From: Clostridia bacterium
GTDB taxonomy: Bacteria; Bacillota; Clostridia; Christensenellales; SZUA-584
Length of the DNA: 64,000 nucleotides
Assembly: GCA_018648645.1 (NCBI GenBank)
Contig: JABGQS010000011.1
Span: forward strand, 1,328-65,327
Reading direction: 5' to 3'
A model generated the notes under the pieces. That model had not been told where the DNA came from and searched no databases. It saw only the letters and a list, made by a program, of their open reading frames with translations. Within the stretch, counting starts at the first letter, position 1; each line of letters starts with the position of its first letter. This document shows positions 1 through 64,000 of this stretch, piece by piece. A program made the translations under genes and the position numbers.

Positions 1-116
1 ATCACGAGTATTAACGAGTAATTCATAGCTTATATATGTTTTCAGACAACCCACCCCAGTTTCTACCCTTATTTACTTCTATACAGCCATATGTTATAAT
101 TAGTACATGATAAAGC

Positions 117-521
117 TTGCAAGCACATCAAATAAAAATAGCCGAAAGGCAGAAACGAGTTAAGAATATGACAAAGAACGAAATGATTAAAAGAGCGTCA
201 GAGGGTGCAGTAAACGACAGTGTTAATGAAGTAGTAAGTAATGAGGTAGTTGAGGCAAAAGAGATAACCAAAGTGTTGGATATAAGCAGGAAGTTCACCG
301 AAGAATTCTTCGCTGAAGCACCAAAGGTAGAGCAAGATTGGATGATTGAACGAAGTGAAGCACTTGTAGCAGAAAAGGGTGATAGAAAGTACTTTGCCGC
401 ATTTCGTTCAGAGTTTGCTAAGAGATACTTTCCAGAGTTGTTCAAAGCAAAGAGTAACGCTAAGAAAGCTTCAATGGTTAGTATGTTCAAGCAGATACAG
501 TTAGAGCAAGCATCTGCATAG
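117..521 (+). CDS. Hypothetical Lys/Glu-rich protein of the integrated element (ATG at 168 is an alternative start)
   Basis: Six-frame ORF in AT-rich DNA beside the integrase. No recognisable motif. Confidence 0.4.
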   Translation: MQAHQIKIAERQKRVKNMTKNEMIKRASEGAVNDSVNEVVSNEVVEAKEITKVLDISRKFTEEFFAEAPKVEQDWMIERSEALVAEKGDRKYFAAFRSEFAKRYFPELFKAKSNAKKASMVSMFKQIQLEQASA

Positions 522-540
522 AGATAGCTAAAGTAGAAAG

Positions 541-777
541 GTGGTGATGATATTGGCAGCGTTGCAAATAAGCGAAGTGACTAAGATTAAGGCTGAACTT
601 ACAAAGAAGTTAGTGTTACATGGTTATACAAAAGAAGATTTAGCAATTAAGCTGTCAGTATCAGATACTACACTTTATGCAAGATTTAAGAATCCCAATA
701 GTTTTAGAAAAGGTGAACTAAGCACACTCTTTGAAGTATTACACTTCACACAAAAAGAAATAGTAAATTTTATGTAA
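541..777 (+). CDS. Small putative HTH-like DNA-binding protein of the integrated element (ATG at 547 is plausible)
   Basis: GAAAGG Shine-Dalgarno-like sequence just upstream. The stretch 'YTKEDLAIKLSVSDTTLYARFKN' resembles a helix-turn-helix. A hairpin follows the gene. Confidence 0.45.
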   Translation: MVMILAALQISEVTKIKAELTKKLVLHGYTKEDLAIKLSVSDTTLYARFKNPNSFRKGELSTLFEVLHFTQKEIVNFM

Positions 778-781
778 ATGT

Positions 782-810
782 AAAGGTGGTGATTACCACC
801 TTTTATTTTA
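782..810. terminator. Bidirectional hairpin between the convergent 78-aa ORF and the integrase
   Basis: aaaggtggt-gatt-accaccttt perfect 9-bp stem flanked by A/T runs. Confidence 0.6.
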
Positions 811-1837
811 CCTTGATATTCGCCTTAAAGAAATCTTCTATGATTAGATTAACTGTAGTATTCTTATCATCAAATATATGTTGATAAACTTTCTTTAGCA
901 TATCGTCTGTAGCGTGTCCTAATCGGTCTTGTGCATATCGATTTGGAACTCCCTCTGATAGCATTACAGAAGCGTTGTAGTGCCGCAATGTATGAAAGCT
1001 TGTTGGTGCATCTACCCGCTTACACAGCCGCCTATAGCGTTGTGAGAAAGCGTTAACTCCCATTGCGAGTAGTGGTTCATCTTTGTCTTTTTCCTTTAGT
1101 TCATCAACTATACTATCAAGCAAAGCTAACTTGCGTTCACTACTGGTTGTCTTAGTTCCCTTAATAACATAAGCACCAGTAACATCTTTCACCACAGCCT
1201 TGTCTATTGTTACCATCTTCTTTTTTAAATCTATATCACTCCAAGTTAAAGCGAATATCTCACTTCTACGCATACCCAACATAGCACCAAGCATCACTGG
1301 TAAATACATATCAGTGCCTTTGGTTTCTTGAAGTATTCTTTCTACTTCATCAGTTGTTGGTATTATTATCTCAACCTTCTTTTTCTTAGGAAGAATAATG
1401 CCATCTATCTTCAATCCACTATGATATTCTCTCAATACAGATGAAAGAAATCCTAAAGCATTTCTAACTGATTTTGGTGCATGGTCTTTAGCATATTCAT
1501 TAATAACCTTCTGTACCTTCTCTTTAGTTATCAACCCCACCCGCATATCAATTATAGAAGCGTAAGCGTTCCTTTTAAGCTGTTGATAACCAACTACAGT
1601 AGAAACACTTAGCACGTTCTCTCTATTGCTTAAAAAGCTTTCTATGGCATCTTTAAAAGAAACATTCTCTGGTCTTGCTTTGTGCTTGTGGTCTACCTCA
1701 AATTGCATAGCAAGGAACTTAGCTTCTTTTGCTGTGCTTGCTGTAAAACCTTTAGATATTTGCTTACCAGTTTCATTTACATAAGATGTTCTAACTCTAT
1801 AATTACCGCTGTTTAGCTTCTCTGCTTTTCCTGCCAT
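803..1837 (-). CDS. Site-specific tyrosine recombinase (phage-type integrase)
   Basis: C-terminal catalytic region 'HTLRHYNASVMLSEGVPNRYAQDRLGHATDDMLKKVYQH' (R..HxxR..Y pattern). AAGGAGG ribosome-binding site upstream. Adjacent to tmRNA. Confidence 0.9.
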   Translation of the reverse strand: MAGKAEKLNSGNYRVRTSYVNETGKQISKGFTASTAKEAKFLAMQFEVDHKHKARPENVSFKDAIESFLSNRENVLSVSTVVGYQQLKRNAYASIIDMRVGLITKEKVQKVINEYAKDHAPKSVRNALGFLSSVLREYHSGLKIDGIILPKKKKVEIIIPTTDEVERILQETKGTDMYLPVMLGAMLGMRRSEIFALTWSDIDLKKKMVTIDKAVVKDVTGAYVIKGTKTTSSERKLALLDSIVDELKEKDKDEPLLAMGVNAFSQRYRRLCKRVDAPTSFHTLRHYNASVMLSEGVPNRYAQDRLGHATDDMLKKVYQHIFDDKNTTVNLIIEDFFKANIKVK

Positions 1838-2029
1838 TGTGTTTCCTCCTTATGTTTCTACTAATAAAATACCATACTATTAGTTAATAAACAAGGTCGT
1901 GGCATATTTCGTGGCATATTTTATTTCAGAATACCGTATAAGTCAGTAATATTCTATTAATCTCTTTAAAATTTTAAAGAGTCTAAATTACAAATAATTC
2001 AGCTAAAAGCCTTTCATATAGGCGTTTTA

Positions 2030-2069
2030 AGCAATAAGAAAAGTAGTTAGACTAATTATCTAACTACTT
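2030..2069 (-). terminator. Hairpin and T-tract immediately downstream of ssrA
   Basis: aagtagttaga/tctaactactt inverted repeat at 2041-2069, followed on the minus strand by ttttcttatt. Confidence 0.55.
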
Positions 2070-2074
2070 TTGTT

Positions 2075-2439
2075 TGGTGGAGGCGAGGGGAGTCGAACCC
2101 CTGTCCGAGAGTTCCGGTGCCTAACTTTCTACGAGTGTAGTATAGCAATTAGATTTCCCACACAGCCAGCTCGCTATACAATGCACGCTATGCAGTAGCT
2201 TCATAAATCCATTCTATGCGCAAAGCTTAGCATAGACAGTTCCCCTAGCTTTTGATGCCTTGGATCCGGCGATTAGGGTGCCGCCGGCAAGACACAAACA
2301 CTACTGCTTAGGCAGCAGCGTAAGTTAGTTCAGAATTATCTGCAACTAAAATTAGGTCCGGACTTTTAACGCAGCTTCCGGGACTGCGACCCGCTTATTA
2401 AGCTCCGACAAACCCCCGTCGAAAGCCAAATACGCCCCC
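2075..2439 (-). ncRNA. ssrA: tmRNA (transfer-messenger RNA)
   Basis: The minus strand reads 5' GGGGGCGTATTTGGCTTTCGACGGGGG ... GGACAGGGGTTCGACTCCCCTCGCCTCCACCA 3', a tRNA-Ala-like acceptor and T-arm. An internal tag frame reads GCA GAT AAT TCT GAA CTA ACT TAC GCT GCT GCC TAA. smpB lies next door. Confidence 0.92.
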
Positions 2440-2464
2440 ACGAAAGTGTTACCTGTTTCCGATA

Positions 2465-2920
2465 CTACCGCGACATCTTGCTGGCAATATCCTGTTGTCT
2501 CTGTGCGTCACGTGCTTTGATATCTTGACGCTTATCATATAGCTTTTTACCCCGCGCTACGCCGACCTCCAGCTTGACCAACCCCTTTTTCAAGTACAGG
2601 GTTAATGGTACAAGCGTGAGACCCTTTTGCGCAACCGAAGAGGTCAGCTTTATAATCTCTTTCTTGTGCAGCAGCAGTTTGCGTGTCCTTATCGGATCAA
2701 GGTTGAACGTGCTGCCTTTCTCATATGGGCTGATGTGCATACCGATGATCTCCACTTCGCCCGCTGCTACGCGCACATACGCCTCTTTTATGTTAGCCAT
2801 GCCGGCCCTAATCGACTTGACCTCGCTGCCTTTAAGCGCAAGACCCGCCTCGTAAGTCTCTTCGATAAAATACTCGTGGCGTGCTTTTTTGTTTTTAGTC
2901 AGTATTTTCACGTTGTCCAA
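2465..2920 (-). CDS. smpB: SsrA-binding protein SmpB
   Basis: '[30 protein letters not shown]' is the canonical SmpB N-terminus. Length 151 aa. Adjacent to ssrA. Confidence 0.95.
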
Positions 2921-2935
2921 AAAACCACTCCTTTT

Positions 2936-5023
2936 CTACTTTGCCGGCTCAAACTCTATCCTTGGCGGGAACACACTGACACCGACAACCCTGATCTTTT
3001 TCTCGTCACCAAGGCTGATTCTTTTGCCCGTTCGCTCGCCCACAACGCAGTAGTTATTCTCGTCAAAAACGTAGTAGTCGCCGCTTAAGGAAGATAAGGG
3101 TATCACACCCTCAACAGTGTTGTCAAGCTCGACAAAAATCACGTTTCGCATCACGCCGCTGACCACGCCGTCGTACACTCTGCCCTCTTTGCCCATCATG
3201 TATTCGGCCTTCTTCATGTCGTCCACCTGACGCTCTGCCTGCATAGCCGCGCGCTCTCTAAGGCTGCTGTTTTTGCATATCTCGTCTATCTTGGCGTCAA
3301 GCTCTTCTAAGTACTTAAGCGTCAGTCTTCCGCCGATGTCGTGCTTGATAATGCGGTGTGCGGCAAGGTCCGGATATCGCCTTATCGGCGACGTGAAGTG
3401 ACAATAGTACTCGAAACTGAGTCCAAAGTGCCCATTGCACTCGCTTAGATACTCCGCCTTTTTGAGCGACCGCAGCATAATCTGATTTATGATGTTCTCG
3501 TGCGGTGTGCCCTTAAGGTCAGAGAGCACCTTTTGCAGCATCTTAGGGTGCACGTTCTCGAGCTTGCCTTTGATGCGGTAACCGAGGTTACTGCACAGCA
3601 GCCCAAACGCTTTCATCTTGTCCTCGTCCGGCTTTTCGTGAACGCGGTACACAAACGGTATCTCACGCCAAAAATACTCTTCGGCCACTGTTCGGTTTGC
3701 CGCCAGCATAAACTCTTCGATCAATCGTTCTGCAACGCCACGCTCGCGCGGCAACAGGTCGATCACGTGCCCGTCCGCGTCGTACTTAAACTCGGTTTCG
3801 TTAAGCTCAAAATCGATGCTGCCTTTGACTTCGCGGCGCTTGCGCATGATTTTCGCCAACCGCTTCATGTGCTTTAGTTCACCAACAATATCCTTATACT
3901 TCTTTTGCAGCTTTTTGTCCTGCCCATCAAATATAGCGTTCACATCGTTGTACGTCATGCGGTGCTTGCTGCGTATCACGCTTTCGCTGATTTTGCTGTG
4001 GCTGATTCGCCCGTCTTCCTCTATCGTCATGATGCACGACAGCGTCAATCTGTCTTCGCCTTGCGTCAGCGAGCATATTCCGTTGCTCAGCGATTTTGGG
4101 AGCATCGGTATCACGAAATCTGCGAGATACACGCTTGTGCCCCGCTCCTGCGCTTCCTTGTCGAGCTTTGTGCCCTCAAGCACATAATGCGCGACATCGG
4201 CAATGTGCACACCCAGCTCATAGCCTTGCGGCAACTTTTTGATAGACACCGCATCGTCAAGGTCCTTTGCGCTCTCCCCATCAATGGTGAACACCGTCTG
4301 CTTGCGCAAATCGAGTCTGCCCTTGCTGCTCATCTTGCGCTGCGCCGCAGCCTTTGCTTCGTACTCAACCTCTTGGCTGAAATCCTCCGGCAAATCGAAC
4401 CGCTTGATATAGCTTAGAATCTCAACGCTGTTAACGCCCGCGTCGCCAAGCACCTCGACTATTTTACCCTCAGGGCTTTTATCGCCCGCCGCACGCTTAA
4501 CTATCGCCGCGACTACCTTTTGACCGCTCTTTGCGCCGCTCATATACTTCTTTGGCACATATACATCGTCCATACGCTCGTCGTCCGGCACTATAAACTT
4601 GCCCGAAAGCAGCCCAACCACACGGCGCTCTTCGCTGCCGAGAATTTGCACAACTTTGCCTTCGCGCTTGCGGTGCGTCTGCTTACCGCTAAGCATCCTC
4701 ACAGCAACCAAATCGCCGTTCATCGCGCCCGCTTTGTTATCCGCGCTAACAAATATGTCGCCGTCCTCGTCCAGCAGGAATGCAAACCCAAGTCGTTTTA
4801 CTTCGAGCCTGCCCGTAAACATGCCAAAGCTGCCCGGCAAAAACAGTTTGCCATTCTTGCTGCTCATCACTTTGCCTTCGCTAATCAGCGCGCGCACAGC
4901 TTCCCTAACGCTGCCCGGTTTCTCTTCCGTGCCCTTAAGCAGCGTCTCAAACTCTATTTTGTTTTTATTATCGGCAAGTACTGCCAATATGTGTTCTCTT
5001 ATTTCCAATTTGTTTCCTTCCAT
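2936..5023 (-). CDS. rnr: Ribonuclease R (3'-5' exoribonuclease, RNB and S1 domains)
   Basis: The long ORF has an RNB-type core ('DLDDAVS', 'HFGLSFEYYCHFTSPIRRYPDL') and a C-terminal S1 domain. The ORF is open to 5080, but ATG 5023 (MEGNK...) has an AGGA-type ribosome-binding site. Conserved secG-rnr-smpB-ssrA synteny. Confidence 0.9.
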   Translation of the reverse strand: MEGNKLEIREHILAVLADNKNKIEFETLLKGTEEKPGSVREAVRALISEGKVMSSKNGKLFLPGSFGMFTGRLEVKRLGFAFLLDEDGDIFVSADNKAGAMNGDLVAVRMLSGKQTHRKREGKVVQILGSEERRVVGLLSGKFIVPDDERMDDVYVPKKYMSGAKSGQKVVAAIVKRAAGDKSPEGKIVEVLGDAGVNSVEILSYIKRFDLPEDFSQEVEYEAKAAAQRKMSSKGRLDLRKQTVFTIDGESAKDLDDAVSIKKLPQGYELGVHIADVAHYVLEGTKLDKEAQERGTSVYLADFVIPMLPKSLSNGICSLTQGEDRLTLSCIMTIEEDGRISHSKISESVIRSKHRMTYNDVNAIFDGQDKKLQKKYKDIVGELKHMKRLAKIMRKRREVKGSIDFELNETEFKYDADGHVIDLLPRERGVAERLIEEFMLAANRTVAEEYFWREIPFVYRVHEKPDEDKMKAFGLLCSNLGYRIKGKLENVHPKMLQKVLSDLKGTPHENIINQIMLRSLKKAEYLSECNGHFGLSFEYYCHFTSPIRRYPDLAAHRIIKHDIGGRLTLKYLEELDAKIDEICKNSSLRERAAMQAERQVDDMKKAEYMMGKEGRVYDGVVSGVMRNVIFVELDNTVEGVIPLSSLSGDYYVFDENNYCVVGERTGKRISLGDEKKIRVVGVSVFPPRIEFEPAK

Positions 5024-5157
5024 ATTCCTGTCCTGTTTCTCTCCTTCTATTATACACCTGTTTATGCAATATATACACAAAATCGGTATTTGTCTCTAAT
5101 TGTTTACATCGCGCAGATTCGCGAGCGTTGCCTGCTCTGCTCACCTAAACCACGGCA

Positions 5158-5195
5158 ATATAAAACGCCTTCCGCAGATTTACGAAAGGCGTTTA
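5158..5195 (-). terminator. Rho-independent terminator after secG
   Basis: aaacgcctt...aaggcgttt stem followed by a T-tract on the minus strand. Confidence 0.6.
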
Positions 5196-5215
5196 ACACT
5201 CATTAGTAAAATTCG

Positions 5216-5575
5216 CTACTCGGTGGCTTCCTCAGCAGGCTCGTCCGGCATAACTAAATCTTCCGGCACTACCGTCTGCTGCACAGCCGGTGTCGCTTCA
5301 GGTAAACCCACTTCGTCGGTACTTGGCATAAAATACACCTGAATGACAACCAGCCCAATGGCCAGCAGCATAATACCAATCGCAACAACTTTCGTTAGTG
5401 TCTTAAGCGTTCCTTCATAACTCTTAGCCTTGCTCTTTCCCATAAACTGCTCTGCAGCGCCGCCGATGTCTCCTGAAAGACCTGCCGACTTGCCCGATTG
5501 CAACAACACGACCGCAATCATGAACAGTGCGAATAAACAAAGTACTATTTCTATTACAAGTACTAAAACGTCCAT
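5216..5575 (-). CDS. secG: Preprotein translocase subunit SecG (with extended acidic C-terminus)
   Basis: 'LFALFMIAVVLLQSGKSAGLSGDIGG' is a SecG signature. Two TM helices. GGAGG ribosome-binding site. Confidence 0.85.
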   Translation of the reverse strand: MDVLVLVIEIVLCLFALFMIAVVLLQSGKSAGLSGDIGGAAEQFMGKSKAKSYEGTLKTLTKVVAIGIMLLAIGLVVIQVYFMPSTDEVGLPEATPAVQQTVVPEDLVMPDEPAEEATE

Positions 5576-5680
5576 TACTACCTCCTAAAAATCTACAGCA
5601 CGAGTATTCTAACACGCAGCCGTGCAAAAAGCAAGAGAAAAATACACGGCTTTTTAAATAATATACCGCAATATTTTCCG

Positions 5681-6838
5681 CTACTCTAAAGGCTCTTTTA
5701 CGTCCTTTTCGTGGCTGTTTTCATCCGGCTTATTGCCGGTTTTGTCACCGTTATTATTGTCTGCGTTGCTGCCGCCATTCTTTTCATTAGCGGCATTGCT
5801 ATCGCCACTACTAATATCGTCGGCTTTATTATCACCGCTCTTGCTATCCGCGGGATTTGCTTGCGCAGCTTCGTCCTCGCCGGCCTCGCCTTGGTGCTTG
5901 CCGCACGGTTTGTCATTGCCGCCGCACCCGCCATTGCACTGCGGCTTGTCTTGCGGGTTGCCTTGCTGCTTTCCTTGTCCCTTGCCTTGCTGCTTTCCTT
6001 TTCCTTTGCCCTGCGGCCTTGCAGCGCTTTTGATTACAACAATATCAGCCAGGTCAAACGACTCTATATCGTAGCTTTCGTCCGGCAGGACGATTTTCAC
6101 ACGCACCTTTTCTGTAATTGCGTTGTTGTCGAGTACCACGCCATTGCCGTTTGGTGTTTCCACCGTGCTGCCTTGCCTTGGCATGCGGCGTTTCGTTTCC
6201 TTGTAATGCTCGTGCTCATAGTTAAGGCAGCACATCAGCCTTCCGCACAGCCCGCTTATCTTGGTGGGCGATAGCGACAGATTCTGCTCTTTTGCCATCT
6301 TTATTGACACCGGGTTAAAGTCGCCAAGGAAATATGAACAGCAGCACTCTCGCCCGCAGGGTCCAAGACCCCCAAGCATTTTTGCTTCGTCCCTAACGCC
6401 AATTTGTCTTAGCTCAATACGCGTTTTAAACACACCCGCTAAATCTTTGACAAGCTCCCTAAAATCGACACGCCCGTCTGCTGTAAAATAGAATACAATC
6501 CTGCTGTTGTCAAACGTGTGCTCTACGTCAACAAGCTTCATATCAAGCCCGTGATTTGCGATTTTCTCCTGGCACGTTTTAAACGCGCCCGCTTGCTTTC
6601 GCTTGTTGTCTTCTATCTTTTTCTCGTCTTTGCTGTTGGCGCGCCGCACAACTTTTTTCAGCGGTGCTACAAGGTCTTTTTCGTTTACCTCTTTGCTGTC
6701 AATAACAACCTCGCCGTATTCCGTGCCTTTCGAAGTCTCTACTATAGCAAAATCGCCTTTCTTAAAAACTATACTTCCGGGTGTAAAATAATAAATTTTT
6801 CCTACCCGTTTAAATCTTACTCCGATTACTTTTTCCAT
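5681..6838 (-). CDS. ricT: PSP1-domain protein RicT/YaaT with a long low-complexity C-terminal tail
   Basis: N-terminus 'VIGVRFKRVGKIYYF' and the Cys-rich 'GPCGRECCCSYFL...LCGRLMCCLNYE' PSP1 core. Sits downstream of holB, as in Bacillus. Confidence 0.85.
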   Translation of the reverse strand: MEKVIGVRFKRVGKIYYFTPGSIVFKKGDFAIVETSKGTEYGEVVIDSKEVNEKDLVAPLKKVVRRANSKDEKKIEDNKRKQAGAFKTCQEKIANHGLDMKLVDVEHTFDNSRIVFYFTADGRVDFRELVKDLAGVFKTRIELRQIGVRDEAKMLGGLGPCGRECCCSYFLGDFNPVSIKMAKEQNLSLSPTKISGLCGRLMCCLNYEHEHYKETKRRMPRQGSTVETPNGNGVVLDNNAITEKVRVKIVLPDESYDIESFDLADIVVIKSAARPQGKGKGKQQGKGQGKQQGNPQDKPQCNGGCGGNDKPCGKHQGEAGEDEAAQANPADSKSGDNKADDISSGDSNAANEKNGGSNADNNNGDKTGNKPDENSHEKDVKEPLE

Positions 6839-7773
6839 CTGTTTCGCTCCTCCAGTATATCAAAAAGCATTTTCTCAGCGGCCAGCCTAAAGTTGACCGG
6901 GATCAAAAACCTTCTCTCTGCTTCAAGTATAACCCTTATCATATTACTAATTGCGCCGCTTGTAAAGTGCGAGGCATTCCGCTCTATTTCGCTGCGCCAA
7001 TCGAGGTTTGCGATAAGCGCGGGATTGCGCGTTTTCTGCTGCACCGATATATCGTGCAAAAACGACTGCATGACGCCAACTACATCGGCGATACGTTCCT
7101 TACCGCTTTCCAGGAAATCGGCGGTTGCGCTGATTGCGCTGCTTTTTTGATTGATTAGCTTGTGCGTGTGCTCTATCGTCTCGCTCCTCAATTTCATAAA
7201 CGCCTTATCATTATATATACGCACCGCTTCATCAGCAAATCCGCCCGACAAATCTTTCAGCACACGAGCACTCGTATCATCAATATCCAGTTCCCGCATG
7301 ATTTGCTGAGTAAAGTCCTCATCCGGCGTTAAGTGCACGATAGCGCATCGGCTGGCGATTGTCGGCAGCACACCGGCTACCGAGCGCGAGCTTAGCAGTA
7401 TCACGCTGTCGCGCGGCGGCGACTCCAGCGTCTTTAGCATGCTGTTTGCGGCAGAAGGGTTCATGTCGTCCGCTTTTTCGACCACGATCGTTTTGTATAC
7501 GCCGTCGACCGCCTTTTGCGAAACGAAGCCAATCGCATCGCGAAACTCGTCCACCTTTGGCGCGGACAATCGCAGAATATCTACGTGACCGCCCTTCACC
7601 TTTTTGCAGTCCGCGCAAGTGCCGCAGCCACCTTTTTTGCAATACAGCCGCGTCAAAAAAAGCTCGCAAAGCTTTAGGGCAACCTCGCTGCGTTTGCACA
7701 CTATCAAGTATGCACCGAGTATTTTTCCGGTATTTGCAGACTCAAGAAAGCTCTGCTTCAATATGCTGCTCAA
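6826..7773 (-). CDS. holB: DNA polymerase III subunit delta'
   Basis: AAA+ clamp-loader fold with a zinc module 'CGTCADCKK'. Overlaps tmk and ricT in a tmk-holB-yaaT arrangement. Confidence 0.85.
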   Translation of the reverse strand: MSSILKQSFLESANTGKILGAYLIVCKRSEVALKLCELFLTRLYCKKGGCGTCADCKKVKGGHVDILRLSAPKVDEFRDAIGFVSQKAVDGVYKTIVVEKADDMNPSAANSMLKTLESPPRDSVILLSSRSVAGVLPTIASRCAIVHLTPDEDFTQQIMRELDIDDTSARVLKDLSGGFADEAVRIYNDKAFMKLRSETIEHTHKLINQKSSAISATADFLESGKERIADVVGVMQSFLHDISVQQKTRNPALIANLDWRSEIERNASHFTSGAISNMIRVILEAERRFLIPVNFRLAAEKMLFDILEERNRWKK

Positions 7774-8402
7774 TCGAGTATACCTGCCTGCTTAAACGTT
7801 GGCATCAGCGCACGCTTTATAACCTCGTGTGTTTCAAACTTAGTACCGTTTGCGTCTATCGCCAATATGTCCGGACTTTTTGCGAGTTTCTGAAACCCTT
7901 CAAACACGCGCTCGTGAAAGCTCATGTCCTCTTTTTCTATCCTGTCGTATTCTTTCAGCTCGTTCATGCGACCAAATGCGCGCTCGGGCGAAAAGTTCAT
8001 GAACACCGTGATGTCCGGCATATATCCCATGATGGCAAACTCGTTGATTGCCCTTACTTCATCCACGCCAAGCTGTCTGCCATAGCCTTGGTACGCCAGC
8101 GACGAGTACATGAAGCGGTCGCAAAGCACAACCCTGCCTGCGTCCACCGCCGGTTTGATTATCTCGTAAACGTGCTGTGCCCTTGCCGCGGCATAAAGCA
8201 GCGCTTCGGTCTGCGCAGACATGTCCTCAATGTCTCTGTCCAGCACGATGTCGCGTATGCGCTCTGAAACAGGGCATCCACCGGGCTCCCTCGTGCTTAC
8301 TACATCGACGCCCTGCTCACGCAAGAACTCTGCCATAAAACGCAGCTGCGTGCTTTTACCACAACCGTCCGCGCCTTCAAAAGCAATAAATAATCCTGCC
8401 AT
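7770..8402 (-). CDS. tmk: Thymidylate kinase
   Basis: P-loop 'FIAFEGADGCGKSTQ' and DRF/Y motif 'LCDRFMYSSLAYQG'. Confidence 0.95.
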   Translation of the reverse strand: MAGLFIAFEGADGCGKSTQLRFMAEFLREQGVDVVSTREPGGCPVSERIRDIVLDRDIEDMSAQTEALLYAAARAQHVYEIIKPAVDAGRVVLCDRFMYSSLAYQGYGRQLGVDEVRAINEFAIMGYMPDITVFMNFSPERAFGRMNELKEYDRIEKEDMSFHERVFEGFQKLAKSPDILAIDANGTKFETHEVIKRALMPTFKQAGILD

Positions 8403-9085
8403 TAACTCTTCCTCCCAAGTAACGTACTTAAATCAGTCACGCTGTCAACGATAATATCGCATCCCGCGTCATTCAACTCGTCAAAGCTCCCGTATCCGTA
8501 AAGCACGCCGACCGTGCCAAATCCGATGTGGTGTCCTGCAATCACGTCGTGGTTTCTGTCCCCCACCATCACAGCATTTCTCGGCGTCTCGCCGATAATC
8601 TGCACCGCGCGATCCAGCACTTTCTGCTTGTGCATGATGTTCAAATCGTGCCTCGCGCCAAAAATGCCGGCGAACAAGTGCGTGATGCCGTACATCTCAG
8701 TAATCTGCTTAGCTTGATCCTCCGGCTTCAATGTCGCGATATACACCGTCTTTCCCGAAGCTCTCATGTCCTCTATCGCGTCTGCGATACCGTCATACAT
8801 CGAGCTTTCAAAAATACCAATGCCGTCGTAATATTCTCTGTAGTACACATATGCTTCCGCCGCTTGTGCTTCGTCGAACCCATACTCCTCGCGCAAATGC
8901 ACTTTGATGGTCGGACCGACAAACATGTTCAGCTCGGTTTCGCTGATTTTCCTGTATCCGATTTTGTCAAACATGTACTTCACGCCGTTTTTACAGCTCG
9001 TGCCCGATTTTGACACCGTGCCGTCAAGATCCAAAAACACCGTGTCAACTTTGCTGATGTCGTACCCCGTGATGTTGTTTATCAT
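8402..9085 (-). CDS. HAD-superfamily hydrolase (phosphatase-like)
   Basis: Motif I 'FLDLDGTV' and motif IV 'VGDRNHD'. Confidence 0.8.
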   Translation of the reverse strand: MINNITGYDISKVDTVFLDLDGTVSKSGTSCKNGVKYMFDKIGYRKISETELNMFVGPTIKVHLREEYGFDEAQAAEAYVYYREYYDGIGIFESSMYDGIADAIEDMRASGKTVYIATLKPEDQAKQITEMYGITHLFAGIFGARHDLNIMHKQKVLDRAVQIIGETPRNAVMVGDRNHDVIAGHHIGFGTVGVLYGYGSFDELNDAGCDIIVDSVTDLSTLLGRKS

Positions 9086-10473
9086 ACGTTCTCCTCATAT
9101 ACCTCTATGCCCATTTCATCTATGCCAAACACATCAAAGCCTTGACGTTTTGCTTCTAATATATAGCCCGCCATCTCAAACGAGATTAGCTGACCCGAGT
9201 GCACGACCACCTCTGCGGGCGGAAACACGCACACCGTGCTTGCGCAGTGTCTGCCGACAGCGCGCTCTACTCTGACTTTTTCTATGTTATCGTAAAACTT
9301 GAACTTTTGCGAATACTTTGTTGCGGGCGGCAGGCTGTACGGCGAAAAATAGATGCTTTTACCGTAAGTCTTCTCGATGCTCGAAAGCTCTTTATACAGC
9401 AGGTCAAGCTGCTCTGCAGTGTCGCCCACACTCAGCAGCAGCAATATGTTGCTCGTGTCCGCAGCTTCGATATGGATACCGACCGCCGCCAACCGCTTGC
9501 TGACCGTCATGCCACTCAGGCCCGTTTTGCTGACATCGATTATAAGCTTTAGCGGATCAATATCCTCGTCCAACGCCATCGCAATCTTTGGACACGAGAG
9601 CCGCGGCAGTTTGTCTACCATTATGCGAAACTTGTCCGCAATGCTGATGATAGCAAACAGCTCTTGCTCTCCCTTATCGCGCATGTACGCGTGCGCATAG
9701 TCTATTGAAGCCAGCAGCAAATATGACGGGCTGGTCGTCTGCACCTTTGTCAACGCGCGCTTTAGCCGGCTGCCGCTTATCATCGAAGTATTACCCACGC
9801 AAACACAGGCACATTGGTTCATCGCAGGCAGCGTTTTGTGCGTGCTTTGCGTCCAAATGTCTGCACCGGCATCGGCGGGCGAGATTGGCAGCAGAGCCGA
9901 ATACGCAAAATGCGCGGAATGTGCGCCGTCCACCACGAGCGGAATACCCGCTTTGTGCGTTATCCTCGCAATGCCCGCGATATCGCAGCACAGCCCAAAA
10001 TAGTTCGGGTATACGATGAACACAGCAACCGCGTCTTTGTGCTGCCCAAGCGCAGTTTTGACTGCATCGGTGCTTGTGACTCTTGGATAATCGCACGCCT
10101 GCGATGGCAAATAAACGGGCTTTATATCGAACATGACGATTGCGTTCGCAACGCTTGCATGCACACCTCGCGCAAATATCACTTTTTTACCGCCAAACAG
10201 CGACAGCATCGCATGCACGCCGGCAGTAGAACCACCAGTTGTATAGTGCGCCTGCTCCGCGCCGATAAAGTCGGCATGAAGCTGCTCGCTTTGCTTAATG
10301 ACTCCGCTTGGTGCAAGAAGGTTGTCCACGCCCGGCAGCTCGGTTATGTCGAACCGGAGCATGTCGCCGCCAAAAAAGCCCGTGTCGCCTTTGTGACCCG
10401 GCATACAAAACCGCGCTTTGCTGTCCTTAGCCGCGCTATATATCGCGTCCATAATCGGCGTTTTGCGCTCCAT
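9082..10473 (-). CDS. PLP-dependent Orn/Lys/Arg decarboxylase-family protein (YaaO-like)
   Basis: 'STHKTLPAMNQ' PLP-lysine motif, 'CMPGHKG' N-terminal motif, and position upstream of tmk. Confidence 0.8.
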   Translation of the reverse strand: MERKTPIMDAIYSAAKDSKARFCMPGHKGDTGFFGGDMLRFDITELPGVDNLLAPSGVIKQSEQLHADFIGAEQAHYTTGGSTAGVHAMLSLFGGKKVIFARGVHASVANAIVMFDIKPVYLPSQACDYPRVTSTDAVKTALGQHKDAVAVFIVYPNYFGLCCDIAGIARITHKAGIPLVVDGAHSAHFAYSALLPISPADAGADIWTQSTHKTLPAMNQCACVCVGNTSMISGSRLKRALTKVQTTSPSYLLLASIDYAHAYMRDKGEQELFAIISIADKFRIMVDKLPRLSCPKIAMALDEDIDPLKLIIDVSKTGLSGMTVSKRLAAVGIHIEAADTSNILLLLSVGDTAEQLDLLYKELSSIEKTYGKSIYFSPYSLPPATKYSQKFKFYDNIEKVRVERAVGRHCASTVCVFPPAEVVVHSGQLISFEMAGYILEAKRQGFDVFGIDEMGIEVYEENV

Positions 10474-10596
10474 AGGCGTCTTCCTCCCTGTGTTTGTTTT
10501 CCTTTCTTTATTTTATATCTCAAAATGTTTTCCCGCAACCCTTTAATAATGAAAAAAAGTGTGAGATAATAGTACATAGGCAAAAAGGAGTGTGCA

Positions 10597-11394
10597 ATGA
10601 AAAAGACAATACGAGAAAACATGCTTTTGTTCTCTAAAGAGCGTATCAACAACCCAAACCGATACCGGCTGTATTTTACGACTCTGGGGTCACTCGGCGA
10701 TGAAACACCGCGTGTTTTTCGGCTGCTCGTGCGCACACCGTTCTCTTTTAACAAGTTCGAGATAGGCAGAGTGTATACATTGGTATACCACAAAGTTCAC
10801 ATCAGCGAGTTCAAGCCGGGCGAAATGTTCAATTTGCAGGAGTCGCATTTTGCTACGCTTATGGAAACGCGCGATATAAAGTTTATGGACAAAAAAACGT
10901 CTGCCGCACTGCGCTCGATAGAGAGCGACCGCTCTTCTAAAGACCGCTACTACTCGTTCGAAGAAACGCGCGAAATTATCAACTATACACCCGACCTTCT
11001 CTCGAGGTTCGCAATCGGCGTGTTTACTTTTTTGCTCTCAGGTGTCGCTTTTCTGATTCCGTTTTTGATGTACGCATATATGCTCTTCTTGCTGATTAGA
11101 GGACAGCTGAACCTCGTCGGATACAGCAGCAAAGCGTTGGTTCTACCCATTCTCGGCATAGGCGCGCTGCCAGTCACAATTTTTATTATGTCCGTGCTGT
11201 TTATGATAAGCGAGCTGGCATTGATGCGCATAGAGTTCACAAAATGGAGCGTTCTAAAACGCTATACGCTCGCGTGGGGCGGTATGAGAAAAAGCATCTT
11301 TTTGGAAATCAGCGACTTTAAATATCTAAAGAAGTTTGGCATCGTTGCCGCAAGCGTGCTCGTGGTCGCCGTTGTGGTTGCGTTGATTCTATAG
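10597..11394 (+). CDS. Hypothetical multi-pass membrane protein
   Basis: AAAGGAG ribosome-binding site. C-terminal half is hydrophobic with several TM segments. Confidence 0.6.
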   Translation: MKKTIRENMLLFSKERINNPNRYRLYFTTLGSLGDETPRVFRLLVRTPFSFNKFEIGRVYTLVYHKVHISEFKPGEMFNLQESHFATLMETRDIKFMDKKTSAALRSIESDRSSKDRYYSFEETREIINYTPDLLSRFAIGVFTFLLSGVAFLIPFLMYAYMLFLLIRGQLNLVGYSSKALVLPILGIGALPVTIFIMSVLFMISELALMRIEFTKWSVLKRYTLAWGGMRKSIFLEISDFKYLKKFGIVAASVLVVAVVVALIL

Positions 11395-11399
11395 CTGCG

Positions 11400-11873
11400 T
11401 TATTTTGCCATGCGCTCTTTGATAATGTCCTGCATCTTCTCACTCGGGCTGAAAAACACACATTTTTTGTCGTCGTCCTTTATGTACACAACATAAACTA
11501 CACCTTTTCGCTTTGCCGCAAACGTAAGGCGCTGTTTCTTGCCGCTGTAATCGCTCGGCAGCGTATCGCCGATGTATATGATTTGTTTTAGTTTTGTTTC
11601 AAACAGGCGTCGCGGGCGCTTGCCGATGTATCTATCCACAAACAGCTCGTCGTCAACGAGCGCATACTCGTACTCAGTAATCCATTTGCGCACAATCGCA
11701 ATACCGGCAAGAATAAACAGCACGTATTCGATGTATTCCATAAACGAAACTTTGAGCACTTCATTAATCGCAGTTATCAGCATGTGCAAAAGCAAAATCG
11801 CTGCTACCAAACCGACTGTTATCAATATCCCAAAAACTGTAGAAAGCTGTTTTCTTTTATATCTTTCCTTCAT
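11400..11873 (-). CDS. Hypothetical membrane protein (two TM helices plus a small soluble domain)
   Basis: ORF with two N-terminal hydrophobic helices. No firm family assignment. Confidence 0.55.
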   Translation of the reverse strand: MKERYKRKQLSTVFGILITVGLVAAILLLHMLITAINEVLKVSFMEYIEYVLFILAGIAIVRKWITEYEYALVDDELFVDRYIGKRPRRLFETKLKQIIYIGDTLPSDYSGKKQRLTFAAKRKGVVYVVYIKDDDKKCVFFSPSEKMQDIIKERMAK

Positions 11874-12062
11874 ATAACTCCTTAATATATCTTTCCTTTA
11901 TTACACACATTATACGGCAATAACTGCGGATGTGCAAACGCTTCTTGCCACGCAGAATTCGGGATTTCCTTTGATTTTACGTGCCCGACTATGTTATACT
12001 GTATTTAACAATTTCAGGTTAGCAAATTGCTTAAAATATAAAATAGGATTGGGATTCTTCAT

Positions 12063-12755
12063 ATGCTGGTTGCGCAAGGTCTTAGAAAAAGCTACGGGAA
12101 AATCGAATACCTGAAGGGTGTCAGCCTAGATGTTCCGCAGGGCAGCTGCCTCGCCATAGTAGGCGAGAACGGCGCAGGCAAAACAACGCTGCTAAAGATT
12201 TTGGCAACCGCGTCAAAGCCGGATAGCGGCAGCCTTTTTGTCGGCGGTGTGGATGCCATCGCGCACCCAAAGTCGGCACGCAAGATTTTGGGCTACGTGC
12301 CCCAGGGCATTGCGCTTATGCAGGAATTAACGGTAAAGGACAACCTGTATTATTGGATGAAAACCAAAGATAAAAAGGTTTATGAGCGCGTGCTAGACTT
12401 AATTGATCTAAAGGGCGCAGAAAAAAAGAAGGTTAAAAAGCTTTCGGGCGGCATGAAACGACGGCTTAACATTGGCGCGTCGCTGGTGCTTAGCCCAAGG
12501 CTGCTTATCATGGACGAACCGCTTGCAGGTGTCGATGTCGCAAACCGGCGCAAACTTGCGCAAAGCTTTTCGCGCATGAAACAAGAAGGCATCACGCTGA
12601 TATTCACCAGCCATTATCTAGAGGAACTGCACGTTCTGGCTGATTGTTTATTGGCGCTGAGAGATGGGCAATGCTCGTATTACGGCGATTTAAACTTCGC
12701 CGAGGATGCGCATGCAGGCAGCTTATCCTCTGCCATCAGCTACTATACGTCTTAA
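12063..12755 (+). CDS. ABC transporter ATP-binding protein
   Basis: Walker A 'GENGAGKTT', signature 'LSGGMKRRL', Walker B 'LLIMDEP'. Confidence 0.9.
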   Translation: MLVAQGLRKSYGKIEYLKGVSLDVPQGSCLAIVGENGAGKTTLLKILATASKPDSGSLFVGGVDAIAHPKSARKILGYVPQGIALMQELTVKDNLYYWMKTKDKKVYERVLDLIDLKGAEKKKVKKLSGGMKRRLNIGASLVLSPRLLIMDEPLAGVDVANRRKLAQSFSRMKQEGITLIFTSHYLEELHVLADCLLALRDGQCSYYGDLNFAEDAHAGSLSSAISYYTS

Positions 12756-12772
12756 TAGGAGGAAACAATATT

Positions 12773-14299
12773 ATGAGTGATCAAAACAACAACATCCCGG
12801 AGAAACCTATACAACCATTTCCATTCAACTCACAGCAGAATTATGATCCGCAGACGGGGCAGCCCGCTTATCAACCGTATACGGGATCGCCCGTTCCGCC
12901 GCAAAAGAAAAAGAGCAAGTGGTGGATATGGCTTATTGTCGCAGTAGTCGTCATTGGGCTTGTTATCGCAGCGCTGTTTATATTCGATGTCTTTGGACCC
13001 AGGCGCGCAGGCAACGAGGGCGTTTGGGCGGCATACGACTATATCGATTCTCTCGAAGCGCGGCAGGAAAGCGTGGTTGGTGCTTCTCACAAGGAGCTTG
13101 TCGACCGGCTTAACACCGAGGCGTTTGAAATCGACGGTGAGATTGAAATCGATTCAGAGTTGATTGGGCTTTTGGACATGGGCTTCAACCAAATCGGTGC
13201 CGACTTCAAAGTCAAATACGATTTTGTCGATTTAGGGCTCCAACTTAATTTAATGAGCTTCATCTCGGCAGATTTATACTTGATTGAGGATGAAGTGGTT
13301 ATAAGCTTGTTTGGTCAAGCGTACAGCCTGCCGCTAGAGCTTGATACCGATGCCGACCTCGGCGACGAAATGTCGCTCGAAGCCAGAATTGCTGCGCTAA
13401 CCTCAATGTCGCAAGACCAAGACTTTGATGGTCTGCTGCTGCGAGTAATCACCGAATTTGCACCCGCCGTTGCGGACAATCTGTCCGAGCACGACACAGC
13501 GGACGTGTACAGCCCGAAGGAAGACGACGAAGTGCAGATGAACACAATCACAACCACGATTGACGAGGACGACTTGTACGACATCGTGACCGGCTTTGGC
13601 GAAAACCTTGAAGCAAACGAAGAGTTGATTGACGATTTGCAAGCTTTGGTAGACACGCTCGCTGATGCCGCCGGAGAAGATATCGACATCGAGGATCTCC
13701 TTGACGATATGATGGACATGGATGAAGATGAATATGAGGATATTCCAAAGTTCGAGTTCTCTTGGACGGTTTACAAATATAAAGGCGAGTATGTCGGCAT
13801 AGGCCTCTATATTGAAGCAGAAGACGAAGAGGTCGAAGCGCTCATTATAACCGAGTTTAGCAGCGACACAGTATTCACAAGCATCGTTGCCGAATATGAC
13901 GGCGACGAGGTTCTAAGCGCGCTCGGTGAACTGGTATACAGCGGCGATGATATGACGTTTGATATGGAAATCGAAATCACCATACCCGAGGACGAGTATA
14001 CAGAAGAGATGGCAATAACGGTTGATATATCCGGCGAAACAACTATCGAGAAAGACAGCAACACGGAGTATGCGTTTAGCGGAGACCTTTCGATCGACAT
14101 CGAGGGTGTCAACATGTATATGCTTGGTATTCCCGATACGATATCAGTCGATATCACAGTATCTGCCGACGTTCTGTTTGGCGACCTTGAGACGATTGAG
14201 GACGACGACGACTGGAACGATGTATACGACCAAGACTGGGGCGATATTGACGACTTGATGAACGGGCTTAACAACCTTCCGTTCGACTTGCCTTTCTAG
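12773..14299 (+). CDS. Single-pass membrane protein with a Pro/Gln/Tyr-rich N-terminus and a hyper-acidic extracytoplasmic domain
   Basis: AGGAGGA ribosome-binding site at 12757-12763 and ATG at 12773. TM segment 'WWIWLIVAVVVIGLVIAALFIF'. A long D/E-rich C-terminal region follows. Confidence 0.7.
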   Translation: MSDQNNNIPEKPIQPFPFNSQQNYDPQTGQPAYQPYTGSPVPPQKKKSKWWIWLIVAVVVIGLVIAALFIFDVFGPRRAGNEGVWAAYDYIDSLEARQESVVGASHKELVDRLNTEAFEIDGEIEIDSELIGLLDMGFNQIGADFKVKYDFVDLGLQLNLMSFISADLYLIEDEVVISLFGQAYSLPLELDTDADLGDEMSLEARIAALTSMSQDQDFDGLLLRVITEFAPAVADNLSEHDTADVYSPKEDDEVQMNTITTTIDEDDLYDIVTGFGENLEANEELIDDLQALVDTLADAAGEDIDIEDLLDDMMDMDEDEYEDIPKFEFSWTVYKYKGEYVGIGLYIEAEDEEVEALIITEFSSDTVFTSIVAEYDGDEVLSALGELVYSGDDMTFDMEIEITIPEDEYTEEMAITVDISGETTIEKDSNTEYAFSGDLSIDIEGVNMYMLGIPDTISVDITVSADVLFGDLETIEDDDDWNDVYDQDWGDIDDLMNGLNNLPFDLPF

Positions 14300-14309
14300 C
14301 ACAAATGTG

Positions 14310-14346
14310 AAGCGGGCGGCAGTTATTACTGTTGCCCGCTTTTTTA
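14310..14346 (+). terminator. Hairpin and T-run between the acidic protein gene and the permease genes
   Basis: agcgggcggcagt...actgttgcccgct stem followed by ttttt. Confidence 0.6.
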
Positions 14347-14373
14347 AATCGAAACAAACACTTGTGAGTGAAT

Positions 14374-15570
14374 ATGAGAAAACTATTTGCAATCGACTTT
14401 AAACGATTGCTGCAAAGCAAATCATCCATCATTGTCACGATATTGGCGCCGCTGGTTCTGGTGCTGCTTATTTCGCTTACCATCGCGCCGCTGTATTTTT
14501 CTGATGTGCGGCTCGACTATTTTCATATCGTAATACTCAACGAAGACGACGGCGCGCGCACACAAATCGCAGTAGATTCGCTTCTCGCCGGCGACACGGT
14601 TAAAGACCTTATTGACGTTAGGTTTGTCGATACCGCGCAGGAGGGGCATGACGCAATAAAGCAGGGCGCTGTTGCTTTTATCCACATACCGGAGGGCTTG
14701 CAGAGCGATCTTTATATCGGCAGCCAAGTAACAATCAACTATTACGGCAACGAAGAGAGGCCGCTGGAGAATGCGCTGCTGCTTGAAACTTTGGTGCCCG
14801 GGCTTGATCTTGTCAACTTTTCGCAAAATGCTGTCAACAATTTGTATTACAACATGGCACCGACTGACAAGCAAATCGCAACCGAAGTGTTCTACGATAC
14901 TTCGGTCAAGTTCTTTGTCGAGGCTGTGGCAATCGACGGTCTGTACTCACCTCGCGATGTTTCTCCGCTGAGCGATATTTTGCCGGTAGAGTTTTATGCC
15001 GCTAGTCTGCTCGCTTTGTTCGTAGCGCTTGGAGCTTTGCCAATAGCGCGCATCACTTCGGCCGATGCACAGGCGGGGCTGGTGCACCGCCAGCTGCTTA
15101 CGGGCAGCTCTGCAATAAAATGTTTTGTATCGCGGTGGCTGTCGGGCAGTTTACTGCTGCTGATACAATACGCTGTGCTGTCGGTTGTGCTGCTCGCATT
15201 CACCGGACGCCTGGCATACTTTGCGGGCAACGCGCTGCTCATTATCGGAGGCGGCGTGCTGTTTTGCGTTTTTGTCAGTCTCGCTATGATGCTGGTCGGG
15301 CTGCTATCAAAATCCGCGGCATACGTTTCGCTTACGCTGATACTTGCGCTGGCTGTGCTTGGCGGAATTATTGTGCCGACAGCGTACATGCCCGGGGTGC
15401 TGCGTGCCATATCGAACTATACCCCATTCTCGCCCGCGCTCAAGCTCAGCATAGCAGGCATGTTTAACGCAAGCGTCGACAACATCGCAGTTTATTTTGC
15501 AATACTCATCGCTTACATCGCGGTGCTTTTGCCAATCAGCATTAAACGCTTTACAAGGAGAGGACTTTGA
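14374..15570 (+). CDS. ABC-2 type transporter permease
   Basis: N-terminal TM helix, a large extracytoplasmic loop, then five C-terminal TM helices. Follows the ABC ATPase gene. Confidence 0.75.
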   Translation: MRKLFAIDFKRLLQSKSSIIVTILAPLVLVLLISLTIAPLYFSDVRLDYFHIVILNEDDGARTQIAVDSLLAGDTVKDLIDVRFVDTAQEGHDAIKQGAVAFIHIPEGLQSDLYIGSQVTINYYGNEERPLENALLLETLVPGLDLVNFSQNAVNNLYYNMAPTDKQIATEVFYDTSVKFFVEAVAIDGLYSPRDVSPLSDILPVEFYAASLLALFVALGALPIARITSADAQAGLVHRQLLTGSSAIKCFVSRWLSGSLLLLIQYAVLSVVLLAFTGRLAYFAGNALLIIGGGVLFCVFVSLAMMLVGLLSKSAAYVSLTLILALAVLGGIIVPTAYMPGVLRAISNYTPFSPALKLSIAGMFNASVDNIAVYFAILIAYIAVLLPISIKRFTRRGL

Positions 15571-16688
15571 GGATATTCGGGCGAACATTTTTGTATAGGC
15601 TGAAAACGTGTCTCGTCACCGCGAGAGGTCTTGTTTCGCTTTGCCTGGGGCTTGCTATCGCGATTATCCCGTTCATAGGGCTAAGCATTCCCGACGCGCC
15701 GGTGCCCATCGGTTGGATTGACGAGGATAATACGGAGTTCTCCGCGCTGCTGAAGGAAAAGGTACTGGGTATCGAGCTGTTGTCGGTGTCGGATCAAGAC
15801 GAGCAAACGCTATTAAGCCGACTTCAAACGGGCGACCTTGAAGGTGTGTTTATCGTGCCAGAGGGCTTTGAAGAGAGTATGAAAGCGGGTGAGTACGAAG
15901 AATCGCTGGTTATACTTAGCTCTCCGTACAGCTCTGCTTTCGAGATTGTTGCAGAGAGCGTGGGCAGAAAAGCTATGGAGATTTGGATCGCGTGCTACAC
16001 CGCAAATATAGCGCTGGAGCACGGTGACAAGAGCGATTATGACGCAGTGTTTGCAAAGGTGATGCAAGGCGAGTACGAGCCCATTTTGACGCTTAGCCAG
16101 CTGAGTGGCACAACCCACATACCCGTGGACGAAACAAAGCCTATAGAAGAAGCGGCGTACACTTCGCTGTATCTTCTTGCAGCGTTTGCGTGTTTCTACA
16201 TGCTTATGGGACTGGCAGCACAAAACAACATCGATTTTTCGGCGCGGCTCATCTCGCGCGCGGTATCGCTCGAGTCACACCGCATGGCGCTCTCGCTCGG
16301 TGACGCGCTGTTCTTGCTCCCCTGCGTGATTCCATCGCTCATCGCGTTTGGCATCGCGGGCAAATTCGACACAATCGCGCCGGCACTTGCACTGTTCGCG
16401 CTGTATCTTGTCTCATACGGCGGCATATCTTCGCTCGTGTCAAAAATCAAAAACAAAACCACGCTGATGTTGACGATATCGCTGATCACGATAGTCAACC
16501 TCTTCCTTGGCGCAATGCTGGTAGACCTGCCCGCCGCAGGTTTCATCTCAAACGCGTCGTACATTCTGCCGAGCAGATGGCTGTCTTCGGCCGACACGCT
16601 CGGTGTCGGATGGAGCATCCTTGGGATGTTTGCATGCGCCGCTGTTTATAACGCGCTGCCGTTTGTATCCCGCAAAAAGGCTGTATAA
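15567..16688 (+). CDS. ABC-2 type transporter permease (second subunit)
   Basis: Same topology as the preceding ORF. Its start overlaps the previous stop. Confidence 0.7.
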   Translation: MRIFGRTFLYRLKTCLVTARGLVSLCLGLAIAIIPFIGLSIPDAPVPIGWIDEDNTEFSALLKEKVLGIELLSVSDQDEQTLLSRLQTGDLEGVFIVPEGFEESMKAGEYEESLVILSSPYSSAFEIVAESVGRKAMEIWIACYTANIALEHGDKSDYDAVFAKVMQGEYEPILTLSQLSGTTHIPVDETKPIEEAAYTSLYLLAAFACFYMLMGLAAQNNIDFSARLISRAVSLESHRMALSLGDALFLLPCVIPSLIAFGIAGKFDTIAPALALFALYLVSYGGISSLVSKIKNKTTLMLTISLITIVNLFLGAMLVDLPAAGFISNASYILPSRWLSSADTLGVGWSILGMFACAAVYNALPFVSRKKAV

Positions 16689-16763
16689 ACTCGATATGAC
16701 ATAATAAATCCACAACATATGTGCAAACAAAAAGCGCTATGTACCAGCGCGATAGGAAACCTC

Positions 16764-17171
16764 ATGGAAACACGAATGGATGCTTTTATGATTGCGCCGT
16801 GCGGCATGAACTGCGGCATTTGTATGGCGCACCAGCGCGAGAAAAACCACTGCTCCGGCTGCAGAGACGACACTCGCGAAAAAAGCAAATATTGCGCAAA
16901 GTGCATTATCGCCAACTGCGACAAACGAGATGGCAAAGACGCCGACTTTTGCTATGTCTGCGATGTGTACCCGTGCGTGCGCCTCAAAGCGCTCGACAAG
17001 CGCTATCGCACGAACTACGAAATGAGCATGCTCGAAAACTTGGACTATATCAAAAAACATGGTATCGAAAATTTTGTAGAAAACGAGAAAATACGGTGGG
17101 CGTGCGACACCTGCGATGGACTCATATGCGTGCACCGCGGTTATTGTTTTGTTTGTGGAAAGCCGGAGTAG
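16764..17171 (+). CDS. DUF3795-like Cys-rich protein
   Basis: 'IAPCGMNCGICMAHQREKNHCSGC' and further CxxC pairs. ORF open from 16719; ATG 16764 has an AGGAAA ribosome-binding site. Confidence 0.65.
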   Translation: METRMDAFMIAPCGMNCGICMAHQREKNHCSGCRDDTREKSKYCAKCIIANCDKRDGKDADFCYVCDVYPCVRLKALDKRYRTNYEMSMLENLDYIKKHGIENFVENEKIRWACDTCDGLICVHRGYCFVCGKPE

Positions 17172-17221
17172 CTATCGCACACAAAGTAAGAGATGTTAGA
17201 TTGGTACAACGGAAAAACATT

Positions 17222-18301
17222 TCAGTCTTTTTCAGCTATCGCTTCAACAGTTTCTTTTAGTTCAGCAGCCAACTCATCTCCATTTAACTCACGCATATAT
17301 TCGTAATATTTTTCTGAAATCGCCTCATGATTGAATTTCGTTGCATAAATGTAGATACTTACTTTATATGCATTTGTTAAATCAACACTATAGTGCACAA
17401 TATATTTTTCAAGATTATCATCCATAATCTCAAGATGCCTATGCAGGTCTTTTAAAGTAATCCTGCCTGCTTCATAATCATCAATCATATTTCTGCTATG
17501 TGCAAATAGAATAGTCAAAGTAATGTCCTCATACGGACACAGATCGACTATCATGTACATATATTCAATTCTTTCCGCAGGCTCTATGTAATGATACATA
17601 CTATTCAGCAATCCGCCCGCAAAGGTTAAATACAATGTCTTTTCTTCCACGTCCAGAAATCCACTATCCCAAAACTCTTTAAAAAACTGCTTGTAATACT
17701 TAATGCGCAGCCGATGCAGGGCTTCGTTTGACTTTACAGGAAGGAATCGCAAATATTCGCAAACCAGACCAAATAGCTTCTCGTCTTTTGTTCTTTCATA
17801 TTCATCCACGAGCGCTGAAAAGGCTTGCGGTTCGTTCTCAAAGCTGCTATTTAGAACCATCTCAATATACCGTACAGCTAAGTCGCTTCTTTGCTTCATG
17901 AGCATTTCTTTTAAATCATCCGACTGTAAATCCCCGAAGGTAATAAAATAGTCATCGGGATTTATTGTTTTCTCAAAATCGTATTTAATCTGCATTTCCC
18001 ATGGTTCGTCAAGTTTAAATGGAAAAGCTCCAAACATCATTGACGATATAGCATCGATTTTCTCAGACTCCTCAAGGTCAATTACCGTATTCGCAAGTTC
18101 TTCGGAGCTAGGCGTCAGTACAGAACTCTCTTCTTCGTCAGTTTCTTGAATCTGTTCATCAGTTTCAACAGTTGGAGCTGTTGTCTGCTCGGTTTCCTCA
18201 ACCGCAGGTGTTGGTGTTGTCTCATCAAACTCAGCAGAACTGCAACTGCTAAGCAACAGAGAAAAAACCAGAAATATAACAATAAACAATCTTCTACTCA
18301 T
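17222..18301 (-). CDS. Hypothetical lipoprotein (lower-GC gene)
   Basis: Lipobox 'LLLSSC' after a signal peptide, then an acidic Thr/Glu-rich linker. ORF open to 18322. Confidence 0.6.
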   Translation of the reverse strand: MSRRLFIVIFLVFSLLLSSCSSAEFDETTPTPAVEETEQTTAPTVETDEQIQETDEEESSVLTPSSEELANTVIDLEESEKIDAISSMMFGAFPFKLDEPWEMQIKYDFEKTINPDDYFITFGDLQSDDLKEMLMKQRSDLAVRYIEMVLNSSFENEPQAFSALVDEYERTKDEKLFGLVCEYLRFLPVKSNEALHRLRIKYYKQFFKEFWDSGFLDVEEKTLYLTFAGGLLNSMYHYIEPAERIEYMYMIVDLCPYEDITLTILFAHSRNMIDDYEAGRITLKDLHRHLEIMDDNLEKYIVHYSVDLTNAYKVSIYIYATKFNHEAISEKYYEYMRELNGDELAAELKETVEAIAEKD

Positions 18302-18331
18302 AACCGCCCCATCCTGCTTCATTTGTCTGTA

Positions 18332-19006
18332 CTAAGTACTCAATACTACCCTCACCGCTTGTTCTCTTTGCCTCTTTTCCAGCGAAAACTGCGCGATCTC
18401 GGCTGCTCGCCGCTTCAACAGCTCCACCGAGACCGCTATCGATTCAGCATGGTCAAATGCCAAACCGCCGCTTTCCTCTGCTGTGATTTCCTGTATGCGA
18501 TTATTCGGAAAAACGACCTCTGCGGTGATGTTGGTTTTCCCTCTTAATGTATAAGTTACTCGTGTGTCGGTTTCTCCGACGCTTTTTTTGTAATCGGTTA
18601 TTGCAAACCACTCTGCCTGCGACGCATCATCGCCCGCCTTTGCTTTCACACTGTCAAGCTCGACCAGCGCGACAAAACTGACCGTGATCACACGCTGGCG
18701 AGGGTCTCTGTTTGGCTTTCCCCACACAGCCGCCTGCTCCAGATATGATACGTCTATACCCGTTTCTTCGTTAAGCTCGCGCTTGGCCGCGTCCGCGATG
18801 TCCTCATCGATATCGACAAAGCCGCCGGGCAGCGCCCAGTATCCCTTGTACGGAAACCCGCCGCGTTCTATCAGCAGCAGCTTTAAGCTGCCGGAGTCCA
18901 CAGCAAACAGCGCAACATCTGCCGCGAGAGAAGGCTTCTCGTATTTTGAGGCATCGTAGTTTTCCAGAAACTTCGTTTCCTCTTTGCCGGATGGTTTATA
19001 TGGCAT
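18332..19006 (-). CDS. NUDIX hydrolase with a C-terminal winged-helix-like extension (NrtR-like architecture)
   Basis: Nudix box 'GGFVDIDEDIADAAKRELNEETGI'. Confidence 0.8.
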   Translation of the reverse strand: MPYKPSGKEETKFLENYDASKYEKPSLAADVALFAVDSGSLKLLLIERGGFPYKGYWALPGGFVDIDEDIADAAKRELNEETGIDVSYLEQAAVWGKPNRDPRQRVITVSFVALVELDSVKAKAGDDASQAEWFAITDYKKSVGETDTRVTYTLRGKTNITAEVVFPNNRIQEITAEESGGLAFDHAESIAVSVELLKRRAAEIAQFSLEKRQREQAVRVVLST

Positions 19007-19008
19007 AA

Positions 19009-19572
19009 TTACTCCTGACTGCCAATGTGCATGTCCATCAATATTTCGTCGAAGAACTTTCCGTCTACGTTAAAGAAATCCTTGTGCACACCAACCTGCT
19101 CAAAGCCCATTTTCTCGTAGAGTTTTTTTGCACCGTGGTTGACTGCGCGCACGCCGAGCGAAACGATGCTGATGTTCTTGTGGTGTTTTGCATACGAGAT
19201 AAGCTCGCGCATTACCGCTTCGCCGATGCCCAGCCGCCAGTACGATTTTCTCACCGAGATGGCAACTTCGGCGTTGTGCGCAATCCGCTCTTTGTCGGAA
19301 GCGCTGATTTGCGCTATGCTCACGAGCGTATCGCCCACAAAAGAAAGCACCATCAACGAGTTCTCGTCGCTGTTCATTCTGCCAATATACTCGATTTCCT
19401 GCTCTATTGTCAGCTTCAGCCCTTCCGCGCCAAACAGCAAGTTGTCGCTTTCGCCGCCAACGATGCCTAAATAATCAAGCATGTCCCGGGCGTCCTTTTT
19501 ACTCGGCCGCCGCAAGACAAGCGTCTCTGCGTTTCTCAGCATAATTTGCTTTGGGCTGTCTAAATACTTCAT
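19009..19572 (-). CDS. GNAT family N-acetyltransferase
   Basis: Acetyl-CoA motif region 'WRLGIGEAVMRELISYAK'. Typical length of 187 aa. Confidence 0.8.
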   Translation of the reverse strand: MKYLDSPKQIMLRNAETLVLRRPSKKDARDMLDYLGIVGGESDNLLFGAEGLKLTIEQEIEYIGRMNSDENSLMVLSFVGDTLVSIAQISASDKERIAHNAEVAISVRKSYWRLGIGEAVMRELISYAKHHKNISIVSLGVRAVNHGAKKLYEKMGFEQVGVHKDFFNVDGKFFDEILMDMHIGSQE

Positions 19573-19581
19573 GTTGCTCTC

Positions 19582-20661
19582 CTAAAATATTACCTCGTCT
19601 ATCACACCGCCGCCAAGGCACTCGTCTTCCATATAAAGCACGGCATACTGTCCGGGCGTTACCGCGCGTTGGCGCTCACTAAATTCGATCAGCTCACCCT
19701 CACCGCTTGGCGAGACCGTCACCTTTTGGTCGGGCTGGCGATATCTGAACTTCGCCATGCACTCAAAGCTGCCGCTCGGGCGCCCCGCGATATAGTTCAT
19801 TCCAACGGCTTTGCACGCTTTGCTGAACAGCCTCTGCGTTTCGCCCTGCTCGACGATAAGCACGTTGTTTTTCACGTCCTTGTCCACCACGAACCAACGC
19901 TCGCCCGTGCCGTCATTTCGCCCGCCGATATCAAGCCCCCTGCGCTGACCGAGTGTGTAATATATAACGCCTTGATGCTGACCAACAACTTTGCCTTCCG
20001 GTGTTTTAATGTCACCGCGCTGCGCAGGCAAAAAGCCTTGCAAGAAATCTCGGAACTTCCTTTCGCCGATGAAGCATATACCGGTAGAGTCTTTCTTTTG
20101 CGCCACGTTCAGGTCGAGTTCCATTGCTATCTTTCTCACATCCGACTTTTGCATATTGCCGATTGGGAACATCGAACCGCTCAATTGTTCCTGAGTCAGC
20201 ATGCACAAAAAGTACGTTTGATCCTTCGATAAGTCCGCCGCTTTGAGAAGATGCTTATCTGCTTCGCCACTTAGCCGCGCGTAATGCCCTGTCGCCAAAT
20301 GCGCCGCGCCCATCATTTTTGCGTAATCGAGAAACGCCGCAAACTTGATCTCGGCGTTGCACAGCACATCGGGGTTGGGCGTTCTGCCCCGCTTATACTC
20401 GCTCAAAAAATATGTAAACACACGGTCGTAGTATTCCTGCTCGAAGTTGACTGTATAATAAGGTATGTCAATTTTGCCGCATACGCTTTTGACATCTTCG
20501 TAGTCTTCTGCTGCGTTGCAGCCCAGCCCGTCGTCCTGCCAGTTTTTCATAAACACGCCGATAACGTCGTATCCATCTTTTTTAAGCACGTGCGCCGCCA
20601 CTGCCGAGTCTACCCCGCCCGACATACCGCAGACAACACGCACTTTCTTGTTCTCTCTCAA
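19582..20661 (-). CDS. mnmA: tRNA 2-thiouridine(34) synthase MnmA
   Basis: PP-loop 'VVCGMSGGVDSAVAA' and 'DQTYFL' motifs. Length 359 aa. Confidence 0.95.
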   Translation of the reverse strand: MRENKKVRVVCGMSGGVDSAVAAHVLKKDGYDVIGVFMKNWQDDGLGCNAAEDYEDVKSVCGKIDIPYYTVNFEQEYYDRVFTYFLSEYKRGRTPNPDVLCNAEIKFAAFLDYAKMMGAAHLATGHYARLSGEADKHLLKAADLSKDQTYFLCMLTQEQLSGSMFPIGNMQKSDVRKIAMELDLNVAQKKDSTGICFIGERKFRDFLQGFLPAQRGDIKTPEGKVVGQHQGVIYYTLGQRRGLDIGGRNDGTGERWFVVDKDVKNNVLIVEQGETQRLFSKACKAVGMNYIAGRPSGSFECMAKFRYRQPDQKVTVSPSGEGELIEFSERQRAVTPGQYAVLYMEDECLGGGVIDEVIF

Positions 20662-20749
20662 AATTCACCTCTACATCACAATTGCTTTCTTCATTATACT
20701 TTTTGGCGTTTTTATTTGCAAGCGTGATTGCGCATGATATAATAACGAC

Positions 20750-21544
20750 ATGAAAAAATCCGTAGTTGCAATATCCTTAATACTGGTCGCGCTGGCATTG
20801 CTGTGGTTCTACTTCCCGCTGCGCAGTCTGGTTGTGATGAGCTATTATTCAAACGACCACGCAAAGCAAAGCGTGATGCGCCAAAACGAGTTTGAGATCG
20901 ACATACCGTCCGGTCGTGGCTGGTATCCTTTTGTGATGACATACAACGCAAGCGGGTTTACTTCGTTCTCTAAGCAGGGTGCCAAGATGTCGATCATGTA
21001 CAACTTCGGCGCGTTTGACTTTACCAAAAGAACGTCGTCGCTGTACGACAAGCAGAGCGACAAATACTCTTCGTTCTACGGCGCGTATGTTGTGCAGGAG
21101 GATGGCGGCGTTTTCGGGTTTGACGATGATGGAAGTATCGACCTTAGTGAAGTCAGCCTCGCGGTAGAGTACGACTATACAAAGCTCGTTATCCGCGATT
21201 TTGGGTGTGATAACCAAACGTTTGAAATTGGCGACTTTGTGATTGAGGAAGATGTTGCGTATGCCGGCTCAACCGGCTGGACGCGCATAGACGCGGTGAT
21301 GGTCAGCAACGGCGCTGCGCACAACTACGATGGATATATGCTGCCTTATCTGCAATACGGCAGACCTATGGATACGGTTGAAATTGACTTTGAAGTGACT
21401 ACACTTTTCGGCAGGGTGTATGCCAAGTACTTCAGCGAGTACGACTGCACAGTTATGATTTATGTAATCGCGCCTACCATCGACGCTGCAAATGCGTGCG
21501 ACTCAAATATCCTAAATAAAACTACAATTGCTCAGCTAGATTAG
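20750..21544 (+). CDS. Hypothetical N-terminally anchored protein
   Basis: ORF with one N-terminal TM or signal helix. No family recognised. Confidence 0.55.
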   Translation: MKKSVVAISLILVALALLWFYFPLRSLVVMSYYSNDHAKQSVMRQNEFEIDIPSGRGWYPFVMTYNASGFTSFSKQGAKMSIMYNFGAFDFTKRTSSLYDKQSDKYSSFYGAYVVQEDGGVFGFDDDGSIDLSEVSLAVEYDYTKLVIRDFGCDNQTFEIGDFVIEEDVAYAGSTGWTRIDAVMVSNGAAHNYDGYMLPYLQYGRPMDTVEIDFEVTTLFGRVYAKYFSEYDCTVMIYVIAPTIDAANACDSNILNKTTIAQLD

Positions 21545-21590
21545 CTCCGCTAAATTAGCACCGCTAAATTAGCTCCGCTACCTTAGCAAT
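21541..21590. repeat. Tandem 14-bp repeat (three full units and a partial one) across two convergent gene ends
   Basis: ttagctccgctaaa / ttagcaccgctaaa / ttagctccgctacc / ttagcaat. Confidence 0.8.
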
Positions 21591-21974
21591 GGCGCTGTCG
21601 ATCAGCTCTTTGGCGTCAAGCCTGCTTGTGCCCGCAATCGTTATGCTGCATTTCGAAATGGGTATGAGGACTTTTGCAGCGCTGCTTTCAGCAATCGCCC
21701 TCGCCATCGCGGGCGTAATCTCACCAAGCATACCGCTCGCCGCAATAATGCCAACGCCGCCTATGATTATGTCGCAGGTTTTTACATTGAATGTAATCGC
21801 GTTCTCACCGGTTGCGCAGTCTTTTGCACCGCTTTTTTTCATGGCGGATGTAGCAACCACGTTTGTTCCAAGCGCAAGTATGTCAATGCGTCCCTCGTAT
21901 TTTTCGCAGAGCTTTTTGACAACCGCCGCGCCTAGCCCGCCGCCCTGCGCATCTATCACAACAACTTTTTTCAT
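21564..21974 (-). CDS. DUF3842-like small protein
   Basis: 'MKKVVVIDAQGGGLGAAVVKKL' N-terminus, typical of this family as I recall it. Confidence 0.6.
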   Translation of the reverse strand: MKKVVVIDAQGGGLGAAVVKKLCEKYEGRIDILALGTNVVATSAMKKSGAKDCATGENAITFNVKTCDIIIGGVGIIAASGMLGEITPAMARAIAESSAAKVLIPISKCSITIAGTSRLDAKELIDSAIAKVAELI

Positions 21975-22115
21975 ATATGTCTACCTCTTTGGATGCATTA
22001 TATCGCATTTGCCGACTAGGAGCAACATATTAGCAAAAGCGTATTTGATGTTGACGCACACAATATCATAGTTTAAAATATAACAATATCACTATTATCG
22101 GTAAAGGTGGACTAC

Positions 22116-22976
22116 ATGAGGAAATCGGTTTTTGTACTACTTGTCATAACACTCGTCATCGCAATGGGCGCCTGCGCGCTTATTGATTCTGTTTCCAGTG
22201 CCGAGGCAGCGCAAGAGGTTGAGGTCGTTATCATTACGCCCACACCCGAACCGACACCGGAGCCAACGCCCTCGCCTTCGCCAACGCCGGTGCCGACACC
22301 AATAAAAACAACAGAGCCGGAGCCAACACCAACGCCGACACCGTTTAGCTATTATGCACCAACAACGGCTATGACGTTTGAAGAGCTGGTTGGCGACAAC
22401 GGTATTCGCGACCCTTATCCAAAGCCACCGCCGCCGGACACATATTACGTAGTCATAAACGTCAAGTACCAGCTTGTGCTTGTGTACGAGAAGGACGAGG
22501 ACGGCGAGTATACCAAGCCGGTGCGGTACATGAGCTGCTCGAGCGGCGCAGAGCGCTCACCCACTAAGCTGGGCAGCTATGAGCTGGAGGGCAGACACGT
22601 GCGCTTTGGTCACTTTGTAAACTTCAATCAATACGGACAATACTGGACGCGTATATTCGGCAGGACATATTTCCACTCGCTTTTGTACACGAAACGACAC
22701 GCGCAATACTATATCGAGGAAACCTATGAGGATATGGGCTCGCAAGCTTCGCACGCGTGCATCCGGCTTTATGTGCCCGATGCCATGTGGATTACCTATT
22801 ATATTGCTCCGGGAACAAGAGTTGACGTTATTGCGGGCGAGGAAGACGAGCAAATACAGGCCATCAAAGACCAAATGATTTTCCCGCCGCTGCCCGAAGA
22901 GCGCCCCGTACTAAACCCCGGCGAAGTGCCGATTAGCGAGCCGCTGTACACACCCGCACCCAAAGAGGAGGAGTAG
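22116..22976 (+). CDS. L,D-transpeptidase (YkuD domain) lipoprotein with a Pro/Thr-rich linker
   Basis: Catalytic 'SHACIRL' motif, lipobox 'AMGAC', linker 'TPTPEPTPEPTPSPSPTPVPTP'. ORF open from GTG 22107. Confidence 0.85.
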   Translation: MRKSVFVLLVITLVIAMGACALIDSVSSAEAAQEVEVVIITPTPEPTPEPTPSPSPTPVPTPIKTTEPEPTPTPTPFSYYAPTTAMTFEELVGDNGIRDPYPKPPPPDTYYVVINVKYQLVLVYEKDEDGEYTKPVRYMSCSSGAERSPTKLGSYELEGRHVRFGHFVNFNQYGQYWTRIFGRTYFHSLLYTKRHAQYYIEETYEDMGSQASHACIRLYVPDAMWITYYIAPGTRVDVIAGEEDEQIQAIKDQMIFPPLPEERPVLNPGEVPISEPLYTPAPKEEE

Positions 22977-23123
22977 CTTTACTTTGCTCAATTTCCAATC
23001 ATCAACATAAAAACCCTTGCAGACAAAGTTTTGCTTTTATTAAACGCGAACTTACGCTATAATATACAATGACTTAATGTGGACAAAATCTTAGGATTTT
23101 AATTTTATATAGGAGGAAATATT

Positions 23124-24053
23124 ATGCCATTAGTAACATCAACGCAAATGTTCAAGAAAGCTTACGAGGGCGGTTACGCAATCGGCGCTTTCAACGTAAA
23201 CAACATGGAGATTATCCAAGGAATCACAGAGGCTGCTCAGGAGCTTAACGCACCGCTGATTCTGCAGGTATCAAAAGGCGCAAGAGCGTATGCAAACGCA
23301 ACGTATCTTCGAAAGCTGGTTGACGCAGCACTGGAAGAAACAGGTCTGCCAATTTGTCTGCACCTTGACCACGGCGACACATTCGAAACTTGCAAGTCTT
23401 GCATCGACGGCGGGTTCACGTCTGTCATGATAGACGGCAGCCACCACAGTTTTGAAGACAACATCAAAGAGACTAAGAGAGTTGTGCAGTACGCGCACGA
23501 CCACGGCGTTGTAGTAGAAGCCGAGCTTGGAAGACTTGCAGGCGTTGAAGACGACATCAGCGTTTCTGCTGAAGACTCTTCATACACGCGCCCGGAAGAA
23601 GTTGAAGAGTTCGTCAGCAAAACAGGCGTTGACTCACTCGCAATCGCTATCGGAACAAGCCACGGTGCTTTCAAGTTCACGTCCGAGCCGTCACTGCGGT
23701 TCGACATTCTCGAAGAAGTGCAGAGAAAGCTTCCCGGATTCCCAATCGTTCTTCACGGCGCGTCCAGCGTTATTCCTGAGTTCGTGCAGATGATAAACGA
23801 ATACGGCGGCAGCATGCCCGGAGCTATGGGTGTTCCCGAAGATATGCTTCGCCAAGCTGCAAAAAGCTCAGTGTGCAAAATCAACATCGACAGCGACCTG
23901 CGTTTGGCAATGACGGGCACAATCCGCAAGTACTTTGCAGAAAACCCGGGACACTTTGACCCAAGACAGTATCTAAGCCCGGCTAGAGCGGCTATCAAAG
24001 GCCTCGTTATGAACAAGCTGACCAACGTGCTTGGCTGTGACGGTAAAGCGTAA
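23124..24053 (+). CDS. fba: Class II fructose-1,6-bisphosphate aldolase
   Basis: 'AFNVNNME', 'LHLDHG' and 'VLHGASSV' motifs. GGAGG ribosome-binding site. Confidence 0.95.
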   Translation: MPLVTSTQMFKKAYEGGYAIGAFNVNNMEIIQGITEAAQELNAPLILQVSKGARAYANATYLRKLVDAALEETGLPICLHLDHGDTFETCKSCIDGGFTSVMIDGSHHSFEDNIKETKRVVQYAHDHGVVVEAELGRLAGVEDDISVSAEDSSYTRPEEVEEFVSKTGVDSLAIAIGTSHGAFKFTSEPSLRFDILEEVQRKLPGFPIVLHGASSVIPEFVQMINEYGGSMPGAMGVPEDMLRQAAKSSVCKINIDSDLRLAMTGTIRKYFAENPGHFDPRQYLSPARAAIKGLVMNKLTNVLGCDGKA

Positions 24054-24066
24054 CCAATAATAAATC

Positions 24067-24104
24067 ATCCGGTGTTTGCGGTTTTGCGAGCGCCGGATTT
24101 TTTA
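24067..24104 (+). terminator. Rho-independent terminator after fba
   Basis: atccggtg...cgccggat stem followed by tttttt. Confidence 0.65.
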
Positions 24105-24119
24105 CTTTTAGGAGCTTTT

Positions 24120-25034
24120 ATGAAAAAACTATATTTAATTCTCGCCCTTCTTATTGTCGCCGCGGCGCTTGGCGGCTGCTCGCTTCTTGGCATCGGTGGG
24201 CAAGAACCCGAAACCGAACCGAGCTCTATCATAAACGGCACAACAACGGGCAACATCATAAACTATGGGTTTGGCGTACAGTACGGCGACGAGCTGATTT
24301 TCACGTACACCGGCGAGGGCGTGTACCCTGTCGGCAGCATCGTGCGCAGCAACCCCGAGACCGGGCAGAACAGCATGGTTCTGGAAGAGGGCGGGCTATA
24401 CATGAGCATCGTTGGCGATACTCTGTACTATTGCACACCACAAGGCGTTTATAAAACAGCGCTCGTTGACCCGAGGCCATCACTTGTACTCGATAAAAAT
24501 GTTGCGCAACTGCAAATTGCCAATGATAACATGTTCTACATCGAAGACGGCGCGATTGACAGCAGCACGATTGACGGCGATCCGCGCGGGTTTTCGCGAA
24601 TTGAGAACGCGAGCTGGCTAAACGTTTACGAGCAGAATCTTTACTATGTAAACACGCAAGACGGATATATCTACAGCGCTAACACGGACGGCACGGACGC
24701 CAAAGTGTTCTTGGAGCAAAGCGTAAGCATGCTGCAAATCGACAACGGCAACGCGTATTTTATCGACAGCGTCACCGGGTATATCCACAGCATACCGTCC
24801 GGCACGAAAGAAGTGCAGACGGTTGTGGAGTTTGCGTGCTCCGGCTTTAACGTGAACAGTAACAACTTGTACTATACGCGTAACATCAACGGCATAGGCA
24901 CCTGCTGCCTCTCTCGCCCGAACGGCAGCGATGAGGAAATCCTCTCCGACTTCGGCGACAGCGATTGGCACATTGTCAGCATGTGGAACGACGGCGCAAT
25001 TATCGTGCGCATCGAGGACTTGCCCGGGTTATAA
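24120..25034 (+). CDS. Lipoprotein with DUF5050-like beta-propeller repeats
   Basis: Lipobox 'ALGGC'. Recurring '..LYY/..FYI/..YFI' blade-like repeats. ORF open from 24072. Confidence 0.65.
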   Translation: MKKLYLILALLIVAAALGGCSLLGIGGQEPETEPSSIINGTTTGNIINYGFGVQYGDELIFTYTGEGVYPVGSIVRSNPETGQNSMVLEEGGLYMSIVGDTLYYCTPQGVYKTALVDPRPSLVLDKNVAQLQIANDNMFYIEDGAIDSSTIDGDPRGFSRIENASWLNVYEQNLYYVNTQDGYIYSANTDGTDAKVFLEQSVSMLQIDNGNAYFIDSVTGYIHSIPSGTKEVQTVVEFACSGFNVNSNNLYYTRNINGIGTCCLSRPNGSDEEILSDFGDSDWHIVSMWNDGAIIVRIEDLPGL

Positions 25035-25089
25035 GACGGCGAGGCAGGCGTTTCTCGAAAAGAGGTTACAAGTGAAAATTACCGAAACC

Positions 25090-26220
25090 ATGACATCCCG
25101 ACAGCGCGTATTAGGAGCCATCAATCACGAGCCTGTCGACCGAATGCCGATTGATCTTGGCGGCACTATAGCGACGGGAATCAGCGCGTTTGCTTATCAC
25201 AATCTGCTCCGGTATCTTGGGCTTGCTACCGACAACATACGCATCAACGACATGATGAAAGTCTTTTTGGCATACGTAGACGAAGACATACGCCGGCGTT
25301 TCCATTGCGACTGCATTGCGCTTAACCCCGGCTGGGCATCCACAGCAAAGTGGAACCCGCGCGGCAAATACAGCTTTATCATTCCAACGAATGCAAACCC
25401 GCAGTTGACGAATGACAGGTCGTGGGTTGTCGAGCACGGCGAGCGAAAAATGGCCATGCGCGAGGGTAGCTACTACTTTGACGGTTTGCTGCCCGATTTG
25501 CATAGGATCGGTGAAGACGCGCTGATTGAGAAAACGGCAAGACATGCCGAACAGCTTTATAAAGAAACCGACTACTATATTATACTGCAAGACTTCCCCG
25601 GCTATTTCAGCGTAGAGCCCAAATGGCTTTGCGACATGCTGACCGACCCGGAGAAAATCAAAGCACAAAACGAACTGCTTTTGGAGTCTTCAATCAGCAA
25701 AGTCAAGAAAGTTATCAGCAGCATGGGCGGATACGTCCAGTCGGTGCACATGGCTAACGATATGGGAATACAGACAGGTCCTTGGTGCAGCCTCTCCGCC
25801 TACGAGGATGTGGTGCTGCCCTACTATAAACGATTTTGCAGCTTTGTGCACGAAAACAGCGACCTCAAAGTGCACCTGCACTCCTGCGGGTCTATCAAGC
25901 CGCTTATACCGCACCTTATCGATTGCGGAATAGACGTGCTCGACCCTGTGCAGATTTCTGCGCAGAACATGAACCCCACGGAGCTAAAGCGCGAATTCGG
26001 CGACAAAATATGCTTTTGGGGCGGCGGCTGCGACACGCAGAATGTGCTCGGCACGGGGACTGCCGACGAGGTGTCACGAAACGCAGCCGAGCTGATCGGC
26101 ACATTCAAACCAAATTCGGGATACGTGTTCAGCCAAGTGCATAATATAATGGGCAACGTGCCGCCGGAGAACATCGTGGCGATGCTCGATACCGCTTATG
26201 AGATAAGCAGTTATGCGTAA
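25090..26220 (+). CDS. Uroporphyrinogen decarboxylase (URO-D) family protein
   Basis: 'RQRVLGAINHEPVDRMPIDLGG' N-terminus and 'HSCGSI...LIDCGIDVLDPVQ' TIM-barrel core. ORF open from 24931. Confidence 0.75.
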   Translation: MTSRQRVLGAINHEPVDRMPIDLGGTIATGISAFAYHNLLRYLGLATDNIRINDMMKVFLAYVDEDIRRRFHCDCIALNPGWASTAKWNPRGKYSFIIPTNANPQLTNDRSWVVEHGERKMAMREGSYYFDGLLPDLHRIGEDALIEKTARHAEQLYKETDYYIILQDFPGYFSVEPKWLCDMLTDPEKIKAQNELLLESSISKVKKVISSMGGYVQSVHMANDMGIQTGPWCSLSAYEDVVLPYYKRFCSFVHENSDLKVHLHSCGSIKPLIPHLIDCGIDVLDPVQISAQNMNPTELKREFGDKICFWGGGCDTQNVLGTGTADEVSRNAAELIGTFKPNSGYVFSQVHNIMGNVPPENIVAMLDTAYEISSYA

Positions 26221-26294
26221 AAAATGAATAACACTTGCATTTTTGAGCTTTTGTGTTTACAATGTACAGGTAAATAAACAACGGAGGTAAAACC

Positions 26295-26465
26295 ATGGCA
26301 TATGTAATTAATGACGATTGTATTTCATGCGGTGCTTGCGAGAGCGAATGCCCGTCAAACTCAATTTCTGAAGGTGATGACAAATATGTTATCGATGCAA
26401 AAACTTGCACCGACTGTGGCGACTGCGTAGACAGCTGCCCAACAGACGCTATCTCACCCGGATGA
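26295..26465 (+). CDS. 2x[4Fe-4S] ferredoxin (56 aa; below the ORF-track cutoff)
   Basis: Translates to MAYVINDDCISCGACESECPSNSISEGDDKYVIDAKTCTDCGDCVDSCPTDAISPG, with two CxxCxxCxxxCP motifs. GGAGG ribosome-binding site at 26283-26287. A terminator follows. Confidence 0.88.
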   Translation: MAYVINDDCISCGACESECPSNSISEGDDKYVIDAKTCTDCGDCVDSCPTDAISPG

Positions 26466-26477
26466 TGCAACTTTAAG

Positions 26478-26507
26478 AAAGGGCCGATTATTCGGTCTTT
26501 TTTTGTT
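26478..26507 (+). terminator. Terminator after the ferredoxin gene
   Basis: ggccga-ttat-tcggtc hairpin followed by ttttttt. Confidence 0.6.
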
Positions 26508-26616
26508 TGCAAAACTTTGTGTCTGCGCTCTCCCAGCTCGTTGACAGCGCGCGCAAAGCAATGGTATATTTGAGCTAATACAAATCGACAGGGCACTAAC
26601 GAAGGAGCATCATTTA

Positions 26617-27774
26617 ATGAAAAACGCAGTAATGTACGGCGCGGGCAACATAGGCAGAGGGTTTATCGGAAAGGTTTTTTCTGAATCCGGCATGGATGTT
26701 GTGTTTATCGACGTTGTGCAAGAAGTCATCGACAAGCTGAACGAGGAGAATGAGTATCCCGTAAGGCTCGTGTCCAACGAAATCGACAGCGAAGTCATCG
26801 TAAAAAACGCAAGCGCTGTAAGTGGGTTTGACCAAAGCGCAGTGACAGAGGCGATCATAAACGCGGACATTATGGCGACCGCCGTCGGCGTGAATATACT
26901 ACCGCGCATTGTTGACAACATCGCCGCGGGGCTTGACGCGCGCGCACAAGCAGGCAAACCGCCATTTGACATCATAATCTGCGAAAACTTGATAGACGCG
27001 GACAAGTACCTTCGCGGTATGTTGGAGGAAAAGGTGCTGCCCGAAACGAGAGAGTATCTCAGCGACAGCGTCGGGCTGGTCGAAGCGTCCATCGGGCGCA
27101 TGGTGCCTGTGATGACGGACGAGATGCGCGGAGACAATATACTGCGCGTGGTCGTAGAGCCGTACGAAGAGCTTCCTGTCGACAAGGACGCGTTCAGAGG
27201 ACAGATTCCGCCGCTCAATAACTTAGTGCCGTTTTCACCGTTTGGTTTCTATATTCGCCGCAAGCTGTTTGTGCACAACATGGGGCACGCGATATGTGCA
27301 TACTTTGGCTGGATGAAAGGCTACGAGTTTGTGTATGAGTCGGCAGAAGACGAGGAAATTGCAAGCAAGGCAAAGGCCGCAATGCTCGACGCCGCTGCCG
27401 CTCTCAGCAAAGGTTACGGCATTCCATTCGAGGAGATCGAAGCCAACGTTTATGACCTTATACGCCGCTTTGGCAACCGAGTGCTCAAAGACACCAACGC
27501 TAGAGTCGGTGGAGACCCGATAAGAAAACTCAAGAGTATCGACAGGCTGGCAGGCTCGGCGCTGTATTGCATAGAGCAGGGGCTCGGCGCAGATAACATC
27601 ATATCAGCAATCGCAGCGGGCTACTGCTTCGACAACCCCGAAGATACTTCGGCAATCGAGATACAGCAGTTTATCGCCGAGAACGGTATAGAGGAAGCTG
27701 TCAGGAAATACAGCGGTATAGACGGAGAGTTGCTTTCAAAGGTTGTTGACGAATACAGAAAGCTGAGGTCATAG
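26617..27774 (+). CDS. mtlD: Mannitol-1-phosphate 5-dehydrogenase
   Basis: 'MKNAVMYGAGNIGRGFIG' Rossmann N-terminus and 'HNMGHA' region. Length 385 aa. Confidence 0.88.
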   Translation: MKNAVMYGAGNIGRGFIGKVFSESGMDVVFIDVVQEVIDKLNEENEYPVRLVSNEIDSEVIVKNASAVSGFDQSAVTEAIINADIMATAVGVNILPRIVDNIAAGLDARAQAGKPPFDIIICENLIDADKYLRGMLEEKVLPETREYLSDSVGLVEASIGRMVPVMTDEMRGDNILRVVVEPYEELPVDKDAFRGQIPPLNNLVPFSPFGFYIRRKLFVHNMGHAICAYFGWMKGYEFVYESAEDEEIASKAKAAMLDAAAALSKGYGIPFEEIEANVYDLIRRFGNRVLKDTNARVGGDPIRKLKSIDRLAGSALYCIEQGLGADNIISAIAAGYCFDNPEDTSAIEIQQFIAENGIEEAVRKYSGIDGELLSKVVDEYRKLRS

Positions 27775-27776
27775 CA

Positions 27777-28157
27777 GTGGGTTTCGTATTTGTAGGAGCA
27801 GGCGCGTTTTTTGGCGCATGCGCACGGTACGGGCTTAGCAAATTAAGCACGCTGGTCTTCGGTAGCGCGTTTCCTCTCGGCACACTGCTTTCCAACGTAA
27901 TCGCGGGAATCCTGATTGGATTCATCATCACATCGTCCGGCGCGCGTTGGCACCTTGCCGAAAACCACAAGCTGTTTTTGACCGTCGGACTGCTGGGCGG
28001 ACTCTCAACCATGTCGGCGTTCAGCATGGAGACTGTGCAGATGTTCGGGGGCGGGCAGACTTGGCTGGCCATCGCCAACATGGTGCTCAACCTGTCGCTC
28101 AGCATAGGCGGCGTACTTCTCGGCATGTGGATAGCAAACATGGTTTACGCGAAGTAA
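27777..28157 (+). CDS. crcB: Fluoride ion channel CrcB/FluC
   Basis: 'GACARY', 'GTLLSNVIAG' and 'GLLGGLSTMSAF' motifs. Four TM helices, 126 aa. Confidence 0.9.
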   Translation: MGFVFVGAGAFFGACARYGLSKLSTLVFGSAFPLGTLLSNVIAGILIGFIITSSGARWHLAENHKLFLTVGLLGGLSTMSAFSMETVQMFGGGQTWLAIANMVLNLSLSIGGVLLGMWIANMVYAK

Positions 28158-28206
28158 ACCGCCATTGCTCAAGCGCACACAAACATGATATAATACGATA
28201 ACCCTT

Positions 28207-28280
28207 GCGGGTGTAGCTCAGTGGTAGAGCTCCAGCTTCCCAAGCTGGCCATGTGAGTTCGATTCTCATCACCCGCTCCA
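28207..28280 (+). tRNA. tRNA-Gly (anticodon CCC)
   Basis: GCGGGTG/CACCCGC acceptor stem, GCTC/GAGC D-stem, CCAGC-TTCCCAA-GCTGG anticodon arm, GTGAG-TTCGATT-CTCAT T-arm, encoded CCA. Confidence 0.92.
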
Positions 28281-28540
28281 AACAGAAAAGCATCAGGCTT
28301 GTCCTGGTGCTTTTCTGTTTGGAATGTAATCGAGAGAATCGAACGTGAGCGTTAAGAAAACGTGCCAGTGGCACGTTTTTAGCGAGGCAGCCGTGATAGC
28401 AGGCTGCAAGCCTGCGGAGCGATTCTCATCACCCGCTCCAAAATATAAAGTCATCACGTTAGTGGTGGCTTTTTGTTTTGGAATGAGATTTAAGGGAATC
28501 GAACGTGAGCGTTAAACAAACGTGCCACTGGCGCGTCAGT
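28261..28540 (+). repeat. Tandem duplication with a period of about 160 bp; each unit starts with the tRNA-Gly 3' end
   Basis: gattctcatcacccgctccaaa occurs at 28261-28282 and 28421-28442. ggaatg..gaatcgaacgtgagcgttaa.aaacgtgcca.tggc.cgt occurs at 28321-28376 and 28480-28536. Each copy carries a long hairpin. Confidence 0.8.
28357..28380 (+). terminator. Rho-independent terminator in repeat unit 1 (decayed in unit 2)
   Basis: aaaacgtgcc-agt-ggcacgtttt, followed by t. Confidence 0.6.
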
Positions 28541-28635
28541 GACTATTTAAATTTCGATAGCCATATTTAACCTTTTGGGTTGACATCTACTGCAATTTTT
28601 GAGATAATAATTCCAAATTTCAATCTGGAGGATTT

Positions 28636-29643
28636 ATGAAAAAAGCTTATCTCTTTTCAATACTGTTGCTCATTGCTGTGCTTATCTGTACCTCTTGTGT
28701 CAGGACCGGAAGCGTTACCAACTATTATAAAAACGAGGAAATTGAAAAGGGCGTCGTTGACGAGATTGCAGCCCTTGATAACCTGTTGATTGAGAGCATT
28801 ATCTCAGGAGATGATAAGACTTTTAATAGCATCTTGAGAAGCGATCTAAGACAGGAAATAGATAAGAACCCATCTTTTTTTAACCTGCTCCGAGAAGCAT
28901 TAAACGATGCTGACTATCGTTATTTTGAAAGATATCATTTGAAAATAAGTACCCTTAATTCTTCAAGCCCGGTTGTCATATTCTCAGATAATAATGACTA
29001 TTCTCTTTCACTCACCGGGAAAGGTGAAATGTTTCTATCAATTATTCTAATACCGCACGGATGTATTGACTCTCTGCTTTTTATTATTTATGACAATAAC
29101 AACGAGGATTGGGAGATTCAAACTATTTATCTCGGAGACTACCAATTCTATGGTATGGATGCAAATGATATGTATAACGAAGCAATACGCTTGAAGAATG
29201 AAAGTCGTATCGTATCAGCTTATCAGTACGCATATTCTTCAGGTTTAATTATTCGCCCCGCTCCTTTCTTTCAGTATACCAATGAGTCAGAAATAATGGA
29301 TGACATGAATGCATTGGTCGAAGAGGTAAACAACACTTATGACTTCCCCATTACTCTTAAGTCTTCGGGTGTTGAAGTATTCGGAATTTCTTCTCAGGTT
29401 ACACAGCAGGATATTGTCCCGGTATTCATGTATTTAACTGAATTCGATGCTGACGGCAGCGAGGAAAGTGCTGCTGCGATAAGGCAGGAAGCTCACCAAA
29501 TTCATGAGGAAGTGATGAACGTGTTCGTTGGTTTAGATCAAGACTTTGATATATTCTTATATAAAGCGTATAATGAGTATCCATCTGACCCGGACAAGGA
29601 ATACTACGCTTACTCAACAATAATCGGACTACCGGAAAAGTAA
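28636..29643 (+). CDS. Hypothetical lipoprotein (markedly AT-rich gene)
   Basis: GGAGG ribosome-binding site. Signal peptide and lipobox 'LICTSC'. No family recognised. Confidence 0.6.
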   Translation: MKKAYLFSILLLIAVLICTSCVRTGSVTNYYKNEEIEKGVVDEIAALDNLLIESIISGDDKTFNSILRSDLRQEIDKNPSFFNLLREALNDADYRYFERYHLKISTLNSSSPVVIFSDNNDYSLSLTGKGEMFLSIILIPHGCIDSLLFIIYDNNNEDWEIQTIYLGDYQFYGMDANDMYNEAIRLKNESRIVSAYQYAYSSGLIIRPAPFFQYTNESEIMDDMNALVEEVNNTYDFPITLKSSGVEVFGISSQVTQQDIVPVFMYLTEFDADGSEESAAAIRQEAHQIHEEVMNVFVGLDQDFDIFLYKAYNEYPSDPDKEYYAYSTIIGLPEK

Positions 29644-29756
29644 ATTAAGCATTGTAAGGCGGATAAAACCTGCTTGGTCCATAAAGGCATAGTGTTATTA
29701 GCTTTCCTTGCATTATCCTTTTTAAACATCAAAATATTAACAATCCCCCACCCCCA

Positions 29757-29785
29757 TTGACGCCACACCGGCAAAACTGTATTAT
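29757..29785 (+). promoter_or_regulatory. Sigma-A-type promoter for the SpoIID-dockerin/cohesin pair
   Basis: TTGACG (29757-29762), 17-nt spacer, TATTAT (29780-29785). Confidence 0.5.
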
Positions 29786-29819
29786 TATAATACGTCAAAT
29801 TCCTTATAAAGGATACACT

Positions 29820-31568
29820 TTGAGAGACAGCAAAAGAATTATAACGTTCATACTCGTCCTTGTGCTGGCGGTCGCAATGCTGATTGGCACCGGCCCTGCT
29901 TACGCCGCCGCTTACTATACCGATGTGCGCGTTCTTCTTTCGGTAGACGGCAATAAGTCTGTCGATATCGAGCTGATTGGTGAATACTACCTCAACGAGG
30001 ACCCGAGCTTTGAGTTCGAGTCCAGAGAGCTGACTATATCGATGGTTGGCAGCAGACCGCTTCTCACATCGGGCGGCAACACTTTTACTGCGTCTTCGAT
30101 AACGCTGATGAGCGGCGACTACGACGGAACTTCCTCGTATATCAGGCTCACTAACTCCAGATACGGAGTAAGCACTTACCTCGGTAACATGACTTTCGAC
30201 ATCAGCGGCGGCGACATTCGTGTCATCAACACTTTACCGATAGAGCACTATTTATACGGCGTTGTGCCTTATGAGATGAGCAACACTTTTCCGATTGAGT
30301 CGCTGAAAGCACAGGCTGTCTGTGCGCGGGGCTACGCGGTGGCAAACTGTTCGAAATATCGACTGCGCCCGTACGACATTCTGGACACCTCAGCCGACCA
30401 GGTTTACCACGGCTATGCCAGCAAATATACGCGGGCAATTGCCGCAGTTGATGAAACTTTCGGGCAGATACTCACTTACGACGGCGATATCATCCAAGCA
30501 TACTACGCTGCCAGCAACGGCGGGCAGACCGAGCTCACGGGAAATGTGTGGTCTAGCAATCTGCCCTATTATGTGCAGAGAGATGACATCTATGACATAG
30601 AAAACCCTCACAGCTTGGAGGAAAAGTCCTTTGTTCCAGCGCAGTTTAGCGAGCAAACTATCGCGCTTATGGACCCGCTGGTTCTGATAATGCTGCAGCA
30701 AGGCGCAGACAAAGCCGCGGGAGCGCAGGTCACATTGCTCGGCACCGTGCGAATAAAAGCGCATTCCGCGATTTATGACCCGCCCAGCCGTCTATATACG
30801 CAAGCTGATGTCACTCTTATGGTCGCTGCGGGTGACGGCGAACAAGGGCAGGTTACGTTCACTATATCGCTTGACGACCTCGTAGAAACGGACGACAATC
30901 CTGACGGCATTTTTAATACCGGCAAGAGAACCCTTCGTTTGCGCAGCGCGCAGCCGGGCGTGCTCACCACGGACGGCAACGAGTATGACGGGTGGTTTAT
31001 CACCAATCGGCGCTACGGTCACGGCGTAGGCATGAGCCAGCGCGGCGCAGAACAGCGCGCCTTCTTTGGGCAAACCTATTCACAGATACTCGATTTTTAT
31101 TATGCGGACACGGCAATTCGCTCTATAGGCAGCTTTGAGACTGCCCCAACACTTTCGAGCGAAACATATACCATTTCTGCTGTCGGCGTCAGCGGCATTG
31201 CTCCGGGTACAGCTTCGGACGAGCTACTTGACGGAATTTCCACAACTGAGGGCGGCATTATCGTCATCTCATCAACAGGCACCGAGAAAACGAACTCTCT
31301 GCTGAAAACCGGCGATTTTGTACGGACGGTGTACGGCGAGAGCGACTCATATTTTGACCTGCCCGTCCTGATTTTCGGCGATATAGACGGCAACGGCAAA
31401 ATAACGCAGGGCGATCTCGACACGCTTTCTGCGCACCTGCTGAATACCAACAGGCTGACAGGTGTATATCTAAACGCGGCAGACGTCAACCACGACAACG
31501 CAGTAGACAGTCTCGACATTTTGCTGCTGCTAAAGCATATACAAGGCAACTTTTCGATAGAGCAATAA
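29820..31568 (+). CDS. SpoIID/LytB-domain protein with a C-terminal type-I-like dockerin
   Basis: SpoIID motifs 'IEHYLYGVVPYEM', 'KAQAVCARGYA', 'YYAASNGGQTE', 'GHGVGMSQRGA'. Dockerin duplicated calcium loops 'GDIDGNGKITQGDLDTL' and 'ADVNHDNAVDSLDILLL'. TTG 29820 follows an AAAGGA ribosome-binding site. The ORF-track start at 29757 coincides with the -35 box. Confidence 0.85.
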   Translation: MRDSKRIITFILVLVLAVAMLIGTGPAYAAAYYTDVRVLLSVDGNKSVDIELIGEYYLNEDPSFEFESRELTISMVGSRPLLTSGGNTFTASSITLMSGDYDGTSSYIRLTNSRYGVSTYLGNMTFDISGGDIRVINTLPIEHYLYGVVPYEMSNTFPIESLKAQAVCARGYAVANCSKYRLRPYDILDTSADQVYHGYASKYTRAIAAVDETFGQILTYDGDIIQAYYAASNGGQTELTGNVWSSNLPYYVQRDDIYDIENPHSLEEKSFVPAQFSEQTIALMDPLVLIMLQQGADKAAGAQVTLLGTVRIKAHSAIYDPPSRLYTQADVTLMVAAGDGEQGQVTFTISLDDLVETDDNPDGIFNTGKRTLRLRSAQPGVLTTDGNEYDGWFITNRRYGHGVGMSQRGAEQRAFFGQTYSQILDFYYADTAIRSIGSFETAPTLSSETYTISAVGVSGIAPGTASDELLDGISTTEGGIIVISSTGTEKTNSLLKTGDFVRTVYGESDSYFDLPVLIFGDIDGNGKITQGDLDTLSAHLLNTNRLTGVYLNAADVNHDNAVDSLDILLLLKHIQGNFSIEQ

Positions 31569-31581
31569 GGGGGAAATCCAA

Positions 31582-32811
31582 TTGAAAGCACACTTAAAAG
31601 TGAAAAGAATTCTCGCCACTATAATAGTACTGATTATATTAGCCGCGCTGCCGACACTCGCGTTTGCCGCCGATATCAACGTCGCTGCAGATACGACATC
31701 GGTGCAGGTCGGAGACAATGTAACCGTTACCGTGACTGTGCAGGCAGACCATATCGCAGTTGCAGACGGCGTGTTTACATACGACCCTTCGCTGCTGTCA
31801 TACATCAGCAGCACGGGCGGTGCATCGGACGGTTATATCAACCTCGTTTCGCTGCAGGAAGGCGGCAGCTCATCACTTACCACCGTAATCAAATTTGCTG
31901 CCATCGGCGATGGCGAAGCGATAATCGACGTATCTATCGAAAACACGCTCAGTTATGACGGAGAGAGTCTTGGAAGCGCGCAGGCGGGCGTCAGCATAAC
32001 CGTAGCTTCTTCGGGCGACTCGTCAGAAACGGACGGAGACACAAGCGCTGTCCTCGACTTGTCACAAACAGGGATTTTAGCGCAAAACGTGCTCGGCACC
32101 GATGCGCAAATGTACATCTGGCCCTCACTACGAAACCTGTCACTGCCCTCCGGCTTTACAGATCGGCAAGTTACCTACAACGATGAGTATGTGGGCGGTG
32201 CGGCGATCCCCGACATCGAAGATATATTGCTGCTGTACTTGTCAGAAACAGCGGGCGAGAACGCAGGTTACTATATTTACGATCAAATCAATGATGTATT
32301 TTTCCCATACCTGACAGTGACTTCGATATCCGCAAAGTTCACACTTCTTTGGCCGAACGAGAGCATAGAAGTCCCGGAAGGCTTTGAGCAAACTACGCTG
32401 ACTATTGGCGAGCGGCAAATGCCCGCATGGACATATCCGGGCCCCAGCGAGTCAGTTTATCTCGTATACGTACGCAGCGCATCAGGCGAGGTAGGATTCT
32501 ATCTGTACAACACGGAGGACAGATCGCTCCAGCGCTATGATGCAAATGCGCAGCAAAGCCCAGAGCCGGCGGCAACCCCGCAGCCCTCGCCGACAGCAGC
32601 GCCTACGGCAACTCCTGCACCCACGCAGGTCGCCGATAAGCAAACGGACACAGCTGTAAAAATTGAGCCCGCTATTCTCATAGTTGTGCTTGCAGCATGT
32701 GCGTTGTTTGCAGTTGCAGCCATCGTTTTTGCGCTGCTGTACTTGCGCAGTTCATCGCGCCAAAAGAAGGAGCGGAAAAAGTCCATACATATCAAGAAGG
32801 CTGATTTATAA
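31582..32811 (+). CDS. Cohesin-like domain protein with a Pro-rich stalk and C-terminal TM anchor
   Basis: A signal peptide is followed by 'VQVGDNVTVTVTVQADHIAVADGVFTYDPSLLSYIS...AIIDVSIEN', a cohesin-type beta-sandwich pattern. C-terminal 'PEPAATPQPSPTAAPTATPAPT' stalk, TM helix and KKERKK stop-transfer sequence. Confidence 0.65.
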   Translation: MKAHLKVKRILATIIVLIILAALPTLAFAADINVAADTTSVQVGDNVTVTVTVQADHIAVADGVFTYDPSLLSYISSTGGASDGYINLVSLQEGGSSSLTTVIKFAAIGDGEAIIDVSIENTLSYDGESLGSAQAGVSITVASSGDSSETDGDTSAVLDLSQTGILAQNVLGTDAQMYIWPSLRNLSLPSGFTDRQVTYNDEYVGGAAIPDIEDILLLYLSETAGENAGYYIYDQINDVFFPYLTVTSISAKFTLLWPNESIEVPEGFEQTTLTIGERQMPAWTYPGPSESVYLVYVRSASGEVGFYLYNTEDRSLQRYDANAQQSPEPAATPQPSPTAAPTATPAPTQVADKQTDTAVKIEPAILIVVLAACALFAVAAIVFALLYLRSSSRQKKERKKSIHIKKADL

Positions 32812-32918
32812 ACTTCCGCATTGACTGATTCTGTCACTGCGTAGACTCTCGGCTCAGTCGCATATTGATATCTCGCCCGATAAATGATAAAATAAGGCAA
32901 ATGTTGAGGTGAGCGCAT

Positions 32919-33263
32919 ATGGGTGTCGATATCGGCGGCAAGGTCAAGAGTATTAGGCAGAGCAAAGCAATAACGCAAAGCGAGCTGGCAAAACGCTCGG
33001 GCGTAGCGCAGTCGACACTGTCATATATCGAAAAAGGCGCTAAGCACCCGCGCTTTAACACGCTGTCCGCAATATGCAAAGGGCTGGGAGTAAGCGTTTT
33101 CGAGCTTCTGTCGTACGGCGAGAAGGCAAGCCGCACCAAGTTGTTTGAAGCACAGCTTAACGCCATTTCGCAGGGACAGACGGTGGGCGATACGCAAAGC
33201 AGCTACGATCTCGAAAAATATCTGTACGAAAAGCTGATACAATTGGACGACAATAGCGAATAG
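32919..33263 (+). CDS. XRE-family HTH transcriptional regulator
   Basis: 'ITQSELAKRSGVAQSTLSYIEKG' Cro/C1-type HTH. Confidence 0.85.
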   Translation: MGVDIGGKVKSIRQSKAITQSELAKRSGVAQSTLSYIEKGAKHPRFNTLSAICKGLGVSVFELLSYGEKASRTKLFEAQLNAISQGQTVGDTQSSYDLEKYLYEKLIQLDDNSE

Positions 33264-33283
33264 TTACGATGTGAGGAGGGCGT

Positions 33284-34117
33284 ATGACAATATACACACT
33301 TATCGAGAACACCAAGCCTAAAGGCTCCGCATTTTTGTGCGAGCACGGGTTATCATTATACTTCGAGCATAATAAAAAGCGCATTTTGTTTGACACCGGC
33401 TCATCCGACACGTTCATTTATAACGCAACGCTGCTCGGTATCGATCTGGCGAAGGTCGACGTCTGCGTAATCTCGCACGGGCACTTTGACCACGCGGGCG
33501 GTCTTTCGTATTTTCTAAACATCAATACGAAAGCAGCGGTGTATATGAAGCGCACCGCGCAGTGCGACCTATACACAAAGAAGCTGTTTCGCACTATGCA
33601 GATGGGTATGCCGCAAAGCTTTTTCGAAAAGTACGGCGAGCGCATCACTTTTATCGATGACGATACGCAAATAGCTGACGGCGTGTTTGCCGCCAACATC
33701 AACAAGTATCGCAGCTATCCGCAGCACGTTTCTGCGATGTACTGCGACCAAAACGGAAAGCTGGCTCACGACGATTTGTCGCACGAACTGTTTATTACAG
33801 TGAAAGCAAAAGAAGGGCTCATAGTGCTGACCGGCTGTTCGCATCACGGGCTGATCAACATTTTGCAAACGGCACAAGAGAATTACGGCGAAGTATACGC
33901 GGTTTTCGGCGGGTTCCATCTTGGCGGTTTCAAAGTTTTGGGAGTTCGCGCAAAAAGAGAATCGTCGTCCGAAATTCGCGCTATTGCCAAATATTTCGAC
34001 AAAAACGGTATCAAAAAAGTATACACAGGGCACTGCACGGGCGAGCGCCCTTTCGAAAAGCTGTCGATGCTTTCTCGCACTAAAAAAATGCAGGCGGGAG
34101 ACATTATAAAGGTGTAA
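33284..34117 (+). CDS. MBL-fold metallo-hydrolase
   Basis: 'ISHGHFDHAGG' (HxHxDH) motif and a later 'GCSHHG'. Confidence 0.85.
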   Translation: MTIYTLIENTKPKGSAFLCEHGLSLYFEHNKKRILFDTGSSDTFIYNATLLGIDLAKVDVCVISHGHFDHAGGLSYFLNINTKAAVYMKRTAQCDLYTKKLFRTMQMGMPQSFFEKYGERITFIDDDTQIADGVFAANINKYRSYPQHVSAMYCDQNGKLAHDDLSHELFITVKAKEGLIVLTGCSHHGLINILQTAQENYGEVYAVFGGFHLGGFKVLGVRAKRESSSEIRAIAKYFDKNGIKKVYTGHCTGERPFEKLSMLSRTKKMQAGDIIKV

Positions 34118-34119
34118 CT

Positions 34120-34380
34120 ATGGATGAGATGAAAGCAAGAATTGCGGACATGGTGTCGAGCATGGAGTTCGACCGCAAAAAACCTGTAAACAAGCAGACC
34201 AAGCAAGACGTTGCCGATTTGCACGACTCACTCGGCGATGTTCTCAACAGGCTCGATAAACTGCGCCTGTCGCTTTGGCACGCGCAAGAGAGCCGCGACT
34301 ATCGCAGCATCAGCGTCGACCAAGTAAAAGAAGAGTTGGCAAAGGCGCGCGATGAGCTGGACGAGGCGTTGAAGAAGTAG
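34120..34380 (+). CDS. Small hypothetical coiled-coil protein
   Basis: ORF tightly following the MBL gene. Charged and helical in character. Confidence 0.45.
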   Translation: MDEMKARIADMVSSMEFDRKKPVNKQTKQDVADLHDSLGDVLNRLDKLRLSLWHAQESRDYRSISVDQVKEELAKARDELDEALKK

Positions 34381-34415
34381 TTGAATTAACGCAATAGCTG
34401 TAAAGGAGAATTGTC

Positions 34416-34832
34416 ATGAAGCATTCAATATTGAAAGTCACCCTGTGCACGGTCATAATTTTAGTAGTTCTTGTAGTATCTATTGGCTGCACGGCAAGCG
34501 AGTCGCAGGAAGCAACCGAGACGCAGGAATCGGTGCAGACCGATGAGGTGATGCAGACGCAAGAGCAAACGCAAACTCCGGAGGAAACCGAGCCGAAAAT
34601 GTTGAGCCTCACCATAGAAGAGCTGAGCGAGTTCGACGGACAGGACGGGCGCCCCGCTTACATAGCGGTTGACGGCATCATCTACGACGTTTCGATAATC
34701 GCCGCTTGGATGGGCGGAAAACACAAAGAATACTTCGCCGGGCAAGACATCACCGAACCCATCAAAAGCATTTCGCCGCACGGCGTGTCCGTGCTTTCAA
34801 ACCTGCCCGAAGTCGGAACGCTTGTGGAGTAG
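34416..34832 (+). CDS. Cytochrome b5-like heme/steroid-binding domain lipoprotein
   Basis: Lipobox 'SIGC' and 'ELSEFDGQDGRPAYIAVDGIIYDVS' cytochrome-b5-like domain. Confidence 0.7.
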   Translation: MKHSILKVTLCTVIILVVLVVSIGCTASESQEATETQESVQTDEVMQTQEQTQTPEETEPKMLSLTIEELSEFDGQDGRPAYIAVDGIIYDVSIIAAWMGGKHKEYFAGQDITEPIKSISPHGVSVLSNLPEVGTLVE

Positions 34833-34864
34833 GGTACTAGATAGCTGATAAATGTTTTTGTATA

Positions 34865-34897
34865 AAAAAGACTTGCCTCTCAGCAAGTCTTTTTTCA
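34865..34897. terminator. Bidirectional terminator
   Basis: aaaaaagacttgc-ctctca-gcaagtctttttt. Confidence 0.75.
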
Positions 34898-34920
34898 TTC
34901 CAATATCTATAACCAAACGG

Positions 34921-36261
34921 CTACAGCGTGTCTTTGCGCTTGCCGCCGCCTTTTTTCTTGTTTCGGTGCAGAAGAATCGGTACTGTAATTGCCGCTGCGA
35001 CTACCAGCAGCCCCAGCGCGCCGATAATGATATACAGCGCGAGGTTTTCTATGGGTTCGGGTTCTTGCTGTGCCGCGTTTTGCTCCGCTTCGCCCGACGA
35101 TTCAGCGCTTTGCACAGTCGATGACGGTAGTGGCGATGGCGTCACGGTCGGGGCGGCTGTCTCTTCCGTCTCGGTTACAGCAGGCATCGGGGTTTCCTCC
35201 GGCTCTATGACGGTAATGCGAACGCTATTTGTCTCTTTAGATTCGCTCTCGCCACCTAAGGAGGCTATTACTACATAGCTTACATCAGTCGTTTCGAATA
35301 TGTGTGCATTTAGTCTTGCGTAGCCCTCGCCACCGGTTGGATAAGTTCCAAGCGTTGCCACAAGACTTCCTTCAGCATCTCTTATCTCGAAAGAAGTGTT
35401 GTCGTCGCCGGTGTTTGTAAACTCTGCCAAAAACTCGACCTCCTCGCCTGCCTCTATCTCTGTCTTGTCGGCTGAAAGTACGCAGTCAAAATCTATGTCG
35501 GGTTCGGGCGCGCGTACTTCGAGAAGCACCAAATAATCCGCCTCGGCGTATCTCTGCCCCATCATTGTATAGGCAACGCTGTACCCAACCTCACACATCC
35601 CTACGTCCTGCTCCGTGAATGTATGCGTCATCACCACTTCAGCGCTTGACTCAGGCATAATCATTGCGAAGTGCTCTGTCTGCCTGGTTTCTCGTATCGG
35701 GTTTGCAGAATGGAAAAGAGCGTGCGCATCAACGTCTGTTGCAGCATTTGCTTCAAACTTATTATGAAAGCTGTAAGTCAGCGTTATGGTCTGCCCCAAA
35801 AGATAGTACTCGGAATCAGGCGATATCGATACTGTGCCGTCAAAAATATCGTGCGTTCCCTCAACCCGAATAGTGCGCACCCAAGTGCCGTCCCAATTAC
35901 TGTCAGCATCATTTTCGATTTTTACTGTCAGCAGCTTGTCCGCATTTACGTCATCTCTGCCAAACGGTACTTCGAACAGCAGCCATGGGGTTGTAGTGCC
36001 AACAGCTATCGTTCTGACTCTATCATATCGGTAACCGTCCATAGTGGTCACTTCGACACGGATTGCCGTAATCGGCGTCAGTCCTTCGTTGTGCACCCGC
36101 AGACGAATCCCAATATCCGCGCCCTTATAGCCGACCACCTCCGGTGTGATTGTATAATCAACATCAAAGTCATCTATACTCGCGCTTGCGGGCATGGGCG
36201 CGGCCAAGCAAACAGCAAGCAAAAGTACCATCGCCAATATTACAAAAACCGTTTTTTTCAT
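34921..36261 (-). CDS. Type-I membrane-anchored surface protein with repeated Ig/CARDB-like domains (paralog 1)
   Basis: Signal peptide 'MKKTVFVILAMVLLLAVCLAAPMPASA'. Beta-rich domains with the 'V.V.N.G' pattern. Pro/Thr stalk, TM helix 'LYIIIGALGLLVVAAAITVPILL', basic tail. ORF open to 36378. Confidence 0.75.
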   Translation of the reverse strand: MKKTVFVILAMVLLLAVCLAAPMPASASIDDFDVDYTITPEVVGYKGADIGIRLRVHNEGLTPITAIRVEVTTMDGYRYDRVRTIAVGTTTPWLLFEVPFGRDDVNADKLLTVKIENDADSNWDGTWVRTIRVEGTHDIFDGTVSISPDSEYYLLGQTITLTYSFHNKFEANAATDVDAHALFHSANPIRETRQTEHFAMIMPESSAEVVMTHTFTEQDVGMCEVGYSVAYTMMGQRYAEADYLVLLEVRAPEPDIDFDCVLSADKTEIEAGEEVEFLAEFTNTGDDNTSFEIRDAEGSLVATLGTYPTGGEGYARLNAHIFETTDVSYVVIASLGGESESKETNSVRITVIEPEETPMPAVTETEETAAPTVTPSPLPSSTVQSAESSGEAEQNAAQQEPEPIENLALYIIIGALGLLVVAAAITVPILLHRNKKKGGGKRKDTL

Positions 36262-36420
36262 AGGAATGCTCCAAAGACTGTATTGCGTATGTCCAGAGCG
36301 CAAGTTGACGAAAGTTTCAGTTAAATAATTATACCTTATTATACCATATGCAGCGAATAACAACAACGCAGCGGGCAAAGCTAAAGACTTGAAATAACGC
36401 AGGTCTTTGCTTGTTTTGTG

Positions 36421-37785
36421 CTATAGTGTATCTTTGCGTTTGTCCGTGGCTTTCTTTTTGCCTCTATGCAGCAGAATCGGTACTGTTATTGCCGCAGCGA
36501 TGACGAGCAGCCCCAGCGCGCCGATGATGATATACAGCGCGAGGTTTTCTATAGGTTCAGCTTCTTGTTGTGCCGCGTTTTGCTCCGCCTCACCCGGCGA
36601 TTCAGCGCTTTGCACTGTCGATGACGGCGGTGGCGATGGCGTCATGGCCGGGGCGGTTGTCACAGTCTGCGTCTCGGTTACAGCAGGCGCCAGGGCTTCC
36701 TCCGGGTCTCTGACGGTGATGCGCACGGTGTTGGTTTCCTGCGAGTCACTGTTGCCAAAGTCGTCCGCGCAAATCACGACATAGCTGACATCGGTCGTTT
36801 CGAATATATGCGCTGTGGTCACAAACGAGCGCGTTCCGCCAACGGGTATGGGCGGCAGCACGTCTATCAAACCGCCTTCCGCGTTTCGCAGCTCGATGCC
36901 GCTCAGCGTAGTTTCTCCTGTGTCGGTAACGTCGGTGGTAAAGGTAACCTCGTCACCTGCGTCGATGGTCGTCGGCGAAGCGCTAAGCACAGCCTCAAAA
37001 TCGAACTCGAGAGGCGGCAGCACATCAAACGTAATCCAAGTTCCTCGCGCCGTAGAATAGCTTCTTCCCATCATCGTGTATGACATATGACAAATGACCT
37101 CTACCTCCCCCACATCGTCGTCAGTAAAAGTATAATTGAAAAATGTTGTAACTGTCCCTTCGGGCATCACGACTCCGTGGCTGTCTAGCGTTGTGGCATA
37201 GGCTACATCACCGTCAACGAATAAAAAAAGCTCGGTTGTCATACCCGTGGCTGCATGCGCCGTCATATCGTTTTCCAATGTGTATGAGAAATTCACGCTG
37301 TCACCAACTCGATAAGTATCGCCGCCGGGTGTAGCAATCTTCATAATTCTAAAAACATCATACATGCCTTCAACTTGGAACGTGCGCACCTGTGTCCCAT
37401 CTTTCATATAATCGCCGCTGCCCGGCGCGCTTCCGTCGTTTTCTATGGCAACATAGAGCAGCTTATCGACGTTAACATCCGCCTCATCAAACGGTACATT
37501 GAATGCAACGAGACGCGAATTGCCCGGCGTGATGGTTCCCGTCCACATCTGCTCATATCCCGCTATCGTGGTCACGGTCACTTTAAACCCGGTGATGTTC
37601 GTCGCTCCGTTATTGTGCACACGGATACCGATATTGACATCCGCGCCAAGATACCCAACAAGACTTGGCTCTACAGTATACGTAATGTCAAAATCGTCAT
37701 GCGCTGCTGCTGCGGGCGCGGGCGTAGCAAAGCACACGGCAATCAAAAGTGCCATAGCCAATATTACAAAAAGCGTTTTTTTCAT
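36421..37785 (-). CDS. Type-I membrane-anchored surface protein with repeated Ig/CARDB-like domains (paralog 2)
   Basis: Same architecture as paralog 1. The signal peptide, the stalk-TM-tail region and the upstream leader are near-identical to paralog 1. Confidence 0.75.
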   Translation of the reverse strand: MKKTLFVILAMALLIAVCFATPAPAAAAHDDFDITYTVEPSLVGYLGADVNIGIRVHNNGATNITGFKVTVTTIAGYEQMWTGTITPGNSRLVAFNVPFDEADVNVDKLLYVAIENDGSAPGSGDYMKDGTQVRTFQVEGMYDVFRIMKIATPGGDTYRVGDSVNFSYTLENDMTAHAATGMTTELFLFVDGDVAYATTLDSHGVVMPEGTVTTFFNYTFTDDDVGEVEVICHMSYTMMGRSYSTARGTWITFDVLPPLEFDFEAVLSASPTTIDAGDEVTFTTDVTDTGETTLSGIELRNAEGGLIDVLPPIPVGGTRSFVTTAHIFETTDVSYVVICADDFGNSDSQETNTVRITVRDPEEALAPAVTETQTVTTAPAMTPSPPPSSTVQSAESPGEAEQNAAQQEAEPIENLALYIIIGALGLLVIAAAITVPILLHRGKKKATDKRKDTL

Positions 37786-37949
37786 AGGAATGCTCCAAAG
37801 ACCGTATTGCGTATGTCCATAGCGCGAGTTGATGAATGTTGTGTCAAACTAATAATTATACCTTATTATACCATATGCAAACGCGAATCACAACGATACA
37901 GGCGTACAAAAGACCCGCGCAAATCGCAGGTCTCGATGTTCAAAATTGT

Positions 37950-38762
37950 TTATCCAAGCCCAAGATCGAGCATCATCATCACAATAAATCCTATAATTAT
38001 GCCGATGGTAGCGATGTGAGATTTGCTGTCTGTGTGCCCTTCGGGGACAAGCTCTTCGACCACGACGTAGATCATAGCGCCCGCGGCAAAGCAAAGCGCG
38101 TACGGCAGTATCGGGCGAAACGCGATTACGGCGACTGCACCGAGAACGCCCGCAATCGGCTCTACCATGCCGGACAGCTGACCAAAGAAGAAGCTCTTTC
38201 TGCGCGAAAAGCCTTCCCTGCGCAGCGGTATAGACACGGCAGCGCCTTCGGGAAAGTTTTGTATCCCGATGCCAATAGCCAAAGCCACAGCACTAGCGAC
38301 AGTTGCGCCCGGTATGCCTACCGCAACTGCGCCGAAAGCAACGCCTACCGCCAGCCCTTCGGGGATATTGTGCAGCGTGATTGCCGTTACAAGCAGCACG
38401 CTTTTCTTCCAGTTCGTTTTGACGCCCTCTCTGTGTTCCACTTTGTTAAACGCGTGCATGTGCGGTATCAGCTTGTCCGCGATAAACAGGAACACACACC
38501 CTGCTGCAAACCCGATGGCTGCAATCAGCCAAGACGGCTGCCCCATAGATTCGGTCAGCTCGACAGCCGGCAGAATCAACGAAAAGAAGCTGGCTGCGAT
38601 CATAACACCGGCGGCAAAGCCGAGCATGGCATCCAGCAGCTTTTTGTTCATCTTCTTAAAAAAGAAAACGATTGCCGCACCAAGTGCAGTAAGAAACCAT
38701 GTAAATAGTGTACCAAGCAGCGCTTGGATTGTCGGTGGTTGACTAGCTAAAAATTCAAACAT
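37950..38762 (-). CDS. ZIP-family divalent metal (zinc) transporter
   Basis: 'HNIPEGLAVGVAFG' and 'QNFPEGAAVS' motifs. Eight TM helices, 270 aa. Confidence 0.88.
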   Translation of the reverse strand: MFEFLASQPPTIQALLGTLFTWFLTALGAAIVFFFKKMNKKLLDAMLGFAAGVMIAASFFSLILPAVELTESMGQPSWLIAAIGFAAGCVFLFIADKLIPHMHAFNKVEHREGVKTNWKKSVLLVTAITLHNIPEGLAVGVAFGAVAVGIPGATVASAVALAIGIGIQNFPEGAAVSIPLRREGFSRRKSFFFGQLSGMVEPIAGVLGAVAVIAFRPILPYALCFAAGAMIYVVVEELVPEGHTDSKSHIATIGIIIGFIVMMMLDLGLG

Positions 38763-38912
38763 GACTGTGCCCCCTAAAGTTTCTTCTTATCTATATAATA
38801 ACACAACCGATGCCCTGTGTTCAAATGAATGTCTGACATCGCTTCTGTACAAATTCTTGCGGAGCACACCGATGTTTGATACAATCAAAACAGAATCATC
38901 GGAGGTGCTTTT

Positions 38913-39842
38913 ATGAGCTTCAAAATCAAGAACTTTACAATGCGCGCTTTTAACAACGATGTCAACAACACCGGCAATTTAAGCGACAAATACAGCGATT
39001 GGTCGGCATACAGAAACGATGTCACACAATTTGTGAAAAGCGCAGCCCACGGGTCGCAAGACGCAAAAAGCATTATCGTACTTGGCTCTGGCGAGTGCAA
39101 CGATGTTGACCTAAAGTTTCTTTTGGACAATTTCGAGCGTGTCGTTTTGACGGATGTGGACGAGCAGAGCATATATGACGGAATCGCGCGGCAGGGAATT
39201 GCGGATGCGATGCGATTCGAGGTTTTTCAAACCGAATACACCGGGCTGGAAAACGCAGGTTTCTTTGACACTTTATCCGCGCTTTGCAGCGATAACACAC
39301 CCGTGCTCGAGATCTGCGAGTTCATCAAAAACGCTCTCACCAATGTGCGCTCTGCCGATATGAGCAAGCTGGCGGAGGGCGGTTTTGACGTCGTCCTCTC
39401 CTGCCCCATATACACTCAGATTTTGTTTACGCAGGCTGAGGTGCTTATGGAAATCCTCGCGCACTACAGCACATATTCACACGATGATATGCACATGCTG
39501 CTGCAAAGCGTCAGCAATAACATGCCCGCGCTCATAAAGAAGTACAACGATCTGCTGTTGTCCGTGACGAACCCGAACGGCAAATTAGTCGTGCTTTCGG
39601 ACGTAATCGAGACACACCCCGACGGCGAGCTTGTGCAAACGATAAGCGAAATACTTGCCGCGCAGCCGGTGGACAGCCATGCGCTGGAGCACTTGATTCA
39701 CGGCCATGGTCTTAAGTTCGGGACGCTCGGCAGGCACGACCTTCTTCACAAAACCGATGTAACCGATTCCCTATGGTGCCTCTGGCCGTTTGACGAGAAT
39801 CGGCATTACTTGGTCAGCGGCATTCTCGCAAGCAAAAAGTAG
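38913..39842 (+). CDS. Hypothetical protein, possibly a Rossmann-fold SAM-dependent methyltransferase
   Basis: GGAGG ribosome-binding site. 'IIVLGSGECND' (motif-I-like) and 'VVLTDVDEQS' (motif-II-like). The function call is weak. Confidence 0.45.
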   Translation: MSFKIKNFTMRAFNNDVNNTGNLSDKYSDWSAYRNDVTQFVKSAAHGSQDAKSIIVLGSGECNDVDLKFLLDNFERVVLTDVDEQSIYDGIARQGIADAMRFEVFQTEYTGLENAGFFDTLSALCSDNTPVLEICEFIKNALTNVRSADMSKLAEGGFDVVLSCPIYTQILFTQAEVLMEILAHYSTYSHDDMHMLLQSVSNNMPALIKKYNDLLLSVTNPNGKLVVLSDVIETHPDGELVQTISEILAAQPVDSHALEHLIHGHGLKFGTLGRHDLLHKTDVTDSLWCLWPFDENRHYLVSGILASKK

Positions 39843-40034
39843 GCGGTTTTTCGCACCGTTTTTTGTTATGTTTTTCACATCACACTATAATTACTGCGTA
39901 TCGTCGCATTTTGCACTGTTAGTGTCGGCAAACTTTTTAATCTCAAAAAAGCCCATAAACACAGGGCTTGTCCTGTTTACATCCCTTTTGAATATCGATA
40001 AATATTAAGTTTTGATAACTCGCCTTAATTGATA

Positions 40035-40063
40035 TTGACATTGTTATTTATTTATCGTAATAT
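40035..40063 (+). promoter_or_regulatory. Near-consensus sigma-A promoter of the ArsR/Mbx-like operon
   Basis: TTGACA (40035-40040), 17-nt AT-rich spacer, TAATAT (40058-40063). Confidence 0.6.
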
Positions 40064-40118
40064 ACGAATATATAGATATGTTAATTTTTTATCAATAATC
40101 TGATGAGGAGTATTCACT

Positions 40119-40403
40119 ATCGAAAACGTAAAGAAAAACTTTAAGCTAATTGAGCAGCAGGCAGAGCTTCTAAAAGCCATATCACACCCCATCCGACTTT
40201 GTATTGTCAACGGATTGATGTCGGAAAAAGGCTGCAATGTGTCGAAAATCGAGGGTTGCCTTGGTGTCCCTCAGTCTACCGTCTCGCAGCATTTGGGGAA
40301 ACTCAAAAGCGCGGGCATCGTTGAAGGACGGCGCAACGGCACAGAAGTAAACTATTATGTGGTTAACGATGATATCAAGAAAATCGTCAACTGCTTAAAA
40401 TAA
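40119..40403 (+). CDS. ArsR/SmtB-family winged-helix regulator (apparent non-canonical start)
   Basis: 'LLKAISHPIRLCIVNGL...STVSQHLGKLKSAGIV' ArsR HTH. The frame is open from the stop at 40104-40106. GAGGAG lies at 40105-40110. There is no ATG/GTG/TTG before TTG 40215, which would delete helices 1-2. Confidence 0.7.
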   Translation: MENVKKNFKLIEQQAELLKAISHPIRLCIVNGLMSEKGCNVSKIEGCLGVPQSTVSQHLGKLKSAGIVEGRRNGTEVNYYVVNDDIKKIVNCLK

Positions 40404-40437
40404 CTATTTTTTATTAAAACTGAAAGAAGGGTATGAA

Positions 40438-40923
40438 ATGAAAAAAACAATTTCTACATTTCTGGTTTTGTTGGCCATATGGGTGCTGCTCACAGGTTTT
40501 AACTGGATGGAAGTCGTTCTTGGCGCGGCCGTATCATTAGTGCTTGCCATTATTATTTCCAGATTCGTAAACTATTCATTTGGCTTTGGCATTATCCTTG
40601 GACTAATCAAGTTTATCGTAATCTACATTCCGGTCTTCATATTTAAACTTGTGCTTGCCAACATTGATATCGCTTATCGGGTGCTAAGCCCAAAGCTTCC
40701 TATCAACCCCGGCATAGTGAAAGTCCCGACAAAACTGAAAAGCGACTTTGGCAAATTCGTGCTTGCAAACTCTATCACGCTGACACCGGGCACACTCTCG
40801 CTAGACGTTGAAGATGACGAAGTGATTGTGCATTGGGTTAACGTAAAAGGCAAAACTTCGGGCGAGCATCAAAGCAGAATTTCCAAAACGTTCGAGAAAC
40901 TGCTTGGAGGTATAGTCAAATGA
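40438..40923 (+). CDS. MrpE/MnhE-like subunit (MbxA position)
   Basis: 'ANSITLTPGTLS' MnhE signature. N-terminal TM helices. ATGA overlap with the next gene. Confidence 0.85.
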   Translation: MKKTISTFLVLLAIWVLLTGFNWMEVVLGAAVSLVLAIIISRFVNYSFGFGIILGLIKFIVIYIPVFIFKLVLANIDIAYRVLSPKLPINPGIVKVPTKLKSDFGKFVLANSITLTPGTLSLDVEDDEVIVHWVNVKGKTSGEHQSRISKTFEKLLGGIVK

Positions 40924-41174
40924 TTATAAACATCATTGTATTTTCGCTGGTTGGCGTTGGCGTGCTGTTCGCGCTGATTCGGCTAATCGCCGGTCCGACC
41001 GCGTTCGACAGAGTCGTAGGGCTCGATACGCTCAACATCATCATCACTGCAACTGTTGTGCTGCTGGCGCTGGTGCTAAAAAACGAGCTGTATCTCGACA
41101 TAGCGATTGTATACGCGGTTCTTTCATTCCTTGAAACCATACTATTCGCTAGATTTTTGGAGGGCAGACGATGA
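40920..41174 (+). CDS. MrpF/MnhF-like subunit (MbxB position)
   Basis: 84 aa, three TM helices, 'IAGPTAFDRVVGLDTL'. Confidence 0.85.
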   Translation: MIINIIVFSLVGVGVLFALIRLIAGPTAFDRVVGLDTLNIIITATVVLLALVLKNELYLDIAIVYAVLSFLETILFARFLEGRR

Positions 41175-41482
41175 TTATTACTTCTTATATATTAATGATA
41201 ATAGGCGCGATTTTTCTGGCACTAGGGGGCTTTGGCGTTTTTAGAATGCCGGACGTATATAACCGCATCCAAGCCGGAACGAAAGCAACCACGCTGGGTG
41301 CGTTCGCGCTGATACTCGGTGTCGGGTTCGCTGAACCCAGCTGGTTTCTAAAAATCGCACTCATCATCGTGTTTATCGCGATAACCAACCCGGTCGGAAG
41401 CTCTACGCTTGCCCGGGCGGCCTACAAAAGCGGTGTTAGCGCAACGCTTTTGCAAAAGCAGAAAGAAGGTGAAGACAAATGA
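41171..41482 (+). CDS. MrpG/MnhG-like subunit (MbxC position)
   Basis: 'FRMPDVYNRIQAGTKATTLG' MnhG/PhaG motif. Confidence 0.85.
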   Translation: MIITSYILMIIGAIFLALGGFGVFRMPDVYNRIQAGTKATTLGAFALILGVGFAEPSWFLKIALIIVFIAITNPVGSSTLARAAYKSGVSATLLQKQKEGEDK

Positions 41483-41733
41483 CAATTCTGCAAATCGTTG
41501 AAATTGTTGTCGGTGTCGCCATGATTGTCTTCGGAATACTGGCAATCAACACCAAAAAATTAATCAACTCGGTCATCTTCCTCTCCGTCATAAGCATGCT
41601 CGCTGTGGTGAGCTTTATGCTGATGAGAGCGCCCGACGTTGCCATCACAGAAGCGGTTATAGGCTCCGGGCTCGTAACGGCAATCTTCGTGTTCACGCTG
41701 TATACTACGAAGAAAGCAGGTGAGAAGATATGA
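41479..41733 (+). CDS. MbhD/DUF4040-family subunit
   Basis: 84 aa, three TM helices, 'RAPDVAITEAVIGSGL'. Confidence 0.8.
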   Translation: MTILQIVEIVVGVAMIVFGILAINTKKLINSVIFLSVISMLAVVSFMLMRAPDVAITEAVIGSGLVTAIFVFTLYTTKKAGEKI

Positions 41734-42488
41734 AACAAGTAGTATCTATACTGTTAGTATTAGCAGTCGGCTTCTTCATCTTCTCCGCGCTATACTTCCC
41801 AAACCAAGGAGACTCCGCGTTTGACAGCTATGGCGAAGTGGATTTGGACGAGCGCGTATCAAGCAGCTTTATCGACAAAAACGTAACAGGCGAAAATGAC
41901 GAAGTGGTGTTTGGAGAGTCGGCAAACCTTGAAGACGGCTCGGCAAACTACGTCACGTCAGTCATCGTCAACTATCGATCGTTCGATACGCTTGGCGAAG
42001 TCACCGTGCTGTTCATCAGCGCATTCGGCGTTGGACTGCTGCTAAGCGGACGCCGCAAGAAGCAGGCTTTTGCGCATCAACCAAACTTCATACTCAAATA
42101 CGGCGCACGTCTTGTGTTTGGCATCATGGTCATCTTCGGTGTCTATATGTTCTCTCACGGACACTTGGCACCGGGCGGCGGTTTCCCCGGCGGCGCAATC
42201 ATTGCCGCGGCACTCTTGCTGCTGTATCTCGCCGACAACGACTTTAGGGCAAAGATGAAAGCGTTCAAAGTAACCGAAGGCATCGCAGGCAGCATATACG
42301 TGATTCTGGGGCTTCTCGCCATCGTGATTGGCGGCTACTTCCTGATGAACTTCCTGCCCACCGGCATCGTCGGTACGATATTCAGCGCAGGTCTCATCCC
42401 AATCATCTACGTGTTGATTGGTCTCAAGGTCGGCAGCGAAATCGCCGGCATCGTAGACAGTTTCCTGACAGTGGAGGTGGAGAAATGA
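41730..42488 (+). CDS. MnhB/MrpB-like subunit
   Basis: 'NYRSFDTLGEVTVLF' and 'GHLAPGGGFPGG' motifs. Confidence 0.85.
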   Translation: MKQVVSILLVLAVGFFIFSALYFPNQGDSAFDSYGEVDLDERVSSSFIDKNVTGENDEVVFGESANLEDGSANYVTSVIVNYRSFDTLGEVTVLFISAFGVGLLLSGRRKKQAFAHQPNFILKYGARLVFGIMVIFGVYMFSHGHLAPGGGFPGGAIIAAALLLLYLADNDFRAKMKAFKVTEGIAGSIYVILGLLAIVIGGYFLMNFLPTGIVGTIFSAGLIPIIYVLIGLKVGSEIAGIVDSFLTVEVEK

Positions 42489-42820
42489 TACAGTATCTTT
42501 CAATTGCACTGATGTTGGTCGGAATATATGGGCTGCTTAGTCAAAGAAACATGATTAAGCTCATCGTTTCGCTCAACATCTTCGAAATCGGACTCAATAT
42601 CTTCATTGTTTCCATCGGGTTTGTGAAGGACGGTCTCGCACCGATTCTGACATCGAACCATAACAGTTCCGCATTGCTTTATGTCGATCCGCTGCCTCAA
42701 GCAATGGTGCTGACAGCAATCGTCATCGGCGTTGGCATTACAGCGCTCGCATTGGCGCTCGCACGAAAGCTATACAAAACGCACGGAACATACGAATTAG
42801 ACGAAATGGAGGGCGAATAA
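42485..42820 (+). CDS. MrpC/NuoK-like subunit
   Basis: 111 aa, three TM helices, 'DPLPQAMVLTAIVIG'. Confidence 0.85.
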   Translation: MIQYLSIALMLVGIYGLLSQRNMIKLIVSLNIFEIGLNIFIVSIGFVKDGLAPILTSNHNSSALLYVDPLPQAMVLTAIVIGVGITALALALARKLYKTHGTYELDEMEGE

Positions 42821-42821
42821 T

Positions 42822-44255
42822 ATGAATCCAGCTCTTTTGATAGCAGCTCCATTACTAGCTGCGTTTATCGCAGTAATATTCAAAAAGATTGACAAAGTTG
42901 TCCTTGGGGTTGTCGCAGTCGGCAACATCGCCTACAGCATTGTCATGGCTGTGCTTTTCACAGGCGCGACGCAAATAGCGATTGGCGGGTTTGCACCGCC
43001 GTTTGGCATCAGCCTCGTTTTGGACAGCTACAGCTTAATCGGCATATTGCTGGTCAACGTCGCGTTCGGTCTCATCCTGTTGATGGGCACCAAGCTGGTT
43101 GGCAGATACGGCATCGTGTTGGCGGTCTCGCTGGCAGCGCTTAACGGCATCGTGCTGACAGGCGACTTGTTCAACCTGTTCGTGTTCATCGAGGTTGCGG
43201 CAATCAGCGCATACATCATGACAACAATGAACAAGCAGCTAAAGCACACGTTTAATTATCTGATACTCGGCACTTTGGCTTCGGGACTGCTGCTGTTTGG
43301 CATCGCGGTGCTATACAACATGTTCGGCTCGCTGAACATCATCGACATTGCTAGCAAACTTGCGATCTCCGGCGTTTCTGCCGGCGCAATGGTGCTGCCG
43401 ATAGTGTTTATCTTCGCAGGACTGTCGGTCGAAGCCAAGCTGATTCCGTTTGGCGGTTGGGTGCGAGGCGTGCTGAAAAAAAGCAACAGCCTTGTCGGAC
43501 CATTGCTGGTCACGGGCTATGCCGCCGCGATACTTTTGGTGTTCGGCAGGCTGACAAGCACCATCTTCATAATGAGCGACGGGCTTAAAATCGCACTCAC
43601 CGTTGTCGCAGTGGCAACGCTGGTGCTTGCGGAGTTCACGGCGTTCAGCAAAAAGAACCTGCGAGAAGTGCTGTTGTTTAGCAGCATCGCACAGTCAGGG
43701 TTGGTCGTCGCGCTTTTCCTAAACGGATTAACGGTGGCAGCGATTCTCGTGCTGGTCAACAACGTTGTCAGCAAACTCGTGCTGTTCGCGCTCTCGGCAA
43801 AAATCGCGGACGACACCGGCACAGACAAAATATCCGAGCTAAAGGGCGTGTTCACAAAATACCGCGTGCTTGGCGTAGGGTTCACAATCGCGGCAATGTC
43901 GCTGATTGGTCTGCCGATGTTCTTTGGCTTTGTCGCCAAGGCACAGGCAGTAATGTCGCTGTTTGAAAGCGGCAACCTATGGCTTCCCGCCGTCATCCTC
44001 CTCGTGAGCGTGATCGAAGGAATCTACATTATAAGAATACTAACAACGCTTTGGAACTCGGGCAAAGAAGGACAGGTTCCAAGCAAAGATGCGCAAAAGG
44101 AATACAAGTTAAACGGGTTTGTGAAGGTGAGCATCGTAGCTCTCGTCATCGGCGTTCTAATCGTCGCCGCGGGTATCCTTCCCATTACAAACATAAAAGA
44201 GTTTTTGAGCTCAGATTTCCTGTCATTTATAACGCGCAGCATGGGAGGTGTTTAA
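42822..44255 (+). CDS. Antiporter-like subunit 1 (divergent MrpD/NuoN family; MbxH position)
   Basis: 477-aa polytopic protein with the NuoL/M/N-type helix pattern but weakly conserved core motifs. Confidence 0.75.
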   Translation: MNPALLIAAPLLAAFIAVIFKKIDKVVLGVVAVGNIAYSIVMAVLFTGATQIAIGGFAPPFGISLVLDSYSLIGILLVNVAFGLILLMGTKLVGRYGIVLAVSLAALNGIVLTGDLFNLFVFIEVAAISAYIMTTMNKQLKHTFNYLILGTLASGLLLFGIAVLYNMFGSLNIIDIASKLAISGVSAGAMVLPIVFIFAGLSVEAKLIPFGGWVRGVLKKSNSLVGPLLVTGYAAAILLVFGRLTSTIFIMSDGLKIALTVVAVATLVLAEFTAFSKKNLREVLLFSSIAQSGLVVALFLNGLTVAAILVLVNNVVSKLVLFALSAKIADDTGTDKISELKGVFTKYRVLGVGFTIAAMSLIGLPMFFGFVAKAQAVMSLFESGNLWLPAVILLVSVIEGIYIIRILTTLWNSGKEGQVPSKDAQKEYKLNGFVKVSIVALVIGVLIVAAGILPITNIKEFLSSDFLSFITRSMGGV

Positions 44256-46091
44256 ATGGGTATTAGTATAGGAGTCGGCACTATAATCGTAGGACTGCTG
44301 ATTAGCGCAGTGCTTGCGTACGTGCTCACGAAAATCAACAAAACAACCGGAGCTTGGGTAACTGTACTCGCACCTTTCCTCGCGCTTGCCGCAGTATTTT
44401 TGCTGCGGGACAGTATAGGCACCACCTACTCGCTGTTTTTCCTCGAGTTCGAACTTACCGAATACGGCTGGTTCTTCTCGATGATTATGCTTCTTGTGTT
44501 TGCCTGCGTGTCGTTCTTCAACGTCTACTGGATGAAAAAGATGGTCCACCCGGCAGCTTACAACATGCTGTATCTTTTGGCACTCACGGGCACGCTTGGT
44601 GCTTTCATGGCAAAGGATTTCATCGGGCTGTTCATCTTCTGGGAAATGATCGTGTGGTCATCGATGTTCATTATACCGTTTGGCAAAAGCAGAAAGGCGT
44701 CTGTCGTGTACTACGCGTTTAGCGCGCTAGGCTCGCTCGCCATGCTATACGGTATATTCTATCTGTACAACGCATTTGGCAGCTTCAACATACAAGAAGT
44801 GCTAAAGCTGGCTGCGACAGACACGACGGCGGCGCTCGTCGCGTTTATCACCATCGGCATCGCCGGTATGGTAAAGCTCGGCGTGTTCCCGTTCCATCTG
44901 TGGCTGCCACGTGCGCACGGCAACGCACCCGACACCTTCTCCCCGATACTCTCGGGCGGGCTGGTCAAGGCGGGCGGCTTCGCTGTGTTCCTGATCGCTG
45001 TGGTCATGCCGTCATACGAAGCGTTTGCGACGCAGCTGCAGTTTATGGGCGTGTCGATAACAAGCTACATATTCATACTGTTTGGCGCGGTCAGCATTGT
45101 TGTGGGCACGCTGATGGCTATCAAGCAGGATGACTTCAAGAAACTAATCGCATACTCGTCCGTGGCCAATGCGGGCTACATCATCATTGGTCTTGCAATG
45201 ACAGACGCACTAAGCGTCGGCGGAGCGTTTATGCACATATTCGCACACGCACTGGCAAGCGCTGCGGCCTTCCTTGCGGTGGCTGCGGTGTCGCACAGAA
45301 CGGGCACAACCAAAATGAGCGAGCTTGGCGGTCTGATACACAGAATGCCGCTGACCTACCTCGTATACCTTATCGCGATTATATCGATGGCGGGCATACC
45401 GCCGATGGCCGGCTTCATCAGCAAATGGATGCTGTTCCAGTCGATGATCGATAACGGTATGGTGTTTGTGGCAACGGCTGCGTTCTTTGGCAGCATCGGC
45501 TCGTTCCTCTACGTGTTCCGCCCATTATCCGCTGTGTTCTTAGGGCAGCTTTCACCAAAGCACTACAAAGTCAAGAAAGCGCCTGTGCTGATGATGATTC
45601 CGATGATTATACTATCGGGCTTGACAGTGCTGTTCGGCATTTTCCCGAACATCGTGCTTCGCATCGTCAGCAGGATACAAACTTCGGTTGGCATGGAAGG
45701 CTTGCAGTTTGACGGAACAAAGATTATCGGAAGCAACGGGTCGCTTGACCCGACGCTGATTGTGGTGATATTCGGTATCGGCTTTATGATTGCGCTGGTT
45801 ATCTTCCTGCTCCATCCGAAATCGAGAAAAGTGGAGCTTATGGACACGTACACAGCTTCTGAGTTTATCTATACACCCGAGCTGCTGCATTACTCGCACA
45901 GCTTCTATGCGCCGTTCGAGCGTCTGTATAAAAACGCGCCCGACACAAGCAAGTGGTACAAGGCGATATTGAAAAAAGTGTCCGAGATTGGTGGATTCGT
46001 CAGCTACGCGTTCTTTAGCAGCAAACCGAGAATTGTGGTTTTCTGGATAGTGATTGCGATGGTAGCATTATTGTGGGGTGGCAGCGTATGA
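44256..46091 (+). CDS. Antiporter-like subunit 2 (MrpD/MrpA/NuoL family; MbxH' position)
   Basis: 'FWEMIVWSS' and 'FPFHLWLPRAHGNAPDTFSPILSGGLVKAG' are a classic proton-antiporter-M core. Confidence 0.85.
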   Translation: MGISIGVGTIIVGLLISAVLAYVLTKINKTTGAWVTVLAPFLALAAVFLLRDSIGTTYSLFFLEFELTEYGWFFSMIMLLVFACVSFFNVYWMKKMVHPAAYNMLYLLALTGTLGAFMAKDFIGLFIFWEMIVWSSMFIIPFGKSRKASVVYYAFSALGSLAMLYGIFYLYNAFGSFNIQEVLKLAATDTTAALVAFITIGIAGMVKLGVFPFHLWLPRAHGNAPDTFSPILSGGLVKAGGFAVFLIAVVMPSYEAFATQLQFMGVSITSYIFILFGAVSIVVGTLMAIKQDDFKKLIAYSSVANAGYIIIGLAMTDALSVGGAFMHIFAHALASAAAFLAVAAVSHRTGTTKMSELGGLIHRMPLTYLVYLIAIISMAGIPPMAGFISKWMLFQSMIDNGMVFVATAAFFGSIGSFLYVFRPLSAVFLGQLSPKHYKVKKAPVLMMIPMIILSGLTVLFGIFPNIVLRIVSRIQTSVGMEGLQFDGTKIIGSNGSLDPTLIVVIFGIGFMIALVIFLLHPKSRKVELMDTYTASEFIYTPELLHYSHSFYAPFERLYKNAPDTSKWYKAILKKVSEIGGFVSYAFFSSKPRIVVFWIVIAMVALLWGGSV

Positions 46092-47044
46092 TTACGATAA
46101 TAATAAGTATCTTAATAGCGCTCGGCATATTGGTGTTTGCGTTCCTATGGCAGACAACGCTGAGCGGAATAACAAGAAAAATTGTGGGCAGATACCAAAA
46201 GCGCTACGGTCCTAGGTTCTACCAGAACTTTAGAGACATCTTCAAAGCGCTGAGCAAACGCGGTATCACGCACGGATGGGTGTACAGCTTTGGCGTTATC
46301 ATGGCGGTCGGCGGTATCATGGCAACGGTCATGTTCCTGCCCCTGTTCGGCATCGTGCCGTTCCCGGGCGTAGACAACTTCTTCATCTATGTCTACCTGT
46401 TCGCTGTCGGAATGCTTGGCATGGCGATGAGCGCTGTAGGCTCGGGCAACCCGCTTGCCGGCATCGGCGTTATGCGCGCACTCACGCAAATGGTCGGCTA
46501 CGAAGTGCCGTTCATGATTGTAGTATTAGCGATGATATACGGACACGGCACAAGCTCATTGTCAGAGCTTGCGGCAATCCAGCAGACATCGGGCTTTCTT
46601 AGCTGGAACCTCGTCAAAATGCCGATTGGCACTATTGTCGGGTTTATATGCCTGCTTGGAATGCTTGGCAAAAAGCCGTTCGAGACCTTTATCGCACCCG
46701 CAGAGATTGCTTCTGGTCCGATGGTCGAATACGGCGGCAAGCAGCTTGGTATGCTGATGATTATGCACGAGCTGGCGACGTTTATCGAAATCAGCTTGTT
46801 CGTAAACTTGTTCCTTGGCGGCGCAACACCGATAGTGTTTGGCGAGACAACCGTGCTAGTCGGGCTTTCATCAGTCGTTGGGTTCCTGCTCAAATACTCT
46901 ATTGTATATATAGTGAGCGCGCTGATAAGCAACGCACTCGGACGATTCAAAATAGACCAAGTTATAAAATACTTCTACAAAGTGCCGATCGTTTTGGCGA
47001 TTATCCAAGCATTGATTGTAGTGTTCCTGGGATGGGGGGTATAG
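46088..47044 (+). CDS. NuoH/HycD/MbhM-like membrane subunit
   Basis: 'RKIVGRYQKRYGPRF' signature. ATGA overlap with the preceding stop. ORF open from 46073. Confidence 0.85.
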   Translation: MITIIISILIALGILVFAFLWQTTLSGITRKIVGRYQKRYGPRFYQNFRDIFKALSKRGITHGWVYSFGVIMAVGGIMATVMFLPLFGIVPFPGVDNFFIYVYLFAVGMLGMAMSAVGSGNPLAGIGVMRALTQMVGYEVPFMIVVLAMIYGHGTSSLSELAAIQQTSGFLSWNLVKMPIGTIVGFICLLGMLGKKPFETFIAPAEIASGPMVEYGGKQLGMLMIMHELATFIEISLFVNLFLGGATPIVFGETTVLVGLSSVVGFLLKYSIVYIVSALISNALGRFKIDQVIKYFYKVPIVLAIIQALIVVFLGWGV

Positions 47045-47047
47045 CAG

Positions 47048-47608
47048 ATGAGTAAAAAAGAAAGAGCTGTAGCAAAACGAAAAAAGAAATGGGATGGCAT
47101 AAGCAACTTCTTTAGAGCCAATTCCATATGGATGCTGATGTATTGTACGGGGTGCTGCGCGATCGAGCTTCCTCAAGCCATGACCAGCAAATACGACATG
47201 GAGCGCCTTGGCATGGGCCCAATGGCAACGCCAAGGCAAGCCGACGTTATATTGGTAACAGGTTACCTTAGCGTAAAAACGCTTAGGCGCGTCATCTATG
47301 CTTACGAGCAAATGGGCGAGCCGAAATATTTGGTGGCGTTTGGCCCTTGCACAATCAACGGCGGCATCTATTACGACGCGCATCCGGTCATCAAGAGTCT
47401 TGACCAGTACCTGCCGATAGACGTATATATCGCAGGTTGTATGCCAAAGCCCGAGGCCGTAATGAACGGGTTCCAAGACTTAATTGATATGATTAAGCGC
47501 AAAGAAGCCAACGGATGGCGCAAGTACCAAGAGAACAAGGAATGGTACAGAGAAAATCAAATTCACGCGCTTGGCGAGCTGCGCATTAAGGATGAGTTCC
47601 ATGAATAA
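47048..47608 (+). CDS. NuoB / hydrogenase small-subunit-like [4Fe-4S] subunit (MbxJ position)
   Basis: 'GCCAIE', 'GPCTINGG' and 'GCMPKPE' give the four Cys of the N2-type cluster. Confidence 0.9.
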   Translation: MSKKERAVAKRKKKWDGISNFFRANSIWMLMYCTGCCAIELPQAMTSKYDMERLGMGPMATPRQADVILVTGYLSVKTLRRVIYAYEQMGEPKYLVAFGPCTINGGIYYDAHPVIKSLDQYLPIDVYIAGCMPKPEAVMNGFQDLIDMIKRKEANGWRKYQENKEWYRENQIHALGELRIKDEFHE

Positions 47609-48119
47609 TATAATTAAAGAATTTGTTGATAATGTGACTGCAAAGTTTGAACTTATGGGCGTCGATTATCCGGCAGACCTGCAAGTCTCGCTCGACTTTG
47701 ACCAGCGTGACATTCACAACGCGCTGGCGTACATAAAAGGCGCAGGCTGGACGCAGATGTCTCTATTGACGTGTGTGGACTGGATAGCCGATAATGAATT
47801 TCAATTGGTGTTTATACTGTTCAATTGGAAAAACGGCGTGCGGTTGCAGGTGCGTACGCGGATTGACCGCGACAAACCTGTTTTCACGACGATCACGAAC
47901 ATATACCCCGGTGCGCAGTACTACGAACGCGACGTGCACGAGTTTTTCGGTGTCGAGTTTGAGGGAAATCCCGACTCGTACAAGCAGCTGTTCCTAGAGA
48001 ACTGGGACGATATCCCGCCGCTGAGAAAAGACTTCGACGCGATTGCTTATTCGGACAGAAAATACCCCGCAAGAAAATACAAAGCGAATTTCAGCACGGA
48101 AGCAGGTGAGAGCAAATGA
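47601..48119 (+). CDS. NuoC (30 kDa)-like subunit (MbxK position)
   Basis: 'YYERDVHEFFGVEFEGNPD'. ATG 47601 overlaps the upstream stop. ORF open from 47571. Confidence 0.85.
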   Translation: MNNIIKEFVDNVTAKFELMGVDYPADLQVSLDFDQRDIHNALAYIKGAGWTQMSLLTCVDWIADNEFQLVFILFNWKNGVRLQVRTRIDRDKPVFTTITNIYPGAQYYERDVHEFFGVEFEGNPDSYKQLFLENWDDIPPLRKDFDAIAYSDRKYPARKYKANFSTEAGESK

Positions 48120-49222
48120 AAGAAGTAAAACTTTTTGTTGGACCACAGCATCCGGGAATGCACGGCAACGCAAGTATTCATATGTACGTTGACGGCGATA
48201 TTATAAACAGGGCTTATTTGCTTCCGGGAATGCTTCACCGAGGTTTCGAAAAATCGATGGAGAAGCGCACGTGGATGAACAACATCGCGCTGATACCGCG
48301 CATTTGCGTGCCCGAACCCGACACAAACGAGATGGTTTACGCGATGAACATCGAAGCGCTGGCCAATATCGAAGTGCCGGAGCGAGCGCATTGGATTCGC
48401 ATGCTGGTGCTTGAGCTTGCTCGGCTCGCTATCCATTTGATGGCGTTTGGCGGCTGCGGCGGCCCGACAGGGCTGTACACTGCAATGTACTGGGCGCAGG
48501 CCGACAGAGACGGCATCCTCGAGCTGTTTGAAGAGATCTCCGGACAGCGCATATATCACATGTATATCGTTGCAGGCGGCGTTCGCAAAGACCTGCCAAA
48601 AGGCATCGAGAAAAAGATCATAGCGTATATTGACGACCTTGAGGCTAGGCTTCCCGACTATGAGGAGTTGGTACTCAACAACCCGTCGATACGAAAAAGA
48701 CTTGTAGACAACATCATTCTTCCAAAAGAAGTGGTTTGGGAGCTTGGCGTTACGGGTATCGGCATGAGAAGCGCAACAGGCGAGCCGTACGACCTGCGAA
48801 AAGTGACACCTTATGCAAGATACGACAAGGTGGAGTTTGACGTGCCGACAGCAACGTATTCGGACGCACAGACCCGAATGACGCTAAAGTACTTAGAGAT
48901 GTACCAGACGATTCGCATCATCCGCCAAGTGCTGGACATGATGCCAAAAGGCAAAGTCAGGGCCAAAGTTGACGACGGAAGCGCGCTGAGATGGAAAGTG
49001 CCTGCAGGTCAGGTATACAGCGCAGTCGAAGCGAGCAGAGGCGAATACGGCTACTACACTGTGTCCACAGGCGAGCTGATGCCATACCGCGTGGCGGTGC
49101 GAGGAGCGTCGTTCCCGCAAGGTCTGCTGGGGCTGGAGAAATACTTACCGGGTCACAGAATTGACGATGCACCACTCTGGTTTGACACGATGGGCATCTG
49201 TTCACCGGAAATCGATAGATAG
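48116..49222 (+). CDS. NuoD / [NiFe]-hydrogenase large-subunit homologue lacking two of the four Ni-Fe cysteines (MbxL-like)
   Basis: 'GPQHPGMHG' N-terminus. The N-terminal ligand motif reads 'RICVPE' (Cys64, Glu67) and the C-terminal motif reads 'GICSPEIDR' (Cys362, Glu365). Confidence 0.85.
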   Translation: MKEVKLFVGPQHPGMHGNASIHMYVDGDIINRAYLLPGMLHRGFEKSMEKRTWMNNIALIPRICVPEPDTNEMVYAMNIEALANIEVPERAHWIRMLVLELARLAIHLMAFGGCGGPTGLYTAMYWAQADRDGILELFEEISGQRIYHMYIVAGGVRKDLPKGIEKKIIAYIDDLEARLPDYEELVLNNPSIRKRLVDNIILPKEVVWELGVTGIGMRSATGEPYDLRKVTPYARYDKVEFDVPTATYSDAQTRMTLKYLEMYQTIRIIRQVLDMMPKGKVRAKVDDGSALRWKVPAGQVYSAVEASRGEYGYYTVSTGELMPYRVAVRGASFPQGLLGLEKYLPGHRIDDAPLWFDTMGICSPEIDR

Positions 49223-49234
49223 GAGCGAAAGCAA

Positions 49235-51058
49235 ATGAGTAAAAATAGTATAATTGCCCCATTAAAGGGCTGGAAGTATCTGTTCAAGAAACCCATTAGC
49301 GTTCCTATGGATGACATCTTTAAGAACCCTAGAGAGTCTCGTGATAACTATAGAGGCTTTCATGTGAACGATTGGGAAAAATGCATCGGCTGCGGCACGT
49401 GCGGCGAAATCTGCCCGACCAAAGCAATCACGATGGTCGAGCGCGGCGAGATCGAGGAGAAAGACGGCGTGAAAGCAGAGCGTCCTGTCGTAGACTACGG
49501 CAGGTGCTGTTTCTGTGGCTTGTGCGTGGATATCTGCGCATCGGGTTCGCTGAACATGACCAAAGGTTATCTGTTCAATTCATCCGACCCTGAGAACTAC
49601 ATTCACATGCCGAGGGAATTGGACATCACGGGCAAGGAGCATAAACTCGGCTACGTGAAAGACGAGTCTTCGGACTTGCTTGACCTAGAGCGCAAGCACA
49701 TGGAGCAAGTGGATCCGGGCGAACGCAAAAACTCGTTTGTCGAAATTGTTCGCGGTTTTTCTAAGCAGCAGGCAATTGCCGAATCCGCAAGATGTGTGGC
49801 GTGCGAAATCTGCACAAAAACGTGCCCTGCCAACATGAACATCCCCGATTACATTAAAACCATTTGGGACGACAAAGTTGAAGACGGGCTGGAGATACTA
49901 TACGAAACAAATCCGCTGCCGTCGGTGTGCGGTCGCATATGCACACACATGTGCGAAGACGCTTGCGCAATCGGCAACCGCGGAGACGCAGTCGCTATAC
50001 GATGGCTAAAGCGCTATATCGTGGACAACATGCCGGACGAGCAGTACGAGAAGCTGGCACTGGCGAGCGTGTCTAAAAAAGGCAACGGCAGAGTTGCAAT
50101 CGTGGGCGCAGGCAGCTCCGGGCTTTCGGCCGCGTATTATCTGACAACGCTAGGATACGAAGTGGAAATGTACGAGAAGCTGCCACTAGCCGGCGGACCG
50201 ATGCGCTACGGCGCGCCGCGATATCGCCTGCCCGACGACGTTGTTGACAAGGATATCGGCTTTATCGAAAAGCTCGGTGTCAAGATTAACACCGGCGTGG
50301 AAATCGGTAAAAATATTATGCTCGGAGAGCTTAAAGATAAGTTTGACGCTGTGTTTGTCGCGACAGGATATCCGCACACGCAGCACCTCGATATCGAAGG
50401 CAGCGAGCACAACGACGTCATTGAAGCGATGGATTTCCTGGAGGAATCTGCAGATTATGTCCGCGGTGTTTCCGCTATGCCGGACATTGAAGAAAACGTA
50501 GTGGTCATCGGCTCGGGCAACGTTGCTTTCGACGTAGCGCGGACGCTGATACGCTTCCAGAACGAGAAGTTTGGCAAGTCTAGTGTGATGATGATGGCGC
50601 TTGAGCGCGAGGATCAAGTCCCCGCAGACGCCGAGGAAGTTGAAGAAGGCACAGCCGAAGGCATCATATTTAACCTAGGCTGCGGACCGCAGAAAATCGA
50701 CATCAACGAGGATACAGGTGCTGTTGCTTCTGTCGAGGCGCACGCTTGCACACGGCTGTTTGACGAAAAGGGCAAGTTCGCTCCGGTGTTCGACCCAAGC
50801 ATCACGCAGTGCGTTATCACCAAGCAGGTTTACTTGGCTATCGGTCAAGTTCCCGACTTTTCATACATCAGCGACGAGCTTCAATCGAAAATGGACTTAA
50901 CCGGCGGCAAAATCAAAGTGGGTCCGCTCGGCGAAGTGAAAGGCATGCCTTGGCTGTTTGCAGGCGGCGACATCGTGCACGGCATGGACATCATCAACGG
51001 CGTGGCCGACGGTCACAAAGCGGCGCTCGGTATCGACAAGTACCTTTCGAAGAAATAA
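49235..51058 (+). CDS. Fusion of a NuoI/MbhN-like 2x[4Fe-4S] domain with a GltD/SudA/NfnB-type NAD(P)H-FAD oxidoreductase
   Basis: 'CIGCGTCGEICP' and 'CCFCGLCVDICA' (NuoI-like). 'RCVACEICTKTCP' and 'CGRICTHMCEDAC' (GltD N-terminal clusters). 'VAIVGAGSSGLSAA' (FAD), 'VVVIGSGNVAFDVA' (NAD(P)H), 'FAGGDIV'. Confidence 0.85.
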   Translation: MSKNSIIAPLKGWKYLFKKPISVPMDDIFKNPRESRDNYRGFHVNDWEKCIGCGTCGEICPTKAITMVERGEIEEKDGVKAERPVVDYGRCCFCGLCVDICASGSLNMTKGYLFNSSDPENYIHMPRELDITGKEHKLGYVKDESSDLLDLERKHMEQVDPGERKNSFVEIVRGFSKQQAIAESARCVACEICTKTCPANMNIPDYIKTIWDDKVEDGLEILYETNPLPSVCGRICTHMCEDACAIGNRGDAVAIRWLKRYIVDNMPDEQYEKLALASVSKKGNGRVAIVGAGSSGLSAAYYLTTLGYEVEMYEKLPLAGGPMRYGAPRYRLPDDVVDKDIGFIEKLGVKINTGVEIGKNIMLGELKDKFDAVFVATGYPHTQHLDIEGSEHNDVIEAMDFLEESADYVRGVSAMPDIEENVVVIGSGNVAFDVARTLIRFQNEKFGKSSVMMMALEREDQVPADAEEVEEGTAEGIIFNLGCGPQKIDINEDTGAVASVEAHACTRLFDEKGKFAPVFDPSITQCVITKQVYLAIGQVPDFSYISDELQSKMDLTGGKIKVGPLGEVKGMPWLFAGGDIVHGMDIINGVADGHKAALGIDKYLSKK

Positions 51059-51079
51059 TAACTATAGCAGCAAAATAAT

Positions 51080-51110
51080 AAAAAGACCTGCAAAGTGCAG
51101 GTCTTTTTTT
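51080..51110 (+). terminator. Strong terminator closing the 13-gene operon
   Basis: aaaaagacctgca-aag-tgcaggtcttttttt. Confidence 0.8.
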
Positions 51111-51189
51111 ATCATGCTATAAAAGACATATTAACAACTGCGGCATATCAAATTTCAATGCGCCGTTCTTCGCCCTTGCCCGCTAAACG

Positions 51190-51609
51190 CTACTCAATCC
51201 TCAAAAAGTTCTTTATAGAATCGAGTATCTCCTGCAAGTCAGTGATGACCTCATTGGCAGATTCCATGCTAACCGCAAGCTCCTCGAGCGAGCTCGTGAT
51301 ACTCTCTATATCATCCTCGTATTGCATAAACGAGTTCTCTACAGCAGCAATCTCCTCTTTTATCTCCTGCGTAATCTCGTCCACTTTGCCCTCCAGCTCG
51401 CCCATAAACATCTGCGACAAAGCGGTGAAATCTATCGGCGACTGCTCGCCCATGTTCTCTTCAATTTCGTCAAGCTGTCTTTGGATGCTGCGAAGCTCCT
51501 TCTCGACCCGCTGGTTCGAAATGTACAAGTAAGCCGCGAGGGCACCCGTCACCGCCAAAACAACGGCGAGCATGATAATCACTACTCTTAATAACGTTTT
51601 TTCTTTCAT
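51190..51609 (-). CDS. Single-pass membrane coiled-coil protein
   Basis: N-terminal TM helix 'VVIIMLAVVLAVTGALAAYLY', then an acidic heptad-like region. Lies downstream of the GT2-PilZ gene. Confidence 0.6.
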   Translation of the reverse strand: MKEKTLLRVVIIMLAVVLAVTGALAAYLYISNQRVEKELRSIQRQLDEIEENMGEQSPIDFTALSQMFMGELEGKVDEITQEIKEEIAAVENSFMQYEDDIESITSSLEELAVSMESANEVITDLQEILDSIKNFLRIE

Positions 51610-51745
51610 GATCCTTAACCTCTCTTTATGTTATGATTGTATTATACCATAAATACAGAAAAGTACTCTACCCGTACAAAAAAAGACCCGCGATTAGCCG
51701 CAAGCCTTTTATCAGAGTTGTTTATCAAATTAGAGCACCGCCGTA

Positions 51746-53641
51746 TCAGCTTTCGGGTGTCTCCGCCATCCTCGATGCAGCAGGTCCGTCTCCGTGCCAG
51801 TCGGGCAGAGAAACCTCCTTTGGGCTCATACCACCCTCGTTATATATCATTCTCGGCTTGGTCACAAACAGAAAATTGTACAGCCTTTCGCGCTCGCCGT
51901 TGGTAATTTCGCCAAACTTATAACCTACTCTTCGTTTTCCATCTTCCTCTTTGCTTTCAAACACCACGCTTCCGGTCAAATTAATCGCACCGTCCGGCAA
52001 GCGAACGTTGATGCTTTTTACGTTGGATAAATCGCACTGCTCTGCCAACGTCAAGCTGGCGCCCCCTCGCGAAATGTTGCCGACTTGTATCGTGTTTCTG
52101 CCTCCGCACGCACCGTCGACCCAACCGTTCAAGCTCACGTCAAATCTGTAATCCTGCCGCGCATACTTCTTCTTGAAAACCTCGTACAGCGCGAGTGCAA
52201 GCACCGTGATGTTGAACGCTGACCAAAAGAGTGCGACTACAACAGCGGCTGTTGAAGGGTATGATACGAGCACATTCCATATTGAGTTGACAGATGCGAA
52301 TATAATCGACACGATCAAAATCAACAGTATAGCAATTTGCACGTTGAGCGCGCGCCTGTCCTTTTTCTTGACAGATGCGCTTGCAGATTTCGGAGTCACT
52401 TTAAATATATTTTTTGACCAAAGCAGCGAGAACGAAGCTTTGATAAATGTAACCATTTTAAGCGTATTGAATTTCTCAACCGAGAAATACTTGAAATATC
52501 CGCGACCAATCGCTTTGTTGGTCAGCATGCTCAGCAAGAAATACGGCAGCCAGTGCAACAGAAAATCGAGCCCGCCCGTCACCTTTAGCGGCATAATGCC
52601 GGTCAAAAGCAGTATCGCGGGCGTCAGCAGATAAATCAGTTTCTGGTATGCATCGAAATACGTAAATATCGCGGCAAAGTGCGACAAACGCTGCCTCCAT
52701 TTTAAGCCGCGCTTTATCAGCGGATTGTCCTTGCTTCTAAATATCTTCATCGAGCCCTGCGCCCATCGCAGACGCTGAACAGAAAACGCGTGGAACGACT
52801 GCGGTGCAATTCCAAACGCCAGCGGCTCGTCGTGATAGCAAATCTTCCACCCCTTCGCGTTAAGCCGAATAGACGTCAAAAAATCCTCAGTAATACAATC
52901 TGTCGCAACACCGCCAACGTCCATTATCGCCGCTCTTCGGAGTATAGACGGGCTTCCGCACCAAAACGCTGCGTCGATGTTGTTTTTCCCGGGTTGTATC
53001 ACGTGATAGAAAAGCTGCTGCTCGTGCCAAAAAGAACCCGCCTTTTGATGCTGCATCGAATCGAGGTTAAAAAACTCCTGCGGCATCTGAACAATCGCTG
53101 TCTTTTTATTTCTGAAATAGCCGAGCGTCTTCTCAAGAAAATCGGGCTGTGGCACCATATCAGCGTCCACCACCACCACAAACTCGCCCTTTGTTTTGCT
53201 TAGCGCTTCGTTTATATTGCCGGCTTTCGCGTGCGTGTTTTTTTCTCTGCTTAAATAACCGCAGCCCATTTTTGCAGCAAGCTCACGAACCTCTTCGCGA
53301 TGCCCGTCATCCAGCAAATACGTTTTGTGCTCCATTCTCATGCGCATACAGCCGACTATCGTGGCTTCAAGAACGTGCAAATCTTCGTTGTAGGTCGGCA
53401 CAAACACATCAACGCTCACGCCCCGGAGCGCCTTTTGCGGCTTAATTTTATCGGTTTTCCAAGTCATCATCACAAACAGGAAAAAGTTGATGACGCCCAT
53501 AATTTCCGCAATCAACAAAACAACGGAAAAAACCATAGCCGCCGGGTTTAGCGTATACAGCCCTCTCCAAATGATATAATAAATAATATAAAGTCCAGTT
53601 ATAATGGACAGTAAATGTATGATGCGCTTCTTATACAGCAA
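51746..53641 (-). CDS. BcsA-like family-2 glycosyltransferase with a C-terminal PilZ domain (TTG start)
   Basis: 'VPTYNED', 'VVDADMVP', 'ITEDFLTS' and 'QRLRWAQG' (D,D,D,QxxRW). PilZ motifs 'RQDYR' and 'NISRGG'. GGAGG lies 8 nt upstream of TTG 53641. Confidence 0.85.
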   Translation of the reverse strand: MLYKKRIIHLLSIITGLYIIYYIIWRGLYTLNPAAMVFSVVLLIAEIMGVINFFLFVMMTWKTDKIKPQKALRGVSVDVFVPTYNEDLHVLEATIVGCMRMRMEHKTYLLDDGHREEVRELAAKMGCGYLSREKNTHAKAGNINEALSKTKGEFVVVVDADMVPQPDFLEKTLGYFRNKKTAIVQMPQEFFNLDSMQHQKAGSFWHEQQLFYHVIQPGKNNIDAAFWCGSPSILRRAAIMDVGGVATDCITEDFLTSIRLNAKGWKICYHDEPLAFGIAPQSFHAFSVQRLRWAQGSMKIFRSKDNPLIKRGLKWRQRLSHFAAIFTYFDAYQKLIYLLTPAILLLTGIMPLKVTGGLDFLLHWLPYFLLSMLTNKAIGRGYFKYFSVEKFNTLKMVTFIKASFSLLWSKNIFKVTPKSASASVKKKDRRALNVQIAILLILIVSIIFASVNSIWNVLVSYPSTAAVVVALFWSAFNITVLALALYEVFKKKYARQDYRFDVSLNGWVDGACGGRNTIQVGNISRGGASLTLAEQCDLSNVKSINVRLPDGAINLTGSVVFESKEEDGKRRVGYKFGEITNGERERLYNFLFVTKPRMIYNEGGMSPKEVSLPDWHGDGPAASRMAETPES

Positions 53642-53816
53642 CCAACATGCCTCCCTTTGTTATGTCAATGTAAACTCTCTTGTGCATATATACCCCGATA
53701 TAAGGGGTTTTAACCACATATTGTCCCATTTGCTGCGTCTCGGTAAAGGTATGCACAACAAAAGCAGCCCTAATCATGAGCTGCCTTTGCAATCATTACT
53801 TAGATTATTTTATCCG

Positions 53817-54104
53817 CTACTCGATAGTAACCACAACGCCCTTCCAAAACGCAACGTAATCTGTTATCATCGTAGCTTTCTCCAGCGGTTCGGGATAATA
53901 CCATGCCGCATTCTCGTTTCTCTGCCCATCCACCACGATATGATAATAGTACGCGAGACCCTTCCAAGGACACCGCGTGTGATAATCGCTCTTTTCAAAG
54001 TACTCCAGGTTAACATCCTCTTTCGGGAAATATTGATTTCCCTCTATCTCTATCGTATTTTCGCTCTTGGCAAGCTCTGCTCCGTTCCATGTCGCACGTA
54101 CCAT
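53817..54104 (-). CDS. DUF427-domain protein
   Basis: 'CPWKGLAYYYHIVVDG..NENAAWYYPEP' is typical of DUF427. Confidence 0.8.
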   Translation of the reverse strand: MVRATWNGAELAKSENTIEIEGNQYFPKEDVNLEYFEKSDYHTRCPWKGLAYYYHIVVDGQRNENAAWYYPEPLEKATMITDYVAFWKGVVVTIE

Positions 54105-54358
54105 CTTTTTACCTCCTTGCAGGCATCGTTTTTGCTCTGCCTATATTATACCCGCCCGCTTCTTTTTTTACAACTATTCGCCGGACAGTAACATTAGTAT
54201 CCCGGCATTGCAAAAATCGTTATTACGCCAATGTTACATCGGTCGTATTTGCTGTGATATAAAAATTATAAAGACTTAATTTGCTATCTGTTGCCTATCG
54301 TTGTAAAACTACGCTGTATTGATTATTCGTACTAATAAAAATTTATGGAGGTTTTAAA

Positions 54359-54517
54359 ATGAAAGCAAGAAGCTTAGTATTCTGGGTTGCGGTGGCATTT
54401 GCGGCTCTGGCACTGTTGATAACATTAATCGGATTCCCGTTCTTGATGGGCGCTGTTTGGTGGGCACTAATCGGATTCGTTATTTTGGTTGTCGGGTTCT
54501 ACTTAAAGAAACTCTAA
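54359..54517 (+). CDS. Small two-TM membrane peptide (52 aa; below the ORF-track cutoff)
   Basis: GGAGG ribosome-binding site 7 nt upstream. Translates to MKARSLVFWVAVAFAALALLITLIGFPFLMGAVWWALIGFVILVVGFYLKKL. A terminator follows. Confidence 0.5.
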   Translation: MKARSLVFWVAVAFAALALLITLIGFPFLMGAVWWALIGFVILVVGFYLKKL

Positions 54518-54540
54518 CAGCTACAACAACGATATCAAAC

Positions 54541-54575
54541 AAAAGGCTTGCTGCAATCTGTAGCAAGCCTTTTTA
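54541..54575 (+). terminator. Rho-independent terminator
   Basis: aaaaggcttgct-gcaatctgt-agcaagccttttt. Confidence 0.7.
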
Positions 54576-54696
54576 CTTTCCTCAATACTCCCTACCCGCT
54601 TGTTCAAAAAAAATGCCAAATCGCTTGGTTACAGTCTCCTTAGATATGCACATAAAGCCAAAATACTTTGCATTATTAAGAAAAAGAAAAAAAGGC

Positions 54697-54726
54697 TTGA
54701 CAGTACATAAAGTGTACTGTTATAAT
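54697..54726 (+). promoter_or_regulatory. Sigma-A promoter with an embedded palindromic operator
   Basis: TTGACA (54697-54702), 18-nt spacer, TATAAT (54721-54726). The spacer contains CAGTACA-N5-TGTACTG. Confidence 0.6.
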
Positions 54727-54783
54727 GAACTCATCGGTACACTTCATGTATCAATAGAGTTTATGTAACAAAAGGAGACGCGT

Positions 54784-55350
54784 ATGCCAAAGAAAACGAT
54801 AAGGCTTTCATCACAAGAGGATTTAAAGGTGTTCATGAGCCCGCAAAGACAAAAGTTGATGCGCAATATGCGTATGGCCGGCAAGCCCCTAACTTCGAAA
54901 GCGCTCTCAGATATGCTTGGTATCTCTACCTCTTCTGCTCAGTTCCATATCAAAAAGCTAGAGAAGCTTGGCATTGTCGAGCTTAGCTACACAGAGAAAA
55001 TAAAAGGTATTATCGCAAAGTACTATCGAATAGCAGATATAAACGTTAATATTGGCACGCACCTCAAGGACAATCTTTCAAAAGAGAGATACGTCATTAT
55101 GCAGAACTTAATACATAATACATTCGATGGTCTTATCGAATTTTATGAATCGGGAGTTTCAGATGAAGTTATTGAGGAGAACAGCGAGTTTATAAACGGA
55201 TTTGTAAATCTTACTCCCAATGATGCGCACGAGCTGCTGAATCTCATCAGAGAATTTGCAGACTCACGTCAAAACAAGGGCGCGGATACACAAATCTGGG
55301 AGTACACTTTAATGCTCTATAACACGGGAGCAGCTGATAAACAGCCTTAA
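54784..55350 (+). CDS. Winged-helix (ArsR-like) transcriptional regulator with a C-terminal extension
   Basis: 'LTSKALSDMLGISTSSAQFHIKKLEKLGIVE' HTH-wing pattern. GGAG ribosome-binding site. Confidence 0.7.
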   Translation: MPKKTIRLSSQEDLKVFMSPQRQKLMRNMRMAGKPLTSKALSDMLGISTSSAQFHIKKLEKLGIVELSYTEKIKGIIAKYYRIADINVNIGTHLKDNLSKERYVIMQNLIHNTFDGLIEFYESGVSDEVIEENSEFINGFVNLTPNDAHELLNLIREFADSRQNKGADTQIWEYTLMLYNTGAADKQP

Positions 55351-55398
55351 CCAACGCTCAGCACACATGCAACAACAATTACGAAGGAGGAAAATGAA

Positions 55399-55551
55399 AT
55401 GGGACACGAAACTTTGAATCAATACTGCAAAATAAAATCTTATTGCAAAAGTGAAGGACTAAACACGGAGCACTTCATCATATCCAATAGCAATCCTACA
55501 AAACACACAGGCAGGAAAAAAGTGAACGGCTGGCTGTCAAGAGGGAGGTAA
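55399..55551 (+). CDS. Possible 50-aa basic peptide (speculative)
   Basis: AGGAGG lies 8 nt upstream of the ATG. An ORF ends just before the terminator. No homology recognisable. Confidence 0.25.
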   Translation: MGHETLNQYCKIKSYCKSEGLNTEHFIISNSNPTKHTGRKKVNGWLSRGR

Positions 55552-55574
55552 TGAATCAGTTATCTTCAAACAAT

Positions 55575-55609
55575 AAAAGACTTGCTGCATTTCACTGCAA
55601 GTCTTTTTT
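55575..55609. terminator. Bidirectional terminator
   Basis: aaaagacttgc...gcaagtctttttt. Confidence 0.7.
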
Positions 55610-55656
55610 CTATTATAAACATACTACATATCAAGTAAATCTATAACCCTAAAGAG

Positions 55657-56370
55657 CTAATTTTTCTTGCCGGTTTTCATTTTACGTTTCAATACAATAA
55701 TTACCGCCACCGCCGCCAACAGCATCGCACCAACCACGCCAAGTATGATATAAAGCACCGTGTTGCTGCTTCCCTTCTGCTCCGACTGCGCGCTTTTCTC
55801 GCCGGCTTGCTCACTGGTTTTTTGTGGTTGCTCATCATCTGCGTCCTCGTCCACAGCGATTGCAATCAGCTCGGGCGAAGGCTCGAGTGTCGGCTCGAGC
55901 GTCGGTTCGGGTGTCGGCTCTACCGTCGGTTCGGGTGTCGGCTCGGGCGAAGGCTCGGGCGAAGGTGTCGGCGGGGCGTTTATAGTAACCGTAACTGTAT
56001 TGGTTTCAATAGTTTTATAATCGCCGTAGGCTCCGGCAAAAACTTTAAACTTTACGCCAAATTCCCCTGCAGCATTAAAAACTTTTATAACCGGTATGTC
56101 AACACTTTCGCCGTCTTCCACCGTTTCGTTATATTCCGCAATAACTCCGCCTCTCGTATTCGAAATATGAATTTCCTCCAGATCCCAACTTCCGGTATTC
56201 ACTATATGCACTGTGAATTGAACCTCATCGCCAACCATATTCTTCCGTCTGTTTACTGAAAGACTTGCTGTAAAATCAATTCCGATGGCGAATGCTGTCA
56301 ATGCAAATGCAGATATAATTGCAGTTACTATAATTACCACAGCTATCGATCTGAACATCCTTTTTTTCAT
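55657..56370 (-). CDS. Small membrane-anchored surface protein with one CARDB/Ig-like domain and a PEPT linker (paralog 3)
   Basis: Signal peptide, 'MVGDEVQFTVHIVNTGS', 'ETNTVTVTINAP', (PEPT)n linker, acidic segment, TM helix and basic tail. Confidence 0.75.
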   Translation of the reverse strand: MKKRMFRSIAVVIIVTAIISAFALTAFAIGIDFTASLSVNRRKNMVGDEVQFTVHIVNTGSWDLEEIHISNTRGGVIAEYNETVEDGESVDIPVIKVFNAAGEFGVKFKVFAGAYGDYKTIETNTVTVTINAPPTPSPEPSPEPTPEPTVEPTPEPTLEPTLEPSPELIAIAVDEDADDEQPQKTSEQAGEKSAQSEQKGSSNTVLYIILGVVGAMLLAAVAVIIVLKRKMKTGKKN

Positions 56371-56465
56371 TATAGTTCTCCCAAATCCAAATTGCGCGTG
56401 TCTTTGCCCCGCATGCAGGACAGTCTACGAAAAATAAACTTTTAGCGCGGCGCATTATACTGTTC

Positions 56466-57182
56466 TTATTCCTTTTTACCAATCTTCTTTTGGCGCATAA
56501 CAACGATTACTATCGCTGCCGCAATCAAAAGTGCACCGAGAACAGCGATTACAACGTAGAATCCGGTGTTGCTCTTCCCCTGATCAGTCTGCTCACTTAT
56601 CTCGTCGGCTTGCTCACTGGTTTTTTGTAGTTTGTCATCACCTGCATCCTCGTCCACAGCCACTGCGACCAACTCCGGTGTCGGCTCAGGTGTTGGCTCA
56701 AGCGTCGGCTCAGGTGTTGGCTCAAGCGTTGGCTCGGGTGTCGGCTCGGGTGTCGGCTCGGGCGTCGGTGTCGATGGGCTGTTTATTGTTACCGTAACGG
56801 TATTGGTTTCAACAGTCTTGTCACTAGTACCCCTTACTCCAACGACTTTAAACTTTACACCAAATTCGCCTGCAGATGAAAAGCTTTTTGTTACCGGCAT
56901 GTTGACAGTTTCTCCGGGAATTATACCAAGGTAAATCGCTATGGCTCCTCCTCCTCTGGTGTTGTAGATAGTAATAGATTCTATTCCAACACTATCAGAG
57001 ACATTTTTTACTTTTACATTAAATTCCACTGTATCACCGACATAGTAAGTCTTCCGACTGGTTATTGAAAGACTGGCAGTAAACTCCACAGGACTATCCG
57101 CAAATGCCGGGGTCACAGATAAAATGAATAGGACGGTAACCAAAATCGCCAAAATTGTTGCTCTGCATATTCTTTTTTTCAT
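56466..57182 (-). CDS. Small membrane-anchored surface protein with one CARDB/Ig-like domain and a PEPT linker (paralog 4)
   Basis: Same architecture ('YVGDTVEFNVKVKNVS', 'ETNTVTVTINSP'). ATG 57182 (MKKRIC...) is preceded by the conserved leader. ORF open to 57290. Confidence 0.75.
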   Translation of the reverse strand: MKKRICRATILAILVTVLFILSVTPAFADSPVEFTASLSITSRKTYYVGDTVEFNVKVKNVSDSVGIESITIYNTRGGGAIAIYLGIIPGETVNMPVTKSFSSAGEFGVKFKVVGVRGTSDKTVETNTVTVTINSPSTPTPEPTPEPTPEPTLEPTPEPTLEPTPEPTPELVAVAVDEDAGDDKLQKTSEQADEISEQTDQGKSNTGFYVVIAVLGALLIAAAIVIVVMRQKKIGKKE

Positions 57183-57404
57183 TTTCTTATCTCCCAAATC
57201 CAAATTGCATGTGTCTCTGCGTAGGATGCGAGTTAGTATTTTCTCTATAGAAAGTAACCTAATTATAACATAAATAATATTTATAGGCAAAACAGTGCAA
57301 TGCAGAGCTCGAGTACATCGTACATGCTTCCCCTAAGTGTTGTAAGAGAAATTGAAAAGATGATATACTGCAAAAGTAGGTAAGCGAAACGAAAGGACGA
57401 GAAT

Positions 57405-59942
57405 ATGAGTATTCAGCAAAAGGTAAGCACGGGGCTCAAGGGCTTTGACGATACCATCGACATGCTGCGGCTAGGTGACAATGTTGTCTGGCAAGTCGAC
57501 AGTGTTGAGGATTATAAGAAGTTGGTTGACCCCTATGTAAAGCAGGCGATTGCCGATAAGAGAAGGCTGGTGTATTTTCGATTTGGCGATCACGCGCCGC
57601 TGGTAGAGGCCACTGCTGATGTCGTGATTTACGAAGTGGACGCACAAATGGGCTTCGAAAGCTTTGCTTCGAGTATACATAACATTGCGGCAGACGAAGG
57701 CGAGATGGTATTTTACGTGTTCGATTGTTTGACCGATCTTGCCAAGCACTGGTACTCTGACCTGATGATCGGCAACTTTTTTAAAGTGACATGTCCGTTT
57801 CTTTATCAGCTCGATACCATCGCATATTTCGCGCTGATCCGCAACGCACATACTTACAGCACAATCGCCGGTATACGCGAGACAACGCAGCTGCTGCTAG
57901 ACCTTTATAGTGTAGACAACGACCTATACATCCACCCGCTCAAAGTGTGGAAGCGTTACTCGCCAACGATGTTTTTCCCGCATTTGATGAAAGGGCAGGA
58001 GGCAACGAGTGTTACGGCAAGCAGCGAAGCGGCTGCGCTGTTTTCCAGCGTTGACCGCAGCGGTAGACAGCTTGATTATTTCAGCAAAGTGCAAGAAGAG
58101 ATCGAATTGCTGCCGCAGAAACACAAAGAGCACAAACGGCTGTTGATGAACATGCTGATTGGCAGCGAGTCGCGCATGGTAGACCTGTGCGACAAATATT
58201 TCAGCCTTAAAGACTTACAGATGATTGCAAGCAGAGAGATTGGCACAGGACGCATTGGCGGCAAAAGCGTAGGTATGCTTATCGCGAGAAAAATTCTTGA
58301 AGTCGAGGGCGCAGACAAGTTCGCGCCGTTTATGGAGCCTCATGATTCGTATTTTCTCGGAGCGGATATATTTTATACCTATATTGTAGAAAACGGCTGG
58401 TGGGAGATGCGAACCAAACAGAAAACACCACAAGGGTATTACGAGCATGCCGGCGAGCTTAGGGAAAAGCTGCTGGTAGGGCGTTTCCCCGAAAACATAC
58501 AAGAACATTTTGTGCAGATGCTGGAGTATTTCGGGCAGTCGCCAATCATCGTGCGCTCAAGCTCGCTGCTGGAAGATAACTTCGGCAACGCGTTTGCAGG
58601 CAAATACGACAGCGTTTTTTGTGCGAATCAAGGCACACCTCACGAGCGCTTCGAAGCGTTCGAGAAAGCGGTGAAATTCGTTTATGCCAGCACAATGAAC
58701 GAAGACGCGCTTGCATATCGTATCAAACGCGGTCTGTTTGACAAAGACGAGCAGATGGCGATTTTGGTGCAGCGAGTGTCGGGCGACTATCGTCATGACG
58801 CGTTTTTCCCACACATCGCGGGGGTCGGCAACTCGTCCAATCTCTACGTTTGGGATTCCGGCATAGACATGGACGCAGGCATGCTGCGTATGGTGTTTGG
58901 TCTTGGCACGCGCGCAGTTGGCAGAACGGTAGGCGATTACGCAAAAATCGTTTGTCTCAGCGACCCCGGTGCCACGCCTCTTGTCGATTATGAGGACCAA
59001 AAGAAGTTTTCGCAGCACGAGGTAGATATACTATCGCTGGAGCAGAACGATCTCGTAGAGCGCCCGCTCGAGCAGATAATCGATTACGATATTAAGACCG
59101 ACTGGTCTCTGTTTGCCGGGATAGATCAAGCGACGGCGAATCGACTGCGTGAACTGGGGTATACCGACAGAAAACCGCCGTACATACTCGATTTTAAAAA
59201 GCTGCTCGCAGACACGCAGTTCCCTGCGCTGATGAAAGATATGCTGGCAACACTGTCGAAGGTTTATGACTATCCGGTCGATATAGAGTTTACCGCTAAC
59301 TTTACCGACGCCGACACATTCAAAGTCAACTTGGTGCAATGCCGCCCGTTGCAGACGCGCGGTCTCGGTAAAACGGTAACTTTCCCCGAACTAAAAAATC
59401 CACACGATTGTTTCATTTCGACAAACGGTGATTTTATGGGCGGCAACATTCGGCTCCCCATCGATTACATTGTGTATGTCGACACAGACAGCTATTTGAA
59501 ACAAACCGAGCAGGGCAAGTATACCGCGGCAAGGCAAATCGGCATCATCAACGCCGCGCTCAAAGAGCAAAGCGTGATGCTAGTCGGACCCGGCAGATGG
59601 GGCACAACCACACCATCGCTCGGCGTGCCCGTAAGCTTTTCCGAAATCAACAATATGTCGGTAATCTGCGAAGTAGCGTCTGTAGATGCAGGCTTTGTAC
59701 CCGAGCTTTCGTACGGCAGCCATTTCTTCCAAGACCTTGTGGAAACGGGTATATTCTACGTTGCCGTCTTTGACGGTAATGAAGGCGTGCATTTTAACCC
59801 GGACTACATCGCTCGCAAGAAAAACGTGATGAGCGAAATCGCGCAGGGTAGCGAGCACCTTGACGACGTAGTGCGAGTCTACGACACTAAAGGCATGCAA
59901 ATCTTCTCGGACATCGTGTCCCAGCGGCTGCTGTGTTTATAA
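57405..59942 (+). CDS. PEP/pyruvate-binding (PPDK_N / ATP-grasp-like) domain protein with an N-terminal KaiC/RecA-like domain lacking a Walker A motif
   Basis: 'IIVRSSSLLEDNFGNAFAGKYDS' and 'MAILVQRV' are typical of the PEP synthase / PPDK nucleotide-binding domain. The N-terminal 'TGLKGFDDTIDMLRLGDNVVWQV' resembles KaiC-type domains, but no GxxGxGK[ST] is present. Confidence 0.7.
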   Translation: MSIQQKVSTGLKGFDDTIDMLRLGDNVVWQVDSVEDYKKLVDPYVKQAIADKRRLVYFRFGDHAPLVEATADVVIYEVDAQMGFESFASSIHNIAADEGEMVFYVFDCLTDLAKHWYSDLMIGNFFKVTCPFLYQLDTIAYFALIRNAHTYSTIAGIRETTQLLLDLYSVDNDLYIHPLKVWKRYSPTMFFPHLMKGQEATSVTASSEAAALFSSVDRSGRQLDYFSKVQEEIELLPQKHKEHKRLLMNMLIGSESRMVDLCDKYFSLKDLQMIASREIGTGRIGGKSVGMLIARKILEVEGADKFAPFMEPHDSYFLGADIFYTYIVENGWWEMRTKQKTPQGYYEHAGELREKLLVGRFPENIQEHFVQMLEYFGQSPIIVRSSSLLEDNFGNAFAGKYDSVFCANQGTPHERFEAFEKAVKFVYASTMNEDALAYRIKRGLFDKDEQMAILVQRVSGDYRHDAFFPHIAGVGNSSNLYVWDSGIDMDAGMLRMVFGLGTRAVGRTVGDYAKIVCLSDPGATPLVDYEDQKKFSQHEVDILSLEQNDLVERPLEQIIDYDIKTDWSLFAGIDQATANRLRELGYTDRKPPYILDFKKLLADTQFPALMKDMLATLSKVYDYPVDIEFTANFTDADTFKVNLVQCRPLQTRGLGKTVTFPELKNPHDCFISTNGDFMGGNIRLPIDYIVYVDTDSYLKQTEQGKYTAARQIGIINAALKEQSVMLVGPGRWGTTTPSLGVPVSFSEINNMSVICEVASVDAGFVPELSYGSHFFQDLVETGIFYVAVFDGNEGVHFNPDYIARKKNVMSEIAQGSEHLDDVVRVYDTKGMQIFSDIVSQRLLCL

Positions 59943-59955
59943 CGAATTGAAACAT

Positions 59956-59985
59956 AAAAGGCTTGCATCCCTGCAAGTCTTTTTG
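59956..59985 (+). terminator. Rho-independent terminator
   Basis: aaaaggcttgca-tccc-tgcaagtcttttt. Confidence 0.7.
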
Positions 59986-60239
59986 TCTTTGTGACGAATT
60001 ATCTCTTTGAGTGATACTGCAAGTGTTTAGCATCGTTCAATAATGTCTAATATCGTAGGGTTATCTGCGGTTTTGAAGTGTCATCGTGTTATATCGTTAA
60101 GCCTTGTTTAGTATCTTTTTATATCTTCAAACACCAAACCTGTTATGTGCATAAAGTTAGTATTGGTCGTTTTATAAGTAATTTTGGTTACTAAATGCAG
60201 ATCATCCAGCTTGTCTTGCCCGATAGGATGCCCTGTTTT

Positions 60240-61715
60240 TTATGTTAGTACCTCAAGATATCTCCTATAATGTGCTTCCCAATCTTTTGTTCCTTCCGGC
60301 AGAAACGTTTTACATTTAAACGAGCGCTTGACCACTTGCCCAATTGTGCCTTGCTTCTCCAATGCGTCCGTTGCTTTTGCCTGCATCATCAAGTTTCCAA
60401 TAGCTGTTGCCTCTACCGGTCCGGATACAACCGGTCTGCCCATCGCATTGGCTGCAAGTTGATTAAGCAGCGCATTTTGTGAACCCCCTCCCAAAATGTG
60501 CACCACGTCTATCCTTTTGCCGAAAAGCGTTTCCAAAACATCGAACGCCTTTTTATAGCACATGACCAAGCTTTCAAATACCGTTCGGGCAATCTCACCT
60601 TTCGTTTGAGGTATGTGCTGTCTCGTGTCTTTGCAATAACGCCGGATCTTTCCAATCATGTCTTCAGCTTCAAAAAACACACTATCGTTTACATCAATCA
60701 ACGAGGCAAACGACCGAGCAGCTCTCGCCTCGCTTACAACTTCATCCCAGCTAATACTTTCGTTCTCATCCCATTGCTTCTTGCAATTTTGGATAATCCA
60801 AAGCCCCATGATGTTTTGCAGCAGCCGGGTATCGCCGGTCACAGTTCCTTCGTTGGAAAAGCCGTTATCATAAACAAAGTCGTTAATAATCGGCTTGCTT
60901 GGCAGTATACCCATCAGCGACCACGTTCCGGAAGATATAAACGCGACATTCTCATTCTCAACAGGCAGCGATGCCACCGCACAAGCCGTATCGTGCCCGC
61001 CGACACAAATAACGGGAACGTCATAATCTATACCGGCTTCTTGTAATATGAATGGCTTAATGCTCCCTTTTATCTCGCCGCTTTTTTGGATAGATGGCAG
61101 GAGAGAGTCTTTTATGCCCAGCATTTTTACAATTTGCTCAGACCATTTCCCCGTTTCACTATCCAGCATCTGCGTTGTCGAAGCGTGCGTATATTCACAG
61201 GAGACCTCTTGGCACAGCATGTATCCAAGCAAATCGGGCATAAGCAGCACCTTGTCTGCTTCCTTCAATCTGGTGTCATTCTCCAATACCATGCTATACA
61301 GCTGATAAAGCGTATTGTAGTCCTGGTTCGCAATTCCTGAGATATCGAAGGCGTAGCGATTGCCATACTTTTCGTGAAACGCTCGCATTCCCTTTGCGCC
61401 TCTCGGGTCACGATAAGCGTTTGGGTCACCTAATAACGCTCCATTTGCGTCAATCAGCCCAAAATCTACGCCCCAAGTGTCAATGCCGACACCTTGCAGT
61501 TTCCCCGCGTACTGTTCTGCGTATATTTTCAGTCCTTGCTTGATGTTCGCAAAAAGGCGATGGATATCCCAAAAATACCCATCACCCGATTTATAGTAAT
61601 CGTTTGTAAACCGATTTAACTCTTCGATCTCAATTATCTCTCCGTCAAAGCGACCAAGAATCGACCTGCCGCTGCTGGCGCCCAAATCAAAAGCGATGAA
61701 GTCTTGCTTTGGCAT
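60240..61715 (-). CDS. rhaB: FGGY-family sugar kinase, rhamnulokinase-like
   Basis: 'FIAFDLGASSGRSILGRFDG..ELNRFTN' closely matches the RhaB N-terminus. 'GGGSQN' C-terminal motif. Confidence 0.8.
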   Translation of the reverse strand: MPKQDFIAFDLGASSGRSILGRFDGEIIEIEELNRFTNDYYKSGDGYFWDIHRLFANIKQGLKIYAEQYAGKLQGVGIDTWGVDFGLIDANGALLGDPNAYRDPRGAKGMRAFHEKYGNRYAFDISGIANQDYNTLYQLYSMVLENDTRLKEADKVLLMPDLLGYMLCQEVSCEYTHASTTQMLDSETGKWSEQIVKMLGIKDSLLPSIQKSGEIKGSIKPFILQEAGIDYDVPVICVGGHDTACAVASLPVENENVAFISSGTWSLMGILPSKPIINDFVYDNGFSNEGTVTGDTRLLQNIMGLWIIQNCKKQWDENESISWDEVVSEARAARSFASLIDVNDSVFFEAEDMIGKIRRYCKDTRQHIPQTKGEIARTVFESLVMCYKKAFDVLETLFGKRIDVVHILGGGSQNALLNQLAANAMGRPVVSGPVEATAIGNLMMQAKATDALEKQGTIGQVVKRSFKCKTFLPEGTKDWEAHYRRYLEVLT

Positions 61716-61738
61716 TTACTCCGCCTCCCTATATCGCC

Positions 61739-63490
61739 TTATCCGTATATCGGACCAAAGTTTTTACACGCCATATAATCCGCGCTTTCTTTATTCTGTG
61801 TACCAAACGCGTTCCAACTGCTTGGTCTGAATATTTTGCCCTGTTCAACATTATGCATGTTCACAGGAATCCGAAGCATAGCTGCAAGCGAAATCAAATC
61901 AGCGCCGATGTGACCATAGCTGATCGCGCCATGGTTCGCACCCCAGTTCGCCATCACGCTATATACATCGGTGAATGCACCTTGCCCTGTAAGCCTTGGA
62001 GCAAACCAAGTTGTCGGCCATGTCGGGCTGGTGCGTGCTTCGAGAACGTCGTTAATATCGTCAGGCAAGTCTACAGTATACCCTTCAGCAATCTGTAGCA
62101 CGGGTCCGAGCCCCTTAACCAAATTCACTCTGGACATCGTGACGGGCATTTTCCCCTTTGTCTTGAAATGACTCGAGTAACCACCGCCTCTGAAATATTC
62201 CTTATCAGCTTGGCACCAGTCGGTCGCGTCAAGACATTTCTCCACTTCCTCGTCCGTTATATCCCAGAACGGTTTCATGGCAGGCTGCCCGTTTTTCTCT
62301 TGCTGTCCCGTTCCGTCAAGACACGTAGCACCCGAGTTGATGAGATGTATTACGCCGTTTTTGCCGTCTTCGGGCAGGTCTTTGCCTGTGACCCTCTTGA
62401 CAGCTTCGGGGCTCCAATACGTCCGCACGTCGCTGAATATGGACGCCGAGTTCGTTAGCAGCTGTCCAAACAGCATCGCTGTACCGTTCAAAGCGTCGTT
62501 CTCTGTTGCAAATACATATGGCGCTCTTTTGCCGTTCCAATCGAACGAGCTGCAAAGCATTGCTTCCACAAAATCAGCATTTGGGAAATGATCCGTCCAT
62601 TGACGCTGCCCTTGGAAACCGCCCGCGATTGCGTTGTGCCCCATGCCCTCTTCGTTGAATCCCATTTCCTTCAGCTTGTCGTTGCCACCCATCAAGTCTT
62701 TGGCAATCAGCGCACACTTTATTGTAAATTCCCACTCATAGTCCTTGCGCTCTCTGCTGCTTGGCTGCTTGTTGATATCTTTGCCTTCTTTGCAGTTTTG
62801 TTTTACCCAAGATAACGCTTTATCAAACTCGTCTTTATCGTATATTTCTTCTTCTATACGGCGCACATATTCGGTCATGTCAACCTGCTCGCACCGCATA
62901 CCAAGATAATCTTCAAAAAAACTTGGCTCTACCATCGAGCCTGCAATACCCATCGAAACGCTTCCGCAGCTTAGATAACTTTTGCCTTTCATTTGCCCAA
63001 CGGCGACCGCCGCACCCGCAAACCTAAGTATCTTTTCTTTCACGTCCTGCGGAATGCTGGTGTCATCGCTGTCCTGCACGTCGTGTCCGTAAATACCAAA
63101 CGCAGGCAAACCCTTTTGCGAATGTGCCGCAAGCACCGCCGCCAGATACACCGCGCCCGGTCGCTCTGTGCCGTTGAATCCCCATACCGCTTTTGGCAAC
63201 ATCGGATCCATATCCATCGTTTCGCTGCCGTAGCACCAGCATGGTGTCACAGTCAACGTCGCGCAAACACCTTCGCGTGCGAACTTGTCCGCGCACTGCG
63301 CTGCCTCAACAACGCCGCCGATGGTTGTGTCCGCAATCACGCACTCTACTGCGTTGCCTTCTCTATCTTTAAGGCTGCTCGAAATCAACGCAGCCGCAGA
63401 CTTTGCCATGTCCATCGTCTGCACTTCAAGCGCTTCTCTTACTCCTCGTTCTCTGCCGTCTATAGTTGGTCGTATTCCGATTTTTGTCAT
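61739..63490 (-). CDS. fucI: L-fucose isomerase
   Basis: '[17 protein letters not shown]' N-terminus, a length of about 580 aa and the '[13 protein letters not shown]' region are typical of FucI. Confidence 0.85.
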
Positions 63491-63519
63491 AGTGCTCCCT
63501 TTCCCATCGCTTATTGTCT

Positions 63520-64000
63520 TTATCCGTAGTATTCGTCAACCGTCTCTTGCGCGATTTGCGCCCATCGCCATAGCCTCTCCGGCTCATGGTTCAGCGTGCT
63601 AATGTCCTTCATAATCAATTCGATGTTCGCGCCTTCGCTCTGCTCCAGCACCGCCAAAATCTCGCGCTTTGCCTGGGCTTCGTCAAAAGTGGATGTCACG
63701 AAAATAGCCGGATTCGGCTTTACGGACAACACACAAATGTCGCCGAGTTTATCTCTCATCATTTCGATATCTGCCCATGGGCTTGCCGATACTTTCCGCA
63801 GATTTGGTATTTTGCGAAGAATGTCCGACTTGAGATGCAGCGGTTCACAGCACCCGTAGTAGTTCAATCCAAAGTGTTTTAACCATTCCATGCTGAATTG
63901 GAGCGAAAAATCCCAATGCATTTGTGGAGACACATCCGAGAAAATCTGCGCGTTGCTACACCCCCAAAGCTGACCCAGCGGCGCATCCGTTCTCCATTTC
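63520..64000 (-). CDS. Hypothetical TIM-barrel/URO-D-like protein, 5'-truncated by the window edge
   Basis: The frame stays open from 63520 to the window end (upstream residues ..[22 protein letters not shown] precede the track's GTG). 'NYYGCCEPL' and 'VSASPWAD' resemble URO-D-family C-termini. Confidence 0.5.

What the first reader, a model, noticed from the sequence alone, without database searches (positions are those of the whole stretch)
40035..51110. Bacterial Mbx/MBS-type, Mrp-linked respiratory complex: 13 translationally coupled genes in the archaeal order
Between a near-consensus promoter (40035-40063) and a strong terminator (51080-51110) lie ArsR and 13 co-directional genes. Most are joined by ATGA-type overlaps.

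The order is MrpE, MrpF, MrpG, MbhD/DUF4040, MnhB, MrpC/NuoK, two antiporter-like subunits (477 and 611 aa), NuoH-like, NuoB-like, NuoC-like, NuoD/[NiFe]-large-subunit-like, and NuoI-like. This matches the order I recall for Pyrococcus mbx/mbs (A B C D F G H H' M J K L N). It includes the second antiporter-like subunit that distinguishes Mbx from the Mbh hydrogenase.

There are no NuoE/F/G homologues, quinone-module extras or hyp/hyc maturation genes in the window. The catalytic subunit cannot bind Ni-Fe, and the electron-input subunit is fused to an NAD(P)H-FAD module; both points are covered in separate findings. Together this predicts an ion-translocating oxidoreductase whose donor/acceptor pair is unknown in a Clostridia-like host.
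Basis: partly seen in the sequence, partly recalled or inferred. Interest (0 to 1): 0.88.

Follow-up and report, generated by a model that had tools for sequence, protein, structure and literature searches.

The report
Bacterial Mbx/MBS-type membrane redox complex operon
This is a real, intact 13-gene operon for an Mbx/MBS-type, complex-I-like ion-pumping oxidoreductase whose last subunit carries its own NAD(H)-flavin module; the same operon occurs in hundreds of anaerobic bacteria and is already in the literature, so it is a new member of a known but biochemically untested kind.

Summary
Thirteen co-directional genes lie at 40438-51058. Eight of the 12 junctions overlap and the rest are 0-12 nt apart. 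An ArsR-type regulator gene sits upstream, behind a promoter that is conserved in relatives, and a strong bidirectional terminator follows.

For 11 of the 13 products the best solved-structure match is the corresponding subunit of Pyrococcus furiosus MBS (PDB 6U8Y); for B and D, MBS and MBH score about the same. The order is the same: A-B-C-D-E-G-H-H'-M-J-K-L-N. L keeps only 2 of the 4 [NiFe] cysteines. N is fused to an NfnB/GltD-type module (2x[4Fe-4S], FAD, NAD(P)H site).

At least 566 species genomes encode the fused subunit, including Christensenellales, Izemoplasmatales, Vallitaleaceae and Thermotogota. All 58 of the 80 fetched loci with enough upstream DNA show the identical gene order. 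Bacterial mbx operons, including the gltD-type subunit, were described in 2015, and T. maritima mbxA is induced by S0. I found no biochemical characterisation.

New details:
- The NADPH-binding 'YRR' is replaced by an invariant 'ALE', which predicts NADH.
- This lineage's J subunit carries a CxxCC motif.
- H lacks two named charged-axis residues.
- An orphan methyltransferase-fold gene is a frequent neighbour.

Donor and acceptor remain inferred.

The parts
40035..40063 (+). sigma-70-type promoter TTGACA-17-TAATAT of the arsR-mbx transcription unit
   Evidence: 10 of 12 matches. The same -35/spacer/-10 is conserved upstream of the orthologous arsR in most Christensenellales-type loci.
40058..40083 (.). 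palindromic operator-like element overlapping the -10 box; candidate ArsR binding site (inferred)
   Evidence: Inverted repeat I2. The conserved counterpart in relatives is, for example, CTATATCGTAATATATAGATATAG in L007.
40119..40403 (+). ArsR/SmtB-family winged-helix regulator, 94 aa, probable non-canonical ATC start; 34 nt upstream of mbxA with no terminator between
40438..40923 (+). MbxA (MrpE-like), 161 aa
   Evidence: Pfam MNHE 2e-40. Best PDB match 6u8y_A, 122 bits, against 6cfw_A, 73 bits.
40920..41174 (+). MbxB (MrpF-like), 84 aa
   Evidence: Pfam MrpF_PhaF. 6cfw_B scores 54.7 bits and 6u8y_B 51.3 bits.
41171..41482 (+). MbxC (MrpG-like), 103 aa
   Evidence: Pfam PhaG_MnhG_YufB. 6u8y_C scores 67 bits.
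41479..41733 (+). MbxD (MbhD/DUF4040), 84 aa
   Evidence: Pfam MbhD. 6u8y_D scores 45 bits.
41730..42488 (+). MbxE, fused MbhE + MnhB-like, 252 aa
   Evidence: Pfam MbhE + MnhB. 6u8y_E scores 186 bits, against 6cfw_F at 49 and 6cfw_E at 26.
42485..42820 (+). MbxG (MrpC/NuoK-like), 111 aa
   Evidence: Pfam Oxidored_q2. 6u8y_G scores 84 bits.
42822..44255 (+). MbxH, antiporter-like subunit, 477 aa. E124, E204, K206 and K318 are conserved or nearly so; the MbsH K250 and H330 equivalents are A235 and V310
44256..46091 (+). MbxH', second antiporter-like subunit with C-terminal extension, 611 aa. E130, K207, K238, H327 and H331 are invariant in 63 of 63 loci read
   Evidence: NCBIfam PRK08668, 686 bits, above its cut-off. 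6u8y_X scores 233 bits over residues 10-603.
46088..47044 (+). MbxM (NuoH-like membrane anchor), 318 aa
   Evidence: Pfam NADHdh. 6u8y_M scores 188 bits against 6cfw_M at 65. Start as.
47048..47608 (+). MbxJ (NuoB-like, proximal [4Fe-4S]), 186 aa, with cysteines C33, C36, C37, C101 and C131
   Evidence: 6u8y_J scores 219 bits in a gap-free alignment. The motif is YCTGCCAIE here and FCTGCGGIE in MbsJ.
47601..48119 (+). MbxK (NuoC-like), 172 aa
   Evidence: Pfam Complex1_30kDa. 6u8y_K scores 81 bits.
48116..49222 (+). MbxL (NuoD / [NiFe]-large-subunit-like, no Ni-Fe site), 368 aa. C64 and C362 are retained; E67 and E365 sit at the two lost cysteine positions
   Evidence: MBS features from PMC7684303.
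49235..51058 (+). MbxN fused to an NfnB/GltD-type flavoprotein, 607 aa. Residues 1-130 are the NuoI-like 2x[4Fe-4S] domain; 165-268 are Fer4_20 with 2x[4Fe-4S]; 286-600 carry the FAD and NAD(H) sites
   Evidence: Sixteen cluster cysteines and both GxGxxG motifs are invariant in A1.
51080..51108 (.). bidirectional intrinsic terminator shared with the convergent gene 51190-51609 (-)
38913..39842 (+). 309-aa protein with no Pfam match and a predicted class I methyltransferase fold; a frequent neighbour of mbx operons. Its link to the complex is tentative

Best explanation
The region is a 14-gene transcription unit (arsR plus mbxABCDEGHH'MJKLN). [quoted passage not shown]

Shown by sequence comparison:
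- A membrane arm made of an Mrp-like module (A, B, C, D, E, G) and two antiporter-like subunits (H, H').
- A NuoH-like anchor (M).
- A peripheral arm (J, K, L, N) with no Ni-Fe site.
- N extended by an NfnB/GltD-type module.

Inferred wiring: NAD(H) exchanges a hydride with FAD. Electrons then pass through the two [4Fe-4S] clusters of the GltD-type domain, the two clusters of the NuoI-like domain and the proximal cluster in J. They reach the conserved chamber formed by J, L, M and the H' loop. Ferredoxin probably also feeds the N clusters, as it does in MBS.

Chemistry in that chamber drives H+/Na+ export through H', H and the Mrp module. The most likely chamber substrate is a sulfane-sulfur compound (polysulfide or persulfide), as in archaeal MBS. 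On this view the enzyme is a dual-input (NADH plus reduced ferredoxin) respiratory sulfur reductase. That would suit bacteria whose glycolysis makes NADH, whereas P. furiosus glycolysis makes only reduced ferredoxin.

The ArsR-type repressor probably binds the palindrome over the -10 box and releases it in response to a thiol-reactive signal.

Identity and architecture are secure. The pyridine-nucleotide preference is a motif-based prediction. The acceptor, the role of ferredoxin and the ion are inference.
For: Identity. All 13 subunits match the P. furiosus MBS chains in order; 11 have MBS as their best PDB match and B and D score alike against MBS and MBH. Pfam and NCBIfam agree.

The chamber is under selection. 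L's RxCVxEPD and CxPExDR motifs and its beta1-beta2 loop are invariant or nearly so, and J's four cluster-position cysteines are invariant, across 60-70 divergent loci. H' pump residues are invariant.

Wire. Sixteen cluster cysteines and the FAD and NAD(P)H glycine motifs are invariant in the fused N. The domain matches NfnI-L at 219 bits.

NADH. The NfnI/NfnB 'YRR' aligns with an invariant 'ALE'. By the general Rossmann-fold rule, an acidic residue at the end of beta2 favours NAD.

Sulfur. MBS reduces polysulfide at the proximal cluster (PMC7684303). J aligns gap-free with the shortened MbsJ loop. T. maritima mbxA rises 4.4-fold on S0 (PMC9431562). The regulator's nearest solved relatives include BigR, YgaV and SqrR; that these respond to sulfide or persulfide is my own knowledge.

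Not a hydrogenase or quinone reductase. The CxxC pairs are absent, the quinone tyrosine (bovine Y108) is Val65, and the window holds no hyp or NuoEFG genes.
Against: No bacterial Mbx has been purified, so no activity is shown.

NADH to polysulfide spans only about 50-60 mV (my own estimate), too little to drive several ion channels without ferredoxin.

No sulfur-metabolism gene is consistently next to the operon in 126 flanking ORFs.

Mesotoga mbx is weakly expressed on thiosulfate (bioRxiv 322537). In an Izemoplasma isolate, genes annotated as NADH-ubiquinone oxidoreductase rise with rich medium rather than with sulfur (PMC8397711); that these are the mbx genes is my inference.

This lineage's J has a CxxCC motif. 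The extra cysteine could supply a fourth ligand and close the open iron proposed as the MBS catalytic site.

H lacks two of the three named MbsH axis residues.

In MBS the two retained L cysteines were dispensable in vitro.

The regulator's cysteines do not align exactly with the BigR cysteine visible in that alignment.
Confidence: 0.5

Rival explanations
1. An Rnf-like ferredoxin:NAD(P)+ oxidoreductase, which is the older 'Mbx' model. Reduced ferredoxin donates to the N clusters, the fused flavoprotein reduces NAD(P)+, and the free-energy difference is stored as an ion gradient. The reverse reaction would make reduced ferredoxin.
For: This is the function assigned to bacterial mbx in genome papers (PMC4758237, PMC4596419, bioRxiv 322537). 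The fused NAD(H)-FAD module is the one feature that separates the bacterial form from the archaeal form. The roughly 130-180 mV span is enough for ion pumping (my own estimate). The carriers are fermenters that make both carriers. Expression rises with fermentative growth in an Izemoplasma isolate, if its 'NADH-ubiquinone oxidoreductase' genes are this operon.
Against: In complex-I-type machines coupling happens at the J/L/M chamber. A ferredoxin-to-N-to-FAD route bypasses J and L, yet those sites are invariant across phyla. The original assignment for P. furiosus Mbx was replaced by sulfane reduction. T. maritima, Mesotoga and Izemoplasmatales are reported to carry Rnf as well, which would make this function redundant.
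Confidence: 0.3
2. An NADH:quinone oxidoreductase: a complex-I-like enzyme that uses a GltD-type flavoprotein instead of NuoEFG as its NADH-input module.
For: L scores 229 bits to NDUFS2 and passes the NCBIfam NuoD model cut-off, 417 against 360. The beta1-beta2 loop GPQHPGMHG keeps the histidine equivalent to bovine H59. J carries tandem cysteines as at complex I cluster N2.
Against: The quinone-binding tyrosine is Val65 within the conserved RxCVxEPD motif. The membrane arm is of Mrp/MBS type. The tandem CC is absent from Thermotogota orthologues (25 loci). No quinone-biosynthesis genes lie in the window. That many carriers, such as Izemoplasmatales and Christensenellales, lack quinones is my expectation and was not tested.
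Confidence: 0.07
3. A flavin-based electron-bifurcating or confurcating ion pump. The NfnB-type FAD would split or merge electrons between NAD(H), ferredoxin (through its own two clusters) and the membrane-arm chamber (through N and J).
For: The fused module is homologous to the subunit that holds the bifurcating FAD of NfnAB (5jca_L, 219 bits). Four clusters in one polypeptide could form two branches.
Against: There is no NfnA-like [2Fe-2S]/FAD partner in the operon. In GltD, DPD and related enzymes the same two clusters act as a simple wire (my own knowledge). The domain order NuoI - Fer4_20 - FAD fits a linear chain. The NADPH site typical of Nfn is altered from YRR to ALE.
Confidence: 0.05
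4. A genuine group-4 [NiFe]-hydrogenase of the Mbh or Ech type.
For: The complex shares ancestry and Pfam families with these enzymes. MbhL matches at 1e-34.
Against: Both CxxC pairs are reduced to single cysteines, with Glu at the second positions, in all 60-plus orthologues. L is far closer to MbsL (288 bits) than to MbhL (123) or HycE (91). The window holds no hyp or hyc genes. Two antiporter-like subunits match MBS rather than MBH.
Confidence: 0.02

Closest known systems
Pyrococcus furiosus membrane-bound sulfane reductase MBS (formerly Mbx), PDB 6U8Y, PMC7684303
   Same: Thirteen subunits in the same gene order. For 11 of the 13 window proteins the best solved-structure match is the corresponding MBS chain; B and D score alike against MBS and MBH. 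E is the fused form. Both H and H' are present. L keeps the same two cysteines (C85/C385 correspond to C64/C362). J has the same shortened CxxC loop.
   Different: N is fused to a roughly 470-residue NfnB/GltD-type flavoprotein, whereas MbsN is 208 aa. J reads CxxCC in this lineage. The L beta1-beta2 loop is GPQHPGMHG rather than GPQHMAT-EN. H lacks the K250 and H330 equivalents. The host is bacterial and the regulator is of ArsR type rather than SurR.
Bacterial 'mbx-like' operons with a gltD-type subunit: Thermotoga maritima MBX, Mesotoga prima Theba_1796-1808, other Thermotogota; NCBIfam NF010590/PRK13984
   Same: The same 13-gene order and the same fused N in every Thermotogota locus examined, including Fervidobacterium islandicum, Thermosipho and Kosmotogaceae. 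The fusion was noted in PMC4758237. N matches the PRK13984 model over its full length at 835 bits.
   Different: About 50% identity. Thermotogota J reads CTGCG rather than CTGCC. The Thermotogota loci have no ArsR gene and no methyltransferase-fold neighbour. The N score is below the PRK13984 equivalog cut-off of 946.
mbx operon of Caldanaerobacter subterraneus subsp. yonseiensis / Thermoanaerobacter wiegelii (PMC4596419)
   Same: An mbx cluster in Clostridia, already interpreted as a non-hydrogenase because MbxL lacks the CxxC motifs.
   Different: I did not compare the sequences directly. The hosts are thermophiles, and that paper labels the complex a ferredoxin:NADP oxidoreductase.
Pyrococcus furiosus membrane-bound hydrogenase MBH (PDB 6CFW)
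   Same: Mrp-linked architecture and homologous A-N subunits.
   Different: MBH has one antiporter-like subunit, separate E and F, four Ni-Fe cysteines and a longer J loop. Scores are lower for every subunit except B and D; L scores 123 bits against 288 for MBS.
Respiratory complex I / NDH-1
   Same: Homologous Q-module (NuoB, C, D, I), NuoH, NuoK and antiporter-like subunits. Tandem cysteines in J. The histidine of the beta1-beta2 loop is present.
   Different: No NuoEFG, NuoA, NuoJ or NuoL-type arrangement. The quinone tyrosine is replaced by Val. An Mrp-type distal module is present.
NfnAB / GltD / SudA family of NAD(P)H-FAD-2x[4Fe-4S] modules
   Same: Residues 160-606 align end to end with NfnI-L (5jca_L), T. 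maritima NfnB (4ylf_B) and GltD. All cluster and dinucleotide motifs are kept.
   Different: The module is covalently joined to a NuoI-like domain. There is no NfnA or GltB partner. The 2'-phosphate-binding YRR is replaced by ALE.

Membership tests
MBS/Mbx-type membrane-bound oxidoreductase (P. furiosus MBS, 6U8Y) | Thirteen subunits A, B, C, D, E, G, H, H', M, J, K, L, N, each with an orthologue, encoded in that order | tested here: met
   For 11 of the 13 products the best PDB hit is the corresponding 6u8y chain; B and D score alike against 6u8y and 6cfw. Order as.
MBS/Mbx-type membrane-bound oxidoreductase (P. furiosus MBS, 6U8Y) | Two antiporter-like subunits, the second (H') with a C-terminal extension (lateral helix plus TMH15-16) | tested here: met
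   The 611-aa protein aligns at 10-603 with 7-611 of MbsH'. E130, K238 and H327 correspond to E128, K248 and H336.
MBS/Mbx-type membrane-bound oxidoreductase (P. furiosus MBS, 6U8Y) | L subunit retains only two of the four [NiFe] cysteines (MbsL C85, C385) | tested here: met
   C64 in RICVPEPD and C362 in CSPEIDR. E67 and E365 sit at the lost positions. Both cysteines are invariant in the 68-78 loci where they could be read.
MBS/Mbx-type membrane-bound oxidoreductase (P. furiosus MBS, 6U8Y) | J subunit with the shortened CxxC loop that leaves one iron of the proximal cluster without a cysteine ligand | tested here: inconclusive
   The loop length is the same as in MbsJ, with a gap-free alignment. 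This lineage has an additional adjacent cysteine, CTGCC, in 44 of 69 loci. Whether it ligates the fourth iron cannot be told from sequence.
MBS/Mbx-type membrane-bound oxidoreductase (P. furiosus MBS, 6U8Y) | Central charged axis in H (MbsH E138, K250, H330) | tested here: not met
   E124 is conserved. K250 corresponds to A235 and H330 to V310. No bacterial locus examined has Lys at the K250 position.
MBS/Mbx-type membrane-bound oxidoreductase (P. furiosus MBS, 6U8Y) | Stand-alone N subunit (2x[4Fe-4S]) as the ferredoxin entry point | tested here: not met
   The N domain is present (residues 3-118 match 6u8y_N at 99 bits) but is fused to a GltD/NfnB-type flavoprotein.
MBS/Mbx-type membrane-bound oxidoreductase (P. 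furiosus MBS, 6U8Y) | Ferredoxin-dependent polysulfide reduction coupled to ion translocation | not testable with these tools
   Needs enzyme assays.
Bacterial mbx-like operon with gltD-fused N (Thermotogota type; NF010590/PRK13984) | Fused NuoI-GltD protein of about 605-615 aa as the last gene of a 13-gene mbx operon | tested here: met
   Full-length match to NF010590 (1-606 against 6-608, 835 bits, below the equivalog cut-off of 946). Identical synteny in all 58 of the 80 loci with enough upstream DNA, Thermotogota included.
Group 4 [NiFe]-hydrogenase (Mbh, Ech, Hyc, Coo) | L1 (RxCGxCxxxH) and L2 (DPCxxCxxH/R) cysteine pairs in the large subunit | tested here: not met
   One cysteine per motif, each followed by Glu at +3.
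Group 4 [NiFe]-hydrogenase (Mbh, Ech, Hyc, Coo) | hyp maturation genes and an endopeptidase in the genome | tested here: inconclusive
   None among the called genes of the 64-kb window. The rest of the genome is not available.
Respiratory complex I (NADH:quinone oxidoreductase) | Quinone-headgroup ligands in NuoD (bovine Y108 and H59) | tested here: not met
   Y108 corresponds to V65. H59 corresponds to H16 and is present.
Respiratory complex I (NADH:quinone oxidoreductase) | NuoE/F/G NADH-input module | tested here: not met
   Absent from the operon and the window.
NfnAB transhydrogenase | NfnB-type subunit with 2x[4Fe-4S], FAD and an NADPH site, together with an NfnA ([2Fe-2S] + FAD) partner | tested here: not met
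   The NfnB-type module is present, but no NfnA-like gene lies in the operon and the NADPH motif YRR is replaced by ALE.

The most novel reading that the evidence does not exclude
The bacterial fused form is not just 'MBS in a bacterium'. It would be an independently invented pyridine-nucleotide input module for a complex-I-like pump. An NfnB-type flavin, which is the bifurcating site in Nfn, would act as a branch point between NAD(H), ferredoxin and the membrane-coupled chamber. Flavin-based confurcation or bifurcation would then be wired directly to ion translocation. In many lineages an orphan methyltransferase-fold protein encoded next to the operon would serve as a dedicated maturation factor, analogous to NDUFAF5 and NDUFAF7 of mitochondrial complex I.
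Probability: 0.08. Interest if true: 0.8.

Novelty: new member of a known kind. Interest (0 to 1): 0.33.

Why it matters
Mbx/MBS-type complexes sit between Mrp antiporters, membrane hydrogenases and complex I in current schemes of how respiration evolved.

The bacterial form with a built-in NAD(H)-flavin module is widespread. At least 566 species genomes carry it, including gut- and digester-associated Christensenellales, sediment Izemoplasmatales and Thermotogota. It is routinely mis-annotated as 'NADH-quinone oxidoreductase' plus 'glutamate synthase small chain' or 'FAD-dependent oxidoreductase', and I found no biochemical test of it.

Knowing its donor, acceptor and ion would change energy-budget models for many fermentative anaerobes. 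It would also show whether a GltD-type module is a second, independent way of connecting pyridine nucleotides to a complex-I-like pump.

This particular window adds one more member and a few testable sequence predictions. It does not add a new kind of system.

Tried and rejected
1. Hydrogenase reading. Rejected on the cysteine motifs and on relative similarity.

2. Quinone reductase reading. Weakened by Val at the quinone-tyrosine position.

3. A conserved sulfur-metabolism, rubrerythrin or other neighbour that would name the substrate. I scanned 126 flanking ORFs from 46 loci (plus the window's own 309-aa ORF) against Pfam. Nothing was consistent. The commonest families were sigma and anti-sigma factors (RsgI_M in 8 members), Pyr_redox_2 in 5, and GSHPx and AhpC in 4 each.

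4. Whether the ArsR regulator is a BigR/SqrR-type persulfide sensor. Its nearest solved relatives are PagR, BigR and YgaV, but its cysteines do not line up with the BigR cysteine visible in the alignment, which lies three residues away on the same helix. The question stays open.

5. Whether the methyltransferase-fold neighbour is exclusive to mbx loci. It is not. One genome has two tandem paralogues in an ABC-transporter context. A second look-up landed on a 1.7-kb contig and told nothing.

6. Literature searches for a purified or structurally solved bacterial Mbx found none. The search for 'Mbx-like/MbxN/MbsN' returned mostly unrelated acronyms.

PDB and NCBIfam score ranking was used instead.

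8. Internal promoters and terminators. Scan counts inside the operon are at or near chance level, so none is claimed.

Full report
**What is in the sequence**

Thirteen co-directional + strand genes lie between 40438 and 51058. Successive junctions are -4, -4, -4, -4, -4, +1, 0, -4, +3, -8, -4 and +12 nt. Each start codon is preceded by a purine-rich, mostly GGAG/GAGG-like stretch.

Two starts differ from the longest-ORF reading. The NuoH-like gene begins at ATG 46088, which forms an ATGA overlap. The NuoC-like gene begins at ATG 47601. Both agree with the public gene calls for the same contig.

An ArsR/SmtB-family gene ends 34 nt upstream of the first gene, with no terminator in between. Downstream, 51080-51108 is a perfect 13-bp hairpin with a T7 tail on the + strand and an A-run on the other side. 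It folds at -22.2 kcal/mol with z = -7.9 against shuffles. It can terminate both the operon and the convergent gene at 51190-51609.

The promoter-like site at 40035-40063 (TTGACA-17-TAATAT) would mean little as a scan hit alone, since 23 sites were found against 14 expected. But the same -35, spacing and -10 recur upstream of the orthologous arsR gene in most of the Christensenellales-type loci, followed by a palindrome such as CTATATCGTAATATATAGATATAG. That is a phylogenetic footprint of a real promoter with an operator over the -10 box.

**What the genes encode**

Pfam gives the following, in order:
- MNHE
- MrpF
- MnhG
- MbhD
- MbhE + MnhB in one protein
- NuoK-like
- two Proton_antipo_M proteins (477 and 611 aa)
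- NuoH-, NuoB-, NuoC- and NuoD-like proteins
- a 607-aa protein with a NuoI-like 2x[4Fe-4S] domain, followed by Fer4_20 and Pyr_redox_2

I searched each product against all solved structures. For 11 of the 13 products the best match is the corresponding chain of the P. furiosus membrane-bound sulfane reductase MBS (6U8Y); B and D score about the same against MBS and MBH. The order is A, B, C, D, E, G, H, H' (chain X), M, J, K, L, N.

Discrimination from the hydrogenase MBH is clear for the informative subunits:

| Subunit | MBS (6U8Y), bits | MBH (6CFW), bits |
|---|---|---|
| L | 288 | 123 |
| E | 186 | 49 |
| J | 219 | 100 |
| M | 188 | 65 |
| A | 122 | 73 |

L also scores 229 bits to NDUFS2 and 91 to HycE.

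In the structure nomenclature the fifth subunit is the fused E.

**Test of the MBS-defining features**

The features come from the MBS structure paper (PMC7684303).

- L subunit. MbsL keeps two of the four Ni-Fe cysteines, C85 and C385. The window's L has C64 in RICVPEPD and C362 in CSPEIDR at exactly those positions. Glu sits three residues after each, where hydrogenases have the second cysteine.
- J subunit. MbsJ has a CxxC loop three residues shorter than MbhJ, so one iron of the proximal cluster lacks a cysteine ligand. The window's J aligns with MbsJ without a gap: YCTGCCAIE against FCTGCGGIE. It has an extra adjacent cysteine, as at cluster N2 of complex I.
- H' subunit. It keeps E130, K238 and H327, equivalent to MbsH' E128, K248 and H336.
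- H subunit. It keeps E124, but has Ala and Val where MbsH has K250 and H330.
- Quinone tyrosine. The complex I residue (bovine Y108) is Val65 here.

So the complex is of MBS type. It cannot be a [NiFe]-hydrogenase and lacks a canonical quinone site. It differs from archaeal MBS in N, in one J residue and in H.

**The fused subunit**

Residues 3-118 match MbsN. Residues 160-606 align end to end with the large subunit of NfnI (5jca_L, 219 bits), T. maritima NfnB (4ylf_B) and GltD.

I aligned 14 full-length homologues that are 53-69% identical to the window protein. All sixteen cysteines of four CxxCxxCxxxC-type or Cx3Cx3Cx3C-type motifs are invariant. So are the FAD and NAD(P)H glycine motifs. 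The subunit therefore carries four [4Fe-4S] clusters, FAD and a dinucleotide site.

One detail is informative. The 'YRR' that follows the second Rossmann strand in NfnI and NfnB aligns with an invariant 'ALE'. In NADPH enzymes of this kind those residues bind the 2'-phosphate; this role is stated from general knowledge. An acidic residue at that position is the classic mark of NAD rather than NADP preference. I therefore predict NADH, not NADPH. This is an inference from a motif.

**How common it is**

- A protein search returned 3582 relatives. The best 120 were listed, nearly all full-length at about 605-615 aa. They come from Clostridiales and Saccharofermentanales MAGs, Petrotoga, Haliovirga, Mycoplasmatota and Anaerolineales.
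- The nearest relatives, at 67-69% identity, are mostly labelled Christensenellaceae or 'Candidatus Limiplasma', so the host is most likely a member of Christensenellales.
- In tblastn with the window's 14 proteins, all 58 of the 80 fetched loci with enough upstream DNA show A-B-C-D-E-G-H-H'-M-J-K-L-N in the same order and on the same strand. These include Fervidobacterium islandicum, Thermosipho, Kosmotogaceae, Izemoplasmatales, Vallitaleaceae and Peptococcaceae.
- The arsR gene is found upstream only in 17 Clostridia-type loci.
- Across these loci both L cysteines, the two Glu residues that replace the lost cysteines and the four cluster-position cysteines of J are invariant; the surrounding L motifs and the GP[QN]HPGMHGN loop are nearly so. 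J reads CTGCC in 44 loci (Christensenellales, Izemoplasmatales) and CTGCG in 25 (Thermotogota and others).
- The H' pump residues are invariant in 63 of 63 loci. No bacterial H has Lys at the MbsH K250 position.

**What is already known**

- An mbx cluster in Caldanaerobacter and Thermoanaerobacter (Clostridia) was described in 2015, with the missing CxxC motifs noted (PMC4596419).
- T. maritima has a '13-subunit MBX' whose mbxA rises 4.4-fold on S0 (PMC9431562).
- Mesotoga prima Mbx (Theba_1796-1808) is modelled as a Na+-exporting ferredoxin:NAD(P) oxidoreductase with low expression on thiosulfate.
- NCBI has a protein-family model for the fused subunit (NF010590/PRK13984). The window protein matches it full-length at 835 bits, below the equivalog cut-off of 946.
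- In an Izemoplasma isolate, 'NADH-ubiquinone oxidoreductase' genes rise up to 20-fold in rich medium (PMC8397711). Izemoplasmatales carry this operon, so those genes are probably mbx. That is my inference.
- I found no purification, activity or structure of any bacterial version.

**How it most likely works**

Shown: the parts list, the cofactor-binding motifs and their conservation.

Inferred: a linear electron path. It runs NAD(H) - FAD - two clusters of the GltD-type domain - two clusters of the N domain - proximal cluster of J - chamber formed by J, L, M and the H' loop. Ion export goes through H', H and the Mrp-type module.

The chamber residues and the J cluster are conserved across phyla. 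I therefore think a substrate reacts there. A path from ferredoxin to N to FAD would bypass it, and selection would have no reason to keep it.

By homology with MBS and the S0 induction in T. maritima, a sulfane-sulfur compound is the best candidate. NADH alone offers only about 50-60 mV against polysulfide (my own estimate). Ferredoxin probably also feeds the N clusters and provides the driving force.

A dual-input enzyme would make physiological sense. P. furiosus glycolysis yields only reduced ferredoxin, whereas bacterial glycolysis yields NADH as well. A built-in NADH module would let one enzyme dispose of both.

The main rival is the older ferredoxin:NAD(P)+ (Rnf-like) model, at about 0.3. 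The less likely rivals are:
- quinone reduction, 0.07
- flavin-based bifurcation, 0.05
- hydrogenase, 0.02

Several points weigh against the sulfur model:
- No sulfur gene is a consistent neighbour.
- Expression in Mesotoga and Izemoplasma does not follow sulfur.
- The CxxCC variant might close the open iron site.
- H is atypical.

**Window context**

The other called genes of the window are housekeeping and sugar-metabolism genes. They include smpB, RNase R, secG, holB, tmk, mnmA, FBP aldolase, mannitol dehydrogenase, crcB, a dockerin/SpoIID protein, a ZIP transporter, a PilZ-containing glycosyltransferase, PPDK-like, fucose isomerase, an FGGY kinase and a sugar ABC transporter. A 56-aa 2x[4Fe-4S] ferredoxin gene lies at about 26295-26465.

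The window contains no hyp, hyc, rnf, ech, nuoEFG, quinone-biosynthesis or sulfur-enzyme genes. The rest of the genome is not available.

Operon G+C is 50.5%, against 48.5% for the window.

**An unplanned finding**

The 309-aa ORF at 38913-39842 lies just upstream of the arsR promoter and has no Pfam family. Homologues lie next to the mbx operon in 38 of the 80 loci:
- 22 directly downstream of N on the same strand
- 12 directly upstream on the same strand
- 4 upstream on the opposite strand
- none in Thermotogota

An AlphaFold2 model built on 12 homologues is confident (pLDDT 88.6, pTM 0.88). Its best structural matches are all class I SAM-dependent methyltransferases, with E from 4e-7 to 1e-5 and TM-scores of 0.29-0.66. 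Invariant motifs are GxGxxNDxD, VxLxDxD, FDxVxSCPxYTQ and WPFDE.

A profile search of 1.84 billion representatives finds 477 clusters at E <= 1e-10, nearly all about 290-313 aa.

The family is not exclusive to mbx loci. One 3.15-Mb genome has two tandem paralogues among ABC-transporter genes.

Mitochondrial complex I needs two methyltransferase-fold assembly factors that act on the L and J homologues (NDUFAF7 on NDUFS2, NDUFAF5 on NDUFS7); this is my own knowledge. That makes a maturation role an attractive idea, but it is untested.

**Verdict**

The finding is real and correctly interpreted. It is a further member of a widespread, already described, biochemically uncharacterised bacterial Mbx family.

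It yields these testable predictions:
- NADH specificity
- a role for Cys37 of J
- an ArsR operator
- a non-ATG start for arsR
- a possible methyltransferase-fold accessory factor

Noticed in passing
window 38913-39842 (+): A 309-aa protein with no Pfam family. The predicted fold is a class I SAM-dependent methyltransferase (pLDDT 88.6). A homologue lies directly next to the mbx operon in 38 of 80 loci from Christensenellales, Izemoplasmatales, Vallitaleaceae and others, but in no Thermotogota locus. The family also occurs away from mbx, as two tandem paralogues in L084. It may be an accessory or maturation factor.
   Followed up: partly
window 40119 (arsR start); L002-L012, L057: The arsR gene has no ATG/GTG/TTG before codon 33. 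At the conserved start position, 6-9 nt after a GAGG Shine-Dalgarno sequence, the codon is ATC (window, L008-L010), ATA (L003-L006), ATT (L007, L057) or ATG (L002, L011, L012). This points to a non-canonical AUH start. The public gene call is truncated to 54 aa.
   Followed up: partly
window 40035-40083: The TTGACA-17-TAATAT promoter and an overlapping palindrome are conserved in most of the Christensenellales-type loci. This is a likely ArsR autoregulatory operator.
   Followed up: partly
window 50597-50605 (MbxN residues A455-L456-E457): The NADPH 2'-phosphate-binding 'YRR' of NfnI/NfnB aligns with an invariant 'ALE', which predicts NADH rather than NADPH use.
   Followed up: partly
window 47144-47158 (MbxJ C33-C37): The motif is CTGCC (tandem cysteines, as at complex I cluster N2) in 44 loci and CTGCG (as in P. 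furiosus MbsJ) in 25 loci. It is a lineage-specific difference at the proposed catalytic cluster.
   Followed up: partly
window 42822-44255 (MbxH): The first antiporter-like subunit lacks the equivalents of MbsH K250 and H330 in all bacterial loci examined, while H' keeps the full set. H may be a modified or non-canonical ion path.
   Followed up: partly
window about 26295-26465 (+): A gene for a small 56-aa 2x[4Fe-4S] ferredoxin lies about 14 kb upstream of the operon. It is a possible electron carrier for the complex.
   Followed up: no
window 803-2439 (-): A tmRNA gene (2075-2439, tag AGSKASKARGTVYAKLCA) is followed directly by a phage-type integrase gene (803-1837), with smpB further along. 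This is the usual layout of an element integrated at ssrA.
   Followed up: no
window 51190-51609 (-): A convergent 139-aa ORF with an N-terminal hydrophobic segment and only weak Pfam matches, mostly to coiled-coil-type families. It shares the bidirectional terminator with the operon.
   Followed up: no
window 51746-53641 (-): A cellulose-synthase-like GT2 glycosyltransferase with a PilZ domain. A dockerin/SpoIID protein lies at about 29.8-31.6 kb.
   Followed up: no
L003, L004: Two loci with nearly identical mbx operons are labelled 'Anaerofustis sp.' and 'Prolixibacteraceae bacterium' in their records, although the operon groups with Christensenellales. The MAG taxonomy labels may be unreliable.
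   Followed up: no

Follow-up and report, generated by a model that had tools for sequence, protein, structure and literature searches.

C-x-x-E motifs at the former Ni-Fe site of an Mbx/MBS-type L subunit in a Clostridia genome

What does it mean when a relative of the [NiFe] hydrogenase large subunit keeps one cysteine of each ligand pair and carries a glutamate in place of the other? The question is raised by a gene in a 64,000-nucleotide stretch of a Clostridia genome (contig JABGQS010000011.1; here called the window). An earlier note on this DNA took the symmetric change for a remodelled active site under selection. The open reading frame encodes 368 amino acids, contains ALIPRICVPEPDT and ends in TMGICSPEIDR, followed by the stop codon tag (49220-49222). 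Its motifs are RICVPEP (Cys64, tgc at 48305-48307; Glu67, gaa at 48314-48316) and GICSPEIDR (Cys362, tgt at 49199-49201; Glu365, gaa at 49208-49210). Their spacing agrees with R-x-C-G-x-C and C-x-x-C-x-x-R. Translation and codons agree with the note that both motifs read C-x-x-E.

The finding is real but ordinary. A C-x-x-D/E motif separates MbxL/MbsL from the large subunits of true [NiFe] hydrogenases, and hydrogenase screens use it. Very probably, the gene encodes the L subunit of a bacterial Mbx/MBS-type, ion-pumping membrane complex, and its C-x-x-E motifs are the leftover of a lost Ni-Fe site. Vestigial Ni-Fe sites of this type are described in the literature (PMC7684303, PMC8165549, PMC4758237, PMC6085437), and by itself the motif adds nothing new.

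The former Ni-Fe ligand positions

Among Pfam profiles, PF00346 (Complex1_49kDa) is the only match to L, and there is none to NiFeSe_Hases, PF00374 (hmmscan, E ≤ 0.001). A 100% identical protein in the public data is named 'NADH-quinone oxidoreductase subunit D' by NCBI. This label is misleading. Proteins of Marinitoga, Petrotoga and Tepiditoga are 70-72% identical to L, and a homologue with 71% identity carries the source name 'Membrane bound protein complex subunit mbxL [Marinitoga]'. The closest solved relative is MbsL of Pyrococcus furiosus (6u8y_L, 6.9e-85). Complex I follows at ~1e-66 (NDUFS2 about 6e-67), and the match to MbhL of MBH (6cfw_L, 1.1e-34) is far weaker. In a neighbour-joining tree the window's L falls within the Mbx/MBS clade, apart from NuoD-like and CCCC sequences. 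Top match and tree confirm the kinship with Mbx/MBS that the note had suspected.

The note had also proposed an alignment with known large subunits. Ours combines L of the window and MbsL with 150 sequences, each representing a cluster at 50% identity. Fourteen representatives carry four cysteines (RVCGICSHIH ... DPCFSC.DR), which fall exactly in the columns of Cys64, Glu67, Cys362 and Glu365. Hence the four positions are homologous to the Ni-Fe ligands, as had been claimed. MbsL shares the motif: its first stretch is identical (RICVPEPD), its C-terminus reads CPPDIDR, and C85, E88, C385 and D388 align with the four window residues. The two proteins differ at the fourth ligand position, which is Glu in the window and Asp in MbsL. 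They also differ in the beta1-beta2 loop, where L has HPGMHG, with a His at the Nqo4 H38 position, and MbsL has HMAT-E. Since MbsL has RICVPEPD and CPPD as well, the symmetric C-[VS]-P-E change does not argue for a newly remodelled active site. Nor is the fourth-position Glu specific to the lineage: in complex I NuoD-type proteins, too, Glu is the commonest residue there (patterns DAVE, DSVE, NSVE).

Among L homologues at 65-100% identity, R[IV]CVxEP and the C-terminal C-x-P-E-I-D-R are each found in 119 of 120, which speaks for selection and against decay. The note had named sequencing errors as a possible source of the motifs. Motif retention, the intact frame, the intact 13-gene operon with its overlapping stop/start junctions and the identical public protein leave practically no chance for such an error, or for a decaying hydrogenase pseudogene. 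The proline before the first Glu holds for the window but is not general: among close relatives, this residue is V in 65, P in 43 and I, A or L in 11.

Across the wider family it is the carboxylates that are invariant and the cysteines that vary. In 78 Mbx-like loci, Cys64 is retained in 79% and Cys362 in 61%; many members have A, N or S at the first ligand position and Y, V or T at the third. In contrast, positions 67 and 365 are D or E in every one of these loci that has the position. Should any part of the motifs be under functional constraint throughout the family, the carboxylates qualify rather than the paired Cys and Glu. For those who plan mutagenesis, this pattern shows which residues to target.

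One could argue that Cys64, Glu67, Cys362 and Glu365 bind a mononuclear Fe, Ni or Zn (Cys2Glu2), a new centre that replaces Ni-Fe. They sit at the four Ni-Fe ligand positions, the window's clade hardly varies in the motif, and the carboxylates are kept wherever the 78 loci have the position. However, the substitutions at the first and third positions are incompatible with a conserved four-ligand site. Furthermore, the two cysteines of MBS have been described as a remnant unable to coordinate a cluster any more (PMC8165549, PMC7684303), and the C85A/C385A enzyme still reduces polysulfide (PMC7684303). Hence MBS catalysis does not need C85 and C385; it has been attributed to the proximal [4Fe-4S] cluster of MbsJ, which has three Cys ligands (PMC7684303). 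A Cys2Glu2 centre is therefore very unlikely, and the same mutant, together with the incomplete retention of both cysteines, speaks against the remodelled active site that the note had read into the motifs.

We reject the identity of a group-4 [NiFe] hydrogenase on the L1 and L2 motifs, the proton-transfer Glu and the Pfam profile. L1 reads R62-I-C64-V-P-E67-P-D-T in the window and R[VI]CGICSHIH in the four-Cys representatives, so that only the first Cys is present. L2 reads G-I-C362-S-P-E365-I-D-R against DPCFSC.DR and does not hold two Ni-Fe cysteines. The proton-transfer Glu (MbhL E21, in the H-P-x-x-x-E-P loop) is absent; the window has HPGMHGN where hydrogenase representatives have HPALKEP. 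We saw no hyp or maturation protease genes among the window ORFs scanned with Pfam. L shares with MbhL, EchE and HycE the fold, the place in the complex-I-like peripheral arm and the R-x-C...C-x-x-...-R framework, including Arg62 and Arg368. Yet it has two Ni-Fe cysteines where they have four, and it resembles them far less than it does MbsL (6cfw_L 1e-34, 7z0s_E 8.5e-25). Because the second and fourth ligands are carboxylates, an L subunit that keeps only the first and third cysteines would bind no Ni-Fe centre and would not act as a hydrogenase.

The operon and its membrane arm

L belongs to a 13-gene Mrp-Mbx operon that spans 40438-51058 in the order A-B-C-D-E-G-H-H'-M-J-K-L-N (Table 1). 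This order is found again in most of 80 related genome loci. The 13 genes of P. furiosus MBS stand in the same order, with two antiporter-like subunits and the Mrp module complete, although its host is a hyperthermophilic archaeon and the window comes from a mesophile-type Clostridia genome. MBS (6U8Y) is the top solved match throughout the six subunits that we compared: H, H', M, J, L and part of N. H' aligns with 6u8y_X over residues 10-603 of 611, with MBH MbhH as the runner-up (1.7e-47), and the M subunit matches MbhM at only 1e-17. The listed start of the K gene is a TTG at 47571; an alternative ATG at 47601 keeps the family match.

Table 1. Features of the Mrp-Mbx operon and its flanks in the window.
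Feature	Position	Strand	Support
Candidate sigma-70-type promoter hexamers 5' of first gene	40029..40063	+	TTGACA-17-TAATAT, 10/12; pattern match only
mbxA-like, MnhE/MrpE-type, first gene of the operon	40438..40923	+	Pfam MNHE 2.4e-40; equally first in related loci
mbxB-like, MrpF-type	40920..41174	+	Pfam MrpF_PhaF 6e-18
mbxC-like, MrpG-type	41171..41482	+	Pfam PhaG_MnhG_YufB 8.6e-25
mbxD-like small membrane subunit	41479..41733	+	Pfam MbhD 1.1e-17
mbxE-like, MnhB/MbhE-type	41730..42488	+	Pfam MnhB 6e-21, MbhE 4e-8
mbxG-like, NuoK/MrpC-type	42485..42820	+	Pfam Oxidored_q2 2.3e-24
mbxH-like antiporter-type, MrpD-like	42822..44255	+	Pfam Proton_antipo_M; 6u8y_H (MBS) 4.3e-45
mbxH'-like long antiporter-type, MrpA-like core and C-terminal extension	44256..46091	+	6u8y_X (MBS) 8.8e-68
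mbxM-like, NuoH-type, anchors the peripheral arm in the membrane	46073..47044	+	Pfam NADHdh 2.3e-55; 6u8y_M 5.2e-55
mbxJ-like, NuoB-type, predicted proximal [4Fe-4S] carrier	47048..47608	+	6u8y_J 4.5e-64, gapless
mbxK-like, NuoC-type	47571..48119	+	Pfam Complex1_30kDa 1.1e-27
mbxL/mbsL-like, NuoD-type, vestigial Ni-Fe site	48116..49222	+	6u8y_L 6.9e-85; 41.4% identity to P. furiosus MbsL
mbxN fused to NfnB/GltD-like flavoprotein	49235..51058	+	Pfam Fer4_20 3.1e-29, Pyr_redox_2 4.9e-19, Fer4_9
G+C-rich palindromic hairpin, 13-pair stem, A-run and T-run flanks	51080..51108	.	Consensus scan, pattern match only

The hairpin downstream of the operon is likely a bidirectional terminator that closes it, and opposite-strand genes follow. 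According to the literature, a rubrerythrin-like gene at the operon end is frequent but not obligatory in mbx-like operons. Such genes lie 3' of the operon in many other loci, for example proteobacterial and spirochaete ones, but none ends the operon of the window. An Rfam scan of the window gave one tmRNA and one tRNA only, and no riboswitch in the 600-nt leader. Genes for housekeeping, sugar catabolism, the cell wall and sporulation surround the operon; we found no sulfur-metabolism or redox-partner genes near it among the window ORFs.

Could L be the NuoD of a quinone-reducing complex I or NDH-type enzyme? It shares PF00346 with NuoD, Nqo4, NDUFS2 and NdhH, as well as the Glu at the fourth former-ligand position, and its His16 falls in the column of the His that binds quinone (NDUFS2 H59, Nqo4 H38). 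The J subunit has a Cys-Cys doublet like that of cluster N2. The fold does not separate the candidates. We modelled L as a single chain with AlphaFold2 (pLDDT 83.8, pTM 0.86), and Foldseek scores MbsL and the complex I 49-kDa subunits equally, all at a TM of about 0.87. The fold therefore adds no resolution, and the model, good overall, is unreliable in precisely the two pocket loops (residues 10-16 and 53-63, pLDDT below 50).

The pocket residues and the membrane arm, however, decide against NuoD. In the NDUFS2 alignment, Val65 takes the place of the quinone-binding Tyr (Nqo4 Y87) and Pro117 that of the His's Asp partner. Complex I has D or N at the first ligand position, A, S or G at the second and V or I at the third; the window differs, and its first and third Ni-Fe cysteines are still there. 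The membrane arm is of the Mrp/MBS type (MnhE, MrpF, MrpG, MbhD, MnhB). It differs from that of complex I, as does the NADH-input module: there is no NuoA/J/N or NuoEFG. All compared subunits are much nearer to MBS than to complex I. Hence we rule out a complex I NuoD, a reading that is scarcely credible.

The fused N subunit

The N gene encodes 607 amino acids. Residues ~1-120 form a 2x[4Fe-4S] domain of the NuoI/MbsN type (6u8y_N, 2.3e-27 at 3-118), and residues ~160-607 form a Fer4_20 and FAD/NAD(P)H-binding domain (NfnB, 5jca_L, 1.4e-63 at residues 160-606). N is thus not a stand-alone di-cluster subunit of ~200 amino acids like MbsN, which takes its electrons from ferredoxin. Archaeal MBS lacks the fused NfnB/GltD-like flavoprotein of ~450 amino acids, which recurs in bacteria: N is fused to a GltD-like domain in 62 of the 80 related genome loci. 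Thermotoga maritima Mbx, Mesotoga Theba_1796-1808 and proteobacterial homologues are alike in architecture to the window, including the GltD-like flavoprotein. Thermotoga and proteobacteria have been described to carry mbx-like operons with a gltD-related flavoprotein in place of NuoI, and the vestigial first and third Cys have been remarked for such operons (PMC4758237). Both cysteines are kept in these GltD systems and in the window (PMC4758237). GltD-fused Mbx is very widespread and occurs in Clostridia, Tenericutes, Thermotogae, Spirochaetes, Bacteroidales, Cloacimonadota, Planctomycetota, sulfur-oxidising Gammaproteobacteria and others.

The C-terminal 450 amino acids of N match the NfnB/GltD/PreT family of NADPH-binding iron-sulfur flavoproteins, with E-values of 1e-63 to 1e-62 (5JCA chain L, 4YLF chain B). 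Both Rossmann motifs are shared, as is the Fer4_20 domain with its two clusters. What sets this part of N apart from the family is its fusion to a di-cluster domain of the NuoI/MbsN type and its anchoring to a membrane complex; the window also has no NfnA-like partner gene. The 2'-phosphate-binding Y-R-R of NfnB is also replaced; the alignment places MMALERE at NfnB's ILYRRTR. At this pyridine-nucleotide site the GltD-type mbx-like relatives have Y-R-R and the window has A-L-E. Because the NADPH-type Tyr-Arg-Arg is replaced by Ala-Leu-Glu, the nucleotide of the window's complex is probably NAD(H).

The proximal cluster and the reaction

Our literature search brought up no GltD-fused bacterial Mbx that has been studied biochemically, so we infer its reaction. 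The same applies to the absence of a metal, the electron path, the substrate, the nucleotide preference and the pumped ion. By homology with P. furiosus MBS, the proximal [4Fe-4S] cluster in J, the NuoB-like subunit, would perform the chemistry of the L/J/M pocket. Cys64 and Cys362 would adjoin this cluster without being catalytic. With the FAD and pyridine-nucleotide domain of the NfnB/GltD type joined to N, electrons may follow a linear wire: NAD(P)H, FAD, 2x[4Fe-4S], 2x[4Fe-4S] (N domain), [4Fe-4S] (J) and pocket. Redox turnover would lead to H+/Na+ translocation via the Mrp-type arm with its antiporter-like H and H'.

The J subunit of the window has the motif C33-T-G-C36-C37, plus Cys101 and Cys131. 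It aligns with MbsJ without gaps, and C33, C36, C101 and C131 lie at C25, C28, C93 and C123. MbsJ reads CTGCG where the window reads CTGCC. The doublet is a mark of the window's clade: among 120 listed close homologues, a pattern search found the motif in 115, and 93 of these have CTGCC. Thermotogae J subunits, in contrast, have CTGCG, and most Mbx family loci have CTGCG or GTGCG. Cys37 lies where complex I has the latter of the two adjacent cysteines that ligate cluster N2, and could complete a four-Cys ligation of the proximal cluster. The open iron site that the MBS mechanism requires would then vanish. Thus the doublet bears on whether the MBS open-iron mechanism is applicable to this clade.

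We propose that sulfane sulfur (polysulfide) is reduced in the pocket by NADH and/or ferredoxin, and that this reaction translocates ions. We give it a little less than an even chance. S0 raises the expression of mbxA in T. maritima 4.4-fold (PMC9431562). From standard potentials we estimate about 10-12 kJ per 2 e- for NADH to polysulfide. This is small for two antiporter-like subunits, and weakens the polysulfide reading. The lack of sulfur-metabolism genes by the operon and the CTGCC motif of J count against it as well.

As the main alternative, the complex may be an Rnf-like, ion-translocating ferredoxin:NAD(P)+ oxidoreductase. Ferredoxin would be received on the N domain, and electrons would exit to NAD(P)+ via the GltD/NfnB-like flavoprotein. 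Jointly with this, the L/J pocket would have no substrate chemistry and would be a redox-sensing or coupling element. The fusion places an NAD(P)-binding module beside ferredoxin-accepting clusters, and by our estimate the free energy of ferredoxin to NAD+ suits a module with two antiporters better. Its fucose isomerase, aldolase and FGGY kinase make the organism look like a sugar fermenter, which would need to re-oxidise ferredoxin. An Rnf-like role has been proposed for Thermotogae Mbx (Schut et al. 2013 via 10.1101/322537; PMC4758237). In the Riftia symbiont Endoriftia, expression of the Mrp-Mbx genes goes together with that of the rTCA cycle (PMC11636981). This would also fit a ferredoxin-supply role, and it fits ferredoxin/NAD(P)H interconversion.

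Yet such an oxidoreductase leaves the strictly conserved J/K/L/M module without a chemical role, and likewise the three-Cys-type proximal motif found family-wide (CTGCG or GTGCG in most loci). Moreover, the family is held by many lineages that reduce or store S0: Thermotogae, Thermococcales, Desulfurococcales, Campylobacterota and sulfur-oxidising symbionts. The corresponding proposal for P. furiosus Mbx was superseded once polysulfide reduction had been demonstrated (PMC7684303, PMC8165549). We hold the Rnf-like role, with its passive pocket, to be possible but doubtful.

Two clade-specific details appear to be new observations: the Cys-Cys doublet in the NuoB-like J and the complex-I-like His in L. 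They lead to a bolder reading, which we consider unlikely. GltD-fused bacterial Mbx would be an independently invented 'complex I', in which pyridine-nucleotide input passes via five [4Fe-4S] clusters to the old Ni-Fe pocket, and in the Firmicutes/Tenericutes clade of the window this pocket would be modified. If this were true, the pocket of the clade would combine the J Cys-Cys doublet, the His at the H38 position, two cysteines and two carboxylates. It may then serve an acceptor other than polysulfide, or its carboxylates and cysteines may relay protons or persulfide in a way without parallel in archaeal MBS.

The cysteine and glutamate motifs of the large subunit

The L gene encodes a NuoD-type large subunit and is an uninterrupted open reading frame. 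Its 368-aa product includes ALIPRICVPEPDT and, in translation, has the C-terminus TMGICSPEIDR*. Translation and codons (Table) confirm the earlier note in its reading of both motifs as C-x-x-E. R62-x-C64-x-x-E67 and C362-x-x-E365-x-x-R368 are spaced identically to the L1 and L2 motifs of hydrogenases. We aligned L with Pyrococcus furiosus MbsL and the 150 best representatives of an HMMER search, which was exhaustive over 1.84 billion cluster representatives. Fourteen of the representatives possess four cysteines (e.g. RVCGICSHIH ... DPCFSC.DR), and these fall into the columns of Cys64, Glu67, Cys362 and Glu365. Hence, the four positions are homologous to the Ni-Fe ligands, as had been supposed.

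Sequencing error or decay of L can be ruled out, because a 100% identical protein is present in public databases, the gene lies within a compact operon of 13 genes, with stop/start overlaps between genes, and the motifs are retained. Among the closest L homologues (65–100% identity), R[IV]CVxEP occurs in 119/120 and C-x-P-E-I-D-R in 119/120.

Complex1_49kDa is the sole Pfam family of L. The best solved relative is MbsL of the MBS complex (6U8Y chain L, E 6.9e-85; 41.4% identity by BLASTP), ahead of mitochondrial NDUFS2 (~6e-67), MbhL of the MBH hydrogenase (1.1e-34) and E. coli HycE (8.5e-25). Cys64 and Cys362 correspond to MbsL Cys85 and Cys385. In the HMMER alignment MbsL has the same RICVPEPD as L, whereas its C-terminus reads NCPPDIDR instead of GICSPEIDR. 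MBS lacks two of the four cysteines of MbhL; C85 and C385 remain and adjoin the proximal cluster (PMC7684303). The first and third ligands are retained in NuoD homologues of the mbx and mbx-like type (PMC4758237), and the cysteine pairs serve to distinguish hydrogenases from their paralogues (MbxL, FuoD and NuoD; PMC6085437). Hence, the resemblance to Mbx/MBS that the earlier note suspected is real, and the feature has already been described. The family it proposed stands; its suggestion of something unusual does not, because the vestigial site is already published. L is a new, uncharacterised representative of the known MbxL/MbsL type.

We counted motif conservation over 78 Mbx-like loci. Arg62 and Val65 are found in 100% of them, Pro66 in 78%, and position 67 is always Glu or Asp. 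Cys64 is present in 79% (otherwise Ala, Asn or Ser). In the second motif Cys362 is present in 61% (Tyr in 29%, otherwise Val or Thr) and Pro364 in 96%, while position 365 is Glu or Asp wherever it is present. The motif cysteines are dispensable in evolution, in agreement with the persistence of polysulfide reduction in a C85A/C385A MbsL subcomplex (PMC7684303). The carboxylates at 67 and 365 are the constrained elements of the motifs; the cited literature reports no experimental test of them. The supposed symmetry of the C-x-P-E change is superficial, since Glu is also the majority state at the fourth position in complex I-type representatives (DAVE, DSVE, NSVE).

An AlphaFold2 model of L (pLDDT 83.8, pTM 0.86) adopts the NuoD/MbsL fold, with a TM of ~0.87 to both 6u8y_L and complex I 49-kDa subunits. 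Its pocket loops (residues 10–16 and 53–63) are of low confidence, and the pocket geometry is not readable from the model.

Features of the window
Feature	Position	Strand	Remark
Phage-type integrase	803-1837	-	
tmRNA gene	2075-2439	-	adjoins integrase
Putative ORFs, 335-551 aa	12644-14299, 17222-18322, 28636-29643, 31582-32811, 34921-36378		no Pfam match (E <= 1e-5)
SpoIID-domain protein	29757-31568	+	C-terminal type-I dockerin domain
309-aa protein	38913-39842	+	no Pfam match; immediately 5' of operon
Mrp-Mbx operon	40438-51058	+	
MnhE-, MrpF-, MrpG-, MbhD-, MnhB/MbhE-, NuoK-type small subunits	within 40438-51058	+	Pfam
Two antiporter-like subunits (H, H')	within 40438-51058	+	477 aa and 611 aa
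NuoH-, NuoB-, NuoC-, NuoD-type subunits	within 40438-51058	+	Pfam
J (NuoB-type)	47048-47608	+	
J Cys33/36/37	about 47144-47158	+	
L (NuoD-type)	48116-49222	+	
L His16	48161-48163	+	
L Cys64	48305-48307	+	tgc, read from sequence
L Glu67	48314-48316	+	gaa, read from sequence
L Cys362	49199-49201	+	tgt, read from sequence
L Glu365	49208-49210	+	gaa, read from sequence
L stop codon	49220-49222	+	
Iron-sulfur flavoprotein, 607 aa	49235-51058	+	last gene of operon; Pfam
Palindromic hairpin, strong	51080-51108		3' of last gene
Family-2 glycosyltransferase, 631 aa	51746-53641	-	cellulose-synthase type; C-terminal PilZ domain

The operon and its flavoprotein fusion

MBS is the best match for all six subunits compared with solved structures: H (4.3e-45), H' (8.8e-68), the NuoH-type M (5.2e-55), J (4.5e-64), L, and the N part of the last gene, whose first 118 residues match MbsN (2.3e-27). 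Residues ~160–607 of this gene contain Fer4_20 and Pyr_redox_2 domains (Pfam) and match NfnB (5JCA chain L, 1.4e-63; 4YLF chain B, 7e-62) and also GltD.

Scanning one genome per species yielded 80 loci from Clostridia, Tenericutes, Spirochaetes, Bacteroidales, Cloacimonadota, Planctomycetota, Thermotogae and many sulfur-oxidising Gammaproteobacteria. Most have the gene order of the window operon (tblastn), and N and the GltD-like part form a single ORF in 62/80. Among the loci surveyed, the fusion was not found in those of Thermococcus, Desulfurococcales, Campylobacterota and Synergistota. The nearest genomes are the uncultured 'Anaerofustis sp.' (84%) and 'Candidatus Limiplasma' (83%); a Marinitoga homologue of L (71% identity) is named 'mbxL' by one source. 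In an approximate neighbour-joining tree Mbx/MBS-like L subunits form their own clade, to which neither the NuoD-like nor the four-Cys sequences belong. Thermococcales MbsL falls among bacterial GltD-fused lineages, and the window clade branches deeply on its own.

A similar ORF of ~145–190 aa lies directly 3' of the fused N gene in many loci, among them proteobacterial and spirochaete ones (L009, L012, L013, L017, L019, L023-L026, L030, L040, L044, L047, L052, L062, L065, L066, L068, L070). The two that were scanned, L012 and L040, match Pfam Rubrerythrin; the others were grouped with them by eye from N-terminal sequences. No rubrerythrin-like ORF follows the fused gene in the window. In the Bacteroidales locus L058 a dihydroorotate-dehydrogenase-family (PreA-like) protein follows, which the N-termini of the post-N genes in L061 and L067 (also Bacteroidales) resemble. 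L045 has an HdrA/MvhD-like protein there, and L018 a protein with Put_DNA-bind_N and CoA_binding domains, a pair associated with Rex-type redox regulators. These genes may point to partners of the flavoprotein module that differ between lineages.

The 309-aa protein has a homologue (34% identity, E 2e-69) immediately 3' of the 'Candidatus Limiplasma' operon (L002, 13159-14109) and may be a conserved neighbour of the operon. The glycosyltransferase, convergent on the putative operon terminator, is probably a c-di-GMP-controlled exopolysaccharide synthase. Elsewhere, the integrase and tmRNA gene seem to mark the boundary of a mobile element inserted at ssrA; G+C is 35.5% in the first 2 kb of the window versus ~50% elsewhere. 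The SpoIID-dockerin protein joins a lytic enzyme of sporulation to an anchoring module of the cellulosome type, an uncommon pairing.

Clade-specific residues and the proposed reaction

Catalysis in MBS is proposed to occur at the MbsJ proximal [4Fe-4S] cluster, which has three cysteine ligands only (PMC7684303). The window J reads C33-T-G-C36-C37, compared with C25-T-G-C28-G in MbsJ. A pattern search located the motif in 115 of the 120 close J homologues listed, and 93 of these 115 have CTGCC; its named carriers belong to Firmicutes, Tenericutes and Izemoplasma-type genomes. CTGCG stands in its place in Thermotogae and Haliovirga, and CTGCG or GTGCG in most other loci. Among the J homologues compared, the doublet is specific to the Firmicutes/Tenericutes clade. 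It is the counterpart of the tandem cysteines holding cluster N2 in complex I (PMC8165549) and might restore four-Cys ligation of the proximal cluster.

His16 of L, in the beta1-beta2 loop GPQHPGMHGN, aligns with the quinone-binding histidine of complex I (NDUFS2 His59, Nqo4 His38). It is kept in 111/120 close L homologues, whereas E, T or V occupies this position in MbsL and in most of the other Mbx clades. A quinone site is ruled out, because the Tyr and Asp partners of complex I are replaced by Val65 and Pro117.

The flavoprotein has MMALERE (residues ~449–460) where NfnB has ILYRRTR. Of 60 aligned fused loci (range L001-L075), ~42, the window among them, show a site of the [A/S/C]-[L/M]-E type plus a short insertion; another 17 show an NfnB-like Y-R-R-R. 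By the general Rossmann-fold rule this suggests two versions of the complex, the former using NAD(H) and the latter NADP(H).

Along the subunits, fusion and cluster-binding motifs identified here, electrons would take a linear path from pyridine nucleotide to FAD, then through two clusters of GltD type, two of N type and that of J into the L/J/M pocket; this turnover would be linked to movement of H+/Na+ through the Mrp-type arm. We tentatively prefer a reaction in which NADH and/or ferredoxin drives the reduction of sulfane sulfur in the pocket, because this path gives a role to every conserved module and parallels complex I's gain of an NADH-input module, and because the proximal-cluster motif is kept family-wide. 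The main alternative, an Rnf-like Fd:NAD+ oxidoreductase, is the older proposal in the literature and suits the energetics and a fermentative host better; it is a real but lesser possibility. The Mbx family is concentrated in lineages that reduce or store S0, which favours sulfane-sulfur reduction. So does the induction of T. maritima mbxA by S0 (PMC9431562). We found no biochemical study of a GltD-fused bacterial Mbx enzyme. Of continuing interest are the reaction of this widespread GltD-fused form, so far uncharacterised, and the Cys-Cys doublet of the window clade.

Follow-up and report, generated by a model that had tools for sequence, protein, structure and literature searches.

The analyzed window, a stretch of 64,000 nucleotides from an uncultured Clostridia-like member of the Bacillota, carries a 13-gene operon (40438-51058) that comprises Mrp-like and NuoH/B/C/D-like genes and ends with a gene encoding a fusion protein (Table 1). 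Neither Pfam nor NCBIfam searches found NuoE, NuoF or NuoG in this operon. Its second MrpD-like subunit aligns over residues 10-603 with residues 7-611 of 6U8Y_X (618 aa) and reaches 686 bits with NF006419 (cut-off 617). The ArsR-type regulator encoded upstream scores 55.8 bits with NF033788 (cut-off 55) and shows a weak BigR-like match. Its canonical-start ORF covers positions 40215-40403, and the homologous frame starts at an ATC codon at 40119, after a GGAG Shine-Dalgarno sequence; a 94-aa homologue is encoded upstream of the operon in six loci. The terminator hairpin, located 22 bases past the stop codon of the fusion gene, marks the end of the operon.

Table 1. Features of the operon, of its flanks and of the fusion gene (positions in the window)
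Feature	Position	Strand	Evidence
Possible accessory gene, 309 aa, divergent class-I SAM-methyltransferase-like fold	38913-39842	+	AF2 pLDDT 88.6, pTM 0.88
Promoter-like site TTGACA-17-TAATAT, ahead of regulator and operon	40035-40063	+	Consensus scan 10/12; pattern match only
Small ArsR/SmtB-family HTH regulator	40119-40403	+	HTH_5 E 4.5e-8
MnhE/MrpE-like membrane subunit (MbsA position)	40438-40923	+	PF01899; TIGR00942 E 5e-32
MrpF-like subunit (MbsB position)	40920-41174	+	PF04066; NF009246 112.8 bits, cut-off 92
MrpG/MnhG-like subunit (MbsC position)	41171-41482	+	PF03334; NF009314 112 bits, cut-off 102
MbhD-like subunit (MbsD position)	41479-41733	+	PF13244; PRK08378 E 3.5e-18
MbhE + MnhB-like subunit (MbsE position)	41730-42488	+	PF20501, PF04039
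MnhC/NuoK-like subunit (MbsG position)	42485-42820	+	PF00420 E 2e-24
MrpD-like antiporter subunit (MbsH)	42822-44255	+	Best solved relative 6U8Y_H, E 4e-45
Second, longer MrpD-like subunit (MbsH'), 611 aa, C-terminal extension	44256-46091	+	6U8Y_X E 9e-68
NuoH-like membrane anchor (MbsM)	46073-47044	+	6U8Y_M E 5e-55; next match 5e-20
NuoB-like subunit, proximal [4Fe-4S] (MbsJ)	47048-47608	+	6U8Y_J E 4.5e-64, gapless
NuoC-like subunit (MbsK)	47571-48119	+	6U8Y_K E 5e-23
NuoD-like subunit (MbsL), NiFe-hydrogenase large-subunit relative	48116-49222	+	6U8Y_L E 7e-85, full length
Fusion gene	49235-51058	+	One 607-codon frame, no stop or frameshift; product 607 aa
MbsN/NuoI-type domain, residues 1-133	49235-49633	+	6U8Y_N E 2e-27 over residues 3-118; NuoI models
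Linker between modules, residues 134-154	49634-49696	+	Conserved; alignment to the NfnB N-terminus begins near residue 155
NfnB/GltD-type module, residues 155-607 and stop	49697-51058	+	5JCA_L, 4YLF_B and GltD matches
Bidirectional terminator hairpin	51080-51108	.	Terminator scan; 13-bp stem, A and T runs flanking

The fusion protein associates an MbsN/NuoI-type domain with two [4Fe-4S] clusters, a short linker and a complete NfnB/GltD-type module. The preliminary description had proposed a NuoI/MbhN-like subunit joined to a flavoprotein of the GltD/SudA/NfnB type, and this composition is backed by sequence, profile and fold: (i) NCBIfam gives a NuoI match over residues 3-123 (E 1e-32), (ii) Pfam detects a Fer4 dicluster at 45-104, Fer4_20 (PF14691) at 165-268 (E 3e-29) and Pyr_redox_2 at 286-584 (E 5e-19), and (iii) the AF2 model, confident as one body (pLDDT 85.5, pTM 0.79), superposes on NfnI-L and GltD with TM of 0.86-0.87. 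Residues 1-606 also match positions 6-608 of the 611 of NF010590/PRK13984, a 'putative oxidoreductase' (E 2e-251); the score of 835.6 bits is below the curated equivalog cut-off of 946 bits, although the architecture is the same. All the motifs quoted previously were located in the translation: the two CxxCxxCxxxC motifs of the N-terminal domain (C50/53/56/60, with P61, and C91/94/97/101), the Fe-S pair 'RCVACEICTKTCP' (residues 186-198) and 'CGRICTHMCEDAC' (residues 232-244), the FAD motif 'VAIVGAGSSGLSAA' (residues 287-300), the NAD(P)H motif 'VVVIGSGNVAFDVA' (residues 422-435) and 'FAGGDIV' (residues 575-581), whose GGD lies at 577-579. The Fer4_20 cluster motifs correspond to C187/190/193/197 and C232/236/240/244, plus E241. 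The FAD site includes G291xG293xxG296 and E314, with R331 facing the flavin N5, and the predicted NAD(H) site includes G426xG428xxA431 and L456-E457 at the end of beta-2.

This fusion is a real and intact single gene. Its frame is uninterrupted, including in the linker region, and the identical 607-aa protein is found on independent ENA and JGI assemblies. Full-length relatives are encoded by at least 596 species genomes of anaerobes, which are spread over more than 10 phyla and include isolates (Petrotoga, Haliovirga abyssi, Halanaerobium saccharolyticum and Prolixibacter denitrificans) and closed chromosomes. Of the 120 best database homologues, nearly all are complete (571-670 aa, 93-100% coverage). 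The linker is conserved, with Y112, P126, L151 and R153 invariant and L148 and L149 nearly so. The cofactor-binding residues of the GltD-like part, as already supposed, are also kept on alignment: none of the 16 cluster cysteines varies in about 80 related loci (79-80), down to 41% identity, E241 and R331 are invariant in 80/80 loci, and there is little or no variation in these 80 loci at G291/G293/G296, E314, G426/G428/A431 and G577-G578-D579. Furthermore, 54 of the 55 loci with enough flanking DNA have these 13 operon genes in the same colinear order, with the fusion gene at the end. An assembly or annotation artefact, in which an mbsN gene and a gltD/nfnB-like gene would have been merged by sequencing error, draws only on the generic possibility of indels in metagenome assemblies; it has virtually no chance of being correct given the continuous frame, the independent assemblies, the relatives in isolates and closed chromosomes, the conserved linker and the dedicated full-length model NF010590.

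The novelty of the fusion had been overrated, considering this distribution, the existence of its own NCBIfam model and a Thermotoga case published in 2015, in which Degli Esposti described an mbx-like operon whose NuoI is replaced by a gltD-related flavoprotein (PMC4758237). The gene is a further representative of a known family, the fusion and its operon being present in hundreds of anaerobic bacteria. The 'Mbx' operons TM1205-TM1217 of Thermotoga maritima and Theba_1796-1808 of Mesotoga belong to this same family, and the loci from Thermotogota (Petrotoga, Kosmotogaceae and MAGs of Thermotogaceae) show the same colinear operon with a fused N subunit 47-55% identical to the one described here. 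The host of the Thermotoga-type operon is a thermophilic member of the Thermotogota, whereas the present one belongs to the Bacillota. The operon is commonly mis-annotated as 'group 4g hydrogenase', 'NADH dehydrogenase' or 'glutamate synthase small chain'. No study reporting the purification or assay of any member of the fused family was found in the literature searched.

As judged from its sequences, the complex is of the MBS/Mbx type and not of the MBH type. For the seven subunits tested (H, H', M, J, K, L and N), the best solved relative is always Pyrococcus MBS (PDB 6U8Y), far ahead of MBH, complex I, NDH and FHL. In addition, the NuoD-like subunit keeps only one Cys of each NiFe CxxC motif, followed by xP(E/D): its 'RICVPEPD' (C64) and 'GICSPEIDR' (C362) correspond in the alignment to the 'RICVPEPD' and 'NCPPDIDR' of MbsL. 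The assignment was made because of these seven best matches and of the loss of the NiFe ligands. A group 4 membrane-bound [NiFe]-hydrogenase (MBH/Ech) was rejected on the loss of the CxxC motifs and on the E-values of the large subunit (1e-34 for MbhL vs 7e-85 for MbsL).

The MBS (formerly Mbx) of Pyrococcus furiosus shares the 13-gene order (Mrp-like A-G, H, H', M, J, K, L and N), and both complexes have two MrpD-like pumps, H' carrying a long C-terminal extension. The fusion gene, last in the order, encodes subunit N of a putative ion-translocating, Mrp-linked membrane oxidoreductase of the bacterial MBS/Mbx type. The main difference concerns this subunit: Pyrococcus MbsN is a free 208-aa two-cluster protein fed by ferredoxin, whereas N is here extended by an NfnB-like module of ~450 aa. 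The beta1-beta2 loop of the MbsL homologue also contains a His that is absent from Pyrococcus MbsL. In Pyrococcus MBS, the proximal cluster is held by three Cys with one open Fe, in an MbsJ motif shorter than in MBH; these ligands of the catalytic cluster are C28/C93/C123 (PMC7684303). The MbsJ homologue encoded in the window aligns without gaps, with the same motif length and the same three cluster cysteines. It contains C33, C36, C37, C101 and C131, of which C36, C101 and C131 are the sole universal cysteines in the related loci, and C33 alternates between Cys and Gly. The tandem C37, directly after C36, is absent from Pyrococcus MbsJ and is restricted to the window protein and 16 related loci, all from the closest clade. 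Because of this extra Cys, the proximal cluster may have a fourth Cys ligand in the clade of this window and therefore not be MBS-like; this clade-specific residue speaks against the MBS-like reading.

The GltD-family pattern reported for the flavoprotein module is present, but its alignments place this module nearer NfnB than GltD, and it does not have the arginines that bind the 2'-phosphate of NADPH. NfnB/NfnI-L (5JCA_L) is the top match to residues 155-607 both in sequence (E 1e-63, ~31% identity) and in fold (Foldseek with the AF2 model: E 1e-43, TM 0.87, rmsd 2.7 Å), followed in sequence by 4YLF_B (E 7e-62); GltD matches less well (E 8e-51; 176 vs 219 bits). The fusion module and NfnB have in common both cluster motifs, the 'CE' glutamate, the Rossmann folds for FAD and nucleotide and the flavin-N5 arginine. 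Unlike NfnB, the fusion module is covalently attached to a subunit of a membrane complex. GltD and domains I-III of dihydropyrimidine dehydrogenase (DPD) have the same fold and cofactor set, and constitute a precedent for a non-bifurcating path from NAD(P)H through FAD and two [4Fe-4S] clusters to the clusters of a partner; no GltB gene or pyrimidine domain was detected in the window. In NfnB, two conserved arginines bind the 2'-phosphate of NADPH, the flavin-N5 arginine (R187 in Tm NfnB) is regarded as important for bifurcation, and the clusters have very low potentials tuned for bifurcation (PMC6405883). At the end of beta-2, NfnB homologues have 'YRR...AR' whereas the fusion family has (L/I)-E...A-D/S, and the 'YRR' of NfnB, NfnI-L and NfnA(ABC) aligns with 'ALE' in the fusion protein. 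L/I456-E457 is found in 80/80 loci, where the arginine pair is absent. Since the arginines are replaced by an invariant (L/I)-E, NADH would be a likelier nucleotide than NADPH.

Domain content and operon content thus agree with the earlier proposal of a pyridine-nucleotide site placed on an Mrp-coupled complex devoid of NuoEFG. The three roles put forward with it, i.e. a complex driven by NAD(P)H, an Rnf-like coupling machine or electron delivery to a sulfur acceptor at the L/J pocket, are the pertinent candidates. In our best reading, to which we give a probability of about 50%, the fusion equips an MBS-type pump with its own NAD(H) dehydrogenase module. The flavoprotein would act as a nucleotide dehydrogenase and be the functional counterpart of NuoEFG in complex I, a soluble NADH-oxidizing flavoprotein module that feeds its Fe-S chain via NuoI and NuoB. 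The two modules are unrelated in sequence and fold (FMN/NuoF fold in complex I, FAD/NfnB fold here) and would therefore be convergent solutions if their function is the same. NADH would transfer a hydride to FAD, from which single electrons would pass to the two Fer4_20 [4Fe-4S] clusters, then to the two NuoI-type clusters and to the proximal cluster of the NuoB/MbsJ-like subunit; reduced ferredoxin may also feed this Fe-S wire. A substrate would finally be reduced in the MbsJ/L/M pocket, most probably sulfane sulfur (polysulfide) by analogy with Pyrococcus MBS, and this chemistry would power Na+/H+ translocation by the Mrp-like arm. From these comparisons, we infer the direction of electron flow, the specificity for NADH, the identity of the acceptor and the pumping of ions. 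The potential of polysulfide is about -260 to -270 mV. Electron transfer from NADH (-320 mV) to polysulfide, which lies ~50-60 mV above, is calculated to yield ~10-12 kJ per 2 electrons, similar in magnitude to the 12 kJ/2e- from which MBH conserves energy (PMC8165549). A sulfur link was counted in favor of this reading: mbxA of T. maritima is induced 4.4-fold with S0 (PMC9431562), and the CoADR/NSR-like genes of Izemoplasmatales and the weak resemblance of the upstream regulator to the sulfur-sensing BigR point in the same direction. Several observations argue against this reading: the electron donor of Pyrococcus MBS is ferredoxin rather than NAD(P)H, NADH provides little driving force for the reduction of sulfane sulfur, the published genome-based models of bacterial Mbx are of the ferredoxin:NAD(P)+ type, and mbx from Mesotoga has a low expression on thiosulfate. 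Furthermore, with an NfnB-like flavin setting and low-potential clusters, the transfer from NADH to the clusters could be uphill. More tentatively, and with chances clearly below even, the fused module could be a convergent 'N-module' and the whole complex an NADH-driven, ion-pumping sulfane-sulfur reductase, i.e. a sulfur-respiring analogue of complex I.

The first alternative, an Rnf-like ferredoxin:NAD(P)+ oxidoreductase (the 'Mbx' model from before 2018), is in our opinion rather unlikely. Reduced ferredoxin would deliver electrons through the Fe-S chain to the fused FAD and to NAD(P)+, and ~25 kJ per 2 electrons would be stored in an ion gradient; in reverse, the gradient would be spent to make reduced ferredoxin. 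Such a reaction is comfortably exergonic (ferredoxin ~-450 mV, NADH -320 mV; PMC10734219), and an NfnB-like module is suited to electron exchange between low-potential clusters and a nucleotide. This model has been used in genome-based interpretations of the operons of Thermotoga, Mesotoga and Caldanaerobacter (PMC4758237 among them), and the operon is found in many fermenters whose habitats may be devoid of S0. However, electrons passing from ferredoxin to the NuoI clusters and FAD would bypass the proximal cluster of NuoB as well as the J/L/M pocket, where all the characterized members of the superfamily couple redox chemistry to the membrane arm (PMC7684303, PMC8165549). Conservation is nevertheless strict for the three cysteines of the proximal cluster and for the MbsL motifs. 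Moreover, the Mbx of Pyrococcus proved to be a sulfane reductase and not a ferredoxin:NADP+ oxidoreductase (PMC7684303; PMC9431562 citing the MBS work), and T. maritima, whose mbx responds to S0, already has a Na+-Rnf (PMC9431562).

Flavin-based bifurcation or confurcation, in which the NfnB-like FAD would split or merge electron pairs between the Fe-S chain and a second partner encoded outside the operon (e.g. an NfnA/SudB-like protein or ferredoxin), appears improbable. The closest solved relatives are all bifurcating subunits (NfnB, NfnI-L, NfnA(ABC) and Stn), the flavin-N5 arginine is invariant as R331, and the equally invariant E241, which adjoins the third Cys in the second cluster motif, corresponds to the Glu in the 'QCE' of NfnB. 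Nevertheless, an NfnA-like [2Fe-2S]/FAD partner occurs in the operon of 0/80 loci, and no NfnA/SudB or GltB partner gene was found in or beside the operon, in the window or in these 80 loci. No acceptor of high enough potential is evident, polysulfide being only ~50-60 mV above NADH, and GltD and DPD do not bifurcate with the same fold and cofactors.

An alternative complex I, i.e. an NADH:menaquinone oxidoreductase with the NfnB-like module in place of NuoEFG and a quinone in the D/B/H pocket, is highly improbable. It would fit the Bacteroidota hosts, which make menaquinone, the 'GPQHPGMHG' loop of NuoD, whose His15 is equivalent to Nqo4 H38, and the complex-I-like tandem Cys36-Cys37 of NuoB. 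The MBS chamber is also hydrophobic and lies where complex I has its quinone site (PMC7684303). However, the quinone-ligating Tyr (Nqo4 Y87) is a Val within the MBS-type 'RICVPEPD', the loop His varies across the family (H/T/P/E/N/S/V), the tandem Cys occurs in one clade only, and the subunits tested are nearer MBS than complex I or NDH. In many of the host lineages, e.g. Izemoplasmatales and Christensenellaceae-like Clostridia, no quinone production is known.

The gene is no discovery by itself, but its family is notable, being widespread among anaerobes and routinely mis-annotated. The choice between NADH and ferredoxin as donor, and between sulfane sulfur and NAD+ as acceptor, decides the ATP gain of fermenters and their link to the sulfur cycle. 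If the complex were an NADH-driven sulfane-sulfur reductase, (i) the enzyme would run on only ~10-12 kJ per electron pair, (ii) the re-oxidation of NADH with S0 or polysulfide could serve energy conservation in fermenters of more than 10 phyla, (iii) reverse operation in sulfur oxidizers (a Thiotrichaceae carrier) could make NADH, and (iv) an NADH-to-sulfur energy route would be missing from current metabolic reconstructions. This work adds two elements: the family-wide loss of the NADPH-specific arginines, which predicts a specificity for NADH, and the fact that the three cysteines of the MBS-type proximal cluster are strictly conserved, which argues for a persisting substrate turnover at the J/L pocket.

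The 309-aa protein encoded upstream of the regulator has an uncertain place in this system. It gave no Pfam, NCBIfam or PDB sequence match, and the fold search retrieved only SAM methyltransferases, all weakly (TM 0.3-0.6). Homologues of ~300 aa adjoin the operon, upstream or downstream, in 14 other loci from Bacillota and Izemoplasmatales. In contrast to the Thermotoga-type operon, the one in this window is not followed by a rubrerythrin gene. Elsewhere, genes for CoADR/NSR-like disulfide reductases are located after the operon in four Izemoplasmatales loci, and a DHO_dh-like gene follows the fusion gene in 21 Bacteroidota loci.

The gene at positions 49235-51058 (+) of the window is one open frame of 607 codons that joins an MbsN/NuoI-type domain to an NfnB/GltD-type flavoprotein module. 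Every motif quoted in the preliminary description was found in its place (see the table below), and the assignment proposed there (a NuoI/MbhN-like subunit joined to a GltD/SudA/NfnB-type oxidoreductase) is supported by Pfam, by NCBIfam and by matches to solved structures. NuoI models of NCBIfam match residues 3-123, and NF010590 (PRK13984, 'putative oxidoreductase') spans residues 1-606 (E = 2e-251) with a score of 835.6 bits, which falls below the curated cut-off of 946 bits. Since this last match is full length, a curated model of the fused architecture already exists. The N-terminus of free NfnB aligns from residue ~155, and the protein thus joins a whole N-type subunit, head-to-tail, to a whole NfnB-like protein.

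Motifs and domains of the fusion protein, and matches of its parts and of other operon subunits to solved structures (6U8Y, membrane-bound sulfane reductase of Pyrococcus furiosus)
Feature	Position	Source or structure compared	E value
CxxCxxCxxxC motifs (n = 2)	C50/53/56/60 and C91/94/97/101	fusion protein	
Fe-S motif RCVACEICTKTCP	residues 186-198	fusion protein	
Fe-S motif CGRICTHMCEDAC	residues 232-244	fusion protein	
FAD GxGxxG motif VAIVGAGSSGLSAA	residues 287-300	fusion protein	
NAD(P)H GxGxxA motif VVVIGSGNVAFDVA	residues 422-435	fusion protein	
'FAGGDIV'	residues 575-581	fusion protein	
Ferredoxin-type dicluster domain	residues 45-104	Pfam	
Fer4_20 (typical of DPD/GltD/NfnB)	residues 165-268	Pfam	3e-29
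Pyr_redox_2	residues 286-584	Pfam	
Flavoprotein module	residues 155-607	NfnI large subunit 5JCA_L	1e-63
Flavoprotein module	residues 155-607	T. maritima NfnB 4YLF_B	7e-62
Flavoprotein module	residues 155-607	Xfn 5VJ7	1e-61
Flavoprotein module	residues 155-607	GltD-like domains of NfnABC and Stn	2e-58 to 2e-52
Flavoprotein module	residues 155-607	GltD	8e-51
Flavoprotein module	residues 155-607	DPD	1e-32
L subunit		6U8Y chain	7e-85 (MbhL 1e-34)
H' subunit		6U8Y chain	9e-68 (full length)
J subunit		6U8Y chain	4.5e-64 (MbhJ 1e-27)
M subunit		6U8Y chain	5e-55 (next match 5e-20)
H subunit		6U8Y chain	4e-45
N domain of fusion		6U8Y chain	2e-27
K subunit		6U8Y chain	5e-23

The fusion is real: its frame is continuous, three contigs of independent ENA and JGI assemblies encode exactly this 607-aa protein, the homologues are full length, and the linker shows conservation, with Y112, P126, L151 and R153 invariant. 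A frameshift or the merging of two genes is ruled out by the open frame, the independent assemblies and the full-length relatives found elsewhere. Nearly all of the best 120 homologues in a collection of 5.8 billion proteins are full length, with 571-670 aa, a coverage of 93-100% and an identity of 52-87%, and they share its domain set. Isolates (Petrotoga spp., Haliovirga abyssi) and closed chromosomes are among their sources. The search for the fusion in other genomes, recommended initially, was rewarded, since at least 596 genomes encode a relative in a scan of one genome per species. The matches listed come from Bacillota, Mycoplasmatota (Izemoplasmatales), Thermotogota, Bacteroidota, Spirochaetota, Cloacimonadota, Marinimicrobia, Aminicenantes, WOR-3, Bipolaricaulota, Chloroflexota and a Thiotrichaceae MAG. 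The window protein shares at most 87% identity with any protein of the above collection, and 68-70% with proteins from Christensenellaceae and Anaerofustis MAGs. Therefore, the window gene is a fresh instance of a known, widespread and uncharacterised type. The fusion had been noted in print for the Thermotoga mbx-like operon, in a passage of Degli Esposti 2015 (PMC4758237), and it has its own NCBIfam model, so that its novelty was initially overestimated. The literature searched contained neither a biochemical nor a structural study of the complex in its fused bacterial form.

The AlphaFold2 model of the fusion protein (65 homologues) is confident (mean pLDDT 85.5, pTM 0.79), only residues 1-3 and 166-171 scoring low, and superposes on NfnI-L (TM 0.87, rmsd 2.7 Å) and on GltD (TM 0.86). 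All 16 cluster cysteines are invariant in the 80 loci with relatives of the fusion gene that were fetched for comparison, down to 41% identity. The same holds for E241 (the 'CE' of the second Fer4_20 motif), for E314 (position of the FAD ribose ligand) and for R331, the equivalent of T. maritima NfnB R187, which hydrogen-bonds flavin N5 (PMC6405883). Therefore, the defect that the preliminary description had envisaged as a refutation, a lack of cofactor-binding residues in the GltD-like part, is not observed. A genuine GltD of glutamate synthase is rejected, as there is no GltB, the module is nearer to NfnB and the operon context is different.

An acidic residue ending beta-2 of a Rossmann fold is a classical mark of NAD(H) preference. 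In NADPH-binding NfnB-type relatives, beta-2 of the second Rossmann fold is followed by 'YRR...AR', and two conserved Arg bind the 2'-phosphate (PMC6405883). The fusion family carries (L/I)456-E457...A464-(D/S)465 there, with Glu in 80/80 loci, and is thus, unlike NfnB, devoid of these arginines. Since the invariant Glu is an NAD(H)-type signature, the nucleotide is predicted from this residue to be NADH rather than NADPH.

The fusion gene closes a row of 13 genes of the + strand (40438-51058) that overlap or are tightly packed. They encode successively MrpE-, MrpF-, MrpG-, MbhD-, MbhE/MnhB- and MnhC-like proteins, two MrpD-like proteins (477 and 611 aa), NuoH-, NuoB-, NuoC- and NuoD-like proteins, and the fusion. 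No NuoE, F or G is encoded in the operon, as first noticed. The operon is preceded by a promoter-like sequence and by a small gene of the ArsR family, and a bidirectional terminator with a 13-bp stem lies 22 bases 3' of the fusion stop codon. Upstream DNA of at least 8.9 kb is available in 55 loci, and 54 of these have the same colinear operon when compared to the window operon proteins; the remaining 25 loci, which have too little upstream DNA, are consistent with it. The sole exception among the 55 (L081, from the Thiotrichaceae MAG) encodes at 9998-12298 a 594-aa fusion with the same domains but without a membrane operon ahead, preceded by a polyprenyl synthetase gene and followed by a rubrerythrin-like gene; in this organism, the fusion protein may work alone, or the genes of the membrane part may be located in another region of the genome.

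A conserved redox partner (NfnA, ferredoxin) was sought in the flanks of the 80 loci and none is universal. The flanking genes are lineage-specific (DHO_dh-like, CBS-domain, rubrerythrin, CoADR-like and methyltransferase-like), a rubrerythrin-like gene being located 3' of the fusion in 14 loci. In 21 Bacteroidota loci (including L032, L038, L041, L045, L047, L049-L052, L057, L058 and L067), a ~329-aa DHO_dh-family gene directly follows the fusion, mostly within 10-30 bases; it is absent from the window. This family comprises FMN TIM-barrel proteins like dihydroorotate and dihydropyrimidine dehydrogenases and, together with the GltD-like module, makes up the domain set of dihydropyrimidine dehydrogenase. 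In Bacteroidota, this protein may serve as a 14th subunit or provide another outlet for electrons.

All seven subunits compared with the PDB best match those of MBS (formerly Mbx), the membrane-bound sulfane reductase of P. furiosus. The catalytic site of MBS is the proximal [4Fe-4S] cluster of MbsJ, held by three Cys only (C28, C93 and C123), whereas MbsJ C25 and MbsL C85/C385 are dispensable (PMC7684303). The equivalents of the three ligands (C36, C101 and C131 in the window) are universal in the 80 loci, while that of C25 is Cys or Gly according to the locus and the MbsL cysteine equivalent varies (C/A/S/N); thus, the family appears to keep exactly what MBS requires. The NuoB/MbsJ-like protein of the window (47048-47608) reads C33-T-G-C36-C37, a motif whose CxxC spacing is that of MBS and whose tandem Cys-Cys resembles that of complex I. 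This C37 is found only in the closest clade (16 of ~68 loci), the others having Gly as in MbsJ, and may change the ligation of the proximal cluster from three to four Cys.

The simplest reading of this anatomy would be a two-ended electron wire. One end would be the nucleotide site at the FAD, the middle would run through the two Fer4_20 clusters, the two NuoI-type clusters and the proximal cluster, and the other end would be the hydrophobic J/L/M pocket beside the membrane arm. In NfnB, the predicted docking site of ferredoxin is the distal Fer4_20 cluster (PMC6405883), and the ferredoxin-like NuoI domain of the fusion would be covalently positioned to play this role. We favour an NADH-linked sulfane-sulfur reductase pumping Na+ or H+, possibly also accepting electrons from ferredoxin, because (i) the MBS pocket features are strictly conserved, (ii) S0 induces, by a factor of 4.4, the homologous operon of T. 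maritima (PMC9431562), the 13-subunit MBX of which has been discussed as homologous to MBS, and (iii) CoADR/NSR-like genes lie near some Izemoplasmatales operons. In four of these (L014, L017, L019 and L022), a gene for a 443-aa protein of the pyridine-nucleotide disulfide oxidoreductase type is located within 3.5 kb downstream. The potential of polysulfide is about -260 to -270 mV. The driving force from NADH (-320 mV) would be only about 10-12 kJ per electron pair, a yield comparable to the 12 kJ/2e- on which MBH, the related [NiFe]-hydrogenase, conserves energy (PMC8165549). A bolder reading, to which we tentatively give a probability of about 0.35, is that the fused module would be a convergent NADH-input module and the complex, across many phyla, a NADH-driven sulfur-respiring pump.

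The chief competing interpretation is an earlier one, in which Mbx acts as a ferredoxin:NAD(P)+ oxidoreductase. It is energetically attractive and still adopted in genome papers on Thermotoga, Mesotoga and Caldanaerobacter, but it gives no role to the conserved proximal cluster and pocket and has no known coupling path. Electron bifurcation at the fused flavin is conceivable given the strongly NfnB-like flavin site, but a partner and a high-potential acceptor are lacking. A canonical complex I is unlikely, and so is, for the family at large, an 'alternative complex I' that reduces quinone: in the L subunit of the window, the residue of the beta1-beta2 loop that corresponds to Nqo4 H38 is indeed a His, but this position varies across the family, and the quinone-binding Tyr of complex I is absent. 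Finally, the L subunit carries 'RICVPEPD' and 'GICSPEIDR' where hydrogenases have their two NiFe-binding CxxC motifs (MbsL: 'RICVPEPD' and 'NCPPDIDR') and matches MbsL far better than MbhL; since both motifs are replaced in the MbsL manner, the complex is not a [NiFe]-hydrogenase (MBH, 'group 4g').

SurR controls mbs in Thermococcales, and the ArsR/SmtB-family regulator ahead of the operon (40092-40403, +) is reminiscent of it. This gene has ATC at 40119, with a GGAG Shine-Dalgarno 8 nt upstream, where its 94-aa homologues (e.g., 'MENIK...' in the L003 locus) have ATG; its first canonical start, TTG 40215, would lead to a shortened 62-aa protein. It retains three cysteines and weakly matches the sulfur-sensing BigR model. 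A 309-aa ORF (38913-39842, +), located a short way upstream of the operon, matches no Pfam, NCBIfam or PDB sequence and has only 13 homologues in the collection of 5.8 billion proteins; homologues of ~300 aa flank the operon, upstream or downstream, in 14 other Bacillota/Izemoplasmatales loci. The fold neighbours of its confident AF2 model (pLDDT 88.6, pTM 0.88) are class-I SAM methyltransferases only, with weak scores (TM 0.3-0.6), and the protein may help to modify or assemble the complex.

Two ORFs overlap on opposite strands directly past the operon terminator (51095-51532, +, and 51190-51609, -), neither with a meaningful family match. The former (145 aa), which has no family match and whose start lies within the terminator hairpin, was rejected as an operon member and is unlikely to be a gene; the ORF of the - strand was the one picked by gene callers. 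Near the start of the window, the segment 803-2439 (-), with 35.5% GC compared to about 50% elsewhere, carries a tmRNA gene (2075-2439, tag peptide AGSKASKARGTVYAKLCA) adjoined by a phage-type integrase gene (803-1837), and resembles the border of a mobile element inserted at ssrA. The tmRNA, the housekeeping genes and the SpoIID and cohesin/dockerin genes support an uncultured, Clostridia-like member of the Bacillota as host. Furthermore, the segment 29757-32811 (+) encodes a 603-aa protein with a SpoIID domain and a C-terminal type-I dockerin, followed by a 409-aa protein that weakly matches cohesin; it is unusual for a lytic-transglycosylase domain of sporulation to be associated with anchoring modules of the cellulosome type.
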